A DNA stretch of 59,127 nt, the filler included, from Jimgerdemannia flammicorona (Eukaryota): NCBI GenBank assembly GCA_003990765.1. It is 2 parts of 2 records of this genome, joined end to end, with 100 filler letters (N's around TTAATTAATTAA, not from the genome) between each part and the next. Parts side by side here need not be neighbours in the genome. Positions count along the whole stretch, not along the records: positions 1 to 29,517 come from RBNJ01000494.1; 1 more part is not named here. One strand, given 5' to 3'. The position numbers and the translations under genes are program-made. Positions 1 to 59,127 of the stretch are shown here, piece by piece. The notes beneath the pieces are model-generated. The model was not told the DNA's origin, searched no databases, and worked only from the letters and a program-made list of their open reading frames with translations. How positions within the stretch are numbered: the stretch's first letter is position 1; each line of letters opens with the position of its first letter.

Positions 1-1796
1 AAAAAGATATATTTATTTTAAATTGTTAAATAATAATAAGAAGACATATTAGCTTGAAAACTGTAAATATTTAATAAGTTTTTTTATTTTATTTTTATTT
101 TTATTTTTATTTTTAATATTCAAGCTACAATTCACATCATGTAATATCTTGGTTATTCAAAGATTGTAATTGGCCACTCATTCTAACATATATACCTTGG
201 AGAGATTTATTCAGAATTTTTATTACACTGGCTCTCTATCCCTTAGACTGTAATGCAGTTGGACTTGTCAATCACTAGTATTCAACTAATCGACTTTGTC
301 ATCCCAGTCAGTATGGTAATGCTTGTTCTCATCATTTTCTTGCCTGTCTGCTTGCTTGTCAAGAGGCTGCCCATCAGGATGCTCATCAGGAGGCTACCCA
401 TCATAATGCTCATTTTCTCACCTCACTGTCAATAATCAGCTATTGAATTCTTCAACATGATATTGTAGTCTCTCTATCAGGGGAATTCGATCAAAAAGGG
501 CGATCGGTTCACCCTCTTTATTGAGAATTACAACTCCCAATCATTTGCTCTTTGCCCAATATTGAGCATTGATAATGAAACAAGTGTCATACTTGTTGTT
601 GGGCACTTTGTTTGGTGGTGCAACAATGGCATCAATCTTACGCTTCCTCATTTCTTATTTTGCTTTTTTCTTGGTCTCCGATTTCGCTCTCCTCAACATT
701 GAATCATACTTCTACTTTTCCAGCATATCTTGAACATCAGGGTATGTGATTTGACAAAATACCTATGCACTTGGATATCGTTGGTGCCCTCTATGGTAAT
801 TGTTGTATGACTTGTGATCAGGTTCTGACTTCAGAGATACTGAGATATTGGGAAATAGGACATTATTAGGAAATAAATAAAAACTCTGCAGATTTCTAAT
901 TAAATTGATCTATATTAGAGTGAGGACAGGAATTACTTACTGATAAACAAAGGGTGGCAATGGTGAACAATGGCGAGGCAACAGTTTCAAGGGGACAGCA
1001 TCAGGGTGGAGCCTGAAGCAGAACCGGAAGACAGAAGCAAAGCACCAAAGTGGAGTGGTGATGGAGACCCAAAGAACGGTAATAGGAATGGGGAGCCAGA
1101 GAGCAGAAATGGGAATGGGAAGCCAGAGAGCAGAGACAGGATTGGGGAGTGGAGCAGAAATGGGAAAGAGGGAGCCAAGGAGCAATGAGTTTCTTTGACA
1201 GGCGATAGAGCTTTTAATATAATAAAGAATGATAACATAATGTCAAATTAAACAAGCTCAAGTCTATTGGAATAATTCGGAAATTATTCAGAAATCTTAC
1301 AGAAATTATTCAGAAATCATACAGAAATTATTCAGAAGGCATACCAGGTGGGGAATTCCTTAGCAAATGCATCGCCCAAGATCCGATAGTCTTTGTCTGC
1401 ATACCACCCATTCACTGCCCTTTATTGTTGATTTCTTAATGATCTTGTAGCATTCATCTTATAGCTTGTAGGCTTGTGGACTTGTGGTGTCCAAATTGAG
1501 GCCTCATGGAACAACGATCTAGTACAAGTACAAAGGGTGTTTGAAATGGTTCAATACAATGTCACCACATTATGACAAACTCTCATCCCATATATATCTC
1601 ATACTCATATCAATAATGTAAGCAAACAAGTTCACTTACAAAAACAGTAAGCAAACAAGTTCACCTACAAAAGCAGCAAGCAGACAAGTTCTTTATAAGC
1701 AAACAAGTTCACTTATAAAGTGCTCAAGTTCCCCACCTCTACCACTATACCCACCCCCCACTTCTACTGCTATACCCACCTCCCACCACCACCTCT

Positions 1797-3772
1797 ATGC
1801 TCCAGAAATTCATAAGAAAAAGCAGCAAAAGGAAGCAAACCATCATGGTTGAGATTCCATGCTGACTAGGTCACACAACCACCAATGATAAGGGCAAAAA
1901 CAAGGCCATACCTATCGCTTTCACCATTCTCGCCATGGATGATGAGGGTGTAGATGATGGGGATGTGGATGATGAGGATGGGGAATATGAGGATATGGAC
2001 GATGAGGATGTGGAGGACAATGACAAGAATATGGATGATGATGACAAGTATGTGGACAATGAGTTTGTGGATGACAATAATGATGACAACAATGATAATG
2101 ACAATGACGAACCTCTATCTGACCCCCCTGCTTTTACATACCTCAAACACAAGAAGCCTTTTTACTCAAAGCCTGCTCTCCCCAAGCATCTCGGATCCAT
2201 TCTCGAAGTCTTCTGCCTCTTCTTCTCTGACAAGATGTAAAAATAATTGTTGCCAACACAAATCACTACACCACAATGAAGATAGAGGATCCTACAACTG
2301 GTAGAGAGTGGAAGATTCTAACAGTACCTGAACTCCTTATCTTCATTGCCATTTGTATTTACTTCGGCCTTTTTCACACTGAAGGAAGCCTCGAGTGGCA
2401 GTGGGATATAGACCTCCAGAAGTCAAAACACCACATCCTTAAGTATATATCTCTGTTTCACTTCTAACAAGTCAAACAATTCCTTCATGTTTCCCTATAT
2501 GGCATACACAATGATGATTACTATATGGCAAAACTTGAGCCATTGTTATCTCATGTTCGAAAAATATCCCAAACAATATATCGACCAAGTTCTAATATGT
2601 CCATCGATGAGATGATGATATGGTTCATGGGCAGAAGCTTACATACTTACTGCATGAAGTTTAAGCTGATCTTGAAGGATTACAAGGTCTTCGCATTATA
2701 TGATTATGGTTATACATGGACATTCCTTCCAGATTTGCACACCACTAAAAGCAAGGAGATAGAGGATGACAATAACAATAAGTTTGGTATAATAGCATGT
2801 ACCATGATTCACCTGGTTGAATAATTATCTAAGACTCAGGGATTCAACATCTATATGGACAGATACTTCTCCAGCATTCCACTATTCAAATATCTACAAT
2901 CAAAAAGAATTGGGGCATGCAGAACAGTTAAAACAGATAGAACACAATTTTCAGAGAAACTCAAAATCAAACATAGCAAAGAGAAAGAGCTCAACTGGAA
3001 TATGTTGTCAGGGGTAGTCGTCAATAATGTTCTAGCATTGCTATGGAAGGATATCTCTGCAATCAAAATGCTAACTACCATTCATGAATTGCAAGGAGCG
3101 GAATAGAAAATTGAGTGTAAATGATGATGTCTGATGATAACCAAAGCTAACAAAACTCGAGTCCAAGTAACCTGGAGAAATGAATATTCTATAGATGTTG
3201 AGATTCCAAAGGTTATCAATGATTACAACCATCACATGGAAGGGGTCGACATTGCCGACCAACTCTGAGCATATTACTATACAAAAATTAAAGCCAAAAG
3301 AAATTGGTAGCTGATGTTCTTCTGGTTGTTGGATATCATGGTCATCAATTCATATCTTGTGTGCAAGACAGACAGGTCCAAGACTGACCACAAAACCTCC
3401 CGACTTGACTTGGCTTGGGGTCTCATAATGCTAGTAGGTGAGAAAGAAAAAGGAATGGAAATGAGAAAGATATGCAAGCATAGCCACAAAGAATAGATGC
3501 TGCCAAACCCCAAATATCCAAAGAACCCTCATGTCACAAAAAATTCCTACAATTTAGATCCCTCTCAACTTCTTTCCGGCAACCATCTATCTGCCATAAG
3601 AGACTGGCATGAGGCATGCATATGGTATCAGTTACAAGCAAAGACTGGCAAAATCACAATTAGCAAAAAGAACCCACCCCAGAGCAATATCATCTATCAA
3701 ATATGCAATGCCATTCTTTGTCTGAATTGAGAGCAAAACTGTTTTGCAGAATATCATACTTGGAAAGAATAG
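1797..3772 (+). pseudogene. piggyBac (DDE_Tnp_1_7/PGBD4-like) transposase pseudogene
   Basis: Colinear ORF pieces: acidic N-terminus, then VFCLFFSD..IVANTNHY, SIDEMMIWFMGR (D1), MDRYFSSIPLF (D2), YNHHMEGVDIADQL (D3), FFWLLDIMVINSYL and a C-terminal Cys/His region (CNAILCL..NCFAEYH). Multiple in-frame stops. TIRs and TTAA TSD not found. Confidence 0.9.
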
Positions 3773-3842
3773 GTATGTTAATGATCAGTGAGCAGGCAAC
3801 ACATAATACAACAAAGTAGAACCTCACTAAACCTGATACTTA

Positions 3843-3960
3843 TCTATTCTGAATCTATCCCGAATCTATTCTGAATCTATTCTGAATCTATTCTGAATCT
3901 ATTCTGAATCTATTCTGAATCTATTCTGAATCTATTCTGAATCTATTCTGAATCTATTCC
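3843..3960. repeat. 11-bp minisatellite (TCTATTCTGAA) x ~10
   Basis: Directly visible tandem array just downstream of the transposase. Confidence 0.95.
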
Positions 3961-4245
3961 AGAGCGTGCCAGTCATACCTGATCACAGACTTTGCTTGAA
4001 GCCTTGTTTCTTTTCCATTACTGGGGTGCCAATGGCCACCAACCTTGTTAGGACAATATCAGACATGGCTAGGTATATTATTCAGAAATAGCTATACATT
4101 TGCGAATAGTGTATATACACTTTACATAGTCAATCCAAACCCGACAAGGTGGTGCTCTTTATTGTAGTCTGAAGGAGACAGTTGTCATCACACTTTTGCA
4201 GCAATAAAGTTATAATAATAAAATGCAGTTAGCCATTTATTGAAA

Positions 4246-5939
4246 TCAATCTTCACAAATATCATTGATAATTTTGCAAATCTTATTCTCATCATCTGCT
4301 ATAGGCATACCTAGTATAAGCCCCTTTGCTAAGATGTGTTCGTGAGATAAAACTAAAGGATTTTTAAATGAAGCTAGTATCATGGTCCTGATATCTAGCC
4401 TTGATTTGCCTTTCATCTTATCTATTAATAGCTGAAGTTGTAATGTTTTCCGCAGCTGTTCCATATATGCCTTATACAGGGCTTTATGCTGGTCCAATGC
4501 TGCCACTGGTAGCTTGCCATTGTAATGTTCATGATATAGCACCGAGATGAGAGCCTTGATATCCGAAATCAAGACGAACACCAATGGTTCTTTCACCTTC
4601 AGTCTTTTGATAAGAAAGCTGGGATGGATGCATCATATTCCTTTTCGATCTTGAGTTGTTAAAGATAGCGACAGATATCTGTTAAGCATTGTTTAGAAAA
4701 AAAAAAGGTAAAAAAGTCATTAAGTCTGCTGACAATACAATCATACAACCTCCTAAATTATCTCCAAAAGCAACACAAAATCCATTTTCACGATGAATCT
4801 GAGAGAAATAGAAATTTACATAGATTACATACCTCCTTTTATCACTTCAAATACATATGCACTATTAATACTGATCAACAACATCTCTTTTACCAACTGA
4901 AGGCACCCTTTACAAACCCAGTAGTTCTCCAACTGACCTTTGAATAGATAATTCAAGCCTGTTACACTCACCTTACCACAACAGGTACATTTGTCACTAT
5001 CTGACATTCTCAACCTCTTGGTAATATTGGTTTTACCTATATCTGGCATCAATGACTGCTTTGGCAATTCATTTACCTTCTACAGCTCTTTAATCTCCAT
5101 GAATATCATGTGAAATGTATGAATGTCAGGATGAAGTTTCAGATCGTACATCAGTCCTCTAAGAATCAAGTCTTCTACCAGTGTGCACAGACACAGGGTC
5201 AGGCCAAAAATGGTTCTATGGTTATGGAGATATCTCCAGTATGTAGTGTTCATCTTTCGTGCCTTGTCCCATGGCGGATTGCAGGTCAGTAAGACATATA
5301 GCATGATGGATAGGGCCCAGATGTCAGCTGCAAATGGAATGAATCTAACTGATGACCATCGACCAATTCGGGTGATTTATATATAGGCGAACCAAGTACC
5401 GGCCATACTGTGTTGTTTTTGATATTAACTGATATGCTGAAGTCACAAAGTATGATATGCAAGCCTTCTGCACCAGATTTGTATAGCAAATTGTTATGCT
5501 TGATGTCGTAGTGAGCAATCTTATTGTTGTGCAGGTATAATATTGCATTGAGGAGCCCTCTGAAGATGACGAGGATGAGTTTTTGAAGGTCGGCCTCTTC
5601 TTTTGTTTGATCAATAAGGTCAGCCACCAGTCCTTCAGCATGCTCCATCTCGATTGATGTGGAATCTCTAGTCAAATATGCTTGAGAAGCTCATACGATA
5701 TTGAGGTGATCAAGTTTAAGAAGCAAGTTCATCTCATATTCAATTGTGGTGATGTCGAATGGCGTGGCACCTTCCCTGCTTAATATCTTGACCACACATA
5801 TCTCCCCATCTGGTTGACTTCTTTTGAAGACCACACTATAACTTCCGACACTAAGTTCATCACCCAGTTTGACTCTTTCACCTATTGTCTTGCCTTTCCA
5901 AAATTTAGCCTGAACATTTTTAATGGCCTGACTGGTCAT
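4246..5939 (-). pseudogene. Ser/Thr protein kinase pseudogene with C-terminal Cys-rich segment
   Basis: GSYSVVF, VVKIL, HLNIV*, HYDIKHNNLL, LCDFS, GSPIYKSPE and (frameshifted) ADIWAL..PPW kinase motifs, then CTCCG...VCKGC. Probable intron ~4680-4831 (GTATGT...TTAACAG). TGA at 5691, frameshift near 5330, further stops. Confidence 0.85.
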
Positions 5940-6039
5940 TATGAAACAGAAAACTGGAAAATGTGCAAATTAAACAGTAATTAAAAAGTGTACAAAAAAG
6001 ACAGACAAGAAAACATGAAAAAAAAAATGCGAAATGAAT

Positions 6040-6103
<64 letters not shown>

Positions 6104-9100
6104 CCCAAAAATATATACATACCTTGAAATCTTAAGGATGCTGAGTGTAAAGATGTTGAGGAATATAAAAATGTTAGGGAGTATAAGGAGCCTTATAGCT
6201 TAAGGAATAGAGCATAGTTTATAGTGAAAAGTTGTGAGGAGTATAATGTTTGGAGAATTATCAGGAGTAATTGCAGACAGCAAAGATTGCTGGAGAGTAT
6301 GAGGATGCCAGAGAGCATAAGGTACAAGAATGCTGGGGAATATATGATACTTATAGTGTAAGGAGCATAAGTGTAAGGAGGAGCAGAGCATGGGGAAATG
6401 ATAAAGAGTGACAAGCTCACAAAATTCGCTCTAAGTTTGCTTGGAAGTCACTCAGCCAATCAGAGTTAGCCATTTTAATGATGTCACCCATTTTGATGAT
6501 ATCATGACCAATCATAGTCTTCAAATTTTTGTAGGCAAATTTGCCTGCATTTGTCTACAGCCTAAGAGATATATATATAAATATAAAATATACCCCCCTC
6601 TAAAAAAAAATACAAACTAGAATAGAAGTAAACTAGAGCAAACTAAATATGACTAATAGGGTGCTATTTAGATAACTACAGAAGATTAAAATATCCTGCT
6701 TATAAGTATAAAAATAGGTAAAAAATATAGTAAAAGACTGGTAATATAGAAATTTTCACTAGTTGAAAAGTGTTCTGAAATATACAAAATATTTGTAGAA
6801 ATGTAATGTAATGTTATCTATATACATAATCCACTTGTAGATAAGAGATATAACCAATATATATATAAATATAGGTATAATATAAGAGACTTTTAACAGT
6901 CTGAAAAGTATCTTATGATTAATTGAAAAGACTCATTCCTTTAGTATACTGCTTGAACTTCAGCTTTAGAAGAGCTTTAGTAAGTAAATCTGTAATCATA
7001 TACTTTATAGAGATGTATTCTAAGTATATAACACTATTTACTATATATTTATAAATGAAATAGTACTGTATATTGATATGTTTCATTCTGCTGTAGTATA
7101 TTGAGTTCTTGGTGAGTGCTATCATCAATTGGTTATCTTGTTTGATCAGTATAGGGCTTTCTTGAGTGAAGCCAAGCTCTTTTAATAATTTGTAGAGCCA
7201 AATGGCTTCCTTTATTACTAATGACAATACCTGATATTTAGCTTATATAGATAATATTATAATAGAGGATTACTTATATATCTGCTATGAAATAATAGAT
7301 CCTTGGTCACCAATATGGAAGAGGTACCCAGTTATAGATTGATGGTCATCTAAGTCTCTATCCCAATTAGTATTACAAGCACTAGATAGCCAGATACCAT
7401 TACTTCTGCTTAATTTAATATTATTGTCCAGCATGAGCATATAGTATGCTGATTCCTTTAAGTATTGGAAAATCCTCTTAATGGTACTCTAGTATAAATT
7501 ATCATAGTAGGAGAAGTATTGCACCACCTTGTTAATAGTATAGAATATATCAGATCTTGTTCTTAGTATAAGATATATGAGAGAACCAACTGCTTGCCAA
7601 TAGGGAATATCTTTAGCACTATTCTTAATAAGTATATTATTATCATCTTTCTTAGGCATATTGTCAGGCTTCCTTAATTTTACAGAAGTATCTATAGGAG
7701 TGCTAACCAGCTTATATTCACTCATATTGAAGTATTCAAGGATGGCTTTAGTATATATCACTTGCAAGAGGTATATAGCATATACATATATTCCTGTCAT
7801 ATATAATCAATATCCCCAAAAGGAAGGACATATCACCCATATCAGTTATCTTGAATTCTTAGTATAGAGTCTTCTTTAATTTATTAAGCCTATTCTTACT
7901 GACTATAATAATGATATTATCAACCTATATACTAATGAATGCTATACCATCATCATAATACTAGATATACATATATACAATTATCTACTTTGTAATACTT
8001 GAATCTATTGTCAAGAAGATGTTTGTCAATTCTTTTATTTCATAGGTATGCTACTTGCTTAATGCTATATAATCCTTTATATAGTTTATATATGAGCTTA
8101 CCATTCTGGTTGTCATATAGTTCATATTCTTGTAGTTGATGAATATATAATTCAATATCTATATCACTATTCAGAAAGGCTGTCTTAACATCCATCTGAT
8201 GGATTTCTAGATTATATAGTGTACTAATTGTAAGAAGTATTCTAAGCAAAGTAAGCTTGAATACTAGTGAGAATATTTCATCATAATCAATACTGTAATC
8301 TTATAAGTAACCCTTAGCAATGAAGTGAGCTTTATACTACTCTACATCATTATCAGTATTATGTTTTATCCTATATACCTATCTTGACCCAATTACTTGA
8401 CAGTTTGGCAGAAGGGATATCAGATCCCATATACTATTCTCAATGAGTGAATCATATTCTTCATTTATTGTTTATTTCTATTTCTTATCATCAGGACTGA
8501 TTATGGCTTTATTATATGTGCTTGGCTTGTCAGAAGATATTGTAATATATGTACATTCATATGCTTTAGTATAGCTCACATAGTCCTTATATTGCTATCA
8601 TTTAGAGCTTATAGTATATCTCAATAGTTTTCTAAATTGAAATGAGTTTCTTGGCAAATATTAGAGTACTTTTGCTTCTATTTACCCTTCATAGAGGATA
8701 TTTCATTATTGGAGGATTTGCTATCATTATCTTTGATCTCTATTATTCTTGGCTCAGATATGTCTGACTCAGGCATATATAGTGATTGATAATAATTTTA
8801 ATTAACTGCTGGAGAGGTGGATGACAGTTATATTGGTTGCTATATTTGCACTAGCTAGAATATAGATATAGAGGTTTCAACTGATATCTTTAAGCAGATT
8901 TCCAAGTCTTTTTCTCTGAATTATATGTTATAAGAGATAACTATATACTACTTGTATAGATCCCATAACTGGTATATCTTCCTAGAATACCCAAAAAATA
9001 TGTGCTTACTTATCTTAAGTTTGAATTTATCCTGGATAGTATTGCTTTTGTTGAGGACATATGTCTTGCAGTCAAATATTTATAGATAAGATATATCAGA

Positions 9101-9610
9101 CTTGGATCTGCTTCATAATTTTTCAGAGATAAGATCATTATCTCTGAAATACTTATTATTATTATTGTTGCTAGCATCCTTAGTGATCAAGACATGCATT
9201 AATTATATATGTATACTGCAGTGCTTATTGCTTTGGCTCAATAAGAATATGATAGTCCAGTGGCATTTATCATCATATGTACTATTTCTATGGTCATATG
9301 GTTAAATTGCTTAACTATAACATTCTGCTGAGGCATATAGGGAGCCATCATTTGATAGGTTATGCCATATTTCATCAGTAACTGCTTGAACATATGGTTG
9401 ACATATTTGTATTCATTATCTGATCATATAGTATATATTCTATGTCCTGTCTCATTCTCAGTAATTGCTTTAAATTTTTTGAATTTATCCAAGACTTTAC
9501 TCTTCACTGATAGAATATATATATATACTTTATATATATGATCATCAATGAATATGAGAAAATATCTCTTATTAGAATATAATAGTATATATATCAGCCT
9601 ATATATATCT

Positions 9611-11111
9611 TGTCATGTAGTGGTCACTGAGTCCTTCAAATATGCCAGATTCTCTTCAAGATATATCTCTTAGACTAACTTAAGTTTGTTATAAGCAAGT
9701 TTTTATTGGAGTGCCTTCCTAAGGTCTTATAGTCCTCAAACTTCTTATCTTTAACTGTCTTGTTATCTCTTAGATTGCTTGTAAGAAAGTATGTGTAAGT
9801 GAAACCAGAACTGACTTTATTTCAGAGGAAATAAGAGGAGTATTTATACAAAATATAATTTAATAGTTGCTAAGATATAAAGCTAAATATAAATTCCAAT
9901 AACTAAAACTACTAAGTTCCAGGGTTGGTACTGATGGTTGTACAGGTTCAGGATGCTGGTATAATATCAGAATACTGGTATTGGAATAATTTCACATCAC
10001 CTCAGAATATCAGTGCTGGCATTATCCAGTGTTACATCAAAATACTGGTGCTGACATTATTCAGTATAACAAAGAACTTAGAGCAGAAAGTTCAGAATCA
10101 TGGGGGCTTCATCATCATCATCACTGAAGGAGATGAGATCTATAAATTCATCATTTTCACATACTTCGATGTCACATGAGATGATGTCATTGCTGATGAT
10201 ATCATCATATTTGGCAGTGTGGAAATTGGGGGCTCTCCAATCTATGAGATTCTCTTCCACAAAATAAGGGACAAATATGGAGTCTTGGGAAGGTCTAACC
10301 TGGATGCTTGGGCCTTGGAATACTGAGATCAATCCTTGTAAAAATTGGTCTGAGTTGTCCTGAAGGATAGAGTGCCAGAAGTCTTCTACCTCATCACTAT
10401 TGAGAGTGATAGTGGACTGGGCTTCTGTAGCCACCCTAGCTTCTAGTACATTGATATGACGGGATGACAGGTCTCTGAAATCTGAGACTCTAACATACTC
10501 CAAGTTAGGGATTGACCATGGTATATGCCTGAAGATCTGATGGATCTTCTTAGCTGTCCTTGCCTCATATATGTCCATGAGAGTGGCATCTTGTAGCTCT
10601 TGAGAGCTGGCCTGTGGGAACTCCTGGTAGAGGAGATTTCCTATTTCATACTCCTGCCACATTTAGAGGCATTCAGTAGCAATGGTGATACTTATTTCCA
10701 TTTCATAGCAGTAGAGGATGAAGTGATAGGGATCTGCAGTACCCAGATTAACACTAGGAGTCCTTCTTGAGCAGGTCCTCATGACTCTTCTGATGTCTTG
10801 GAACATCCTTTCTTTGACTGAAATACCTTGGTGGTTCCTTGACCTTGAGATTTGGTGGGTAGCAGGCATTTCATTTGTAGTAAGTCTTTGAGCTATTTTG
10901 GGATTGGTGGTTCTTATTGGTTACTGCTACTATGGTTCCTTGATCCTTCTTTTATATTCTTTAAGATACTTATACTGTGGTCACAATGACTCACAGTTGG
11001 TCATCATTGCTCATCTCATATACCATATGATCTTCTTGTGCTCCAATCTAGTGGCTTGCAAGGAAAGGCTGTCTCCTGTGCTGATGTCATCATTCTGGGA
11101 TCACCATTACA
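9611..11111 (-). repeat. 3' LTR of gypsy element
   Basis: TGTCATGTAGTGG...CATTACA on + strand, colinear with 16777-18287. Differences are almost all transitions. Confidence 0.95.
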
Positions 11112-11460
11112 TCTTCCTCCTGAATAAGGATCTTCCTGAGTATTCTTATTCATTGGTCCAGTTCTGAAAAATTTGCTGATCCCATAACCTCTGGCAAGGG
11201 GTCAAAAAGTAGTGTTTATGGGCTGACATCTTCTCTTTATATTTTGGTATGATAGTGAAGGGTTGCTCCCTTCATATAGAGCAAGGGCCTGATTCTGATC
11301 TTGACCAATCAGTTGACAGTTTGAACTCCTCTGACTTTGAAAGTCTCACAGATGAGTAGTTGTCAGTGCCATATCCCTTAGAGAATGGTTCAGACAGATA
11401 GCCTGCTGGTCATGGGATATGCTGTTATGATTCGTGAACTAGAACCTTACAGACAGTCAT
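10078..11460 (-). pseudogene. Gypsy ORF3 of unknown function (~460 codons) extending across the PPT into the LTR
   Basis: ATG at 11460 is in frame with ORF-track pieces 10663-10869 and 10078-10662. The frame has no frameshift and is broken only by TAA/TAG/TGA codons. The 5' LTR copy (17254-18045) has CAA where this copy has TAA (10663) and vice versa (17512). Confidence 0.75.
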
Positions 11461-11479
11461 CACATTTTACTTCTCTTAT

Positions 11480-12690
11480 ATAGGTTTGTGGTACTTCTTG
11501 AGTCTGTTCCTATGTACCATAGTAGGCAGTATGGTCCCTGAGAATTTTCTAAGCCAGAAGGTAGTTCTCTTGATATCTTGCATATAGAAGGGTCCTTCCC
11601 ATTTGGGCTCCAGTTTTCATGACCATAAGGCTTCTACTATATTTTAATACAGTAGAACCTTTTCTCCAATTCGGATGGGTTCTAGGGTCTTGTGATTCTT
11701 TTCTGCATTTTTTCTTGTCAGCACTTGTGACTTGGTGATATAATCTTCAGCCTTCTTCCTGATTTGGTATAGTCTCTGGATTTCTGCATCAACCTATCTC
11801 CAAGTTAGGTCTAGATTTGTTGCTGAGGTTCCATCAGAATCTTCTTCTCCAAAGAGCAGCTCTCTTGGGGTAAAGTGTGTGCTCTGTGATCATATGTCTC
11901 ATAGAATAGAGAGGGCAGTTGGGAGATAGTTATCCCAATTCTCATATGTCTCTGAGATCTTCGCTAGGATGTTTTTAAGGGTCTTGTTGGTTCTCTCTGT
12001 CTGTCTGTTTTCTTGAGGGTGGTACATAGTGGTCTTGATGTGCTGGATCTTGTATTTCTGATATATTATCTCATGGAATCCATTGACAAATTCTGTACCA
12101 TGGTCTATTGTGATTTGCTTTGGTGTCTTGTAGTGGCAGAAGATTTCTCGGTATAGGAAGTCAGCTATAGAGAGGGCATTGGCTTCTTGTAATGCTCCTG
12201 CCTCTATCTATTTGGTGAAGAGGACTACAATAACTATAATATAGTAGTTTCCTGATAGTATTACTGGTAGTGGTCCAATGATATCTATTGTGATGTAGTG
12301 GAAGGGGATAGGCTCAATTCTTAATAATCCAAGTGCCTGGTCTTACTGATCTTGTTTCTGTTTTTGGCACTTGTCACTCTCTTTGACAAATTGGCACAGG
12401 TCTTCTTCCATCTTGGGCCACCACATAGTTCTTCTTGCCTTGTTGTATATATTGGTTCCTTCTAAGTATCCTTGCTCATGTACTTCCTTCATTACTTGAT
12501 ATGTACTTCTTATATTTGGGTATTACTAGCTTTCCTCCTTTTATGAGTATAGTGTTGTCTAGTTCAAACTGTTTTCAAGTCTGGTTGATGATGGTGATTG
12601 TCCAGGGTTCGAGGTGGTTGGGCATCTTCTGCTGCCCAAGGTAGCTGATTAATCCATAGTATAGCTCCTTATTCATGTTGAATAGTCTTG
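11480..12690 (-). pseudogene. Gypsy integrase
   Basis: WWPKMEEDLCQFVKESDKCQK zinc region, IDIIGPLP, ITIDHGTEF, YHPQENRQTERTN and KWEGPFY (GPF/Y) motifs, with stops. Confidence 0.88.
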
Positions 12691-12701
12691 ATAGGGGTAT
12701 T

Positions 12702-13900
12702 TCAGGGTGTCCTTGAGAGTGCATTGGCATTGGTGTTGGTCTTTCCTAAGTGGTGCTTGATGGTATAGTCATACTCTTGCAGTCTGTAGATCCATCTGGC
12801 ATATATTCCTTTGAGGTTCAGAGTGTGGAATAGCCAGACAAGAGCAGAGTGATCTGTTTGAATGGTGAAGTATTTCTTGGCTAGGTAGTAGTAGAACTTG
12901 TCTACTGCCCAAACCACTGCTAAGCATTCAAGCTTACATGACTTGTAGTTCTGTTCTGCTCTGTGGGTACCTCAGCTTGCATGACTTGTAGTTCTGTTCT
13001 GCTCTGTGGGTACCTCAGCTTGCATAGAAGATGACATATTTATGTTCATCTTTCTTCTGAACTAGGACTGCTCCAAGTCCTATAGCACTCGTATCTGTCT
13101 GTAGGATAAATTCTAGGTTCCAGTCAGGTCTTCTGAGGATAGGTGCTTGGGTCAATCTGGTTTTAAGTTTATTGAAGGTTTCTTGGTGGTTCTTGGTCTA
13201 TTTGAATTTAGCTCATAGATAGGTGCTGCAATATTGGAGTATCCTTTGATGAATCTTCTGTAGTAGCTGGTCAGTCCAAGGAAGGTGTGGACTTCTGTAG
13301 TTGTTCTGGGTCTTAGGTAGGCTACAACAGCCTCGATCTTCATGGGGTCTGTATGGATTCCAGTCTGGTTGATGAGGTGTCCTAGGTAGGTGATTTCTTG
13401 AGCTGTAAACTTGCATTTCTTGGGCTTGATGTAGAGACCATACTCCTTGAGCTTCTTGAGGGCTAGCTGTATGTAATTGACATGTTCCTGTGCAGTATTG
13501 CTGAAGACTCTGTTCATTATTTGCTGAAAACTTGCTGGGGCATTGCATATTCCAAATGGTATTCGCAGGTAGATATAGGTGGCATCAGGTGTGATGAAGG
13601 CTGATTTCTCACTAGCATCTTGAGTGAGACTGATCTGATGGAAGCCTGAGAACAGATCCAAGGCAGTATAGTATTTGGCTTCACTTCCAAGGGTGGTAAG
13701 GATTTCTTGAATATTTGACAAGGGCTGCCTATCCTTCCTGGTAATGGCATTGAGCTTTCTGTAATCAATACAGAGTCTTGGTACGAACTCTCCAGGTTTG
13801 CTTCCTTTCTTTGGGGCAAGGACAATGGGTGAAGCTCAGGGGCTGATAGCTTGCTTGATAATTCCGGCTTCTTCCATTTCCTTGAGTTCTGCTCACAGCC
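12702..13900 (-). pseudogene. Gypsy reverse transcriptase + RNase H, catalytic YxDD segment deleted
   Basis: LCIDYRKLN, ALDLFSGFHQI, IPFGICNAPASFQ, YLGHLI, FLGLTSYYRRFI, ILQTDTSAIGLGAVL, QTDHSAL, NANALSR. YxDD block absent between NRVFSN and TAQEH. 43-bp tandem duplication at ~12932-13025. Confidence 0.93.
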
Positions 13901-14155
13901 ACTCTCTGTAGGCAGGTGGTATAGGTCTGGCTTTCTGGTAGATGGGCTTGGTATCACCAGTGTCAACTTCATGGTAGTACTTGGGTTCTTGATTGTGGAT
14001 ATCTCTGAAGTCTGTAGCAAGTACTCCTTCATTCTGGTGCAGGATCTTGAGAAGTTGTTCCTTCAGGGGAAAGTTTTCTCCAATGGTATATATATATGTA
14101 CTTATTCTGGTCCTTGTCTTTTTTGGGTAATCTTAGTGGCAGCATAGGCTCCTCT

Positions 14156-14566
14156 TCCAGTAGATCCAAAGCTTTGTTCTTCTCTCTTGGTCTTGATGAG
14201 TTCAATGGCTTCAATGATCTTGGGTTTCTTGATTTTGTGGATCAGCATTTGGCCAATCCTGTCATGCTTCTTGACTTCAAAGGAGGTGGTGGGGTTGTGA
14301 TTTCTGACTATGAGGAAGATCTTGCCAGTGTAATCAGGGTCAATTACTCCTCCTTTAACTGAGATTTCACTTTTGGCCAGACTACTCCTGGTCTTGATGA
14401 TTCTGGCATAGTTCTCTGGCAGCTTGACTCCAATTCCAGTACCAAGTAGGGTGGTGGTCTGTGGTTCAAGGGTAGCATCTTGAATGCTAGTAAGGTCTAT
14501 TCCTATGGCTCCTTCAGTCTTGTATTCTGGGATCTTGGCTTTGGGGTGAAACTTCTTGATCTTGAG
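14156..14566 (-). pseudogene. dUTPase domain inside gypsy pol
   Basis: Hand translation (not in ORF track): LKIKKFHPKAKIPEYKTEGAIGIDL...GTGIGVKLPENYARIIKTRSSLA...GGVIDPDYTGKI...DRIGQMLI...TKREEQSFGSTG, i.e. all five trimeric dUTPase motifs. Confidence 0.93.
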
Positions 14567-14999
14567 GGTGATGTCTGATTCTTATTCCTCCTCATCATCG
14601 CTGCCAGCTTGGAGCTCTGGGTGCTGGTCATCTTCTTCAGCTTTCCTTTTTGCTTTGGCAGCTTCTTACTTATGTTTCTATTGGCAGATTTTCCTGACTT
14701 CACTGATACAGGACCAGCAGTCATTCAGGTGTTCAGAGCAGTACATCCTAGTACCATGGGGGCATCTTTCTTGAGGGGTATAGCCATTAATGATCTTGTT
14801 GTACTACTGCTCATCTGTGAGCTTGAGTGTCTTGTTCTTGTTCTTGTTCATCAAGTGCATGAAGACCTCTGTGTCTTCTTCATCTCCTTCCTCCATGTCA
14901 GATAGAACTCCTTTGTGGACATTGATAGAGACTTGTACCTTTCTTCCTCTGTAGTTAATCTGTATCTTCTGGGCATTGAGGTCAATGATGGCCTTGGCC

Positions 15000-16720
15000 T
15001 TATGAAGCTATTGATTGCCAATGAGGATATCATAGTTGGTGGTGCTTATAACAATCACATCTACTGGGATGGTAGCTCCTTTTATCTTGATGGGGACTTC
15101 TCAGATTTTGCTAAGGGGGGTAGCTCATGTACCATCTGCTGTGATATAGACCATCTTGGTGGACTCTTCAATGTCCCAGCCTAGGCAGTCAATTGCCTTC
15201 TTACTCATGAGACATTCTCCAGCACTAGTATCAATAATGGCATCAAAGATACAGTCTTTGATCTGACATGGGGTATAGGCTGATGTCTTGCACTGGTCTT
15301 CAGATTCTTCATCTGAGTTCTCGAATTCTTCCTGTGCATTGTGAGCTTCTACAATCTTATACTCTTGATTCTTGGTGATAGTTGTAAGTCCTACTCTCAA
15401 CTGCTGTCTGAAGGCAGGGACTTCAGCTAGCTGTCCAAAGGTGGCATTGACCTTCTGTTCCTTGAGATCCTTGTAGATATCATACTAGTGGATCTTGGTC
15501 TTGTGCAGCTTCTGTTCCTTCTTGCTTTCACTTTCTCCTGAGACTGGAGTAGTGCCTTCAATAATTTGGTGGGCAGCTTCATCTAACTCCATGTCTTGAT
15601 CAATCTCCTTGAGTTGGATCTTGCTTTGAATAATAACAGCTGGGGTCTTCTTTGATCTTCCAACTAGCTTGCTGTTGCTCTTCTTGTCATAGGGCTTGGA
15701 CCAGGTTCTGGTACCTTCAGTAGCAGAGTAGAATTCAAGCTCCTTATAGTATTCTTCATCATCAGTGTCACCAATCTCCTTGATGACTACTATATTGGTT
15801 TGTTCTCTGGTTCTGCTAGTATTGCTTAGTTGGGCTTTGTGTCTCATTTTGGTCATGCAACTCTTTGCATAGTGGCCTTCTTCTCCACATCTGAAGCATA
15901 TGATATTGCATTCTTCTGTAGCAGCTGCAAATATCTGCACTAGTCTCCTGTTGGTGCTTTGGACTTCTCTAACAACATTACCAAGGTGTGCAGTCATCTC
16001 GGCAAACTGCTTGGTGAGTTCTTCCACTGGGTCAGCTTTTGCTGTCTTGGGAGTAGGTGGGATTAGTTGTCTGTTTACAACTGTGGCAAGTAAGATACTA
16101 GTTGGCTTTGATGGCTCCATCTTAATGTCAGTTATTTTCTCCATTGAGTGTTTGACTGAGTGTCTGGCAGTTCAATATCTCTGTGCAAAGACCACTTTCT
16201 GATCAAGGGTTAGTACAGCTGGGGTAGACTGGATTGCTAGGGCAATTTCAGGGTGAACTCCTTTGAGAAAGGTTGAATCTACTATTTGTTCCTTGAGGTA
16301 GTCATCATAGCCAGCCAAGACAATCTGGTGGCAGATTCAGGTATAGAATAAGTTGGAATCTTCACTAAGTCTCTGGTAGATAGTATTGAGTTGATCTTTG
16401 AGAGCTTGCTTGATCTCTTCAATATAATATATTGTTCTGAGGAAGACCTTCATGTTGGCAAGTTTGGCTACACCAGTATCAGCAATAGTGGCTACATTGA
16501 ACTTATCTCTGGCAGGTCCTCTGAGGCTGACTGGTAGAAGGGCCAATTGAGTATCTACACCAAGGGCTCATATGGCAGCAAATTGTTCAAAGTCTTCAAT
16601 GAAGGTCAGGATTGACTCTTCAGTAGTATATCCATAGAATGTGGGGGGATGTATTTTCATCTTATCTTGAATTCTTGGGTGACTCTTGTAGTCAGGGTAG
16701 TTGTTGTGGAGGTTATTCGT
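15000..16720 (-). pseudogene. Gypsy gag (CCHC zinc knuckle) and aspartic protease
   Basis: SLRGPARDKF gag core, CFRCGEEGHYAKSC knuckle (~15856-15899), AIIDTSAGECLMS protease site (~15210-15245). In-frame stops. Confidence 0.88.
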
Positions 16721-16776
16721 TTTTCAGCTTAAAAGTGAGGGATTCATCTTGAATCACCAGCCAATAGGCACCAAGT

Positions 16777-18287
16777 TGTCATGTAGTGGTCACTGAGTCC
16801 TTTAAATATGCCAGATTCTCTTCAAGGTGTATCTCTTAGACTAACTCAAGTTTGTTATAAGTAAGTTCTTATTGGAGTACCTTTCTAAGGTCTTATAGTC
16901 CTCAAACTTCTTATTTTTAACTATCTTGTTATCTCTTAGATTGCTTGCAAGGAAGTGTGTATAAGTGAAACCAGAACTGACTTTATTTCAGAGGAAATAA
17001 GAGGGGTATTTATACAAAATATAATTCAATGGTTGCTAAGATATAAAGCTAAATATAAATTCCAATAACTAAAACTACTAAATTCCAGGGTCAGCACTGA
17101 TGGTTGTACAGGTTCAGGATGCTGGTATAATTCAGTATCACATCAGAATACCAGTGCTGGAACAATTTTGCATCACCTCAGAATGCCAGTGCTGGCATTA
17201 TCCAGTGTTACATCAAAATACTAGTACTGGCATTATTTAATATAACAAAGAACTTAGAGCAGAAAGTTCAGGATCATGGGGACTTCATCATTATTATTAC
17301 TAAAGGAGATAAGATCTGCAAATTCATCATTTTTGCATGTTTCAATGTTACACAGGATGATGTCATCACCAATGATGTCATCACATTCAGTGATAGGAAA
17401 ATCGGGAGCTCTCCAATCTATGAGGTTCTCTTCCACAAAATAAGGGACAAATGTGGAGTCTTGGGGAGGTCTAACCTGGATGCTTGGGTCTTAGAATACT
17501 GAGATCAATCCTTACAGGAATTGGTCTGGGTTGTTCTGAAGGATGGGGTGCCAGAAGTCTTCTACCTTATCACTATTGAGAGTGATAGTGGACTGGGCTT
17601 CTGTAGCCACCCTGGCTTCTAGTGCATTGATATGGCAGGATAACAGGTCTCTGAAATCTGAGACTCTAACATACTCCAAGTTAGGGATCAACCATGGTGC
17701 ATGCCTGAAGATCTGATAGATCTTCTTAGCTGTCCTTGCCTCACATATGTCTATGGGAGTGGCATCTTGTAGCTCTTGAGGGCTGGCCTGTGGGAACTCC
17801 TGACAGAGGAGGTTTCCTATTTTGTACTTCTGCCATATTTGGAGGCATTCGGTAGCAATGGTGATCCTTGTTTCTATTTCACAATGGTAGAAAATGAAGT
17901 GATAGAGATCTGCAGTACTCAGGTTAATACTAGGAGTCCTTCTTGAGCAGGTCCTCATGACTCTTCTGATGTCTTGGAACATCCTTTCTTCGACTGAGAT
18001 ACCTTGGTGGTTCCTTGACCTTGAGGTTTGGCAGGTAGCAGGTATTTCATTTGTGGTAAGTCTTTGAGCTATTTTGGGATTGGTAGTTCTTGTTGGTTGC
18101 TACTACTGTAGTTTCTTAATCCTTCTTTTATATTTTTCAGGATGCTTATGCTGTGGTCATAATGACTCACAGTTGGTCATCATTGCTCATCTCATATGCT
18201 GTATAATCTTCTTATACTCCAATCTGGTGGCTTGCAAAGAAAGGCTGTCTCCTGTGCTGATGTCATCATTCTGGGGTCACTGTTACA
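16777..18287 (-). repeat. 5' LTR of gypsy element
   Basis: TGTCATGTAGTGG...TGTTACA on + strand; followed on the minus strand by the PBS. Confidence 0.95.
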
Positions 18288-18498
18288 ATCTGTATATATA
18301 AGGTCAAGGATCCCAGATATGTACTTTAATCATTCTTTGAATGGTCACTGGGATGCTTTATTTGTCATATAATCCTTACAGAAACTATCATATTGATATA
18401 TTATCAGTAATCCTCTGACAGATTCACTTCTTATTATATATTCAAGGCTCATCTTACTGATATATCCTAAGTATTAATATTACATATTAGATGCATCA

Positions 18499-19678
18499 GG
18501 GCGACTTCTTTCTCTCGAACCATACTGGTCAAAAGGTCCAAGTAGAAATTGGATCCCTATGGTGCAGGGGAAGGGGGGCCATCAGTGCCCCAAGATTGGG
18601 TGTACCAGAAGTGGTGAGAGAAGAGGAGTCCAATGGTGTCGAGTTGCCCCAACCTCAAGGCTACAGTTTTCAAGAATTCAAGGGTTTCATCGTTTTGTGG
18701 GCCAGACAGTGTGAGGTAGGCTCTGGGAGCCACTGGCAAGTTCTCAAGGAGATGTGAAGTCTTACATCTGGTGATGTGGCTGGCTTCATAGTGAGCATCC
18801 AATTTACTGGCATGCTCTGGTGGGCTGGGGGACATGGGTCAGGCCCTTAGGCTTTCTTTCACTCAGGGGGGGGACTCTCACTGCATACTCAAGGCATAGA
18901 GGTATACTGGGTGATTTCGGAAGGGGCTCGGAGAATTTTGGAAGGTGCAGCTGGTAATTGGCTGAGGTGGATGAGGTGATTTTGATACATGTGGTGATGA
19001 TGGCTAGCGATTAGTAGATGCAGGATGGTGTGATTCAAGATGGCAGTGATGATCAGGCCAGATGATTGGCCATTGATCAGCAGGAAGATCAGCAGGTGAC
19101 TACTTCGCCACTTTGGAGAGGGAGGAGTTGGTAGGCTAGGTGTATGCTACAGGGGTACTTGAGGTACTGGGGTCGTGTCCAGTGGCCCTTTAGGGTAAGA
19201 CCAGGTATGACAGCAGTATCACTTGAGATGCTGGTATCACAAGCCAGATGGCAACTTCTGACTCAGAGTTGGGCAGGGAGAGTGGTGGTCAGATGGCAGA
19301 CCTATTCGTTAAGTATGTAGGCTGGTGCTGAGTAGCCAAGGTGGGGTAGAGTAACTCATGGTTGGGGATTATCAGGCCTGCGTGCCATTTCATTTCTCTA
19401 TATTGTATATATTATTTATATGAGAGGGCTGGTTGTGGCCTTGGTGGTGCATTATTATTGATAGGGAGGGGGGAGTGGGAGTAGCTCAGGGCAGAGAGAA
19501 CCAGGCCCCAGCCACCTTGGCTTTGCCAAGGTTAGGTGTCAAGTAGCCTGAGGCTACTCTTCTCAGGGCCTGACCCCACTTACTTTCTTATCAGGTAATC
19601 TGGGGGATATTTTCCCACTGTTCGCTATGTAACTATGTTCGGAATAAATGAGTGTAGAAAAAAAAAAAAAAAAAAAAA
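18499..19678 (+). mobile_element. 1.18-kb polyadenylated retroposon (SINE-like, or 3' end of an unrecognised LINE) inserted in copia
   Basis: Exact ~16-bp TSD ATATTAGATGCATCAG (~18484-18499 and ~19679-19694); AATAAA at ~19644 followed by a ~22-nt poly(A). No visible similarity to the other LINEs in the window. Confidence 0.85.
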
Positions 19679-20734
19679 ATATTAGATGCATCAGATGTAG
19701 TTATTATATATGTGGAGACTTTCACACTACTCAGCATACTATTGATCATATAAAGATTACTATATTTTGAAGCTGTTATTAATATCTTATTATCATGTAA
19801 ATCATATACTATTATGCTCTTTGAATGTATGTATATATCTTTGTTGCTATGGATCATCATTTTGTCTATGGATCTTTCCTATCTCTAGAGTATATAGTAT
19901 ATCTACAAGAGTAGCAGTGGGCTTGATGATATTTCTGTAGAGATGTATGCTGATATTTTCCTTTTCTTGAGCATAGGTGATATTATTATCTCCTAACTTG
20001 ATAAGTATAGAGTGTTTGAATAGTTAATATATGGAGAACTATTCTCTGTATAGTATCATATATTGTGTGACTCTGGAATCTATTAATCAGATATCATTAT
20101 CATTAGCTATATTTGCATATTTGCCAGATATATGTATAACTAGACATATAATTGATGGTCTTTCTATCTATACTACTAGCAGTGCTGATGTCATCATCAC
20201 TTTTTGTCAGCCTAAAAGTATTTTGCTAACTAGTATTTGTAGATGATAAGTTGGTGGATTTGATGGTCAAACTGCTCATAGATATTAATCTTGCACTGGC
20301 AGAGCTGATGCTGATTATAGGTTTGGTAGAATTTTTTGGTTCAAAATTGTCATCCTTCTGACCAGATGTCATAGATATAGAGGCTGTAGAACTAGTGGAA
20401 CTAGTGACTTGTACAAAAAATAGATTACCACTTTCATCGGTTGTTGCAGCAGTATTTATATTGCTATACTAGCTTCTGTCACTTCTACAATATTCTTTCC
20501 ACTATTTCCATATTATCAATGCTAGTTTCCACACTTATTTTTATTTTTCCAGTAATAGTATTAGTGTTTTCTATATATATCCATATTTGCTATAGTATTC
20601 ATAGTAGCCATTATACTTAGTTGATTGGCTGTTATATTGTTAATTTTGGGTTTAGAGTATTGACCTTATTGTTGGCCATACTTTTGACCTCATTTGGTAT
20701 TGTATCTATGAAATCTATAGAATGCCCTTTTATT

Positions 20735-20735
<1 letters not shown>

Positions 20736-20787
<52 letters not shown>

Positions 20788-23700
20788 GTCACTTGGACTC
20801 TGCTATTTATTACCTGTCTATTAAAAATTTTACAGTTTACCCTCCCACTATCTGATCCCCATAGGGGTGCCACTCCTCCTACCTACACAAATAAAGACCA
20901 CTTTCCTACCCGCAACCCCAACCCTCTCCCCACTCTGCCTACAGATTTGTTCCACCAAATGATACCTTTGACCCCTCTTCAACCCCCAACCCAGCCACCA
21001 GTCCATCAAGGTGTCTTCCATAAGGCTACACTACCTCATCAGCCTGACCTCGGAGCCAAGTTTCCTCCCATTCTCAAAAACAAATAACCAGTGACTGGCC
21101 AGCCTCACCCAAATGGCCAAAGTCCAACCTAACATCAGCCATTCCTTCCCCACCCCCCCCTCCAGTCTGCCCCTTAAATCCTCCCAATGCCCCTGCACAC
21201 CAGCTCCCCTACACACTACTCCCAGATGGTCTCCAATGTTCTGCCAAAAGGTACTAAGTACCTCACACTCTCCTAGCCAATGTTCAGGTATCTGTACATA
21301 TCCCCCTTCCTGCCCTACATTATAACACTCTTTACAGTCAAAGCAGTCTCCCTCAATAAGATGACCAGAGTGGAAGTTGAGTATGACATTTCACCTCAGC
21401 ACACACCACCAGACCACCCAGTATGTACTTCAGTGGCAGCCACCTCCTCACCTTGGCACTCCAGGCCCAAATGCTATACTAGTCCTACTCCTTATCGATT
21501 CCTACACCCTGCTAACTGCTAGGCCACAGATTCTGGCCTGGTCTCCATTGGCATTCAATCCCATCACCAATGTCAAACTCAATTAAGCGAATGCCACCTA
21601 GTAACACTTGGTCCCATCTCTACATCACTGGGTCCCAAGCCTCCTCTCCTTTATTTCTCTGTCACCTAATTCCAATATAGTATACCCCCTCTACCACTCC
21701 CCACCAGAAGCCTTTGCATCACAATTGTCCAGAGTTCTGAAGGCCCACAAGTACTAGGAGATCACCCATTGAACCCCTCGGAGAGGACCTCATCTCCCAG
21801 ACTTTCTACAATAGGGGAACCCAACCACCCCCTCTCAACTCCACTGCTCTCTTCAGTCACCAAGCTCTCAAGCAGTGTAGCCTCTTAGGAAAGTTGACCA
21901 GCCCAAGTCCCCCACTCACCACTGGTAAGGACAAGACCTCCCAGCTGATCTGACTCCACCTTCCAGCCCAGATCCACCCCTTGGCCAGCTTCATCAATTG
22001 CTTCACCACCCAAGCTAGGAAGTCCAGATGATAAGCCAGATACCATACCTTCAGCAGCCAATAAACATTCAGAATCGAAACATGTCCTGCCAGAGACAAT
22101 TGATGGCCCCCCCAACTCCACAGGGCCTCCTCCCAAATACCAACCTGCTGCTCCCACCAAAGTCTGGGCAGAACTGACCCAAATACTGACAGATAGATAC
22201 CCAAGTACCATACCATCTCACCTGCAGGGACAATTGCACTAATAATCTCCCCACCCACTAGACCATTGCCTAATACTATTGTTTCGCACTTATGCTAATT
22301 AAGCCTAGTCCCAGAGTTCACCTTATACCACTCCACTGTTTTCATGAGCTTCTCAACATCTACAACTGATCTCAGACTGACCACTATGTCATCTGCAAAT
22401 GCCCCTACTTTCCACCCAATGCCAAAGATAGAGAGCCCCACTATCTTCTGCCTAATTCTGTCCATGAAGGGCTCCAGAGACAAAGCATACAAAATGGGGG
22501 ACAGTGGGTCCCCCTGGGGCACCCTCCTACCCAGGGGAAATGCCAACCCTCTATGTCCATTACACATGAGTGCCACTCTACTTCCTTCCAGTAGGCTGAC
22601 CATGGCAGTTCTGAACTGTTGTGGGACTCTAAACCTATCCAAAACTTTTACCAACCAGACCTATTGCACTCAGTCATAGGCCTTCTCCTGGTCCAAAAAG
22701 ACCAGATGCCCATCTAGTCCACTGGCTTATACCCCTTCAATAACTCCATACACCCATACTGTGCTATCTCTGATGAGCCAGCCTCCAACAAAGCCCTGCT
22801 GCTCCTCACCCAAGACTTACTGGACTATCTTTTGCAACCTTGTGACCACCACTTTGGTAACCAACTTTCTGTCCATATCCAGTAGCATAATCGGCCTCCA
22901 GTTCTTCCAGTCCTCTCAGCTTCCTTTGTTCTTATAAAGTAATGTCACCAACCCTAGATCCTGTTCTCCCACCCACCTCCCCATCAGTAGAATCCAATCA
23001 CACAGTGCCATCATCTCACCCAATATTCCAGAGACTCCCACCATCCTTTTCCAGAAGTCCCAGGGCAGACCATCCTCCCCAGGCACCATACCTAAGATTG
23101 TCACAGCAAGAACCTGATGGATCTCCTCCTCTAGTACTGGCAGTACTAGGTCACTCAATCCATCTGCTCAGGTAGGGTGCCAATCCTCCAATACTTGATC
23201 AATGTCCTCAGCATCTGCCCCACCCTCCTCCTCACTCCACAATCTACTCCAATGCTCCTTTAATGATCCAAGAATGTCTTATACCCCATGTACTAATGAA
23301 CCATCAGCATTAAGCACCCCCCACCTTTGCTGCACCCTTCTCACCTGAAGGGTCCTTATAAGAAACTTTGAGGGCCACTCTCCTTCCTCCAGCCCCTGCC
23401 AATGAAGCCTTGCTGCCAGACCCTGGACCCTTACCTCTTCCTCATTCCACAGTACCTGTTATAGTTCAGCTACCTCCATTCTTAACCTTATCAATCGCCA
23501 GTCCTCCTCTCCCTCCAATGTCACCAGTCTTACCCTATCCTCCAAGAGTCTAGATAGTCTACTAGATGCCCACCACACCTGCCACCTCCTCTGCCTCCCC
23601 GCCTCCATACCAGCCTCACTCCAGAAGGCCCTGGCCATCTCCTTCATCCTCATCAACCAAATATCAACTGTGACACCTTCCTGCCTCCAGTACTCTACCT

Positions 23701-26672
23701 GCATTTGAACAACTTCAGCCCATTTACCCCATCAGATCTTATCATCTAGTAAGGAGGAATTGAGACGCCAATGTCCAGGCCCATCCCCACTCCCCCCAAA
23801 ATGTCCCTGCCCCAAAAGCCCCCAATGATCTGACCAAGAACACCACTCCACCTCCAGTGACTTCCAAACATCCAGGCCCCAGCAGCTGGCTGTCAGAATC
23901 TAATCAATCCTCATCTCCAGGCCCCTGGCCCAGTGTGTGTACACCCTCCTATTCCCCCAACATTCCCTACCCACATCCACCAGAGCACTCAGTCTTTCCA
24001 CTTCCTCCTATGCTACCAGTCCTCCACTCCAACCTACAGCTCCTCATCCTCCATCAGTTCTATTTCTCAATATGTCTCTGACCATATTGAAGTCCCTGCT
24101 GAGCACATCAACTCCAACCTCTACAAGAATTCCACTCTCCTGTAGGCCTGTCACCCAATTCACCTGCTCACTCTGTACTGCAGAGCAGTAATAGGAGCCC
24201 ACCACTACTGGCTCCCAACCTGTGCATATCCACTCTCCCCAGACCAATCTATCCCCTCAGCTCTGCACATCCCATATCTCCCCTCTGCCCTTCCACACCA
24301 GAATTCCAACCTTGCCCTTCCAAACTGCCTCACCTCCCCACTCCTGCATCCATTTCAGTCTATTCAAGTCATCCTCACACCTGACATCCTGCAAGAGGAA
24401 GAGATTAGCCTCCAATCCCTTCAGCCAAGTAAAAATATTCTTACATTGATAAGCACCCTGTAACCCATTCACATTCAGAGAAAAAATGTTGATTGTACTA
24501 TTCATAAGGGAAATTATATAGTTTCAGATGTATTCTCTACTGCTCTATGTCCACTTTCTTCTGTGCCCTATCCAGGTTGTGCTCGGCAATAGCCTCTGCT
24601 TCCTCAGTCCTCTTAGCCTTCAATTCAGCCAGGATTTCAGCCATCTCCCCATCCTCCTTTTCCTCAAACTCCTTGTGGTACTCCAAACAAGCCTCTTACC
24701 AGAGCTACAGTCCATGCCACTTAGTCCAACAGTAGGCAGTCTGCTCACCCGCCACAACTACCAGAGCAGCTTCCCTCTCCTTATCTACCTCATACCCCTC
24801 CTCCTCCAAGTATACCACCAGAATTTCTGCCTTCAATGCTGCCACCACTCCATCACCCTGCAGGATCCTTACCCAATACTCATCGCTCATCACTCAGAGG
24901 TCAACTTCCCCCAGCTCTTCCACTGCCAAGTTGTTCATCATCTGGCATACCCAGAGCAAGTTTTCCACCTCCTTTCCTCCTGGGGTTGCTGGCCTCCCTC
25001 CATCCAACATCATAATATCAGCCCCTACACTTGCTGACTCATTTTATTCTGCCTCTGGGACATCCACCAATTCCTCTTCCCCAGTCACCTCTACCAATCC
25101 CCCCTTCTCTACATTTGGGACTCCAAAGCACACCTGCTGAGCACTGTGCATTGGCACATCCTCCATCACCCTACCTCTCACCACCAGACCCCTTCTGATA
25201 AGGAGAGAGGGTGAAGGTGAATCCTCCCAGATTTCCTCCCAAACCTCCAGTGTGCCATCTTCATACAGATTCTTGCTTGGCACCTTCACAGCCTCCACCT
25301 GCCCCCCCTCCTCATTCCTGCCACTACTAGTAGCCCAGACACTCACCTCAGTACCTCCAGTGGTTGCACTATCACTTGCCTTTCTCATCACCTCCATTCC
25401 CATTTTTGCCAACAATTCCCTCTGCCTTCTGTGCCCTTGGGACCTCTCCCACACCTCCTTGTTGATGTGGACTTACTTTCCTCCAACCACCTCAAGATGT
25501 ATCACCTCTTCGAATGCCTTCTATACTTTTGCCCTCCTTTCCACTGCTCCACTCAACTCCTCCAGCACTTCTAGCAGATCCTCCTCCTCCTCCTCCTCCT
25601 CACTCCCCTTTACTCTCATCATCTTGCACAAGATAGCCCCCCATACTATCACTGAGGGCCAGTCCCAAGCCTTCCCAGTAGCCTCCCACCCAGCCAGCCA
25701 AATCCTGATGTCAATATCCCCTGTCCGGAGGGAGATTCCTTCCTACACTCTGAACCCAATATCGACTACCTCCCTATACTCTGCCATGATCTCCTTGACT
25801 CTCTTCCTCATCTCTACAGTAGTAACAGTGGGAACTCCTTTCACCAGAAGCTGCACTACTCTTGGGTCTCACTGCAGGTATCTCATCATCAGTACACACA
25901 CCTTGCCCACTTTCATCTCAGTCTTCAAAACCTCCTCCAGTGGCCCAGTCTCCTCAAATCCCACCTCCACCCCTTCTAGGCCCTTCAGGAACTTAACAGA
26001 TACTGCACCACTCATCTGCTTCGCAATCAGCCCCAGAACCATTTTTGCTGTCACTGCTAAGCCCCAGAAACACATCGTGACTGCAAATTCTGAGATTGAC
26101 TTCTTGAGTAATGGAGCCACCGCCAGTCATATTATACCATCTGCCAGGTCTCTGGGCCTCATGCCCTTCCCACTGCTTGGCTCACCATCAGCAGTCCCAT
26201 CTAGATTTTTTGCCAGATCACCTGTCACACCCCCATCAGCAGTCTCCACCTCAGCTGCTATCCCCCTAGCTCTACCCCTATGGCCCTCTGGAGAGATATT
26301 CCCATGAGGTAGCTGCCTTGTAGCCCTCACTGGCACCTTCTCCCCCCTCAGCCAGCTCTCCAGTCCAGCTCTCTGCTGACCCCCCTTCACCTTCTCTGCA
26401 AAACTCGCTCTGCCAGACCCTTGACCTTCAGCTCTGCCCCCTCCTCCACCATATCTTCCTGCCAGCAGGCCCCTCATACTTCCCCCCAAGCCAGGGCCTC
26501 TCCCCACTTACTGCCATTCAAATGCTCCAGGGCCACCCTACCCAGTATGCACCTCAGAATACTTGTTGGTTGCTATGATACTAGTAGCTTGTCTCCAGAA
26601 ACTGTGTCAAAAGTGTTGTCAAAAGATTGTGTAACCTGAATGTTACTGGAGAAAGATGTCGAGCATCACACC
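20736..26672 (-). mobile_element. Full-length L1/Tx1-like LINE copy A (ORF1 + APE-RT-zinc ORF2), decayed
   Basis: Poly(T) 20736-20784; degenerate TSD CCCTTT(T/C)ATT(G/A) at 20725-20735 and 26673-26683. ORF2 start MNSTINIFSLNVNGL (24505), DFN, WSDH, PGEDG, FLDQEKAYD, PQGDPLSPILY, FADD, YLG, C-terminal CFDC..EHWLGEC. ORF1 ~24530-26570. Confidence 0.93.
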
Positions 26673-27599
26673 CCCTTTCATTATTATTGTCTTTGGCACT
26701 ATTTCCTTAGTACATTTCCTTATTTATGAGACTCATTATCATATAGGTATAGTCTGTAAGAATACTGCTCTCACATATAGCTATAATAATAATATTATAT
26801 GTATTCAGAAGTCCTCTTGTAAGTGCTATAATCTTATCTTTATTATTAATACAATCTGCAGATATACTGAGAGAATTCACTTAATTCACCAAATCATTAA
26901 TATGACTGATATATTTGCAGATACTCTCCTTAAGCTTCATTTGAAAATTAAATAGTTGAGTTTTCAGATAGAATTAATTTGATACAGATACTTATATATG
27001 ATGATTACATAGGGTTTTCCACACTTTGTTAACTATGTCTATATATATTATAAGCTTCATTTGTAAGTTTAATAATATAAATATGATCTTACATAATACT
27101 TAGTAATCATTTATAGGGTTGTAGTCTTGAATCTGTGCTTGTGGCTTTGTATACTTAGCCAAGCTGCATTTGTCTAGAAGATTAATTATATAGAATACCC
27201 AGATAGTATAATCTTTTCCATCAAAGATCAGAATGAACTTCTTGACTGTGTTTACACTTACAATAGAGACTGCTCTTATCACCAGAATACTTATGATTGG
27301 TGTATCTATATTACTCGCATTGTTAGATTAACTATCTACTATTTCTAGTATATATTATATTGTATATATTTATAAGGTATATGTATGTATTTATTTATTT
27401 ATTTTTGCTATATCTACTTAGTGCTAGTAGAGCTTATAACCTTTGTTAGGAAAGAGAGGTATTTTTATTGAGTTTATATAGGATGCATACATATTTCATA
27501 TATTACTAATAGATAATTTAAACCCGATAAAATCACCAATTATATGTTAATATATCAAGTTGCTATCTCAATACTAACTAATCTCAGAAATTTCCTAAT

Positions 27600-29200
27600 T
27601 GGATATTGTCTATAGTGATATACCAATTTAATTAAGCTAATCTTAGTTTTCCTGAACTTTCTGAAATAACAGAAATCTTGAATATTCAGAATAAGTCTAA
27701 GAAAAGAACTTTAATTGAAACATTAACTCAATCTTGAAATCAATAAGTATGTATAGAGAATATACTCTATATGAAATTGATCTTGATTTAAAGAGAACAA
27801 TCTTTCAGAACTATGTAATGATATTCTAATAGAGTATTCTCTTATAATCTATACTATTAGAGAATAATCCATTAAATCTGTCTTATTATACTGAATCTGC
27901 CTAATAAGAAAATTATCAAAATTATCTATATTATGTAAATTAGAGAACTTATACTTTTAGAAAATATCTGAATATTTTATTACTTTTTGACAAAGTAACT
28001 GAGAGCTCAAGCCAATCTATATAGCCTTCTCAATCTTGTAATTATCTTTATTGAGCTAGTATATTATAATATATAAATAGAAAACCAAGTCTTCAAAGAG
28101 CTCAAATACTACATAACTATAGTATTAGTCTTTATATAACCTAATCTATAAAAATCATTTATATTATATACAGATATCTCTAAAGATACATAGATCTAAA
28201 AATCATATCTTAAAGAAAGTTCTCATAACTATCAAAGAGAAAGAAGATCTTATCTAATATAAATATTAGAAAACTTACTAAAAATAGATAAATATAAAAG
28301 AAAAACTAAAAAAAATATACTAACATTGATTCTATCTTAGAATATAAGTTAGAAATATTTTCAGAAGATATGATATCTACCAGAAGTATCAAAGAAAGAA
28401 AAACTATCAAGTACTATTATAACTAATCATACTATTTGTCTATATCTTTCAAAGATAGAGAGTAGATAGTATATATTAGACTTCTGTCAGTTATACTAAG
28501 ACAAAATAAGTATATTTTAATATTTATAAAATATTTGACCAAATAATCTGAGGCTTTCTCAATAAAAATTACAGATGTCTCAACTATTATAGACCTTCTT
28601 TATAGTCTCACTCTTAGATGTAGATCTTCAGAAAAACTTATCTCAGATTATAGAATAGAATTTATTAATAAATTAATTATAACTTATATATAAATTTATA
28701 AAATTTACTTAAAAAGAACTATATTATACTATCTCTAAACCAATAATATAATAGAGTATATAAACTAGACTATTAAGAAAGAACATATCTAAGTCAATCT
28801 TACTAACTGAGATCTCTATTTACCAAAAATTCTTTGAGAAATTCAGAATATCTCTACTATATATCTTCACTAAATAAAAGCTATTTAAAATAATATTTAC
28901 TAAGAAGACTAAAACTATTGATAACAAAAATCTTGGAAAACTTCTTAATAAGACAGAATAATTATAAAATCACATCTAAGCTCAGATAATTAAGACTTAA
29001 GAAAAATTAGAAGATTAAAATTAGAGATTAAGTTCTTATTTGAAGAAGTATTAGTAAAACTAATTTTGCTACCAAACTGAAACTCAAATAAAAAGGATCT
29101 TATTTTATATATAATATTAGAGAAATAAGTATCTATATAGAAAGTATAAATATATACTCTAAAGACTTTAATATATTAATTATCTCAAGATATATATATA
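27600..29200 (+). mobile_element. Extremely decayed Ty3/gypsy pol relic
   Basis: Residual motifs FILYTD (RNase H), YILIFIKYLTK*SEAF and LISDYRIEF (integrase) in very AT-rich sequence. Confidence 0.6.
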
Positions 29201-29517
29201 TCTACTATCTACATAATAATCTAGAGAATTGATCAGTATCTTCATACTCTTATCCTTAACTTCTTTTAGATCTTATTAGTTTTCCTATCTCAATTTTTAT
29301 AAAATCAATAGAAGCTATTTTTAATAAATCTAAATATATTAGGAGAATCTTATCTTAATATAATAACTACTATAGATTTATCAAACTATAAACTTACTAT
29401 ACTATTAGTAAACAGCTATAAGACCTTTCAGCTTCAGAATAGATCTATATCAGAAATACTATATATTTATTATAAAAAAAAAAATACTACTAGTATAGAT
29501 AAACTCTTTTTTTTTTT

Positions 29518-29617
29518 NNNNNNNNNNNNNNNNNNNNNNNNNNNNNNNNNNNNNNNNNNNNTTAATTAATTAANNNNNNNNNNNNNNNNNNNNNNNNNNN
29601 NNNNNNNNNNNNNNNNN
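29518..29617. other. Artificial assembly spacer (N44-TTAATTAATTAA-N44)
   Basis: 100-nt gap with a six-frame-stop 12-mer at its centre (29562-29573). Confidence 0.95.
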
Positions 29618-29639
29618 AAAAAAAAAAAATTGTGATATA

Positions 29640-30562
29640 AAGGCTTCTGATAAGGAGTAGCAGAGGGGGCACACTGTATTGGAATTTATTGGCAGGGTAA
29701 TAAAGGAGAGATAGTTTGAGACCCAGTAATGTAGAGATGAGACCAAGTATTATTGAGAGGCATTCCCTTAGTCAAGTTCAATATTGGTGATGGGATAGAC
29801 TGCCAAAGGGGACAAGGCCAGGATCTGTGACCTAGTAGATAGCAGAGAGTCAGTATTGAAGAAGAGTGGAACTGACATAGTATATGGGTCTGGAGTGCTG
29901 AGGTGAGGAGGTGGATGCCACTAAAGTACTGGGTGGTCTGGTGGTGCATGCTGAGAAGGAATGTGATGCTCAACCTCTGCTCAGGTCACCTTATCAAGGG
30001 GGGTTGCTTTGACTGTGAGGAGTGCTACAATGTAGAGCAGGAAGGGGAATATATGCAAATATCTGAACATTGGCTAGGGGAGTGTGAGGTACTTAGTGAC
30101 TTCTGGCAAGATGTTAGAGACTGCTTGGGGATAGTATATAGGAGTGATGGCATGCAGGATTGGTGGGAAGATCTGAGAAATAGACTGGTAGGGGGGGTGG
30201 GAAAGAAGTGGCTTATCTTGGGCTGGGTTTTGGCAATTTGGATGGGGTTGGCCAGTCACTAGCTATTTGTATTTGAAGATAGAAAGAGACTTGGCTTAAG
30301 GGACTAGTTGTTGCATTGGCATGACCTTATGGAAGACACCTTGACAGGCTGGTGGCTTGGTTGGGGGCTACGGGGTGGTTGAAGGTACTGCTTAATAGAG
30401 AAGATCTATAGACAGAGTCAAGAGAGGGTGGGGGTAATGGGTGAGAGGGTGATCTTTATTCATGATAATATAGAGAGGGGCTCCCCTATGGGAATCAGGT
30501 AGGGGGAGAATATGCTGTATAATTATGAATAGATTGGTAATAAATGGCAGAGTCCAAGTAAC

Positions 30563-30598
<36 letters not shown>
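29640..30598 (+). mobile_element. 3' end of LINE copy B (same family as A)
   Basis: WVVWW...GGCFDCEECYN...EHWLGECEVLSDFW; terminal GAGTCCAAGTAACTATA followed by poly(A) 30566-30598. Confidence 0.9.
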
Positions 30599-30600
<2 letters not shown>

Positions 30601-31060
30601 ATCAATTTGACTCAGGTTTAGAACTAAATTAAATCAATTTGACTTGGGTTTGGAACTGAATTGAATCAATTCAAATCAATTCAATTTGGGTATCCTTAAA
30701 GCATACAATTCTGAAAGTCACATAACTCATATCAAACTAAATGAAAGTTGAATAAAAGCTGAATTGAATTGAACAAAAGCCAAACTAAATGAAAGTCAAA
30801 TGAAAGCTGAATAAAATCAAACAAAAGCCAAACCAAATGAAAGTCAAATCAAATAAAAGTCAAATCAAATGAAAGTCAAATCAAATGAAAGTCAAATTAA
30901 ATAAAGATGAAATCAAATGAAAGTCAAATTAAATCAAATAAAAGCCAAACTGAATAAAAGTCAAATCAAATGAAAGTTGAATCAAATTGGGCCTTGATTT
31001 GGTTTGTATTGAATTAAATTAAGAGTCAATTTGACTCGATTTAGTTTTTTGCAAGCACTA
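30599..31060. mobile_element. One end of a hAT-type DNA transposon/MITE with subterminal tandem repeats
   Basis: Array of AAATCAAATGAAAGTC-like units ending in GCAAGCACTA, the same AGCACTA terminus as the 53.3-kb MITE. Partner end not seen. Confidence 0.55.
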
Positions 31061-31064
31061 TGCT

Positions 31065-34000
31065 AAAGAACAATACAGCTACCTACCATATAAATTCTTC
31101 CTCCACTCTTTTTACAAATATAATTCACCAGATTCAGATGGCCCCCCCAATCTGGTCCCCACTCTCTCTACCAACCATTCAAAATGTCAAGTAATAACCA
31201 TTACCAATGTACTCCCCTAGCTCCAGCTGCAACCTACTAACCTTTGCTGGAGATTCCCCCATCTCTCTCCTTCCCCCTCTATCAGGGGTCACAATTCCAT
31301 TTTGCTAGCAATACTGTGCCAAAACTCCCCCAAAACTTCACACTCCTCTAGCCAATATTCAGATGTTTGTATCACTCCCCCTTCCTGGCCAATATCCATA
31401 CTTATACTCAAATATATCATCTGTCACCAAGTGTTCTAACCAATAGTTCAGCATCATATTCAGTCTTAGAAACCTCCACCATACTACCCAGAACTTGGGG
31501 GGAAGCCATTGCATCACCTGCTTGCTTCAAAGCCAGAGACCATTCTAGTTCCACTCCTTGCCAATCTCTATCCTTTACCATGCTATAGGCCACACATCCC
31601 TCCTGAGCCCCTATATACATTCCATTCTATTGCCAAGCTGAAATTCCTTCACCAATACACCTCCTAGCAATAGCCAGTCCCATCTACATCCATAGTCCCC
31701 AGTCCTCCTCTCTCTCATAACCTCTCCACCAAAGTCTAATTCTCCTTATACTATCCACCACTCTCTACCAAAAGCTTTTATAATACATCCTCCTGCTCCC
31801 ATCCATGGCCACCATTGCAAGCAGATCACCAGTTACTTCTCAAGAGGAATATCTGACTTTCCACACTCTTTATATGAGTGGTACCCACTTCTGGCCTCTC
31901 AACTCACTCACCCTCTTCAGTTACCATACTCTCAGACAATAAAGATGCTTGGTAAAGTCTACCAAGCCCAGTCCTCTACTATCAACAGACATAGTCAGAA
32001 CCTCCCAGCCTATCTGACTTTGCTGTCTAGCCCAAATTTATGATCTTGCCATCTTCAGAAGTTGCCTGACCACCCACATTGGGAAGTTTAGATGATATTC
32101 CACATACTACAGCTTTGGTAGCCAATATACATTCAGCACTATCACCCTTCCTGCTAAGGATATATACTGACCACCTCATCTCAAGAGAACATTCCCCTAT
32201 ACTAGTAGTCACTGTTCCCACTATATACAGAGCAGAAGGGACCCATATACCAAAAAATAGATCTCCAAGTACCAGACTGGTTTTTCTGCTAGGACCACTA
32301 TTCTAATCATGTCACTGCCAACTATTCCACCAACTAGCACCAGAGTCTCACATTTGTACCAGTTGAGTTAAGTATCTGAGCCTCTCTCAAACCAATCCAC
32401 TGTCCTCCTTAATTCCTCCACATCTTTTAATAAGTCCAGTCTAACTACTATATCATCTATAAAAGTCCCAACCTTCCAGTTAATCCCCAAAATATCCAAA
32501 CCCCCAATTTGATACCAGATCCTGTCCAATAGGGGCTCCAAGGAAAGGACATATAAAATAGATGATAAAGGATCTCCTTGTAGTACTCTATGATCTAGCC
32601 AAAAAGTCACACTCCTGTGCCTATTCACCACTAATGCTGCTCAACTATTCTCCAATAGACTGATTAATGACCTTCTGAACTTTAGAGAAACTCCAATACA
32701 TTTCAGTACTCCTTCTAGCCAGACCCTCCTCACCTTATTGTATATCTTCTCCTGATTCAGAAATACTAACCAACTATTAACCCCACCTGCCCAAGCCTCT
32801 TCAATCACTCCATGGACTCAGACAGTTTTATCTCGGATCAACTGAATATCAAAAAATCCCCTCTACTCCACTTCTAGTACCTACTGAGTGATCCCCTGTA
32901 GCTTAGTCATCAAGATCTTTATCACCAGCTTATAGTCTATATCAAAGAGTATGATCAGTCACTAGTTCTTCCAATCTTCTCTTCTCTCCTTATTCTTATA
33001 GAGTAAGGAGACTAGCCCTAGGCTCCAATCTAAGTTTCAGATTGAAGGACCTCATCACTTATTGCTGTCATTTCCCCCAATGCCATCTCCACTCCAGCCA
33101 TCTTCTTTCAAAAATCCCAAGGAAGTCCATCCTCTCCTGGAGCTGTCTCCTTACTTATTGAAGCCAAGACCTTGTGTACTTCCTCCCCCCACACTGAGTC
33201 TAGATACCAATCCTGCAACTGCCATTCAATGTTCAGAGCATCCTCACCCCCTTCTTCTTCACTACATAAATTTCCCCAATAAGTTCTCAGTAATCCCAAA
33301 ATCTTAGGAGTCTCTGCCACTATCTCTCCATCCTTATCCAAAATACTATTCCACCACTATCTGGTTCTCTGGGCTTGGAGTAACTATAAAAGAAATCTAG
33401 TGGGCCTCTCCTCTTCCTCCAACTCCTGCCACCATAACCTTGCCACTATCCCCTTTAGCTGAACCTCTTCCTCCATTCATAATACTTTCTTAAGCTCATT
33501 TACTTTTTTTTGTATCCATAGAATTCACCAATTGGCTGCCCTCCAATTCTCCAGTAACTCTACCTATCTCTCCAGAAGTACTGCCAATCTCTGTAAAGCC
33601 CATTGTACTCACTGCTGCCACTGAGCACTCCTTTCTTTCTCTGCCTCACTTTAGTATCTCTGAGCACTTGATTTCAGCTGTGACTAGCAATCCTCAATCC
33701 TCAATCTCTGCTTTTGTCACCTATCAATCTTTCTAATAACTTTCACCTCTCAGTCTGTCTATAAGAAACTATCCTCCAATAAAGAAGAATTCAGTTGTCA
33801 ATGTCCAGATCTATCCTCACTTTCCCCAAATCTTTCACTTCCTAATAGACCCCAGTGATCCAACTACAGGCACCAAACTACCTCAAGCACATCCCAGACA
33901 TTCACTCTCCAGCACTCTGCCATCAATATCCAATCAATCTTAGAGCCCAGCCCTGTCACCCAGTGAGTATAAATTCAGCAATCTACTCAGAACTATTGCC

Positions 34001-34490
34001 TCAAGTCAACCAAGGAGCTCAATCTTTCAATCTCTATCCAATCATCCAATCTGCTGCTCCTGCCTCTCATTCCTCTCCCACTATTAGTTCTGTTCACTCC
34101 ATTATTATATACCATGTTGAAATTTCCCCCCAGGCAATCAATCTCTGCCTCATCCATAACACTAGCCTCCCTCAAGTCTCTGATCCAATCTATGCATTCC
34201 CCCCTCTCAGCTAGACAATAATACAATCCAACAGTCAAAGGGTTCCACCCAGGTCTCTTCCAAACACCCTACACCAACCTACTCCCCCAATGTCAAATAT
34301 CCCCAATGTCTTCCATCTCCTTTTGAACCAGAATGCCCACCTGCTCAGTCTATATAGCTACCCTACCCCATTCTCTAGTTCAGTCCTGTAAGTATATATC
34401 TATCTCATACTGTATATTCTATAGTAAAAAGAGATCCACATCCAGATCCTTCAATCAGCCAAAGATATTCCTTTGCCATATCACTCCCCT
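31065..34490 (-). mobile_element. LINE copy C (divergent subfamily; ORF2 only)
   Basis: LGGNFN, APGEDGLPWDF, LQGDPLSSILY, TFIDD, CEVFGEFW motifs on the minus strand, many stops. No poly(A) or ORF1. Confidence 0.85.
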
Positions 34491-34589
34491 CAATCTGTGT
34501 GTTTGCATATTTGCATATGTATTTTTTGCATACATATATTTGTGTATTTATATATTGTGTATATATATAGACACATTCAGCATATGAGT

Positions 34590-34973
34590 CATGTGGAGGA
34601 TTTGGATTGGAGGATTCAGATTGGAGGATTTGGATTGAAGGATTCAGTTGAAAGATTCAGATGAGGATTCAGATTGAAGGATTTCAATTAGAGAATTTGA
34701 ATTGAATGATTCAGATTGAGTGATTCAGATTAAGTAATTCAGATTGAATGATTTGGATTGAGTAATTTGGATTGAGTGGTTCAGATTGAGTAATTCAGAT
34801 GGGGTAATTCAGTTAGAGTAATTCAGATGGATAATTTGGATAAGGTGATTCAGATAGGGTAATTTAGATTAATCTAAGTTTATTTGAATTACTTTGGATT
34901 AGAGATTCAGATCAAACCATCATGTGACAAATTGAATCCAGATTTGATTCAAATTGACTTGTTCAGAGCACTA
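34590..34973. repeat. GATTCAGATTGA-type tandem array ending in GAGCACTA (probable hAT-type element end)
   Basis: About 20 degenerate ~15-bp units, followed by the same terminal motif as the MITE. Confidence 0.55.
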
Positions 34974-36199
34974 GTTGTCTAGTTGATCTGATTGATCTAA
35001 TTTGGTCATATCTCCTGATGGTAAGTCTGTTGGTACTGATTGAGGATTCTGTACTATACTGGCTTCTGGTTGAGATCCTTCTGATGCTGGGTAATTGGCA
35101 AGTCTTGAGGTAATTACTTCTCTTCCTGTTCAAATACTGGCAATGACTCATTCTCCTGTAGTGATAGAGATTGGTGTTATATCAAATGTATCCAGTTTGG
35201 CTGTTGGATTCTTGTGAGCTGAAAAGTCACATAGATTTAAAGAAAATATTCAGTTGAGCCCCCAAAATGGAATGTGCTGGCTCAATGGAGGCAAATTACA
35301 AGGTTGGGGTTGCTATGTAGATTGGCTTGAGCCCCCAGTTACTTTGTCAAAAGCAACAAAATGTTCAATGGTTTCTGGTATCCTTTTTGGTGTTTAGTGG
35401 TATAATAGACAAATCTGGATACAGCGGTCGATTTCCTTATTGGGACGGGTTCTTGGGAGTAAGCGGCGATTTGTGTGTAGCGCGGGCAGTTTCCTTATGC
35501 TATTTCTTCATGCAATTTCTGCGTGACGATCTTGCAATTCAGTGGACTATTTGGAGGATGCGGATTCTTCCCGAATTGGCGGATTACTTGAAAAAATGTC
35601 AGATGACGCGGATTCTCCGAATAACTTGGATGGCGATCTGAATCGGCGGTTTACTTGAAAATAACTCAGATGGCGCGGATTCTTCCTGAATCGGCGGGCT
35701 TCTGGCTTTGTCTGGCAAGTGTACCAAAATATAACGGATTTCTCAAATTCTTCAGGCTTATCTGGCAAGCGGACCAAAACGTGGCGGACTTCTTTGTATC
35801 AGAAATTGGACTGGAGTGGGAATAAGGCAAAGCTCACAACTTCTCAGCAGTGACTCATTGGCAAGCATGTCTCCAGGCATTTCTCCTAAGTGTACCAGAT
35901 AATTGGCTTTTGCTTTTGAACTTTTTGGACTGAGGTTTATTTACTCTTGTCTCTGGGGTATTTTATACAGTTGTGGTTGCTATCTGGTTACTATATAGCT
36001 AACTATAGAATGTACAGTAATGCTATTTAGAGAAGAGAGTAACCAAGTATATCTACTGAGTACAGGTGTGTCTAGTGGACACAGGTGTATCTTTAGGACA
36101 CAGATCAATAAACCTGATTTAGTATCTTTGACTAATTATAAGTAGCAGTATATGTGGGTGACATATATAGATAACTATACTATACTGAGTATTCATATC

Positions 36200-37200
36200 A
36201 TCTAGCTATACTATGTTATTTGCTTGTCACAATATCAACTTAAACTTCTAACTACAGCTCTCAAGTATATGATTAATATTTTACTAAGAAATATACTTTC
36301 TTACTTAGTGAGAAAAAGAACAAAAGATATCTTAAGTTTTATAAAATCTAAGTTTATAATAATTAAGTTATTTTATAAAGAGCTTATTATATTATATATA
36401 ATTATAAAATTTAATACTATATCTATTCTAGTATTTAGTTGAGCTCAGATTCTATTATAGAGACTTTCAGTTATTTAGCTAAATAAATATTAAATAACTA
36501 AATTTACTATTGATCATTTTTAGATTTATATTAATTTAAATAATATTTCTTTATAAGATAAAGTATAACTTTACTGCTAATATAAAATAGTATTTATATA
36601 AGTTCTAAATGAAAAAAAAATTGAATAATAAATAAAGTTTATAATATTTTATAAGAGTTTATAACTAAAATATAATATTTAGTATTAAAAATATATATAA
36701 ATATTTTAACTATATCTTAATATTGAGAAAATATTTTTAATTATTTAAAATATTCTATATAGAAAGATTATAAAATAACAATAAAAAATAATTAATTAAG
36801 TAAACTATCTTAAAATATTATATTAATAAATATTTAAAATTATAATTTTATATAAATAGTTAAATATATTAAGTATTTAATATATAAATATAATTTTTAA
36901 AATAGAATTTTTTTTTTATAATAATAATTATTATTTATCTATATTAAATATAGTATGATTAAAATTTGTAATAAATAAAATAATTTTATTTTTTAATATT
37001 ATTATTAAAAAAAAAAAAAAATTATAAATTTTAAAAATTAATTAAAAATTGAAATTATTTTATATATTATAAATAAATTAGATATATTATTAATAATATC
37101 CAATTGTTTAAATTAAACTATTTTAACCTAAGTATATAAATATTAAATATTTAAAAAGTTCTAAATTTTAATATCTTATATAAATTTGTCTCTATTTTGA
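36200..37200. other. Extremely AT-rich tract (probably terminally hypermutated repeat DNA)
   Basis: Almost devoid of C/G; ends abruptly at the 3' flank of the intact gene. Confidence 0.6.
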
Positions 37201-37506
37201 AGCATATAATGAATACATGGATATTTATTTCTGACATTATGAAAGTATACTTATCAAATACAACTTATTTGCAAATATATCCTTAATTGTACTTTAGTTA
37301 CTTGACAAGCAGATTATATATTGAAGTACAAATTAATGCAAAGTATGAAGTCCATTTCGCTCTGCCCTCCAATTCCGTGACCACTCAACTCGGCCAATGT
37401 TATCAGCCGACCTTAACTATGTCCCTATTAATTTGACAGAATTAGAATTGAAAATATCAAAAGTCTTTAGAAACCACCGCTCGACGTCGACGTATTTGCA
37501 ATCCGT

Positions 37507-40500
37507 TTAGTAGAGGGCGAAACTTGCCTGATAACACCTATTGCTGCTCAGTCTCTCCAGATCGATTTTAGTTAAATAACGACTGGCAGAACCGTTGACA
37601 AAAGTAAACTCAGATTCTTCAATCTCACGGTGAATTATATTAAGATGCTTTGCAGCTTCTTCATTCAGCCACTTCGCATTCGCAATATCCATCTCTATAT
37701 CTTCAAGATCTCTCAACACTTCATCAATTGTCGGTCGCATTTCAGGGTCAGAATGCCAGCATCTCTTGTAGACATTCAAATATTCAATAGGCGTGCCGGG
37801 AATTGGTTCTTCGCGCAATCCAACAGAGGCAGCAGCAAAAGGCGAATTTTTTGCTGTTCCACGAGGACAATAAGTTGTAGTAAGCTGCCAGAGAAGCGTT
37901 CCAAGGCAGTAAATGTCAGATTTTTGGGTGAGTTGTTCATCCGGATCAATAGCTTCGGGTGGAAGGTATTCCATTCGACCATACGTATCGCCACCAAGTC
38001 CACGGAAATGCTCCACTGTTTTGCCAGTCCCGATGTCGATGATCATTGGGTTCATTCTGTTGGTACTGAGAAACACAATATTTCCTGGGTGCAAGTCATT
38101 GTGGACCAAGCCAGCTTTGTGAATCATTTGCAATCTTCGAGTAATCTCTGCAGCAATTTGCCATACTAGTGCCCATGAGTTTGGTGGAGATTCGTTAAGA
38201 AGTTGTGTAAGGTTGCCACCAGCTGCATACTCCATCACCAAAGCATATGACCCCTTATCGTCCTGCGATAGTCCTACAACTGCTGGAGTTGGTGCTCGGC
38301 CAATATTGTTGCGCAGTCGAACATAGATATTGAGTAGCAACTGATACAGACAAAAATGCACAGCACCGTTAATCCAACATTAGATAACGAGATAAATAAT
38401 CAGCATACAGCTGTAACAGAACGATCTAGACACACCTCATTTCGAAGTTGATCTAATACATGATCACTTCCTTTCAACATCTTCAATGCAAAAACCTTAT
38501 CTATTCCAACGTTCACCTTCGCTTTGTATACTTTGGAAAATCCACCTTCACCTAACTCATCGATCTCGGTGAATTTGTCAAAAGGTATCCAAACTATAAA
38601 TGTGGCAAGTTCGTCAATTTTGAGCATGGCTAAGAATTCCTTGAGCTTTTTGTCATCATTGGGAAGGCCGGACGTAAGTTTCGACATGACATTGAAATCA
38701 GATTGCTCGGAATATTTCCGGATTTGGTCAAGAGTATTTGCAACTGGGAGGTTATCTTGAAGATAAAGCGAGAAGCCTGAAGCTTCTCCTTCATAACCTA
38801 GCGAACATGAACATGCAATGGTCATGAATTGGTTTCAAGCGTTGGTCTAAAAATAACAGTTTGCACAGTGCCGGCATACCTTGGACATACAGCTTCGCCA
38901 ATGTGGTGTTCCGCTTTAATACATTACCGAATAAGCATAATGCCTCGTTATTAATTGAGTTGTCTGTAAATGATTAATATCAAATGAGCAAATATTTCCG
39001 CGGGAAAAGAGGGAACACGTCACAAAGCAGAAAGCAACAATTTACACAATGTCAACGGACCTCCTAGATTAAGTGATGTCAGGGTTGTGTTCCGCCTCAG
39101 AGACCGACCTAGAACGCGTAGACCCTTGTCACCAATCTCATTCTCTAAAGACGAAAAGGAATGGGTGAATGAGGACCAACATGGTGCAGGGATGCGAAAA
39201 ACAGATTACATAGTCAAATCATACTATAAATATTCAGCAAAGTCAGGGTGGTGTTCTTCTCCAAAGCATCGCCCAATGCGATCACTCCTTCGTCGCCGAT
39301 TTTATTCCCTGAATAGAAGATGGTGGATAACTAAACAAGTAGTAACTTAGCCCACAGCCATAAACAGCAAGTCACAAAAAGGAAGACACACTGTCAAGAT
39401 TCATCACCGTCAGGGTCTTGTTCTGCTTCAGAGACCCCGACAGTGCAAGTGCTCCCTTGGCTCCAATTTTGTTTCCTTAAAATGTACAGGGGATAGATGA
39501 GCAGATGGATGAGCAAACAGCAGAGGGCACACGTCCAAAAACTATCGCACAGATATATACAACTGTTCACACATACTGCTGAGATTCAGCACAGCCAGGG
39601 TGGTGTTCAGGTTCAGAGAACTGGCAAGTGCATGCACTCCCGAATCTCCAATGTTGTTGTCTGAAGATGAACAGTGGATGCATGAGCTAATTCAAACGGG
39701 AGTAGGAGTTCAAATCACAGCTGTAAATAACTTTGTACAGAGTTCAAACGTACTGTCAAGGTTTAGTGCAGTCAGGGTCGAGTTCTGCTTCAGAGCCTCG
39801 GCCAGTGCATGTGCTCCCTCAGCGCCAATTTTGTTATCTAAAAACGAACAGGGTATGGATGAACAAAACCGCAGAGGTCGCAATTGAGGATATGTAAAGA
39901 ACAGTTCACACATACCACTAAGCTTCAGCGTCGTTACGGTGACGTTCCGCTTAAGAGAATCGGCCAGTGCGAGCGCTCCGGAATTGCCGATATTGTTGTC
40001 TGCAAATGAACAGTGTATGCATGAGTAAATTAACACAATCGTGAGTTGAAATTCATCACACAGCAGCAAACACCGTTTTCAATTATTCTCATAGCTCAAA
40101 CATACTGTCGACGTTCAGGGCAGTCAAGGTCGTATTCTGTTTCAGTGACTCCGCCAGTGCTCGTGCTCCCTCGTCGCCAATTTTGTTCGCTACAAACGAA
40201 AAGGAGATGGATGAGGAAACATGGACAGGGCACTAGTTCGAATTCAAACAACAACTGCAAAGCAACAATTGGCACAATTCAAACGTACAGTCGAGATTCA
40301 TCGTAGTCAGGGTGGTGTTATATTTTAGAGACTCGGCCAGTGCTCGCGTTCCCGCATCGCCGATCCTGTTGTCTGAAGATCAACGTGGGATGGTAGGCAA
40401 ACACACACAACTTGTGAGGTGGAGCTTGTCACACATTTATGAACAGTTCACACGATTTAACCTACATCCGAGATTCAACCCAGCCAGGGTGGTATTCTGC

Positions 40501-43500
40501 TTCAAAGCTTCAGCGATTGTACCCGCTATTGCATCGGTGATGTTATTTTCTGAACATAAACGGAGGACAGATGAGCAAACATTCAAAATATTGTGTTGTA
40601 ACTCGTCACGCAACTGCCAACATACTGTCTAGGTTCAGGGTACTCAGAATCTGGTTCTTCTTCAGGGAATTGATCCGCTTGAGTGCTTCCACGATACCAA
40701 TACCGATGAGCAGGGACGGTTAACAAAAAAGAACAAATCGTGCGATGAAACTTAATACAAAAACTACAAACAACAGGTCACATAGTCAAACGTACTTTCA
40801 AGATTAAAGGCCTTGTTGCGATCCAGCGATTTGGTCACTGCGTCCTGTTCCGTCTTGCTGATTTTGTTATCTGCAGATGAACAGGAGAGGATCAGCAAAC
40901 ACGCAAAGGTCATGAGTTATATGGCTGCAATTAGCAGTATAAACATACACGTTAGAGTCAGAACAGTCAAGGTCTTGTTTTGCTTCAGAGACTTGTCCAA
41001 TGCGAGTACTCCCATGGTGTCAATGATGTTCCCTAAAGATGAATCGAGGACGGATGAGAAGACAAGCAGAGATAAAATTGAAGCTTGTAACAACAGTTCA
41101 AATATACCGCTGAGATTCAACTCGGTTAATGCTGTGTTCTGTTTAAGAGACTCGGATATGGCAAGAGCTCCCTCGTTAAAAATACGGTTCCCTAATGGAT
41201 GGATAGGCAATAATGCACAAGAAGTGAATTAAAACTTCTAACACAGCTGCAACAACAGTTAACATACATGCAAGTTTGAGTGCAATAATGGTCATGTTCT
41301 GTTTCAGAGTCTCTGCCAGTGCGACTGATCCCTGCGCGCCAATTTTATTTCCTAATAATGAACATGCAAACATCCTAAGATACTGATTTGGAACCAAAAT
41401 ACAGCTGCACACAACAGTTCACAGAATTCAAACATACTATCAAGATTCATCACAGTCAACGTCGTGTTCTGCTTCAGAGCCTCGGCCAATTTGAGAGCTC
41501 CATTTGCGCAAATATTGTTCGCTGAAAATGACCGGGGAGAAAACACCCATAGATTGTGAGTTAGAACTCATCACAGACGGTTAACAACGGTTCACGCAGT
41601 TCATACATACAGGCGAGATTCATCTCGATCAAGGTCGCGTTCTGAATCAGAGACTCAGCCAGCGCGATCGCTCCGTCAGTACCAATCTTGTTTCCTTAAA
41701 TTAACAGGTTATCGATGAACAAACGCCCACTTGTCATGAGTTGGATCTTATCAAACGGCCGCACTTTACAAAGTTCAAACATACTATCAATATTCAAAGT
41801 AGTCAGGATCGTGTTCTGCTTCAGAGATTTAGCCAGCACGAGTGCTCCCTCAGAGCCAATCTTGTTTCCTATATATGGGCAGGTGATCCATGAGCAGACA
41901 CCCACTCGTATTGAGTTAGAACTGATCGCACGGCCGCAAACAACAATTCAAAATACCGCCAAGATTCAACGCAGTCAAGGTCGTGTTCAGTTTAAGAGAA
42001 TCGGCCAGCGCTAGTGCTCCTTGAACGTCAATATTATTTTCTAACAGTGTATCGTTGAGGAAACACTCATAGGTCATGACTTGGAATCTATCATATGTCT
42101 ACAACCTACAGTTCACAGAATTATAACATACCGCCAAGACTCATCGCAGTCAGGGTCTTGTTCTGCTTCAGAGACCGGGCAAGAGCACGTGTTCCCGAAT
42201 CACCGATAAAATTTTCTGGAGATAAACCGGGGATAATTGGGCAAATACAAACATGAGTTGGAGTTCATCACGCAGCTGCGAACAAAGTCCACAGAGTTTG
42301 AACGTACTGTCGACGTTTAGCGCAGTCATGGCCGTGTTCTGCTTCAGAACCTCGGCCAGTGCGTGTATTCCCTCTATGCCAATTTTGTTCGCTATGAACA
42401 AAGAGGGTTTGGACGAGGAAACACATATAGGTCGTTAGTTGGAACTCGTCACACAGTTGCTAAAAACACTTAACAAAGCTCAGACATACATGCAAGGTTC
42501 ATCGCAGTCAGCGTCGTATTCTGAATCAGAGACTCGGCCAGTGCGATTGCTCCCTCATCATTAATGTTGTTCACTAAGGATGAAGAAGGGATGGATTGAG
42601 AAAAATAAACAAGATGTGAGGTGGATCCGTCTCACAGCTGCAAACAACAAGGAATACAGGTCAAACATACAGGCGAGATTTATCGCAATAAGGGTCGTGT
42701 TATACTTCAGAGACTCGGCCAATGCGAGAGCTCCTTCAGCGGCAATATTGTTCGCTAAGAATGAAAAAGTAAACACATATAAGTCGCAAGGTGGAAATCA
42801 CCGCAAAGCTGCAAAAACCAATTTACACAGTTCATACATACAGTCGAGATTCATCACAGTCAGCGTCGTGTTTTGCTTCAGACACTCGGCTAGCGCCCGA
42901 GCTCCCATATCGCCGATCTTGTTGTCTGAAATCCAACAGGGAATGGATAAACAAATACACACAGCTTGCGAGTTGAAGATTATCAAACAACAGTTTAGAC
43001 TAATAAAACATACTATTGAGATTCAGTAGAGTCAGGGTGGTGTTTTGCTTCAGAGATTCCGCGAGTTTGCAGGCCCCTGCATCGGCGATGTTATTGTCTG
43101 AATATGAAGAGTAGATGAATGAGCTAACATGCACAGGAGAGTTGGAACTTATCACGCAGCTGCAAAGAACAGTTCACCATACTGTCGAGATTTAGCAAAA
43201 TCTGAGTCGCCAAATCGAGCACTTCCACGGTAATAATAAAGACGAAGAATAAATGAGCCGGAACACATCACGCAACTACAAACAACTTTCAGAATGTTGA
43301 AACGTACTGTGGAGATTCAGCGTAGCGTTTCGATCCAGAGATTCGGCGAGTGTCCGCTGTACTACTTTGCTGAGTTCGTTGTCTGAAAATGAATAGCGAA
43401 TAGATGAGCAAAAATGCAAAGGTTGTCAGTTGGAACCCAATGACAGCGGCAAACAGTTCACACAGTTTAAACATACATTTTACATTCAGCACTGTTAGGG

Positions 43501-45193
43501 TTGTGTTTAGCTTCAGACACTCGACCAGTGCGAGTACTCCGTTGGTGTCAACGTTGTTCCCTAGTGATGAACAAGGGAACACAGGCCGTGAGTTGGAACT
43601 CAGCACAGTGCTGCAAACAACAACAAATAAATTCAAACATACCGCTGAGATTCAGCGAAGTTAGTGCTGTGTTCTGTTTAAGAGACTCGGCGATAGCAAG
43701 TGCTCCCTCAGTAAAAATGCGGTTCCCTTGAGATATAAATTGGATGGATAAGCGATCATTCAAATGAAACATCTGACAGAAATACAAAAAACAGTTGACC
43801 CAGTTAAATCATACATGCGAGATTCAGCACAGTCAGGGTCGTGTTCTGCCTCAGAGACTCGGCCAGTGCAACTGCTCCCACCGCGCCAATCTTGTTTCCT
43901 AAAAAAGAACATTGGATGGATATACAAATATCCTCAGTTCGTGAGTAAAAGATATTCACATTGTGGCACATAATAGTTCGCACAGTTCAAACATACTGTC
44001 AAGATTCATCACGGTCAACGTAGTGTTCTGCTTCAATGATTCGGCCAATGCGAGCGCTCCCTTATAATCAATGTTGTTCGCTAAGCGTAAAAGGAGATGG
44101 ATGAAGAAACGCTTACAGGTTGGAACTCAACGCACAGCTGCAAATGATATAGTGAAACATACATGCGAGATTCAGAACAGTCAGGGTCGTGTTCTGCTTC
44201 AGATACTCAGCCAGTGCGAGTGCTCCTTCACTTCCTATGTTGTTGGCTAAAAAATTAAAGGACGGATGAGGTACCACGGGCAAGGCGTGATATGAAACGA
44301 TCATGTAGCTATAACAACATTTCCCACATTCCAAACCTACTGTCGAGATTCAGAGCTCTCAGGGATATGATCTGCATCAGAGATTCGGCCAAAGCACGTG
44401 CTCCGTCGCCGCTAATTTTGTTCCCTATAATTTACAGAGTACGGATGAGCAAACATGTATATACAGGTCGCGGTTTGGAATTCATCTCGCATTTCAGCAA
44501 CCAGCGGTTACACGATTTTAACTGACATCGTAGATCCAACTCAGGCAGTAGTGTATTTTTCAGAGCCTCAAGCAGGAGGGGGATATCCTTATCGCCAATA
44601 CGTATTTCTATAGAATAAATGCAAAATGGTATTTAGATACGGCTTAGCACAAACGGTAACAATTTTTTGTACGGTAAATTTAAAAGAGGCAAGTGAAGCT
44701 ACTACGAAAAGTCCCCGCTCTGGTCATATTATTTGAAGGAAACCCAATATAGTGTCCTAGAAGTTGTTGCTAACTACGTACTTGTAAATTGCGTGAGATC
44801 CAAAACCATATTGGTATCCGGCGTGACCTCCCAGGAAGGAGCTTTCTCCATGGTGTTGGTCGGAAAACTGACTCCGGGAACGGGCTCTACAATCAGCAAT
44901 CTGGTGTCATGTTCATGCTTGGCTGCTTGGACTGAGGCCAGTTCCTTGGAGTTGGTGATATCTCCCACACCCAGTCCCTGGCTGACATCTTGGAAAGGGT
45001 TTGTGTTCACGTCATTAACCTGCAAGATGCCTTCTGGTCCGGGTTTAACCCTTTGAATAGGTGGCGTCTCCACCGAATTGACATGGGGCTTTAGGATTGG
45101 TTTAAATAACGAAGGAACCTCCTTAAACTTGAACAAGATGGGTCTAGATAACTTCAGCTTGACTGGAGTATTACGGTTGTCATTCTGTTCCAT
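37507..45193 (-). CDS. Multi-exon LRR (RI/NLRC3-type, 32-34 repeats) + tyrosine-kinase-like non-RD protein kinase, ~1420 aa
   Basis: GT-AG exons mapped by eye. N-terminal: 44782-45193 (frame open to ~45343, true start uncertain). LRR: 44527-44607, 44341-44424, 44163-44246, 43997-44080, 43815-43898, 43643-43726, 43477-43560, 43308-43382, 43014-43097, 42842-42925, 42671-42754, 42490-42573, 42308-42391, 42132-42215, 41957-42040, 41785-41868, 41611-41694, 41438-41521, 41268-41351, 41108-41191, 40949-41032, 40796-40870, 40466-40549, 40289-40372, 40106-40189, 39916-39999, 39754-39837, 39577-39660, 39392-39475, 39225-39308, 39061-39144, 38880-38963. Kinase: 38436-38797, 37507-38340. Repeat consensus xNxIGxxGAxALAESLKQNTTLTxLNLx. 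Kinase motifs WIPF, GEGGFSKVY, ALK, MEYAAGGNL, HNDLHPGNI, DIG, YLPPE, SDIYCLG, CWHSDPEMRP. No stop seen in the joined frame. Confidence 0.92.
38880..44607 (-). repeat. Tandem array of ~170-bp exon+intron units (one LRR each)
   Basis: 34 periodic slots. Introns (~75-110 nt) are themselves related, with recurring GTATGT..TGTGAACTGTT, CAGCTG and GAGTTCCAACTC-like motifs. Confidence 0.95.
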
Positions 45194-45761
45194 TGTAGCT
45201 TTTAGAAGATGACAGCGGGGTGGCTGGGTTTCTACTTGGACGGATCCGTTCCCCAGTCCCAGTTCATCATATTCGGGAGTGACGTGTTGTTCATTGAGAG
45301 AATCTGTATTTCGTCTGATAAACCACGATGCCAAAAACCCACCCTACAATACTCCGGGGTCCAACGTCCCCCGGAAAGAACAAGCGAGCAAGGAACGAAG
45401 TAAAGGGCGAAGCCAATCGAAGAGACAAGAGAAAATCCTAGACGCCTTCCAGCGAACATACGGGGAGCACGACACCAACCGGTAATCAAGCCCGGAAACG
45501 TTATATAGGAAAGACAGAGGTGCATTACTGCGTTGTATTATGCGATGAATAAGTCCTACAACGTGTTCTAAGTTCCTAGCCTAACGTATCATTTCAAATG
45601 CATCGCTGTCATGGCTTCCTTGACTGATCTCGTTATGCCAGAGGTTCTCGAAAAAAAAAAAAAAAAAAAAAAGACGTCATCGACTGAGTCGTTGGTTATG
45701 TTTTCGAATTCGTTCGTGTCAACAAAGTAACGAGTAACTTGCCAGCTCAATTGAAACCATT

Positions 45762-45846
45762 CGTAAACAAGAGATCACCGTGAAAGGTTTCCACACCCTG
45801 ACTCCGTAAACAAGAATTCATCGTGAAAAGCTTCCTCACCCTGACT
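45762..45846. repeat. ~43-bp imperfect tandem duplication upstream of the LRR-kinase
   Basis: CGTAAACAAGAGATCACCGTGAAAGGTTTCCACACCCTGACTC followed by CGTAAACAAGAATTCATCGTGAAAAGCTTCCTCACCCTGACTC. Confidence 0.85.
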
Positions 45847-46259
45847 CAATAAGTTCTTAAGGGTTGCAATATTCCCTTGGGGTCCATAAAGACGATAACG
45901 ATTTTAGTCAACGATCTAGAGAAAGTCTAGGGTCGATCAACACACACATCTACTCTTTGAACGGTCGGCGAACGATACGGGGGAGACGGGTAAAAGTAAC
46001 ACTTTTAGGGTTATGTGAATTTTCTAATCGCAAATGTCCGCATCTTACGTTTGAGACTGTGCAGGATTGATATTCCTGAACGTTGCAAATCGTTGCTGTC
46101 GTCGCTACCATTTCATATATCATTTTTTTACCCCATCAAATCTTCACGACGAGCAACACATTCATGCACTCATGGAATTGATACAATGAAGGCGCGTAAA
46201 AAAAAATATGCCAAATACGAAATCCTATACTCTTTTACACGGAGTGGTCTTCTTTTATA

Positions 46260-46520
46260 GGTTACGCGTTATTGATGACGTAAAAACGAGTGACGTTATT
46301 TACGTGAGTCACGTGTACAAGCCACATTATCGAGTCGAAATTACAACATCGGATAAGAAATATAAATCCTTATATTGGTAGACTTTTAAGGGTCAGAAAA
46401 GTTATATGCTATGTTGTGGAACCTCTGGAATTAGAGAAATTGTGTTAAGTACCGTATTTCACGCGTTACTGATGGATGACGTAGAACTGATGTAAAAAAA
46501 GGTGTTAAGTCACGTGCCCA
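46260..46520. promoter_or_regulatory. Cluster of ACGT-core elements (CRE/ATF TGACGT, AP-1 TGAGTCA, E-box CACGTG, ACGCGT)
   Basis: ACGCGTTATTGATGACGTAAAAACGAGTGACGTTATTTACGTGAGTCACGTG (46264-46315) and a related ACGCGTTACTGATGGATGACGT...GTCACGTG (46461-46516). Function inferred only. Confidence 0.45.
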
Positions 46521-47242
46521 CATGTTGAGTTGTGAATAACTAGAATCTCAATAGAATGATATTGTATTAAGAACAGAACCATGATACTGTCCGCCCCTTT
46601 CTCTGCTACCTTACTGGTCACAATGGTTTGGTAGATAATCTTTTGAGTCTACATTCCCTCCTCTACCTTAGATTAGTTTACTATATATTACAGAGTAGTG
46701 AAAGGGAGGAAAAAAAAAAAAAAAAAAAAAAAGTGGAAGGGAGGCAATGGTGATGAGTTGCCCCTTTATCAGTATCAGATTGGTGTCTTCTCTACTTTTT
46801 TGCAGTTTCTAGTATCTTTGACTACATCTGGAGTATATTTATTTTAGTATAGTACCTTCTTTCTTTTACTATTACCAATAAGATACTATCTCAATGTGTC
46901 ATAGACTATATAGAGAGTCAGCTGACCTTGGGCATCAAGTGCTCAGTGTAGGTTACCTATAGGTCCTCAGTATCTATGGTGAAGCCCTCTGACTTTAGCA
47001 AGCTTTCTAATGAGTATAGTTCTAATATAGGTAATTACTTTTCAGTACCTTTCTCCTGTACAATTCACATTACACAAAACTTCAAGCAACAGGTTTCAAT
47101 ACAACTAGGAGAAAAGGTACTATCAAAATGGCATCAAGCAAGAGCTCTGACAGGTGTACTGGGTTGGGGGGATCTGGGGCTTTCAGCTGGCAGAATATAG
47201 GAAGGAATTATGATCTGGAGATGGGGGCCTTTAGAGGGTCAA

Positions 47243-50200
47243 TTTTTTTTTTTTTTATAGTCACTTGGACTCATCCTTTATTACACCCATCTATCCTATA
47301 TAAATACAATAAACCCACCCCCTACCCAATCCCCCTAGGGGCTCTCTCCTACTCCTTCTCGATGAAACACCACTCTATCGAATACAATTCCCACCCTCCC
47401 ACCACTCTGTATGCATATCCTTGCCACCAAACTGTGCCACTGCCCCCCTGAGAGACCCCAACCTATCCACCATCCAGTCAACAGATCTCCCAACAGCTCC
47501 TCCCATCTTACAACCTTCTTCTGCAGGCTTAGCTGCTACTCCTCCTCAAACACAAATAGCCAATGTCCCACCAGACCCACCCAAACTGCTAACACCCACC
47601 CAACAGTGAGCTAACTATCACCCACCCCCCCCACCAGCCAAGATCTCAAGTTCTCCCAGTAATCCTCTTCACCCACTGGCCTGTGCTCTACACCCAGTCT
47701 ATTCCCTATTTCAACCCAAAAGTCCCCCAAAACCTCACACTCCCCCAGCCAATGTTCTGGCATCTGCACCAAACCCCCAACTTGCCTTACATTGTAACAC
47801 TCCTCACAATCAAAACAGCCACCATCCACCAGATGCTCAGTGTGGAAATTCAGCATGATGTTCCTCCACAGTATTTGCCACCACACTACCCAGAACTTGG
47901 GGGGAAGCCACTGCCACACCTCAGTGCTCCAAGACCAGATATCAGCCCAGTCCCACTCCTCACCAATCCTGACTATCTGCCAACTGCTCAGCCAAAAGTC
48001 TTGGCCAAGACCCTGCTGACACTCCACTCTATTCCCAATATCAAAAGTAACAAGTGGAGCACCCCCCAGAAGCAGTCTATCCCATCATCACATATGTGGA
48101 CCCCACAACACCTCCCCCTCATTGCCTTGCCAGTATAGACCAATTCGGTGTGCTCCATCAACCACTCCCTACTAAAAGCCCTTAAATCGCAGCCACCGAA
48201 TTCCATTGAGCCCTACCAAAGAGAGTAGATCTCCTAAGGACCCTTGGGGGGAGGTTCTCAACTCCCACACCTTCTATATCAGAAGTTCCCAACCTCCTCC
48301 CTATAGTTCAGCTGCTCTCTTCAGCCACCAGGCTTGCAAGCAGTACAACCTCTTAGGGAAATCTACAAGACCAAGACCTCCCCTGTCCACCGGCATCACA
48401 AGAGCATCCCAACTGATCTGAGACCTCCTCCCTGCCCAAATCCAATCTCTAGCCACCTTCATCAGCCTCTTCACCACCCAAGCTGAGAAGTCTAGGTAAT
48501 ATGCCACATACCACAGCTTGGGAAACCAGTATGTATTCAGAATCAATACCCACTCTGCTAGAGAGATATGGTAGCCTCCCCAACCTCGAAGGGCCTCCCC
48601 CCAAATAGTCACCCTACTCTCCCACCATACTCATGGCAAGACAGAACTATATATAGTGAGGAAGATGCCCAGATACCATACCACCTCACCCATAGGGACA
48701 ATTGTTCAAATAATGTCTCTACTCACCAGTCCATTCTCTAGCACTATAGTCTCACACTTATGCCAGTTGAGCTTTGCCCCAGAGTGAACCTCATACCATT
48801 CCACTGTCTCCTGAAGTGCCTTGACATCCACCACAGACCTAAGGCCAACCACCATATCATCTGCAAAGGCCCCCACCTTCCACACAATGCCATAGATAGA
48901 GAGCCCCACTACCTTCTGGCAAATCCTATCCATTAATGGTTCCAATAAGAGAGCATAAAGAATAGGGGACAAGGGGTCCCCCTGAGGAACCCCTCTTCTC
49001 AAGATAAATACCTGACCACAGTGACCATTACACAACAGTGCTGCCTGACTGCCCTTGAGCAGATTTACCATAGAAGCCTGAAATCCAGGAGGAACACCAA
49101 TATGATCCAACATCTTGTCTAGCCAAACCCACTGGACCCAGTCATAGGCCTTCTCCTGATCCAAAAAGACCAACCTCCCATCCAGGCTGCAAGCCTGGGC
49201 CCCTTCAATGACACCATGCACCCAAGAAGTTCTATCTCTAATAAGCCTTCCTCTAACAAAGCCCCACTGCTCCTCCCCCAGCACCTGTTGGGCAACCTTC
49301 TGCAGCCTTGTGATAACCACCTTAGTTACCATCTTCCTGTCCATATCCAAAAGCATGATTGGCCACCAGTTCTTCCAGTCTTCTCTCCTCCCCTTGTCTT
49401 TGTACAATAAAGCCACTAGCCCGAGGTCCTGCTCCCCAACCCATTCACTGCTCTGAAGAACATGATCACAGAGAGCAGTCATCTCCCCCAGAATGCTGGA
49501 GACCTTGACCATCTTCTTCTAGAAGTCCCACAGTAGTCCATCCTCCCCTGGTGCTATTTCAGTTTTAGTTGCTGCAAGGATACTCAGGACTTCCTCACCT
49601 CGCACCAGCAAGGCCAAGTCATCCAGTCCAGCCACTTGTGGCAGCCTCCATTCTCCTAATGCCTCTTCAATAGCCATCTCATCAGTACCCCCTTCATTCT
49701 CACTCCACAAACCCTGCTATCTCTCTTTCAAAACCCCTAGGATTCATTGCTGCCATGCACCATATCCCCATCAGCATCGAGGACTCCATCCCACTGATAT
49801 CTCACCCTCCTAGCATTGAGCAGATGGGATAAATATCTAGTAGGCCGCTCACCCTCCTCAAGCCCCTGCCACCATAGCCTAGCAGCCATACCTTGCATAT
49901 GTACCTCTTCCTCTTCTCTCAATACCTGTTGCAGTTCTAATACCTCCAATCTAATCCACACTAACCTCCAATCCTCCACTCCATCAGAAGTAAGCAAACC
50001 AGTCCAATCCATCTGCAATCTCCTCAGCCTGCTGGAAGTACACCTCGTGCACTTCCTCCTTCTTCTCCCAACTTCTCTCCCAGCCTCTCCCCAATAGACC
50101 CTCGCAGCCTCTTTCAATCTCATCCACTGGATACCCACTGACAAACCCTCATACTGCCAGTGAGAAACTTTTGCCTGAATGTCCTCTACCCATGAATCCC

Positions 50201-53119
50201 ACAACCCCTTCTCAGCCAGTAGGGAGGAGTTGAGGTGCCAATGTCTGGGTCCATCTCCACTTCCCTCAAACTGCCCCTGTCCCAACAGTCCCCAGTGATC
50301 AGACCATGGGCACCATTCCATCTTCAATACCTTCCAGACATCAGACCCCCAGCATTCCGCCATCAGAATCCAGTCAATCCTTATACCCAAGCCATTCACC
50401 CAATACATATAGACCCTAGAGTCACCCCATTGCATTCTACCCATATCCCCTAAGGAGCTCAACCTCTCTACCTCCTCTCATGCATCCAGGCCTCCACTTC
50501 TCCCTCCTGCACTCCTCCCACCATCAGTGTGGTCCAGACGCTGATCCTGAACCATATTAAAGTCCCCCCCAATCACATTGACCCCTTCTGCCAAGAGAAT
50601 ACCCTCCTCCAGTAGCTCCTCAATTCAAGCAATCCTCTCACCCCTAACTGCAGGGCAGTAGCAAGAGCCAACCCTCACTGACTCTCACCCTGGCCACTGC
50701 CAATCATCCCAGACCAAACGGTCACCCCAGCTCCTGATTCCCTCCAAGTCACCTCTACCCTTCCTCACCAGAATCGCCACTTTTCCAAACTAAGCAAAAG
50801 CCCTGCCCCATTCCTTAGTCCACTTCGCCTGATCATCCTCATCCTCACACTATACATCCTGTAGTAAAAAGAGATCAGCCTCCAATTCTTTGAGCCAAGT
50901 AAAAATGTTCTTATGCCATCCAGACCCCCTCAGCCCATTCACATTCAAAGAGAAAATGTTAGTTGTACTGTTCATAAGGAATAATGTTAGAAAGTGATCC
51001 CATCCTCTATAAGTCCACATTCAGCTCCTCCTGCACTAAGTCTAATTCATGTTCAGTAGCTAGTTCCCTTTCCCCAGCTTCCCTTACCTCTAATCCTCCC
51101 AGGAGTTCTACCATTGTCTCATCTTCCCTCTTCTCAAATTCCTCTCAATACTCCAGACAGGCCTCCCTTCAGAGCTGCAAACCATGCCACTCAGCCCAGC
51201 AGTATATTGCCTGCTCACCTGCAGCCACCACCAGCTCTGCCTTCCTCACCTCATCAACCTCATATCCCTCCTCCTTTAAGAGGATTGCAAGAATCTCCCC
51301 CTTCAGTGCCTCCACTACTCCCTCACCATGCAGAATCCTCTCCCAGTGCCCCTCAGGCATAACCTGCAAGTCCACTTCTCCCAATGTATCAGCCGCAAGA
51401 TTATCCATCAACTTGCTCATCCACAGCAAGTTTCCTATCTCCTTCCCTCCAGGAGTCCCTGGCCATCCTGCATCCAATATCATGATGTCAGCACCCACAC
51501 TGGCAGCCTCATCCCACTCCTCCTCAGGGACATCCACCAGCTCATCCTTGCTAGCTGCTACCACCTGGCCCCCTTTCGCCACATCAGGGACCCCAAAATG
51601 CACTTGCTGGGCCCCCTTTATCAGCACATCCTCTGACACCCTTCTCTTTGCAGCCAGGCCCCTCCTGATCAGAGGGGGGGGAGTGGAGTCCAATTCCAGC
51701 TCCCAGACCTTGAAGGTGCCATCAGCAAAAGGGTCCTTGCTCAGCACCTTCCCATCTCCTTCCTTGCCTACCTCCATCTCCCCTACCCCTTTACTAGCCC
51801 AGACACTGGCCTTGATGCCCCCAGATACCTCAGCCCCAACTGTCTTCTTCTTTGCCTCGACTGTCATACTTGCCAGTAGCTCCCTCTGCCTCCTGCACCC
51901 CTGTGCCTGCTCCCACTGCCCCTTGTCCATGCAGATTCGCTTCCCCTCCACAACCTCCAGATGTGTTGACTCCTCATACATCTTCCAGGCCCTCACCCTC
52001 CTCTCTATAGCTCCACTCATCTCCTTCAGCACCTCCAACAAGTCCTCCTCCTCCTCCTCACTCCCCTTCACCCTCGACACCTTACAGATGAATGCCCCCC
52101 ACATCAGCACAGAGGCCAGTCACTTGCCTTCCCTGTGGCCTCCTTTCCTGCTAGCCGAATCCTGACATCAATGTTGTCCATCCTGATCATCATCCCCTCC
52201 CACACTTGAAAGCCAATGTCCACCATATCACCATACTCAATCATCACCTCCTCCACCCTCTTCCTAGTCTCCTCCTCGGTCACTATGGGCATCCCCTTCA
52301 CCAGAAGCTGCACCACTCTGGGGTCTCATCGCAAGCGCCACACCATGTGGACCACCACCTCCCCAACCATGACTCCTCTTCAGTGTCTCATCCAGTGGAC
52401 CAGCCTTCTCAAATCCCACCTTAACTCCCTCCAGACCCTTCAAGAACTTCACTGAGGCCACCCCAGCTACCTGCTTCGAGACAAGCCCCAGAATCATCCT
52501 CACCATTACCACCAAGCCCTGGAAGCACAAGGTCACTGCAAACTCTGAGATTGACTTCTTGAGCAATGGGGTCACCACCAGCCCCATTACACCATCTGCT
52601 AGGTCCCTCTTCCCACATCAGGAACCCCTGCCCCCCCTGGCCATCAGCCGTCATATCTCCTTTTTTTTCCTGATTCCCCATCACTCTCTCATTAACAGTC
52701 ACACCCCCAGCCACAGCACCTCTGGCCCCTACACCTGCACTCCCAGCCGGAGCACTGCCCTCCCTCCCAAGGCTTGCCTTGCCTTTCCCCTCAGCAGTAC
52801 CAGCCCTATTACCAGCTAGCCACCCACTCCCCTTAATCTTGTCAGCGAAGCTCAGGAGACTAGATCTTCCCCCATTGCCACTGGACACTGGTTCCCCTCC
52901 AGAGCCTTTTCCATTCTTCGGTCCTCTAAAAGCCCCCATCCCCAGGCCATAACATAACCCCTTCCCACCTGCTGCCAGTCAAAGGCCCTAGATCTACCTG
53001 ACCTAGTACACACACCTGTATGGTCATTGCTCTCTATATTGCTAGTCACCTTTTACTAAAAACATTGTCAAAAGTGTTGTCTGAGTCTTGTGTCACCTGA
53101 ATGTTGCTGGTGAAAGGTA
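47243..53119 (-). mobile_element. Full-length LINE copy D inserted antisense in ORF1 of LINE E
   Basis: Poly(T) 47243-47256; 16-bp TSD GCCTTTAGAGGGTCAA (47227-47242) / GCCTTTGGAGGGTTGA (53120-53135). RT ORF piece 48706-49512 with GVPQGDPLSP and FADD; ORF2 start ~50975; ORF1 ~50990-53050. Confidence 0.94.
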
Positions 53120-53265
53120 GCCTTTGGAGGGTTGAAGGGTGGTGAGAGCTCTGGAGGAGAGCTAGTGTCAGATGGTAATGGGGAAAGGACTGGCCCCTCA
53201 AGCTTTGCTGACAAGGTGAAGGAGAGTAGATGGCTGGCTGGAGACAGGGCTGGTACTGCTGTGGG

Positions 53266-53620
53266 TAGTGCTCTCAATGAATCGAATCAAGGGTCCAATT
53301 CAATTCAATTTGAAGTTTAATTCGAACCTTAATTTTCAAAATATAATAACTCGACAAAAACTCATTCAAATTTAATGTATTTTAGCTTGTTAGATTCACC
53401 ATATTAATGTAATTCTAACAAGCTAAAGTACGTTAGATTTGGATGAGTTTACGCTGAGTTATTGCATTTTGAAAATTAGGGTTCGAATCAGACCCTCAAT
53501 TTGATTTGACTTTTGATTCGATACAAATTGATTCGAATTGAAAAATCCCCAATTCGATTTGACTTGTTTAACTCTCAATTCGATTTGATTTGAATTGATT
53601 TGACTTATTTGGGAGCACTA
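53266..53620. mobile_element. 355-bp hAT-type MITE
   Basis: TIRs TAGTGCTCTCAA / TTGGGAGCACTA; exact 8-bp TSD GCTGTGGG (53258-53265, 53621-53628); internal ~75-bp inverted arms. Confidence 0.93.
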
Positions 53621-56600
53621 GCTGTGGGGAAGGACAAGGCAAGCTTTGGGAGAGGGAGGTCCTCAGGCTGGGAGTATGAGTGTAGGGTCTGGAGGTGTTG
53701 TGGCTGGGGGTGGGACTGCTGATGGAGGTGTGATGGGAAATCAGGAGAAAAAACAGTGGGGCTGGGGCTACCAATTCGGAAAGGGGACCTAGCCAATAGT
53801 GTGACAGAGCTAGTAGTGGCACCATTACTCAAGAAGTTGGTTTCAAAGTTTATGGCTATCTTGTACTTCTGGGACTTGGCAGTGATGGCAAGGATGGTCC
53901 TAGGGCTTATCTTGCAGCAGGTGACTGAGGCTGCCTTGGTGAAGTTCCTGAAAGGGCTGGAGGGGGTGGAGGTGGGCTTTGAGGAGATGGGCCCACTGGA
54001 TGAGGCAATGAAGACTAGAGTGGTGGTTGGTGAAGTAGTGGTCCCTATGGTGTGCTGCCTTAGGTGGGACCCCAGGGTGATATAGCTGCTAGTCAAAGGG
54101 GTGCCTATGGTATTGAAGGTTGAGACTAGGAGGAGGGTAGAGGAGGTGGTGGCAGAGTATAGTGATGTGGTAGATATCAGCTTCCAGGTGTGGGAGGGGA
54201 CAGCAATCAGGACAGGCAATGTGGATATCAGGATTAGGCTGACAGAGAGAGAGGCCACTGGAAAGATGAATGACTGGCCTTCAGTGCTGATGTGGGGGGC
54301 TGTTGTCTGTAGGGTGTTAAGGGTGAAGAGGAGTGAAGAGGAGGAGGAAGACTTGTTAGAAGTGCTGGAGGAGTTGAGTAGTATAGTGAAATGAAGGGCA
54401 AAGGCCTGGAAGCTCTTTGAGGAGACAACATATCTGGAGATTGTGGAGGAGAAGTGTATCTGCATGGACAAGAGGCAGTGGGAGTGGGCACAGGGGTGCA
54501 GGAGACAGAGGGAGCTATTGGTAAGTATGAAAGTAGAGATGAAGAAGAAAACAGGTGTCTGGGGGTATTGAAGCCAGTGTCTGGGCTAGTAAAGGAGAAG
54601 GGGAGATAGAGGCAGGCAAGAAAGGAGCTGGGAAGATACTGAGCAAGGACCTCTATACCAATGGCACTTTCAAGGTCTGGGAGCAGGAGTTGGATACCAC
54701 CCCCCCCCCTCTTATCAGGAGGGGCCCAGCTGGGAAGAGAAGGATGATAGAGGATACACTGATGCAGGGGCCCAGTGAGTACACTTTGGGGTCCCTGATG
54801 TGGCAAAAGGGGGTCAGGTAGTAGCAGTTGGTGAGGATGAGCTGGTGGATATCCCTGAGGAGGAGTGGGATAAGGCTGTCAGTGTAGAAGCTGACACTAC
54901 AATGTTGGATGCAGGATGGCCAGGGACTCTGGGAGGGAAGGAGGTGGGGAACTTGCTATAAATGAGTAAGGTGATGGATAACCTTACAGCTGAGGCATTA
55001 GGAGAAGTAGACCTGCAGGTAATGCCTGAGGAGCATTGGGTGTAGATTCTGTATGATGAGGGAGTGGTGGAGGTACTGAAGGTGGAGATTCTTTCAATTT
55101 TCCTAGAGAAGAAGGGATATGAGGTTGATGAGGTGAGGAAGGCTGAGCTGGTGGTGGTTGCTGGTGAGCAGGCAGCATACTGTTGGACAGAGTGTCATGA
55201 TTTACAGCTCTGGCAAAAGGTCTGTCTAGAGTATCATGAAGACTTTGAGGAGTGAGAAGATGGGGTGATGGTAGAACTTCTGGGAGGGTTGGAGGTACAG
55301 GAAGCTGGAGAAAGAGAACTAGCTGCTGAACATGACTTGGACTTGGTGCAGGAGGAGCCGAATACAGACTTGTAGAGGATGAGATCACAATATATCATTA
55401 TTTCTTATGAACAGTATAACTAATATTTTCTCTTTGAATGTGAATAGGTTAAGGGGATCTGAGTGACATAAGAACATTTTTACTTGACTCAAGGGATTAG
55501 AGGCTGATCTCTTTTTACTACAGGATGTCCAGTGTAAGGATGAGGATGATTGGGTGGAGTGGACTAGGGAATGGGGTGGGGCTACTGCTTGGTTTGGAAA
55601 AGTAGTGATTCTGGTGAGAAAGGGTAGAGGAGACTTGGGGGGAATAAGGAGCTGGGGTGATCATTTGGTCTGGGGAGATTGGCATCAGCTAGGGTGGGAG
55701 TCAGTAAAGGTTGGCTCTTGCTACTACTCTGCAGTTAGGGGTGAGAGGACTGCATGGATTAAGGAGCTGTTGGAGGAGGGTATTCTCTTGAAGGAAGGGG
55801 TCAATGTTCTTGGGGGGGACTTTAATATGGTTTGGGATCAGCATCTAGACAGAACTGATGGAGGGAGGAGTGCAGGGGGGAGAAGTAGAGGTCTGGATGC
55901 ATAGAAGGAGGTGGAGAAGCTGAGCTCCTTAGGAGATATAGACAGAACACAGTGGGGCAATACCAGGGTCTACATATATTGGGTGAATGGCTTGGATACA
56001 AGGATTGACTGGATTCTGACAGCAGAGTGCTAGGGTTCAGATGTTTGGAAGGCATTGGAGATAGAGTAGTATCCATGGTCTGATCACTGGGAACTATTGG
56101 GGCAGAGGCAGTTTGGGGAGAGTGAAGATGGACCTGGACATTGGTGCCTTAACTCCTCCCTGCTGGCTGAGAAGGGGTTGTGGGATTCATAGGTGGAGGA
56201 CATTCAGGAGAAGGTTTCTATCTGGAGGCATGAGGGTTTGTCGGTGGGTGTCCATTGGATGAGATTGAAGGAGGCTGTAAGGGTTTATTGGGGAGGGGCT
56301 GGTAGAGAAGCTGGGAGATGGAGAAGAAAGTGCACAAGGTATACTTCCAGCAGGTTGAGGAGATTATAAATGGATTGGGTGAATTTGCTTACTTCTGGTG
56401 GGGTGGAGGATTGAAGGATAGAGTGGGCAAAATTGGAGATAGTGGAATTGCAACAGATGTTGAGAGAAGAGAAGGAGACTCATATGTGAGGTATGGCTGC
56501 TAGACTAAGGTGGCAGGGGCTTGAGGAGAGTGAGTGGCCTACTAGGTGCTTATCAAGACTACTCAAAGCTAGGAGGGTGAGATATCAGTGAGATAGAGTC

Positions 56601-59127
56601 CTAGATGCTGATAGAGATATAGTGTATGGCACACAACAAATCTTAGGGGTTTTGAAGGAGAGATGGTAGTGATAGAGAAGGGGGTACTGATGAGGTGGTA
56701 ATTGCAGATACTCTAGGAGAGTGGGGGCCACCGCAAGTAGCCTGACTGGGTGACTTGATCTTACCAGTACAAGGAGAGGAGATCCAGAGTGTCCTTGCTG
56801 CAACTAAACTTAGAACAGTACTTGGGGAGGATGGATTACCATGGGACTTCTGGAAGAAGATGGTAAAGGTCCCCAGAGTTTTGGGTGAGATGGTTGCTCT
56901 CTGTGACCATGTTCTTCAGAGTGGTGAGTGGGTTGGAGAGCAGGACCTCAGGCTGGTGGCTTTATTGTACAAAGACAAGGGGAGGAGGGAAGACTGGAAG
57001 AACTGGAGACTGAACATGCTTCTGGATATAGACAGAAAGATAGTGACTAAGGTGATTGTCAAAAGGCTACAGAAAGTTGCCCAACAGATGCTGTGGGAGG
57101 AGCAGCAGGGCTTTATTGGGGGCAGACTTATAAGAGATGGGACTGCATGGGTATATAGTATCATTGAAGGGGCCCAGACTTGTGGACTGGATAGAAGATT
57201 GGTCTTTTTGGACCAGGAGAAGGCCTATGACCAGGTACAGCAGGTTTGACTGGGCAAGGTGTTGGATCGAATTGGTGTTCTCCCAAGATTTCAGACTTCT
57301 ATATTGAATCTTCTAGAGAGCAGTCGGGCAGCAATAATGTGTAATGGTCACCATGGTCTGGTGTTTTTCTTAGGAAGAGGAGTTCCTCAGGGGGACCCTC
57401 TGTCCCCTATTCTCTATATTCTTTCATTAGAGCTATTGATGGATAGGATCCACTGGAAGGTAGTAGGGCTCTCTATTTATGATATAGTGTAGAAGGTGGG
57501 GGCCTTTGCTAATAATATAGTGGTTGGACTTGGGTCTGTGGCAGATGTCAAGGCACTTAAGGAGACAGTGGAATGGTATGAGGCTCACTCTGGGGCAAAG
57601 CTCAACTGGTATAAGTGTGAGACAATGGTGCTAGGGAATGAGTTAGTAGGTGGGGATGTTATTGGAATAATTGTCCCTACTGGTGAGGTGGTGCAGTATC
57701 TGGGTATCTTCCTTTCTATATATGGTTCTGTCTTACTATAAGTGTAGTGGGAGAGCAGGGTGGCCATTTGGGGGGTGGCCCTTCAAGGTTGGAGAGGCTG
57801 TCATATCTCTCTGGCAGAGTGAGTGTCAATTCTGAATATATACTAGTTCTCCAAGCTGTGGTACATAGCCTATCACCTAGACTTCCCAGCTTGGATGGTG
57901 AAGAGGCTGATGAAGGTAGCTAGGGATTGGATTTGGGCATAGAGGAGGTCCCAGATCAGTTGAGATACTCTTACAATACTAGTGGTCAGGGGAGGTCTTG
58001 GTCTTGTGGATTTCCCTAAGAGGTTGCACTGCTTGCGAGCCTGGTGGTTGAAGAGAGCAGTTGAACTACAGGGAGAGAGTTGGATACCTCTGCTGCAGAA
58101 GGTATAGGAGATGAGATCCTCCCCCTGAGGGTCCTCCAGAGATCTGCTCTCTTTGGTAGGGCTGAATGGAAATCAGCAGCTGCAGTTTAAGGGCTTTTGA
58201 TGGAGAGTGGTAGATGGAGCACACTGAATTGGCCTGCACTGGCAAGGTAATGAGGGGGAGGTGATGTGGGGGCCTGGTATGTGGCAATAGGATAGACTGC
58301 TCCTGGGGGGTGCTCTACTTGCTGCTTTCAATATTGGGAATGGAGTGAAGTGTCAGCAGGGTCTTGGCCAGGATCTTCGGCCAAGTGGCTGGTAGGCAGC
58401 AGAGATCAGTGAGGAGTGGGACTGGACAGGTATCTGGTCTTAGAGTACTGAGGTGTGGGGGTGGCTTCCTCCCAAGTTCTGGGTAGTATGGTGGCAAATG
58501 CTGCAGAGGAATGTTATGTTGAATTTTCATACTAGGCATCTGGTAGATGGTAGCCATTTTGATTGTGAGGAGTGTTACAATGTAGGGCAAGCTGGGGGTT
58601 TTGTACAGATACTGGAACATTGGTTGGGAGAGTGTGAGATTTTGGGGGACTTTTGAATAGAAATAGAGAATAGACTGAGTGTGGGGCAAAGGCTGGCAGG
58701 TGAGGGGGGCTACTGGGAGAACTTGATATCTCAGCTAGTGGGGGGTGGGTGATAGTTGGCTCACTATAGGGTGGGTGTTAGCAGTGTGGGTGGGATTGGC
58801 AGGACATTGGCTTTTTGAATTTGAGGAGGAGTGGTAGATGGGGCTGCAGGAGAAGGTATTAAGGTGGGAGAAACTTTGGGGGATCTGCTGACTGGATGGT
58901 GGGTGGGTTGGGGTCCTCCGGGGGGGTGACATTGAGGTTTGATGGCAAGGATCTGTGAGCAGAGTGGTGGGAGAGCAGAGATTGTATTAGACAAAGTGGT
59001 CTTTCATTAGGAAGGGGTAGGGGGGGAGCCCCTCTAGGGGGATCGGATAGGGGGTGGGATCACTGTATTTATATGAGATAGATGGGTATAATAAAGGATG
59101 GAAGTCTAAGTACATAACTATAAAAAA

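What the first reader, a model, noticed from the sequence alone, without database searches (positions are those of the whole stretch)
10078..11460. Gypsy third ORF (~460 aa) reads through the PPT and fills two-thirds of the LTR
A single frame starts immediately after integrase (ATG 11460), crosses the PPT/LTR boundary at 11111 and ends at 10078. It is broken only by stop codons explicable as C>T changes of CAA/CAG/CGA. The two LTRs carry different stops in the C-terminal 263 codons, so that part reconstructs as intact. It is not env-like (no obvious TM or signal peptide) and has a helical core (WQEYEIGNLL..ARTAKKIHQIFRH) and an acidic tail. The layout recalls retroviral U3-overlapping accessory genes (nef, sag, bel). 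It could be a transactivator or anti-silencing factor.
Basis: partly seen in the sequence, partly recalled or inferred. Interest (0 to 1): 0.72.

Follow-up and report, generated by a model that had tools for sequence, protein, structure and literature searches.

The report
Accessory gene inside a retrotransposon LTR
A jumping gene in a probably fungal genome carries an extra protein gene of an undescribed family, apparently with its own promoter, wholly inside its terminal repeats; the gene is real and shared by very distant jumping-gene families, but it is about 263 codons long, not the 460 first proposed.

Summary
The 460-aa read-through ORF is not real. Nine of its 12 internal stops are shared by 29-31 of 30-31 family copies, and no copy shows the sense codon that C>T decay would leave. 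The first 197 codons are non-coding (post-integrase spacer, PPT, LTR start). The real gene runs from ATG 10869 to stop 10078 (263 codons), wholly in U3 of both LTRs and of solo LTRs. It has no family-wide stop, 11 of 12 shared indels keep frame, and a TATA box lies 87 nt upstream. Homologues (28-80% identical) start at the same Met-Pro in three other Gypsy families of this genome and in metagenome proteins; dN/dS is about 0.14 against an intact environmental relative. In a chromovirus family the same TATA-ORF unit sits just outside the LTR, ending at the PPT. RT trees reject one clade for the carriers (AU p=0.012), which suggests the gene moved between lineages. The protein has a helical core, an acidic tail, no transmembrane segment and no known sequence or fold match. 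Best guess: a self-promoted nuclear regulator (transactivator or anti-silencer); function untested. The scan noted this gene family before on other DNA of this genome.

The parts
16777..18287 (-). 5' LTR (1511 bp, TG...CA); 4-bp target-site duplication AGAT flanks the element
   Evidence: LTR pair differs by 149 transitions and 2 transversions in 1494 sites
17254..18045 (-). Copy of the U3 accessory ORF in the 5' LTR (start codon decayed, 2 internal stops)
16757..16773 (-). Primer-binding-site-like sequence (TGG-initiated); priming tRNA not identified
15488..16171 (-). gag stretch with CCHC zinc knuckle
   Evidence: Pfam zf-CCHC E=6.4e-06
14105..14581 (-). dUTPase between the protease region and RT
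   Evidence: Pfam dUTPase E=3.4e-26
13155..13835 (-). Reverse transcriptase (part)
   Evidence: Pfam RVT_1 E=1.7e-23
11473..12498 (-). Integrase (broken), no chromodomain hit
   Evidence: Pfam Integrase_H2C2 E=6e-11, rve E=2.1e-07
11123..11470 (-).
   Evidence: 4 family-wide stops; 1-2 bp indels between subfamilies; transversion divergence as low as integrase; long-range helices predicted but z only -1.3
11112..11122 (-). Polypurine tract
9611..11111 (-). 3' LTR (1501 bp)
10950..10956 (-). TATA-like box 1 (TATAAAA), 87 nt upstream of the accessory ATG; inferred promoter of the accessory gene
   Evidence: 25 of 25 family-A rows, 13 of 16 family-B rows; position
10078..10869 (-). U3 accessory gene, 263 codons, one internal stop in this copy; basic N-terminus, helical core, acidic tail
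9910..10077 (-). Fast-evolving U3 region with ~35-nt imperfect repeats (candidate enhancer or response elements)
   Evidence: 35- and 70-nt indels among copies; not alignable between subfamilies A and B; repeats D3/D4
9816..9848 (-). TATA box 2 (TATAAAT, 9848) and AATAAA (9821): main LTR promoter and poly(A) signal, inferred
   Evidence: block shared with families C and D, Z=12.0 and 4.6 against shuffles

Best explanation
Shown: a conserved, protein-coding accessory gene of an undescribed family (about 260-340 aa) lies in U3 of this dUTPase-bearing Gypsy element, so every LTR and solo LTR carries it. Inferred (expression): it is a separate transcription unit. TATA1 starts an RNA of about 1.1 kb that covers the ORF and ends at the LTR's AATAAA. 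That signal lies 27 nt after TATA2, at about the start of the genomic RNA, so it need not cut that RNA at the 5' end. Inferred (function, my committed guess): the protein is a nuclear regulator of the element's own transcription. A basal TATA1 promoter makes it first; its basic N-terminus and helical core engage LTR DNA or chromatin; its acidic, aromatic-rich tail recruits co-activators or lifts methylation silencing at TATA2, in the manner of foamy-virus Tas or VANC. Inferred (history): the TATA-ORF unit moved between co-resident Gypsy lineages, and it lies inside or outside the LTR according to where the PPT sits.
For: Coding: no family-wide stop in 263 codons against 8 and 20 in the other two frames; 11 of 12 shared indels in frame against 1 of 9 in the downstream LTR; A-vs-B transversion ratio 0-fold/4-fold 0.35, CI 0.18-0.88; L189 vs three family-C copies dN 0.22-0.24, dS 1.55-1.63; homologous Met-Pro start in families A, C, D and in P0002, P0009, P0010, P0013. 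Own promoter: a TATA-like word at a fixed distance before the ATG in A (-87, 25/25), C (-71 to -73, 24/25, the miss truncated), D (-62, 21/25, the 4 misses truncated) and L189 (-80), although these upstream regions show no alignable similarity. Regulator-like build: net charge +8 in residues 1-45 of P0002, tails -10 to -26, maximal 19-residue hydropathy 0.64-1.07; acidic W/F/Y/L-rich 39-aa tiles in 5 of 5 proteins (tile rule recalled, no null run); tail disordered in the model. The host decays these elements by deamination (CpG o/e about 0.05; C>T 10.7%, transversions about 0.2%), which fits methylation silencing. Transfer: family C has a chromodomain (E=3.8e-13); RT monophyly of A+C+D is rejected, p-AU 0.012; the ORF core is 40% A-C against 33% A-D while RT groups A with D.
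Against: No direct evidence of transcription, DNA binding or activation. No DNA-binding fold was recognised. The basic N-terminus is weak in family C proteins (+1, -1) and the core is net acidic (-7 to -15), which is unusual for a DNA binder. Within family A, transversion pN/pS is about 1.2 for singletons and the shared ones are 9 nonsynonymous, 0 synonymous (6 in the tail). The codon-position test A-vs-B is not significant (1.63, CI 0.86-2.98), and subfamily B has three core positions with stops in 9-12 of 14 rows, with sense alleles still present. A retroviral 3' ORF long assumed to be a Tat-like activator proved not to be one (PMC12193657, abstract). The AU test used a quick tree of 33 of 69 rows chosen after seeing the first tree.
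Confidence: 0.45

Rival explanations
1. Rev/CERV-like post-transcriptional factor: the protein binds a structured RNA in the spacer after integrase and promotes export or packaging of genomic RNA.
For: The A/B spacer is as conserved as integrase and folds with long-range helices. C and D share a 250-nt non-coding element at about 80% identity with a closing stem and both-side changes. Arg-rich N-terminus in A and D. Precedent: CERV of Cer1 (PMC10309623, abstract).
Against: A's spacer is unrelated to the C/D element (nhmmer) although the A and C proteins are the closest pair. Fold z only -1.3. Both-side changes can arise from CpG decay. The C/D element also occurs in a family in which no ORF homologue was seen (L140, L141).
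Confidence: 0.2
2. Antagonist of a host defence that acts by protein binding (for example RNAi or a chromatin complex), using the conserved short tail motifs, without binding the element's DNA.
For: Acidic core; short hydrophobic motifs conserved in an otherwise length-variable tail in A and C; sharing between distant lineages suits a factor that is not sequence-specific. TE accessory proteins are predicted to have many host partners (PMC13547354, passages).
Against: No match to a known suppressor family; family D lacks the A/C terminal motif.
Confidence: 0.2
3. Negative regulator or copy-number control factor made from a second promoter (comparable to Ty1 p22 from Ty1i, recalled), or a product that benefits or addicts the host.
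For: Separate promoter; retention in solo LTRs (3 of 29 loci) would raise its dose with copy number.
Against: Carrier families reached very high copy number (4061-6426 first-look candidates); no gag homology.
Confidence: 0.12
4. One reading: one 460-aa protein that starts after integrase and reads through the PPT; or, at the other extreme, a chance open frame with no function.
For: The frame is continuous without frameshift in this copy, and the ATG at 11460 is present in most aligned copies.
Against: Nine family-wide stops without sense alleles; six of them also in subfamily B; homologues begin at codon 198; purifying selection on the core.
Confidence: 0.03

Closest known systems
MMTV sag, the U3 ORF of a betaretrovirus (PMC4667437, passages)
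   Same: ORF mostly or wholly in U3, present in both LTRs and in solo LTRs, under purifying selection; a promoter inside U3 has been described for sag.
   Different: Here a Ty3/Gypsy retrotransposon of a probably fungal host without env. No Pfam match and no transmembrane segment, whereas Sag is a membrane protein (recalled).
Foamy-virus tas/bet with internal promoter (PMC7390438, passages)
   Same: 3' accessory ORF with a second promoter; family C and L189 place TATA-ORF just before the PPT; acidic tail as expected of an activator.
   Different: No sequence or fold match to Tas found. In families A, B and D both promoters lie inside the LTR. Transactivation is untested.
Sense additional ORFs (aORFs) of LTR retrotransposons: plant env-like ORFs, Athila, Bagy2 (PMC7264820, first third of text); Oikopleura Tor env from an internal promoter (PMC4402516, passages); bdelloid ORF3s shared between distant retroelements (PMC5408684, abstract and section 3.4)
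   Same: Conserved third ORF downstream of pol; exchange between distant retroelement lineages; an internal promoter in Tor.
   Different: Those aORFs are described in the internal region between pol and the 3' LTR, and are mostly env-like or enzymatic. This one is inside the LTR in three of four families, is not env-like, and belongs to no described family.
VANC anti-silencing proteins of VANDAL/MuDR DNA transposons (PMC13547354, passages)
   Same: TE-encoded accessory protein in a methylating host; short, fast-evolving repeats lie next to the gene.
   Different: VANC belongs to plant DNA transposons and is related to MAIN. No match was found here, and binding to the repeats is untested.

Membership tests
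Ty3/Gypsy LTR retrotransposon | Paired TG...CA LTRs, PBS, PPT, short target-site duplication | tested here: met
Ty3/Gypsy LTR retrotransposon | Order gag-(protease)-RT-RNase H-integrase | tested here: met
   zf-CCHC, dUTPase, RVT_1, integrase in that order; nearest RT relatives carry PF17919/PF17917. Protease and RNase H were read by eye, not scanned.
Chromovirus branch | Chromodomain at the integrase C-terminus | tested here: not met
   No Chromo hit in the window's integrase; met in family C
env-like ORF3 (errantivirus or plant aORF-3S) | Transmembrane segment or signal peptide | tested here: not met
   Maximal 19-residue hydropathy 0.64-1.07 in 4 intact homologues
env-like ORF3 (errantivirus or plant aORF-3S) | Located between pol and the PPT | tested here: not met
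   Inside the LTR in A, B and D; met only in family C and L189
MMTV sag-like U3 gene | ORF within U3, kept in solo LTRs, purifying selection | tested here: met
MMTV sag-like U3 gene | Homology to Sag; membrane superantigen | tested here: not met
   No such Pfam family among 35 members scanned; no transmembrane segment
Foamy-virus Tas-like transactivator | Expression from a second promoter | tested here: inconclusive
   Conserved TATA-like words; no transcript data
Foamy-virus Tas-like transactivator | Sequence or structural homology to Tas | tested here: inconclusive
   No hit in Pfam, PDB sequence or fold searches; the model is only moderately confident
Foamy-virus Tas-like transactivator | Binds and activates the LTR and internal promoters | not testable with these tools
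   Needs a reporter or binding assay
VANC-like anti-silencing factor | Binds element-specific repeats and causes local demethylation | not testable with these tools
   Repeats are present; binding untested
Rev/CERV-like export factor | Cognate structured RNA element in the genomic RNA | tested here: inconclusive

The most novel reading that the evidence does not exclude
A portable cassette (TATA promoter plus ORF) encoding a new class of transactivator or anti-silencing protein has been passed between chromoviral and non-chromoviral Gypsy lineages in one fungal host group. In some lineages it was absorbed into the LTR, so that each LTR and solo LTR is a self-contained gene able to switch on silenced elements in trans: a foamy-virus-like two-promoter circuit evolved in retrotransposons.
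Probability: 0.25. Interest if true: 0.85.

Novelty: new variant of a known kind. Interest (0 to 1): 0.63.

Why it matters
LTRs of retrotransposons are treated as non-coding, and regulatory accessory genes with their own promoter are a mark of complex retroviruses. A conserved orphan gene inside fungal Gypsy LTRs, shared across RT lineages only 37-39% identical and moving in or out of the LTR with the PPT, gives a direct handle on how LTR elements may resist methylation silencing and how LTRs gain genes. Intact natural homologues exist, so the question is testable. Annotation pipelines that mask LTRs would miss a gene present in very many copies.

Tried and rejected
460-aa read-through ORF: rejected. 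Within-family dN/dS: uninformative, since copies form a star dominated by post-insertion C>T/G>A decay. Pfam: only sub-threshold hits, ATG5_HBR and Apo-CIII, rejected as chance. PHROGs 0 of 4 proteins. PDB sequence profile 0 hits at E<=5. ESM Atlas: unnamed cluster at 0.91 with low recognition, named clusters <=0.86, structure TM <=0.38 by query; no family taken. Fold searches: best Z 5.9 (71 aligned, rmsd 2.3) and 4.4 (83 aligned, rmsd 3.5), both to one photosystem subunit; helix-turn-helix proteins at Z about 4 did not recur with the better model; Foldseek none at E<=0.001. This does not show the fold is new. Upstream ORF of the gag-dUTPase family in L140: not homologous (probability 0.1%). 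Rfam and ARAGORN on spacer elements: nothing credible. First metagenome scan found no locus, the second found one. No RNA holder listed; four runs laid as contigs cover the whole element in short pieces and say nothing on expression. A homodimer prediction was not obtained. Rows left out: L001, L031, L048, L078 (same places as other rows); L065 and L075 from subfamily B (intermediate and long-branch). Literature: searches listed no paper on an LTR-internal gene in fungal Gypsy elements; 'ORF within the LTR' had 0 occurrences in the 20 rows listed. The library lacks most subscription papers and Repbase entries; no supplements were read, and they could hold element maps.

Full report
Setting. 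The finding lies in a decayed Ty3/Gypsy element on the minus strand: LTRs 18287-16777 and 11111-9611, a 4-bp target duplication, PBS and PPT, and zinc knuckle, dUTPase, RT and integrase in that order. The 231-Mb genome G000 holds several long single-exon Chitin_synth_2 matches, so the host is probably a fungus; I did not determine its lineage. Repeats here are heavily deaminated: CpG o/e about 0.05, C>T 10.7% and G>A 9.9% against transversions near 0.2%; the LTR pair differs by 149 transitions and 2 transversions.

The observation. The frame 11460-10078 exists and holds 12 internal stops. I aligned the window copy, its 5' LTR and 29 other copies (30 loci fetched from the 40 best of 4061 candidates, one being the window itself). 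Nine stops (codons 12-178) are present in 29-31 of 30-31 rows with no CAA, CAG, CGA or TGG allele. In integrase, where decay is the known cause, no position is fixed (highest 21 of 27) and all 8 stop-prone positions keep sense alleles. Six of the nine recur in a subfamily about 75% identical, which also differs by 1-2 bp indels in the spacer. The first 197 codons are therefore non-coding. The three other stops in the window copy (177, 180, 266) are sporadic (3, 4 and 7 of 31 rows).

The real gene. From ATG 10869 to TAA 10078 no position reaches 50% stops, against 8 and 20 in the other frames. 27 of 31 rows keep the ATG, all keep the terminal TAA, 4 are fully open and 7 are frameshifted. Shared indels keep frame in 11 of 12 cases, against 1 of 9 in the LTR downstream (some events are alignment-split). 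Between subfamilies A and B the transversion ratio at 0-fold to 4-fold sites is 0.35 (CI 0.18-0.88), though the codon-position test is not significant, and within A the test is uninformative or adverse. Protein searches found 5, 5 and 12 relatives, all unnamed or 'hypothetical' metagenome proteins. Using these as queries showed two more large families in G000, C and D. All full-length forms begin Met-Pro at the homologous ATG. An intact environmental locus, L189, gives dN 0.22-0.24 and dS 1.55-1.63 against three family-C copies.

Anatomy across families. In A/B and D the ORF is inside the LTR (1.5 kb and 2.35 kb), and 3 of 29 family-A loci look like solo LTRs with 4-bp duplications. In C and L189 the stop codon abuts the PPT and the LTR (803 bp in C) follows. 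In each family a TATA-like word sits at a fixed 62-87 nt before the ATG, although those upstream regions do not align, while a second TATA plus AATAAA block is shared by A, C and D. The order TATA1-ORF-variable U3-TATA2-AATAAA is constant; only the PPT moves. I infer a separate RNA of about 1.1 kb in A. No RNA holder was listed, so this is untested.

History. RT identity between A and C or D is 37-39%, no higher than to unrelated Gypsy RTs. C has a chromodomain. An AU test on 33 RTs rejects A+C+D as one clade (p=0.012) and A+C (0.026) but not A+D (0.65), while the ORF core is closer between A and C (40%) than A and D (33%). Exchange between co-resident lineages is the simplest reading; ancient presence with losses is not excluded. 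Sharing of ORF3 types between distant retroelements is known in bdelloids (PMC5408684, section 3.4).

The protein. It has a basic N-terminus in A and D, a core of about 200 aa modelled as mostly helical with a C-terminal beta-hairpin (pLDDT 73, pTM 0.65), a disordered acidic tail of variable length with acidic-aromatic tiles, and no transmembrane segment. No family or fold match was found. The tail motif FxxLI recalls p53's activation motif (recalled, not tested).

Mechanism. I commit at 0.45 to a self-promoted nuclear regulator that activates or de-silences the LTR, by analogy with foamy-virus Tas, made first from a basal internal promoter (PMC7390438, passages), and VANC (PMC13547354, passages). 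Rivals: a Rev/CERV-like RNA factor (0.2), a host-defence antagonist (0.2), a negative regulator or host-directed product (0.12). That the gene is real I hold at about 0.97; that it has its own promoter at about 0.75. A caution: the snakehead retrovirus 3'ORF was assumed to be Tat-like and was not (PMC12193657, abstract).

Novelty. The layout is closest to MMTV sag (PMC4667437, passages), and aORFs are known in the internal region of LTR retrotransposons (PMC7264820, first third read). My searches listed no report of an LTR-internal gene in fungal Gypsy elements, within a library that lacks most subscription papers. Earlier notes of this scan describe LTR-internal genes on other pieces of the same genome; I saw them after reaching my reading and count them as agreement, not evidence.

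Noticed in passing
L144:6562-6813; L130:3175-3426; L140:3776-4081 and 8019-8324; L141: A 250-300 nt non-coding element shared at about 80% identity by Gypsy families C and D (directly after integrase) and by a third family with gag, dUTPase and protease-like ORFs and no RT or integrase hit nearby. Predicted 8-bp closing stem and a hairpin with both-side changes; contains a GTTCGAAC word resembling a Pol III B-box (recalled). No Rfam or tRNA hit; 1969 first-look candidates in G000.
   Followed up: partly
window 11123-11470: Family A/B spacer is as conserved as integrase, unrelated to the C/D element by nhmmer, yet also has a GTTCRAAC word and predicted long-range helices.
   Followed up: partly
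window 14105-14581; L130, L132, L144: All ORF-carrying families examined also carry a dUTPase before RT, including the chromovirus family C; it may have been exchanged too.
   Followed up: no
window 18288-18300 and 9600-9610; L032-L060 flanks: 4-bp target duplications and strongly AT-rich, often (AT)n flanks suggest a target preference.
   Followed up: no
L079, L082: Loci with a second, partial copy of the ORF's 5' part near a full LTR (rearranged or tandem LTR pieces); L065 falls between subfamilies A and B in the tree.
   Followed up: no
window 12931-13025: A 43-bp tandem duplication inside the RNase H region of this copy's pol.
   Followed up: no
window 39197-44430: At least 24 diverged copies of a 160-190 nt repeat in DNA without CpG depletion, probably a host gene with repeated exons; two ORFs tested had no Pfam hit. 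Lies beyond base 29517, off the window's first contig.
   Followed up: partly
window 37510-38379: Protein kinase ORF on the minus strand (Pkinase E=6.5e-22).
   Followed up: no
window 47272-59100; also 21200-26300 and 31300-34500: Four related, strongly GC-skewed RT-bearing (LINE-like) elements; two form a head-to-head inverted pair about 82% alike.
   Followed up: no
L140:7343-7810 and 9310-9999: A helical, acidic-tailed ORF upstream of gag in the gag-dUTPase family; not homologous to the U3 gene by profile comparison.
   Followed up: partly

Follow-up and report, generated by a model that had tools for sequence, protein, structure and literature searches.

Plant LRR receptor kinases of the FLS2, EFR and Xa21 type carry non-RD kinases of the wider TKL/IRAK-like type, and their 24-residue LRRs are extracellular, preceded by a signal peptide and accompanied by a membrane helix. 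The gene described here (the LRR-kinase gene) shares with them the pairing of LRRs with a non-RD kinase but apparently lacks both the signal peptide and the membrane helix. Its layout, an N-terminal repeat domain followed by a TKL-like kinase in a predicted soluble protein, resembles that of the LRRK/ROCO and RIPK (TKL) proteins; however, it has neither their ROC-COR, death domain or CARD nor their HRDLKxxN loop, which here reads HNDLHPGN.

One-LRR exons are known from animal NOD/NLRC genes, in which, according to the available text of PMC6642158, every such exon specifies a single LRR of 28 aa and the exon border falls at a constant position of the repeat; the same text describes alternative splicing of the LRR exons of human NLRP3. 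This account is in line with the preliminary description of the present locus, which held such exons to typify animal NOD/NLRC genes. The LRR-kinase matches NOD1, NOD2, NLRC3 and CIITA in its 28-residue RI-type LRRs, one per exon, but differs in having no NACHT or CARD, a fused kinase as output and ~33 repeats. Without a central NACHT/NB-ARC domain, it falls outside the NLRs. In Ectocarpus, symmetric exons of 72 nt each specify a single plant-type LRR of 24 aa, and a signalling domain is attached to the LRRs; 15 of these genes are LRR-kinases, and the proteins have been put forward as possible immune receptors (Zambounis et al. 2012, PMC3341825). For the ROCO genes, the available text of that paper describes exon shuffling, hot spots of recombination and exons that are relics or inverted; for the LRR-kinases, it reports no shuffling. 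One symmetric exon per LRR and a fused signalling domain are common to Ectocarpus and the LRR-kinase, whereas relic or inverted exons and hot spots were not seen in the LRR-kinase gene, and kinase family and lineage differ.

Among fungi, Batrachochytrium has four soluble proteins combining LRRs with a kinase and ascomycetes have five, the ascomycete genes being intronless and apparently of bacterial origin, as given in the available text of Soanes and Talbot (2010, PMC2939053); the paper also refers to Candida Cyr1p, a fungal LRR protein of the cytoplasm that binds muramyl dipeptides. The domains of these soluble proteins are like those of the LRR-kinase, which differs in its 37 introns, RI-type LRRs and Endogonales-specific kinase. 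Fungal NLRs, in the available text of Dyrka et al. (2014, PMC4986451), have a NACHT/NB-ARC core, no LRRs, and near-identical WD40, ANK or TPR repeats with length polymorphism, just as had been stated earlier of their sensors. Both they and the LRR-kinase couple a modular repeat sensor to a signalling or effector domain, and both have a combinatorial family architecture; unlike them, the LRR-kinase has no NOD core, and its repeats are 64% identical. The LRR-kinase architecture is rare in fungi, and soluble LRR-kinases and one-exon-per-LRR genes are already known in other eukaryotes.

The LRR-kinase gene belongs to a Mucoromycota soil fungus akin to Endogone and Jimgerdemannia. It is intact and lies on the minus strand of the window (the whole stretch of DNA analysed, 59,127 nt), with its ATG at 45193 and a 4365-nt reading frame open across all 38 exons (Table 1). 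Its 34 LRR-type exons (exons 2-35) are without exception of phase 1/1, and introns 1-35 are all phase 1. These exons measure 84 nt (29 exons), 81 nt (one) or 75 nt (two), exactly the tally of the preliminary description, to which two short symmetric exons of 39 and 60 nt are now added. The 37 introns are 75-174 nt long (36 GT-AG, one GC-AG). From the N-terminus, 137 aa are followed by ~33 RI-type LRRs (residues 138-1059), a linker of ~80 residues, the TKL-like kinase and a conserved C-terminal tail; the order of LRRs and kinase was therefore correctly described, but the kinase does not follow directly, as a linker with a juxta-kinase motif lies between. LRR-like DNA, as recognized by an LRR-exon DNA model, runs 17 nt beyond the acceptor of exon 25 on its upstream side, which suggests that this may be a former 84-nt exon, now truncated. 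Retroelements surround the gene.

Table 1. Coordinates of the exons, exon groups and other features of the LRR-kinase gene in the window.
Feature	Position	Strand	Remarks
Exon 1	44782..45193	-	412 nt; start codon 45193; N-terminal 137 aa
Exon 2	44607-44527	-	81 nt; LRR; GT-AG, phase 1/1
Exons 2-8, LRR block	43477..44607	-	exons 3-8 are nhmmer matches
Exons 3-5	44424-44341, 44246-44163, 44080-43997	-	84 nt each; LRR
Exons 6-8	43898-43815, 43726-43643, 43560-43477	-	84 nt each; LRR
Exons 9 and 10, irregular repeat pair	43183..43382	-	
Exon 9	43382-43308	-	75 nt
Exon 10	43221-43183	-	39 nt; inferred from homology to exon 25, CGTGGAAG acceptor context common to both
Exons 11-23, 13 LRR exons	40949..43097	-	84 nt each
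Exons 11-14	43097-43014, 42925-42842, 42754-42671, 42573-42490	-	
Exons 15-18	42391-42308, 42215-42132, 42040-41957, 41868-41785	-	
Exons 19-23	41694-41611, 41521-41438, 41351-41268, 41191-41108, 41032-40949	-	
Exons 24 and 25, irregular repeat pair	40626..40870	-	
Exon 24	40870-40796	-	75 nt
Exon 25	40685-40626	-	60 nt
Exons 26-35, 10 LRR exons	38880..40549	-	84 nt each
Exons 26-30	40549-40466, 40372-40289, 40189-40106, 39999-39916, 39837-39754	-	
Exons 31-35	39660-39577, 39475-39392, 39308-39225, 39144-39061, 38963-38880	-	
15-exon block duplication, ancient	38880..43898	-	exons 6-20 match exons 21-35
Exon 36	38436..38797	-	362 nt; linker with clade juxta-kinase motif, GEGGFSKV glycine loop, FALKM lysine, alpha-C glutamate
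Exon 37	37528..38340	-	813 nt; kinase C-lobe (HNDLHPGN, DIG, PPE), then conserved C-terminal tail
Intron 37	37425..37527	-	103 nt, GC-AG; donor GCAAGT; seen only in RNA
Exon 38	37203..37424	-	last 3 codons, TAA 37415-37413, at least 190-210 nt of 3' UTR

Domain analysis of the 137 aa of exon 1 yielded no Pfam match above cut-off and no Atlas match, and a comparison with proteins 241-2000 aa in length gave no homologue. The N-terminus is hydrophilic (mean hydropathy -1.05 over the first 25 residues), and neither a signal peptide nor a transmembrane segment stands out: Kyte-Doolittle means over 19 residues, a heuristic measure, peak at 1.52. NACHT/NB-ARC was absent from exons 1, 36 and 37 by Pfam and from upstream ORFs of at least 110 aa; ROC/COR was absent from exon 36 by Pfam, and the distance from the last LRR to the glycine loop is only ~80 residues. 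The hydropathy maximum and the Pfam results thus uphold the earlier report of a protein lacking signal peptide, transmembrane segment and NACHT/NB-ARC, and the product is predicted to be soluble.

Analysis of the array revealed 29 repeats of exactly 28 aa that follow the pattern LxxLxLxxNxIxxxGxxxLxxxLxxNxx. Over these full repeats, N2 and L16 are conserved at 100%, I4 and N19 at 97% and G8 at 93%, and the framework positions N2, L16, I4 and N19 show pN/pS of at most 0.05. The most variable positions (1, 28, 24, 7, 6, 10, 5 and 3) are x positions in the beta strand and in the loop after it, with pN/pS of ~0.6-1.06; where divergence is saturated, values near 1 do not tell positive selection from relaxed constraint. 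Of two single exons scored against Pfam LRR_6, exon 28 reached 25.6 bits (cut-off 23.4) and the other 14.8, below it. The nearest solved LRR chains were 5irm/5irl at the top (a two-repeat piece, E 6e-8), along with LRRC34 and an RI-like protein; 5irm/5irl bear the database label 'Uncharacterized protein' and are presumably rabbit NOD2. The repeats of 28 aa and the 34 phase-1/1 exons confirm the RI class and the one-LRR-per-symmetric-exon arrangement reported before.

The LRR-exon DNA model gave 32 matches in the 59-kb window, and since all 32 fall inside the LRR-kinase gene, on the minus strand, matching by chance is excluded; outside them, the model detected no relic, inverted or inactivated LRR exon in the window. 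Exon-exon DNA identity averages 0.64 (0.642) with a maximum of 0.857, and equals 0.68, 0.72 and 0.52 at codon positions 1, 2 and 3. The introns are also homologous to each other (0.60 identity versus 0.39 in a shuffled control), with an identity equal to that of third codon positions after each is scaled to its own control. The LRR repeats are old, and divergence is equally great in their introns; in introns and at third codon positions, the copies are shown to be as far apart as old paralogues. Tandem Repeats Finder reported no array within the gene, and at a mean DNA identity of 0.64 these are not near-identical repeats evolving in concert. The array was built up by tandem DNA duplications of a unit made of one exon and its intron, which is why each LRR occupies one phase-1/1 exon. 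Exon pairs at an offset of 15 have an identity of 0.709, compared with an overall 0.642; 0 of 5000 permutations reach 0.709, and an irregular repeat pair sits at the equivalent place in both 15-exon blocks; judged by these alignments, array growth is shown to have included one 15-unit block duplication.

We compared the gene model with RNA contigs from two runs, X1 and X2, scoring introns from 15 listed joints. Among these joints, spliced contigs of the two runs directly show at least 11 of the 37 introns, at exactly the predicted sites. Joints 42215>42308 and 42391>42490 lie within the stretch of exons 11-23, at least seven introns have listed joints in the stretch of exons 26-35 (both runs), and exon 36 is flanked by joints on both sides; exon 10 has no direct joint among those listed. 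X1 record 2 and X2 record 8 run continuously from the kinase into the LRR exons, placing both on one transcript. Offsets 1430 to 2405 of X2 record 8 amount to 975 nt, the summed length of exons 19-30, and the lengths of exons 24 and 25 (75 and 60 nt) are backed by this sum, which needs both. At the 5' end, X1 record 5 and X2 record 9 span 44782-45228, and contigs stop near 45228; their 3' limit is 37203-37220, exon 38 being covered by X1 record 1 (37220-37423) and X2 record 7 (37203-37423). One contig per run contains the intron 37 joint 37423>37527, with a 3-base ambiguity. The stop previously placed at 37507 is spliced out with this intron, so that the true stop moves to 37413-37415 and the protein is 1454 aa long. 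Numerous other LRR-like transcripts have short stretches in common with the LRR-kinase gene.

Three observations could mean that the gene model is an artefact or in decay, amid abundant transposons, and that the repeat array is neutral tandem DNA, open by chance: the retroelements around the gene, the equality of scaled intron and third-codon-position identity, and the retention of intron 17 (41869-41956) in one contig, X2 record 8. Such a reading would have to accommodate a 4365-nt frame open over 38 exons, canonical splice sites at 37 of 37 introns, spliced transcripts in both runs at a depth of ~20-36, and the 97-100% conservation of N2, L16, I4 and N19 with their low pN/pS. It is largely refuted by the RNA, the open frame and the framework conservation, and we consider it highly improbable; the open frame and the spliced RNA also sustain the earlier statement that the gene is intact. 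The LRR-kinase gene is expressed, and the transcripts seen contain its exons as modelled.

In the preliminary description, the locus was read as encoding an immune sensor-kinase of the cytoplasm, with a binding surface that exon skipping, duplication or swapping would diversify for detection of endobacteria or other non-self. The phase-1/1 borders of all 34 LRR exons do permit removal or duplication without frameshift, as it maintained, and the past 15-exon block duplication indicates that unequal recombination did happen. The most variable repeat positions on the beta strand and loop, the non-RD kinase, a clade relative with a caspase-like domain and the many LRR-like transcripts sharing short stretches with the gene likewise speak for this reading, and precedents exist, within the available text of the two sources, in NLRP3 LRR exon splicing (PMC6642158) and Ectocarpus ROCO exon shuffling (PMC3341825). 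However, the repeats are old and their introns equally diverged, in contrast to fungal NLRs, whose repeats are highly conserved, and to the Ectocarpus exons, which were shuffled recently, and the LRR-exon model detected no relic, inverted or inactivated exon beyond the 32 in-gene matches; in Ectocarpus, the LRR-kinases themselves are without shuffling in the available text of PMC3341825. In the comparison with one other isolate, the transcript apparently fits the same exon lengths over exons 15-37. The long-range joints listed for X2 rest on sides of only 21-30 nt and lack GT-AG ends; they look like paralogue cross-matches or assembly artefacts rather than exon skipping. Between isolates, 10 of 18 listed coding differences are non-synonymous and 8 synonymous, which suggests that the gene is under rather relaxed constraint; none of the four non-synonymous LRR differences is on the concave face. 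Given the 64% repeat identity, the lack of relics in the window and the apparently unchanged exons 15-37, diversification by splicing or unequal recombination is not borne out, and we judge the diversified immune sensor unlikely. Immune function itself is a plausible candidate role for the predicted protein.

Pfam analysis of exon 37 alone identified Pkinase (5.7e-22, 78.8 bits) and PK_Tyr_Ser-Thr (3.1e-21, 76.3 bits), both above cut-offs. The nearest solved kinases in the PDB are RIPK4 (7.8e-18) and, second, FGFR4, with RIPK1, DLK, TAK1, MLK and also PknB; by these nearest structures, which include the tyrosine kinase FGFR4, the domain appears TKL-like. Its translation is non-RD (HND), with DIG in place of DFG, PPE in place of APE and, in the catalytic loop, His where Ser/Thr kinases have Lys. 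The Pfam matches, the HND loop and the proximity of RIPK4, RIPK1, TAK1, DLK and MLK accord with the TKL, non-RD kinase first proposed.

The closest kinase relatives are 45-57% identical and include proteins named as Endogone sp. FLAS-F59071 and Jimgerdemannia flammicorona; examples from the clade are Endogone P0002 and P0085 and Jimgerdemannia P0119 and P0131. An alignment of 16 sequences (A1) revealed that the clade has in common the juxta-kinase motif, HxDLHPGN, IIDIG, YLPPE, SDIYCLGTLLWQL and a C-terminal SxFxFxxG tail, and exon 36 is 43% identical to Endogone P0002 over 86 residues (BLASTP, E 5e-21). As far as this alignment indicates, the non-RD state is a trait of the entire kinase clade and not of the LRR fusion alone. 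The catalytic-loop His is a family trait rather than decay, because it is invariant in 16 of 16 aligned members and also present in a Geosiphon relative with HRD and DFG. The catalytic Asp is lost in three aligned relatives (P0002, P0131 and P0175).

These features raise an alternative in which the LRRs form a scaffold and the kinase-like domain has little or no catalytic activity, the protein being a pseudokinase or adaptor of everyday cell signalling that takes no part in non-self recognition. Full kinase activity is indeed not assured, since the His-for-Lys loop, DIG and PPE are unusual and three relatives have lost the catalytic Asp; moreover, the nearest RI-type chains include the structural axonemal LRRC34 and DRC5 besides the top 5irm/5irl, and the isolate ratio of 10 to 8 is moderate. 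Nevertheless, the GEGGFSKV glycine loop, FALKM (VAIK) Lys, alpha-C Glu, HND (HxD) Asp, loop Asn and DIG (DxG) Asp are all kept, and the loop His is shared by the clade and its Geosiphon relative. A scaffold of this kind is, in our view, rather unlikely.

The LRR-kinase is instead probably a cytoplasmic LRR-regulated kinase, as predicted from its domains, with a kinase that would serve as a common Endogonales signalling module. The two irregular repeat pairs would split the LRR solenoid into arcs of about 7, 13 and 10 repeats; its concave face may bind a partner, and the solenoid could control the attached kinase via autoinhibition or scaffolding, following the pattern of LRRK and RIPK-type kinases. 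The non-RD state and the His-for-Lys loop make regulation by partner binding likelier than activation-loop phosphorylation. The clade kinase would be a common signalling module carrying different N-terminal modules, and Endogone P0002 has a Peptidase_C14 (caspase-like) domain in N-terminal position, in place of LRRs. Kinase, juxta-kinase motif and tail are alike in the Endogonales clade kinases and the LRR-kinase, whereas LRRs occur only in the latter among those scanned. The LRR-plus-kinase architecture did not recur in 53 closest kinase relatives scanned for LRRs or, as LRR exons beside a clade kinase, in 77 metagenome loci; both sets consist mostly of single-exon fragments or short contigs, and the absence of a second LRR fusion in the clade is weak evidence in both directions.

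Two bolder readings are doubtful, namely that Endogonales have an NLR-independent, LRR-based cytoplasmic surveillance and, separately, that the 84-nt phase-1 exon is the animal NOD/NLRC module. If the first is true, a lineage-specific non-RD kinase would be a common signalling module with alternative sensor or death modules, namely a NOD2-like RI-type LRR solenoid in the LRR-kinase and a caspase-like domain in its relative. The LRR-kinase would then detect molecules of bacteria or other non-self, such as those of the Mollicutes-related endobacteria that Endogonales harbour. On the second reading, the one-LRR 84-nt phase-1 exon would predate the fungus-animal split.

At the level of gene structure, the clade member P0086 reads through an intron located at the same place as intron 36.

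The region between 37.2 and 45.2 kb of the window holds a single gene on the minus strand, in which six-frame translation revealed short open segments arranged like rungs, all of the form xNxIGxxGAxALAESLKQNTTLTxLNLx, followed by a kinase ORF. The gene model, obtained by searching for AG...GT-bounded phase-1 open segments and by inspecting the irregular stretches, translates without a stop and agrees exactly with the exon counts of the preliminary description (29 × 84 nt, 1 × 81 nt, 2 × 75 nt); the range of 32–34 repeats given there stems from the two short exons. Introns 1–35 are in phase 1 throughout, and the 37 introns, 75–174 nt long, comprise 36 of GT-AG and one of GC-AG type.

Features of the LRR-kinase gene and of the surrounding window
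Feature	Position	Strand	Description	Basis
Exon 1	45193-44782	-		gene model
Exons 2-35		-	34 LRR-type exons: 29 x 84 nt, 1 x 81, 2 x 75, 1 x 39, 1 x 60	gene model
Exon 36		-	linker and kinase N-lobe	gene model
Exon 37		-	kinase C-lobe and tail	gene model
Additional intron	37425-37527	-	donor GCAAGT	RNA contigs
Stop codon after additional intron	37413-37415	-		RNA contigs
Intron 17	41869-41956	-	88 nt (length not divisible by 3)	gene model
A run	45652-45675		24 bases	sequence
Repeated unit	45762-45847		43 nt x 2, 86% matches	sequence
Small kinase gene	5080-5970	-	at least 3 exon-like ORFs: 5691-5969, 5286-5690, 5080-5376	ORFs, Pfam
LTR-retroelement-like	13155-16171	-	RVT_1 (1.7e-23), zinc knuckle, dUTPase ORF 14105-14581 (3.4e-26)	ORFs, domain matches
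Non-LTR (LINE-like) remains	22298-22660	-		ORFs, domain matches
Non-LTR (LINE-like) remains	48709-50477	-		ORFs, domain matches
Non-LTR (LINE-like) remains	55488-57246	+		ORFs, domain matches
piggyBac-like transposase fragment	2468-2821	+	DDE_Tnp_1_7, E 3.3e-6	domain match

Two sequencing runs of one organism, X1 and X2, contained 0.46 and 0.32 of the sampled window words, against about 0.43 expected, by our own rough estimate, if only exonic words were present. Because contigs from both runs are spliced, RNA is present in each, the RNA label of the runs being otherwise a guess. Among the joints listed, those with CT..AC ends (GT..AG on the minus strand) coincide with at least 11 of the 37 predicted introns. 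Record 2 of X1 (1262 nt) extends from exon 37 across exon 36 to exons 35–33, and record 8 of X2 (2801 nt) spans exon 37 to exon 15; both cross from the kinase into the LRR exons, placing the LRR-kinase fusion on single transcripts. Within record 8, the 975-nt offset between the pieces at 39576–39660 and 41784–42039 equals the exact sum of exons 19–30, the 60- and 75-nt exons included. The RNA also revealed an additional intron near the 3′ end, which swaps the last six codons for three and yields a protein of 1454 aa. The gene first recognized by inspection is confirmed, with the RNA evidence improving on its earlier model.

The same X2 contig retains intron 17, all other introns covered there having been removed. 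Among the joints listed for X2, four long-range ones within 41485–44186 skip 313–2700 nt, with sides of 21–30 nt, non-GT-AG ends and high depths, and word depth in this run peaks at 9240 (43793–44083). The simplest explanation for these joints and the depth spike is an abundance of paralogous LRR transcripts with short stretches in common with the gene.

To reconstruct the origin of the array, we compared its exons and introns at the DNA level. The 29 full LRR exons share a mean identity of 0.64 (maximum 0.857, exons 7 and 22), with values of 0.68, 0.72 and 0.52 at codon positions 1, 2 and 3, and the introns share 0.60 with one another versus 0.39 for shuffled introns. Scaled to the respective controls, introns are about as conserved as third codon positions, which led us to reject special constraint on the introns. 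Being homologous and as diverged as third positions, the introns indicate that the unit multiplied was the exon plus its intron, as DNA, and that the copies are old. Furthermore, exon pairs at an offset of 15 show an identity of 0.709, a value reached in none of 5000 permutations, and an irregular pair, consisting of a 75-nt exon and a short exon, is placed identically in both halves of the array. Together, these two features show that exons 6–20 and 21–35 are an ancient block duplication. A DNA model of the LRR exon gave 32 matches in the 59-kb window, all of them annotated exons on the coding strand, and Tandem Repeats Finder detected no array in the gene because its units are too diverged. 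The symmetric exon structure is most likely a fossil of array growth, and the gene provides a very clean example of a repeat domain that grew as an exon and its intron were duplicated together in tandem.

Sequence variation among the repeats is highest at positions 1 (the split codon), 28, 24, 7, 6, 10, 5 and 3, corresponding to the x residues of the beta strand and of the loop after it. Framework positions N2, I4, L16 and N19 have pN/pS values of at most 0.05; at the variable positions pN/pS is about 0.6–1.06. With divergence this high, such values do not distinguish relaxed constraint from positive selection. As for the isolates, X1 shows zero differences from the window, and X2, a second isolate, differs at about 1% of sites. 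Ten of the 18 coding differences listed are non-synonymous; four of these alter LRRs, at repeat positions 11, 14, 14 and 17, all on the helix side and none on the concave face. The earlier proposal that the array is still being diversified by splicing or recombination found no support within what was testable.

Across 37200–45500, 11 of the 28 single-base differences between X2 and the window read C>T along the plus strand (G>A in the gene sense), a pattern that may reflect either a mutational bias or normal variation between strains.

Domain analysis revealed RI-type LRRs across residues 138–1059, one single LRR exon reaching the LRR_6 gathering score in Pfam. Among solved structures, a two-repeat LRR piece matched 5irm/5irl best, with LRRC34 and an RI-like protein next; 5irm/5irl, labelled 'Uncharacterized protein' in the database, we take to be rabbit NOD2. 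Exon 1 (137 aa) gave no Pfam family above cut-off, no homologue among proteins of 241–2000 aa and no Atlas neighbour. Exon 37 alone matched Pkinase (5.7e-22) and PK_Tyr_Ser-Thr (3.1e-21) in Pfam, with RIPK4, FGFR4, RIPK1, DLK, TAK1 and MLK as the closest solved kinases. The kinase retains the glycine loop, the VAIK Lys, the alpha-C Glu, the catalytic Asp and Asn and the DxG Asp, and carries the motifs HNDLHPGN, DIG and PPE. Its HNDLHPGN loop makes it non-RD, as had been proposed, and carries a His at the site of the Lys typical of Ser/Thr kinases. Likewise borne out were the reported lack of a membrane segment or signal peptide (mean hydropathy at most 1.52 in any 19-residue window, hydrophilic N-terminus) and of a NACHT or NB-ARC domain, neither of which, nor ROC-COR, was found by Pfam in the gene itself or in ORFs upstream of it. 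The protein falls outside the NLRs, ROCO proteins and membrane receptor kinases, and within the RI-type LRR proteins, the ePKs and a kinase clade of the Endogonales.

Querying with the kinase exon in a full HMMER search recovered 113 representatives at E ≤1e-30, with relatives at 45–57% identity including proteins of Endogone sp. FLAS-F59071 and Jimgerdemannia flammicorona; the next kinases, at 30–37%, come from Gigaspora, Rhizophagus and Geosiphon. The Endogonales clade has in common a juxta-kinase motif, an HxDLHPGN loop, IIDIG, YLPPE and a C-terminal tail, and the catalytic Asp has been lost from three of the members aligned. In P0086, a relative of the kinase, a single called ORF reads through an intron after the alpha-C 'NE' (residues ~183–210), the same place as intron 36, which indicates that this intron position is conserved within the clade. 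None of the 53 closest kinase relatives contains LRRs, weak evidence given that many records are single-exon fragments. Against long proteins, a collection from which the window's own protein is absent, the kinase C-lobe gave 59 matches, with identity above 34% only in P0002, an Endogone clade member that bears a caspase-like Peptidase_C14 domain ahead of its kinase. A two-repeat read-through piece of the LRRs gave 22 matches there, the best being Mortierellaceae LRR_6-only proteins (six named). NACHT occurs in two of the 22, TIR in one, and a kinase in one, the metagenome protein P0074 (LRR_6, kinase and PH domain), whose kinase belongs to another family. Scanning metagenomes with the clade alignment retained 77 loci, of which only one (L001, 1.5 kb, 44% identity) is close, and LRR-exon DNA and protein models found LRR exons in none of them. 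Intron-blind gene callers detect the kinase exon alone, which hides such architectures from view in most metagenome protein sets.

Like animal NOD/NLRC genes, the gene is laid out with 28 residues per exon, raising the question of ancestry versus convergence. PMC6642158 describes one 28-aa LRR per exon with a border at a fixed place in human NOD and NLRC genes, in agreement with the 84-nt exons cited as background in the preliminary description, and alternative splicing in NLRP3. According to PMC3341825, Ectocarpus has 72-nt one-LRR exons in its ROCO genes and in 15 LRR-kinases, with relic and inverted exons in the former and not in the latter. For fungi, PMC4986451 describes NLRs with WD40, ANK or TPR repeats and without LRRs, as the preliminary description had also held, and genome surveys report neither LRR-based pattern-recognition receptors nor NLRs that contain LRRs (PMC2939053, PMC4986451). 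PMC2939053 records soluble LRR-plus-kinase proteins in Batrachochytrium and a few ascomycetes, the ascomycete genes being intronless and probably of bacterial origin, and cites Candida Cyr1p as a cytoplasmic LRR protein binding muramyl dipeptides. Our search found no literature on LRR-kinases in Endogonales or Glomeromycotina, and PMC12574304 mentions neither LRRs nor NLRs. Within the literature searched, this architecture is absent from print for Mucoromycota.

The most likely mechanism is that the product would act as a soluble kinase regulated by its own LRRs. An immune role, the core of the earlier proposal, is plausible by analogy only, given the NOD2-like LRRs, the RIPK-like non-RD kinase, the relative with a caspase-like domain and the endobacteria found in this host lineage. 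As an expressed gene that links a long array of NOD2-like LRRs directly to a kinase, in an endobacteria-hosting, mycorrhiza-forming fungal lineage, it is a concrete candidate, clonable and testable, for a cytoplasmic sensor in fungi and is worth follow-up in fungal immunity.

Just upstream of the 5′ end of the gene lie an A run and a repeated 43-nt unit, which could be the tail of an element inserted in the promoter region. Elsewhere, the window carries a second, unrelated small kinase gene, whose middle piece matches Pkinase in Pfam (6.5e-16) and whose catalytic loop, HYDIKHNN, is also non-RD; no LRR exons were found near it. Mobile-element sequences include a piggyBac-like fragment and an LTR-retroelement-like stretch with a dUTPase ORF, an enzyme uncommon within fungal retroelements. 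The LINE-like remains, with RVT_1 ORFs and an Exo_endo_phos endonuclease ORF, sit in GC-rich blocks with strong GC skew.

Follow-up and report, generated by a model that had tools for sequence, protein, structure and literature searches.

Do the codons that introns split in a long array of leucine-rich repeat (LRR) exons amount to a code that determines which exons can be joined, or is the lack of stop codons at the junctions no more than must be seen wherever introns interrupt the codons of an open frame? This question is posed by a minus-strand gene (45193..37507) in the 59,127-nt stretch of Jimgerdemannia flammicorona DNA analysed here as a whole (the window), which consists of 37 exons and encodes a protein of 1457 amino acids. 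The original prediction held that the split codon, lying at a variable position of the repeat, creates a junction code that forbids some exon pairings. As argued below, this is very probably an ordinary, intact and expressed LRR-kinase gene whose array arose by duplication of an exon-plus-intron unit, with no separate junction code. The host is an early-diverging (Mucoromycota-like) fungus.

Gene architecture and the LRR array

The coding sequence runs on the minus strand from the ATG at 45193 to the end of the stop codon at 37507 and, once spliced, is open throughout, with 0 stops in 1457 codons; the encoded protein comprises an N-terminal region, 34 LRRs of the RI/NOD type and a C-terminal protein kinase. 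All 36 introns have GT..AG ends and lengths of 75-174 nt, and all 35 of those up to the kinase are in phase 1, leaving one base of the split codon before the intron and two after it, with the last intron in phase 0. Exon 1 (44782..45193, minus strand) accounts for 137 N-terminal residues plus the first base of the first split codon; it yielded nothing significant against Pfam (best E 0.083) and no match in a protein collection (proteins of 241-2000 residues). At the other end of the gene, the exon at 38436..38797 (minus strand), delineated by spliced contigs and a match to the Endogone sp. protein P0001, holds a linker and the start of the kinase, with the glycine loop and the ATP-binding lysine, and the main kinase exon (37507..38340, minus strand), recognized by Pfam Pkinase and the same Endogone protein, carries the C-terminal tail and the stop codon. 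The kinase domain scores 78.6 bits with Pkinase (cut-off 31.7) and 76.1 bits with PK_Tyr_Ser-Thr (cut-off 23.1), and the exon at 38797..38436 gives only a weak Pkinase match. The kinase motifs, read by eye, are GEGGFS, ALK, HNDLHPGN, DIG and PPE; the Asp and Lys residues are present, with HND in place of HRD and DIG in place of DFG.

The array proper (38880..44607, minus strand) consists of 34 exons, each with phase-1 introns on both sides, defined by exon boundaries, splice sites and translations. In the order of transcription these are array exons 1-5 (44607..44527, 44424..44341, 44246..44163, 44080..43997, 43898..43815), 6-10 (43726..43643, 43560..43477, 43382..43308, 43221..43183, 43097..43014), 11-15 (42925..42842, 42754..42671, 42573..42490, 42391..42308, 42215..42132), 16-20 (42040..41957, 41868..41785, 41694..41611, 41521..41438, 41351..41268), 21-25 (41191..41108, 41032..40949, 40870..40796, 40685..40626, 40549..40466), 26-30 (40372..40289, 40189..40106, 39999..39916, 39837..39754, 39660..39577) and 31-34 (39475..39392, 39308..39225, 39144..39061, 38963..38880), all on the minus strand. 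Their lengths are all divisible by 3 (34/34), being 84 nt in 29 cases and 81, 75, 39, 75 and 60 nt in the rest, such that, as in modular LRR exons, every exon is frame-preserving (34/34) and every flanking intron is in phase 1 (35/35). When the 84-nt exons were used as an nhmmer profile, 32 matches resulted, all on the minus strand and within 38883..44423, and no match elsewhere in the window.

The 29 units of exactly 28 codons have the consensus NxIGxxGAxALAESLKQNTTLTxLNLx, in which N9 and L23 are invariant and I11, G15 and N26 are present in at least 90%; both the period and the consensus are those of the RI-type LRR (28-29 residues, LxxLxLxx(N/C)xLxxxGxxxLxxxLxxxxx). Each exon splits the Pfam LRR_6 model, containing positions 13-24 followed by 1-11, and the LRR_6 scores, obtained with single exons or read-through rather than with the spliced protein, are 13.6-22.0 bits for single-exon translations and 21.9 bits for a two-exon read-through, against a cut-off of 23.4. 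Among solved structures, the repeat profile best matches PDB 5irm/5irl (E 2.6e-12), which we take to be NOD2. One irregular exon pair, 75 nt (43382..43308) and 39 nt (43221..43183; the pair at 43183..43382, minus strand), is homologous to a pair of 75 nt (40870..40796) and 60 nt (40685..40626) in the second copy of a duplicated block (see below), and the 39-nt and 60-nt exons share an unusual acceptor context, ...CGTGGAAG, immediately before the exon.

In the translation, the N-terminus is polar and there is no signal peptide, and no membrane segment was found in the protein, with a maximum 19-residue Kyte-Doolittle mean of 1.52, reached in the linker that leads to the kinase. We infer a soluble protein located in the cytoplasm, and a function as a sensor coupled to a kinase appears plausible. 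On the plus strand, seven open frames of 104-154 residues run opposite the array; none matches Pfam, and we regard them as antisense by-products of the repeat. A second kinase fragment at 5286..5690 of the window is unrelated to the kinase cassette of this gene.

Split codons, exon order and splicing

How much of the junction code, then, survives a direct count? The split codon indeed lies at the most variable of the 28 repeat positions (3.22 bits). The statement that every intron precedes the conserved Asn is slightly overstated: this holds at 31 of the 35 junctions and fails at four, those of the 81-nt, 39-nt and 60-nt exons and of the first kinase exon. The junction residues at these 35 junctions are S (5), R (5), K (4), G (4), N (4), W (3), Y (3), T (2), D (2), M (1), L (1) and E (1), so that the residues previously named are all present and only M, from A/TG at the 39-nt exon (43221..43183), had been missed. 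The counts that 12 repeat exons end in T and 10 begin with AA, AG or GA are exact for the 34 LRR exons: the last bases are A in 15, T in 12, G in 7 and C in none, and the first two bases are, for the stop-prone kinds, AA (4), GA (5) and AG (1) and, for the others, AC (7), GG (6), CG (5), TG (2), AT (2), CC (1) and CA (1). Nor does any neighbouring pair form TAA, TAG or TGA, with 0 stops at the junctions in use.

The proposed permutation of exon order bears out that the used joins are not random: 200,000 random orders of the LRR exons contain 3.38 stops on average, and only 1,379 of them contain none (P=0.0069), a value that becomes P=0.018 when the second copy of the duplicated block is left out (23 exons); this null takes the exons as independent, an assumption that the duplication history breaks. 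Yet there is no stop at the used junctions because the reading frame is open, and the departure from chance is the open frame itself. The joins that are not used lend no support to a code that forbids pairings. Among all ordered exon pairs, 115 of 1122 would give a stop, that is, 10.2% against the 10.4% expected from the marginal product (12/34 x 10/34). When the expectation is drawn from random orders that themselves have no stop at used junctions (2,724 accepted of 400,000), the forward non-consecutive joins have 72 stops in 528, compared with 54.9±12.5 (P(>=72) 0.10), and single-exon skips have 3 compared with 3.5±1.3. The unused joins thus carry stops at chance level, and selection is visible only on the junctions in use. 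That skipping would create new junction residues and, in some combinations, stops (115/1122 pairs; 3/32 single skips) is mechanically true, because the phase-1 exons are symmetric. We have to conclude that the junction code is simply what an open frame shows whenever introns interrupt its codons, and that the finding is largely ordinary.

Could the code nevertheless operate through regulated splicing, with skipping or shuffling of exons yielding receptor isoforms whose residue at a binding position is new, and the stop-forming pairs yielding kinase-less products or targets of decay? Several features would suit such a scheme: any skip would preserve the frame, because each of the 34 exons is symmetric, with phase-1 introns at either end and a length that is a multiple of 3; the junction residue occupies the most variable repeat position; and for human NLRP3 the main text of Hoss et al. 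(2019; PMC6642158) documents the skipping of modular RI-type LRR exons. The chance level of stops in unused joins argues against it, as do the transcripts. These come from two public runs (X1 and X2), as assembled contigs rather than reads, which, given the spliced contigs, probably hold cDNA. Record 2 of X1 and record 9 of X2 contain the joins 38340 to 38436 and 38795/7 to 38878/80, and contigs of X1/X2 extend upstream to 45228. Record 6 of X1 covers 44782-45228 and continues for 165 bases, the combined length of the two exons that follow (81+84), and record 9 of X2 has unlisted stretches of 251 and 974 bases where the summed model exons give 252 and 975, in agreement within the 1-2 ambiguous end bases; the length of an unlisted stretch in the latter record also fits 75+60 nt for the irregular pair of the second block copy. 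The lengths in both records match strictly consecutive joining of exons, and the introns are 75-174 nt long. No canonical exon-skip joint (CT..AC ends, for a minus-strand intron) is present among the 15 of 98 joints listed, several of which have extra letters between the two sides, and these joints are best read as contigs of paralogues mapping across to this gene at 90-95% likeness, the band into which most contigs of both runs fall; the contig pieces listed are 16 of 834, and rare exon-skipped forms could lie beyond these. The 39-nt exon and its neighbours (exons 42040 to 44341) are predicted from the sequence and from homology to the second copy. What the contigs do show is an unspliced intron, the 88-nt one at 41869..41956 (minus strand), which has the only GTATTT donor and is contained in record 9 of X2, covering 41784-42039 without a gap, and in record 4 of X1, covering 41840-41979. 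This again speaks against regulated skipping, given that the mode said to prevail outside animals is intron retention rather than exon skipping (PMC6142364). Taken together, splicing governed by such a code is very unlikely.

The prediction that this is a selected, intact gene is upheld by the open frame of 1457 codons and by spliced contigs in two runs. Many of the contigs belong to a 90-95% likeness band (285/393 in X1, 158/239 in X2), and the many paralogue contigs on the repeats in both runs suggest a large family; paralogue contigs also account for bins of high summed depth, and this depth was not taken as an expression level.

Duplication history of the array

If there is no code, how did 34 exons with the same junction come about? 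The simplest scenario starts from a founding unit with a single phase-1 intron within the codon that precedes the conserved Asn. Tandem duplication of this unit, one 84-nt exon plus an intron of about 90 nt, would have built the array, and one phase-1 intron in the unit implies the same intron position and phase in every copy. Subsequently, about 11 collinear units were copied as one block, and the split codon would have drifted or been selected like other exposed variable LRR positions, subject only to the limits that used junctions are never stops and the base before the donor is never C.

Within the array, all 33 introns can be aligned to one consensus, with an aligned-site identity of 0.594, and RNAalifold detected no conserved structure in them (0 pairs); their likeness is explained by common descent. 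The identity at four-fold sites of the exons is 0.558 (1816/3257), so that the introns fit neutral decay since duplication, and growth by unit duplication is what we infer. The block duplication, located by self-blastn and best exon matches, has its first copy at 43463..44082 and 42809..43163 and its second at 40255..41523 (40935..41523 and 40255..40617), all on the minus strand; introns included, the two copies agree at 72.5% of positions in an alignment of 630 nt and at 73.4% in one of 369 nt. The best exon matches lie at an offset of +15 (4-19, 0.79; 6-21, 0.86; 7-22, 0.77; 10-25, 0.71; 11-26, 0.80; 14-29, 0.82), and the junction codons are alike in both copies from 3->4 to 7->8 and at 11->12 (TCG, AGA, TGG, GGG, TAC/TAT and TCG). 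The duplicate thus retains both the order of the exons and their junction codons, which indicates block duplication, not shuffling.

The same comparison bears on the possibility that the array is a decaying, non-functional repeat, its open frame left over from recent duplication. Retroelement copies do surround the gene in the window, and the kinase motifs, with HND for HRD and DIG for DFG, are unusual. In contrast to the 0.558 at four-fold sites, however, the first and second codon positions of the exons have identities of 0.70 and 0.73; the structural residues N9, L23, I11, G15 and N26 hardly vary, if at all; the frame stays open over 1457 codons, and spliced contigs exist; and DIG, being shared with Endogone P0001, appears to be a family trait rather than a sign of decay. 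Such decay is therefore extremely improbable.

An alternative is that the junctions matter in evolution rather than in splicing: unequal crossovers or duplications of units within once-identical introns would produce hybrid codons and hence faster receptor diversification, with about one in ten new joins a null allele and with the intron lodged in the most variable, ligand-side codon. Compatible with this are the homology of the introns throughout the array, its growth by unit and block duplication, the many paralogue contigs (90-95% likeness) on the repeats in both runs and the diversity of the junction codon, for which pairwise identity across units is 0.34, 0.31 and 0.31 at its three bases. 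It is thus less alike than four-fold sites (0.558), so that drift alone is insufficient and one has to invoke either diversifying selection or long-standing differences among the founder units. Against this stand the facts that, in the one traceable duplication, junction codons are unchanged or point-substituted, and that hybrid codons can form only where a duplicated block begins and ends, so the effect would be small; moreover, in 5 out of 7 relatives the equivalent position also ranks with the most variable ones, such that the intron need not be the cause, and an intron identity of about 59% seems too low for ongoing homologous exchange. We consider this diversification unlikely, and still less likely the stronger version, in which the phase-1 intron in the ligand-side codon generates diversity, over evolutionary time, throughout a large family of LRR-kinases that act as intracellular sensors in early-diverging fungi. 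Plain unit duplication in an ordinary gene remains the preferred explanation.

Relatives and known systems

The kinase and the repeats lead to different relatives. In Endogone sp. P0001 (719 aa), the main kinase exon finds 50% identity over 95% of the query, and the linker exon 43% identity over 86 residues, with the alignment ending at the last residues of the exon; P0001 shares the whole cassette of linker, kinase and tail, with the DIG and PPE motifs, whereas its N-terminus has a Peptidase_C14 (caspase-like) domain in the precomputed Pfam assignment where the present protein has LRRs. A two-repeat query (81 residues spanning two exons and an intron with an open frame, the intron-derived third of which is noise) retrieved 59 relatives, all with Pfam LRR_6 (PF13516; 59/59), the best being proteins of Linnemannia, Mortierella and Podila with 43-50% identity. 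The closest repeats, with 39-50% identity over the two-repeat stretch, belong to the Mortierellomycotina proteins P0060, P0061, P0063, P0065 and P0074 (~1000-1170 aa), all five of which have the same 28-residue consensus as the array and four of which have the junction-equivalent position among their four most variable; unlike the LRR-kinase gene, they have no kinase in the precomputed Pfam lists. A metagenome scan with the kinase exon gave 7 loci whose best segments are 27-32% identical, together with a 26-residue match at 54%; these loci were taken for generic kinases. The 12 top-ranked titles of a literature search on LRR, kinase and NLR proteins of Mucoromycota included no paper on such a family, which is no proof of novelty.

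The layout itself has a clear precedent. In most human NOD/NLRC genes, one exon encodes one 28-residue LRR, the exon border falls at the same position of the beta-sheet and the exons are strictly frame-preserving, as set out in the main text of Hoss et al. (2019; PMC6642158); the array shares all of these features, namely an RI-class 28-residue repeat, one per exon, with a fixed border and a preserved frame, and so adds a member to a layout that, on the evidence of that text, was already known. Junction stops are not discussed in the main text of the same paper, from which the term 'stop codon' is absent (PMC6642158). RNH1 and NLRP genes, by the same account, have two repeats per 171-nt exon (PMC6642158). 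They have in common with the array the LRR class, the exon-repeat register and growth by exon duplication, and differ from it in that each exon of the array encodes a single repeat, without 28/29 alternation. For RNH1, exon duplication was reportedly described by Haigis et al. in 2002, and Asp435 of RI, a binding hot spot, presumably corresponds to the junction residue of the array. NOD/NLRC arrays generally have far fewer than 34 repeats.

Despite its NLR-like repeats, the LRR-kinase gene is not an NLR: it differs from NOD/NLRC in being of fungal type, with a C-terminal kinase and without NACHT, and neither NACHT nor NB-ARC was found in exon 1, the scanned repeat translations or the kinase exons. 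Like LRRK/ROCO proteins and plant LRR receptor kinases, it combines LRRs and a kinase in one protein, but the Roc-COR of LRRK/ROCO was not found here, where the array is followed by a linker of about 75 residues (exon 38797..38436) and then the kinase. In contrast to plant LRR receptor kinases, it lacks a signal peptide and a membrane segment, and its repeats are RI-type rather than plant-specific or typical. A non-RD catalytic loop, such as the HND here, is found in many immune receptor kinases.

What does this gene teach us? The junction code alters no view, being common to any run of symmetric phase-1 exons. If such genes also skipped exons, they would be a fungal counterpart of the splicing of LRR modules in human NLRP3, as described in the text of PMC6642158, and if the diversity generator were real, each gain or loss of a unit through homologous introns would place a new residue at a binding position, with about one in ten joins null. 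In its own right, the array is a tidy example of duplication of an exon-plus-intron unit in which the introns are still recognizably homologous and a block duplication can be traced, and it demonstrates that the exon layout of animal NOD/NLRC receptors is also present in an LRR-kinase of fungal type. Should the family prove large, its members might be candidate intracellular sensors of early-diverging fungi, in which receptor repertoires are little described.

Gene structure and transcripts

The repeat array at 44607..38880, within which the original prediction lies, belongs to a single minus-strand gene. The minus strand here carries many short open stretches that encode N-x-I-G-x-x-G-A-x-A-L-A-E-S-L-K-Q-N-T-T-L-T-x-L-N-L-x, each flanked by AG and GT, and from the stretches bounded in this way a full gene model was assembled: exon 1 (45193..44782), which begins with ATG, 34 exons with the repeat motif and AG/GT borders (44607 to 38880), a first kinase exon (38797..38436) and the main, second kinase exon (38340..37507). 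The model has 37 exons and 1457 codons free of stops, in line with the earlier claim of an intact gene, and its 36 introns are all of the GT..AG type and measure 75-174 nt. The repeat exons measure exactly 84 nt in 29 of the 34 cases, the remaining five being 81, 75, 39, 75 and 60 nt long; every one of the 35 introns that precede the kinase part or lead into it is in phase 1, and the last one is in phase 0. A profile of the 84-nt exon searched across the whole window yields 32 matches, every one on the minus strand inside the array and none outside it. On the plus strand over the array there are seven open frames, none with a family match. Among the 59,127 bases of the window, 88 are N, in two short runs (29518-29561 and 29574-29617).

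Two public sequencing runs, X1 and X2, contain 0.46 and 0.32 of the sampled words of the stretch, and we infer that they hold cDNA because their contigs (numbered records) are spliced at the borders of the model. The joint 38340 to 38436 is found in X1 record 2 and X2 record 9; the joint 38795 to 38878 of X2 record 9 agrees with the model to within two ambiguous bases, and X1 record 2 continues for 254 bases past 38795 without a listed placement. The listed pieces of X2 record 9 (2801 bases) are 37693-38340, 38436-38795, 38878-38963, 39576-39660 and 41784-42039, with unlisted stretches of the record of 251 and 974 bases in between, where the exons of the model add up to 252 (3 x 84) and 975 (10 x 84 + 75 + 60), the mismatch of one base being due to ambiguous end bases. 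These lengths fit strictly consecutive joining of 17 repeat exons, the intermediate pieces not being among those listed. X1 record 6 holds exon 1 up to 45228, plus 165 bases that correspond to the next two exons (81 + 84).

The 88-nt intron 41869..41956 (minus strand), the only one in the gene with a GTATTT donor, is unspliced in X2 record 9 and X1 record 4, and its retention would shift the frame; two more introns, 39309..39391 and 44247..44340, are left unspliced in X1 records 3 and 5. Only two of the 36 introns, 41033..41107 and 39838..39915 (minus strand), are a multiple of 3 long and free of in-frame stops, such that retention would add 25 or 26 residues in frame; with any of the other 34, a stop or a frame shift would result. 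Exon-skipped forms were not seen among the 15 joints listed, of 98, in the contigs of X1 and X2. The unspliced introns agree with the view, expressed in PMC6142364, that outside animals intron retention, not exon skipping, is the prevalent mode. CT..AC, as a minus-strand intron would show at its ends, is found at none of the same 15 joints, extra letters stand between the two sides in several, and most contigs reach a likeness of only 90-95% (285 of 393 in X1, 158 of 239 in X2); we read the non-canonical joints as paralogue contigs mapping across repeats. Hundreds of such contigs cover the array 38880..44607, and in some bins their summed depth is very high, a pattern suggesting that related LRR genes form a large family and are expressed in the same or similar organisms.

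Growth of the array

The 33 introns of the array (38964..44526, minus strand) are mutually homologous, with a consensus that runs from GTATGTTTGAAC... through ...TTCCAACTCAC... to ...TTCATTTTCAG, where the block ...TTCCAACTCAC... is probably the branch site; no conserved fold was predicted in these introns (0 pairs). Their pairwise identity is 0.594 at aligned sites, close to the 0.558 (1816/3257) of four-fold degenerate exon sites, and codon positions 1 and 2 of the repeat exons are higher, at 0.70 and 0.73; thus introns and silent sites decayed together while the protein was conserved.

When the exons are compared with one another, similarity peaks between those 15 units apart, the best matches being 4-19 (0.79), 6-21 (0.86), 7-22 (0.77), 10-25 (0.71), 11-26 (0.80) and 14-29 (0.82, repeat exons numbered serially). 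The same spacing of 15 units separates the two odd exon pairs (75+39 nt and 75+60 nt), which have in common an unusual acceptor context, and self-blastn with introns included matches 40935-41523 to 43463-44082 (72.5%) and 40255-40617 to 42809-43163 (73.4%). The array has, then, grown by duplication of units and of a block. It did not grow by exon shuffling, to judge from the collinear exon order of the duplicated block and from the junction codons (those split by the phase-1 introns) that were carried along: TCG, AGA, TGG, GGG, TAC/TAT and a later TCG are common to both copies, and the others differ by point changes.

According to Hoss et al. 2019 (PMC6642158), human NLR genes have LRR exons that are strictly modular and keep the reading frame, with the border always at one position of the beta-sheet; an exon is one 28-residue repeat in most NOD and NLRC genes and two repeats (171 nt) in NLRP genes, and this modular layout is the precondition for exon skipping, as demonstrated for NLRP3 exon 5. 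The layout of the present gene is therefore already known. The term 'stop codon' is absent from the main text of that paper, so that the point about stops at junctions is a small corollary and no feature described there.

Junction codons and the variable position

The observation behind the original prediction is confirmed, and its interpretation is partly supported. The counts hold: T is the last base of twelve repeat exons, ten open with AA, AG or GA, and the 35 junction codons include no stop. The residues encoded (S5 R5 K4 G4 N4 W3 Y3 T2 D2 M1 L1 E1) match those proposed except for one Met, encoded at the 39-nt exon, which the proposal lacks; 31 of the 35 split codons are followed by Asn, so "every" was slightly too strong. 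Random exon orders are stop-free in 1,379 of 200,000 cases (P=0.0069; mean 3.38 stops); since block duplication makes the exons non-independent, the permutation was repeated on the 23 exons left after removal of the second copy of the block (P=0.018). That the used junctions lack stops is, all the same, a restatement of the open spliced frame.

What could reveal a code is the joins that are not used. Stops form in 115 of the 1122 ordered exon pairs (10.2%), matching the two marginal frequencies multiplied together (12/34 x 10/34 = 10.4%), in 72 of 528 forward non-neighbour joins and in 3 of 32 single-exon skips. Random orders that are themselves stop-free at the used junctions (2,724 of 400,000 qualified) give 54.9±12.5 stops for the forward joins (P of >=72 = 0.10) and 3.5±1.3 for the single skips. 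The unused joins thus match the null, with no sign of selection either keeping skipped products open or closing them, and the proposed selected junction code finds no backing here. The junction codon is under one real restriction, the lack of C at exon ends: the base before the donor is A in 16, T in 12 and G in 8 of all 36 donor sites (37507..45193), none of the 34 repeat exons ends in C, and exon 1 and the first kinase exon end in A and G, respectively. His, Gln, Pro and CGN/CTN codons are therefore barred from the junction. Of the four bases, C is in general the one least favoured just ahead of a donor. His is present at the equivalent position in some relatives, though barred in this gene.

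The claim that the split codon falls on a variable position holds. Under the numbering L1-x-x-L4-x-L6-x7-x8-N9 it is x8, the most variable of the 28 positions (3.22 bits), ahead of x14 (2.78), x13 (2.67), x7 (2.63) and x3 (2.52; all for the 29 regular units), and in five of seven related proteins the equivalent position is among the four most variable. Identity between units at the three junction-codon bases (0.34, 0.31, 0.31) is below that of silent sites (0.558), suggesting either diversifying selection or old differences that the founder units already had. In the LRR fold, the x positions of the motif are solvent-facing, on or beside the concave face; the hot-spot Asp435 of ribonuclease inhibitor is, we assume, x8 of its repeat.

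Neighbouring elements, the kinase cassette and protein class

The rest of the window includes what looks like an LTR retrotransposon with a dUTPase (9610..18291), with 1.5-kb direct repeats (9610-11114 and 16776-18291, 89.5% identical) and, between them, minus-strand frames for a zinc knuckle, dUTPase and reverse transcriptase. Some regions have about 50% G+C and a pronounced G/C strand skew (-0.4 to -0.5, reversed to +0.4 to +0.5 in one of the copies named next); they are explained by two copies, inverted relative to each other, of an element of about 5.6 kb with reverse-transcriptase frames (47245..52798 and 53617..59127, 81% identical) and a third, partial copy (21780..23140, 72-73%). A second protein-kinase fragment (5286..5690, minus strand; Pkinase, E 6.5e-16) bears no relation to the LRR gene's kinase cassette.

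Pfam LRR_6 scores just under its cut-off against single repeat exons because each exon joins the latter half of one model copy to the opening half of the following copy. The best solved relatives of the repeat profile are 5irm/5irl (E 2.6e-12), presumably NOD2; the closest repeat proteins are from Linnemannia, Mortierella and Podila, with animal NLRC3-like proteins lower in the list. For exon 1 there was neither a family match nor any relative among proteins of 241-2000 residues, and no membrane segment is predicted in the protein. NACHT, Roc-COR and receptor-kinase features are absent from the gene, and assignment to NLRs, ROCO kinases or plant-type receptor kinases was accordingly rejected.

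Pkinase scores 78.6 bits (cut-off 31.7) on the main kinase exon, whose translation has HND as the catalytic loop and DIG at the DFG position. Its best relative is the kinase-like protein P0001 of Endogone sp., a member of Mucoromycota (50% identity over 95% of the query), which also has DIG at the DFG position. The linker of P0001 aligns to the first kinase exon and the alignment stops at the last residues of that exon; where this gene has its repeats, P0001 has a caspase-type domain. The common linker-kinase-tail cassette (37507..38797) behind differing front domains hints at domain swapping before a shared kinase module. The protein may work as a ligand-binding repeat domain that controls a kinase.
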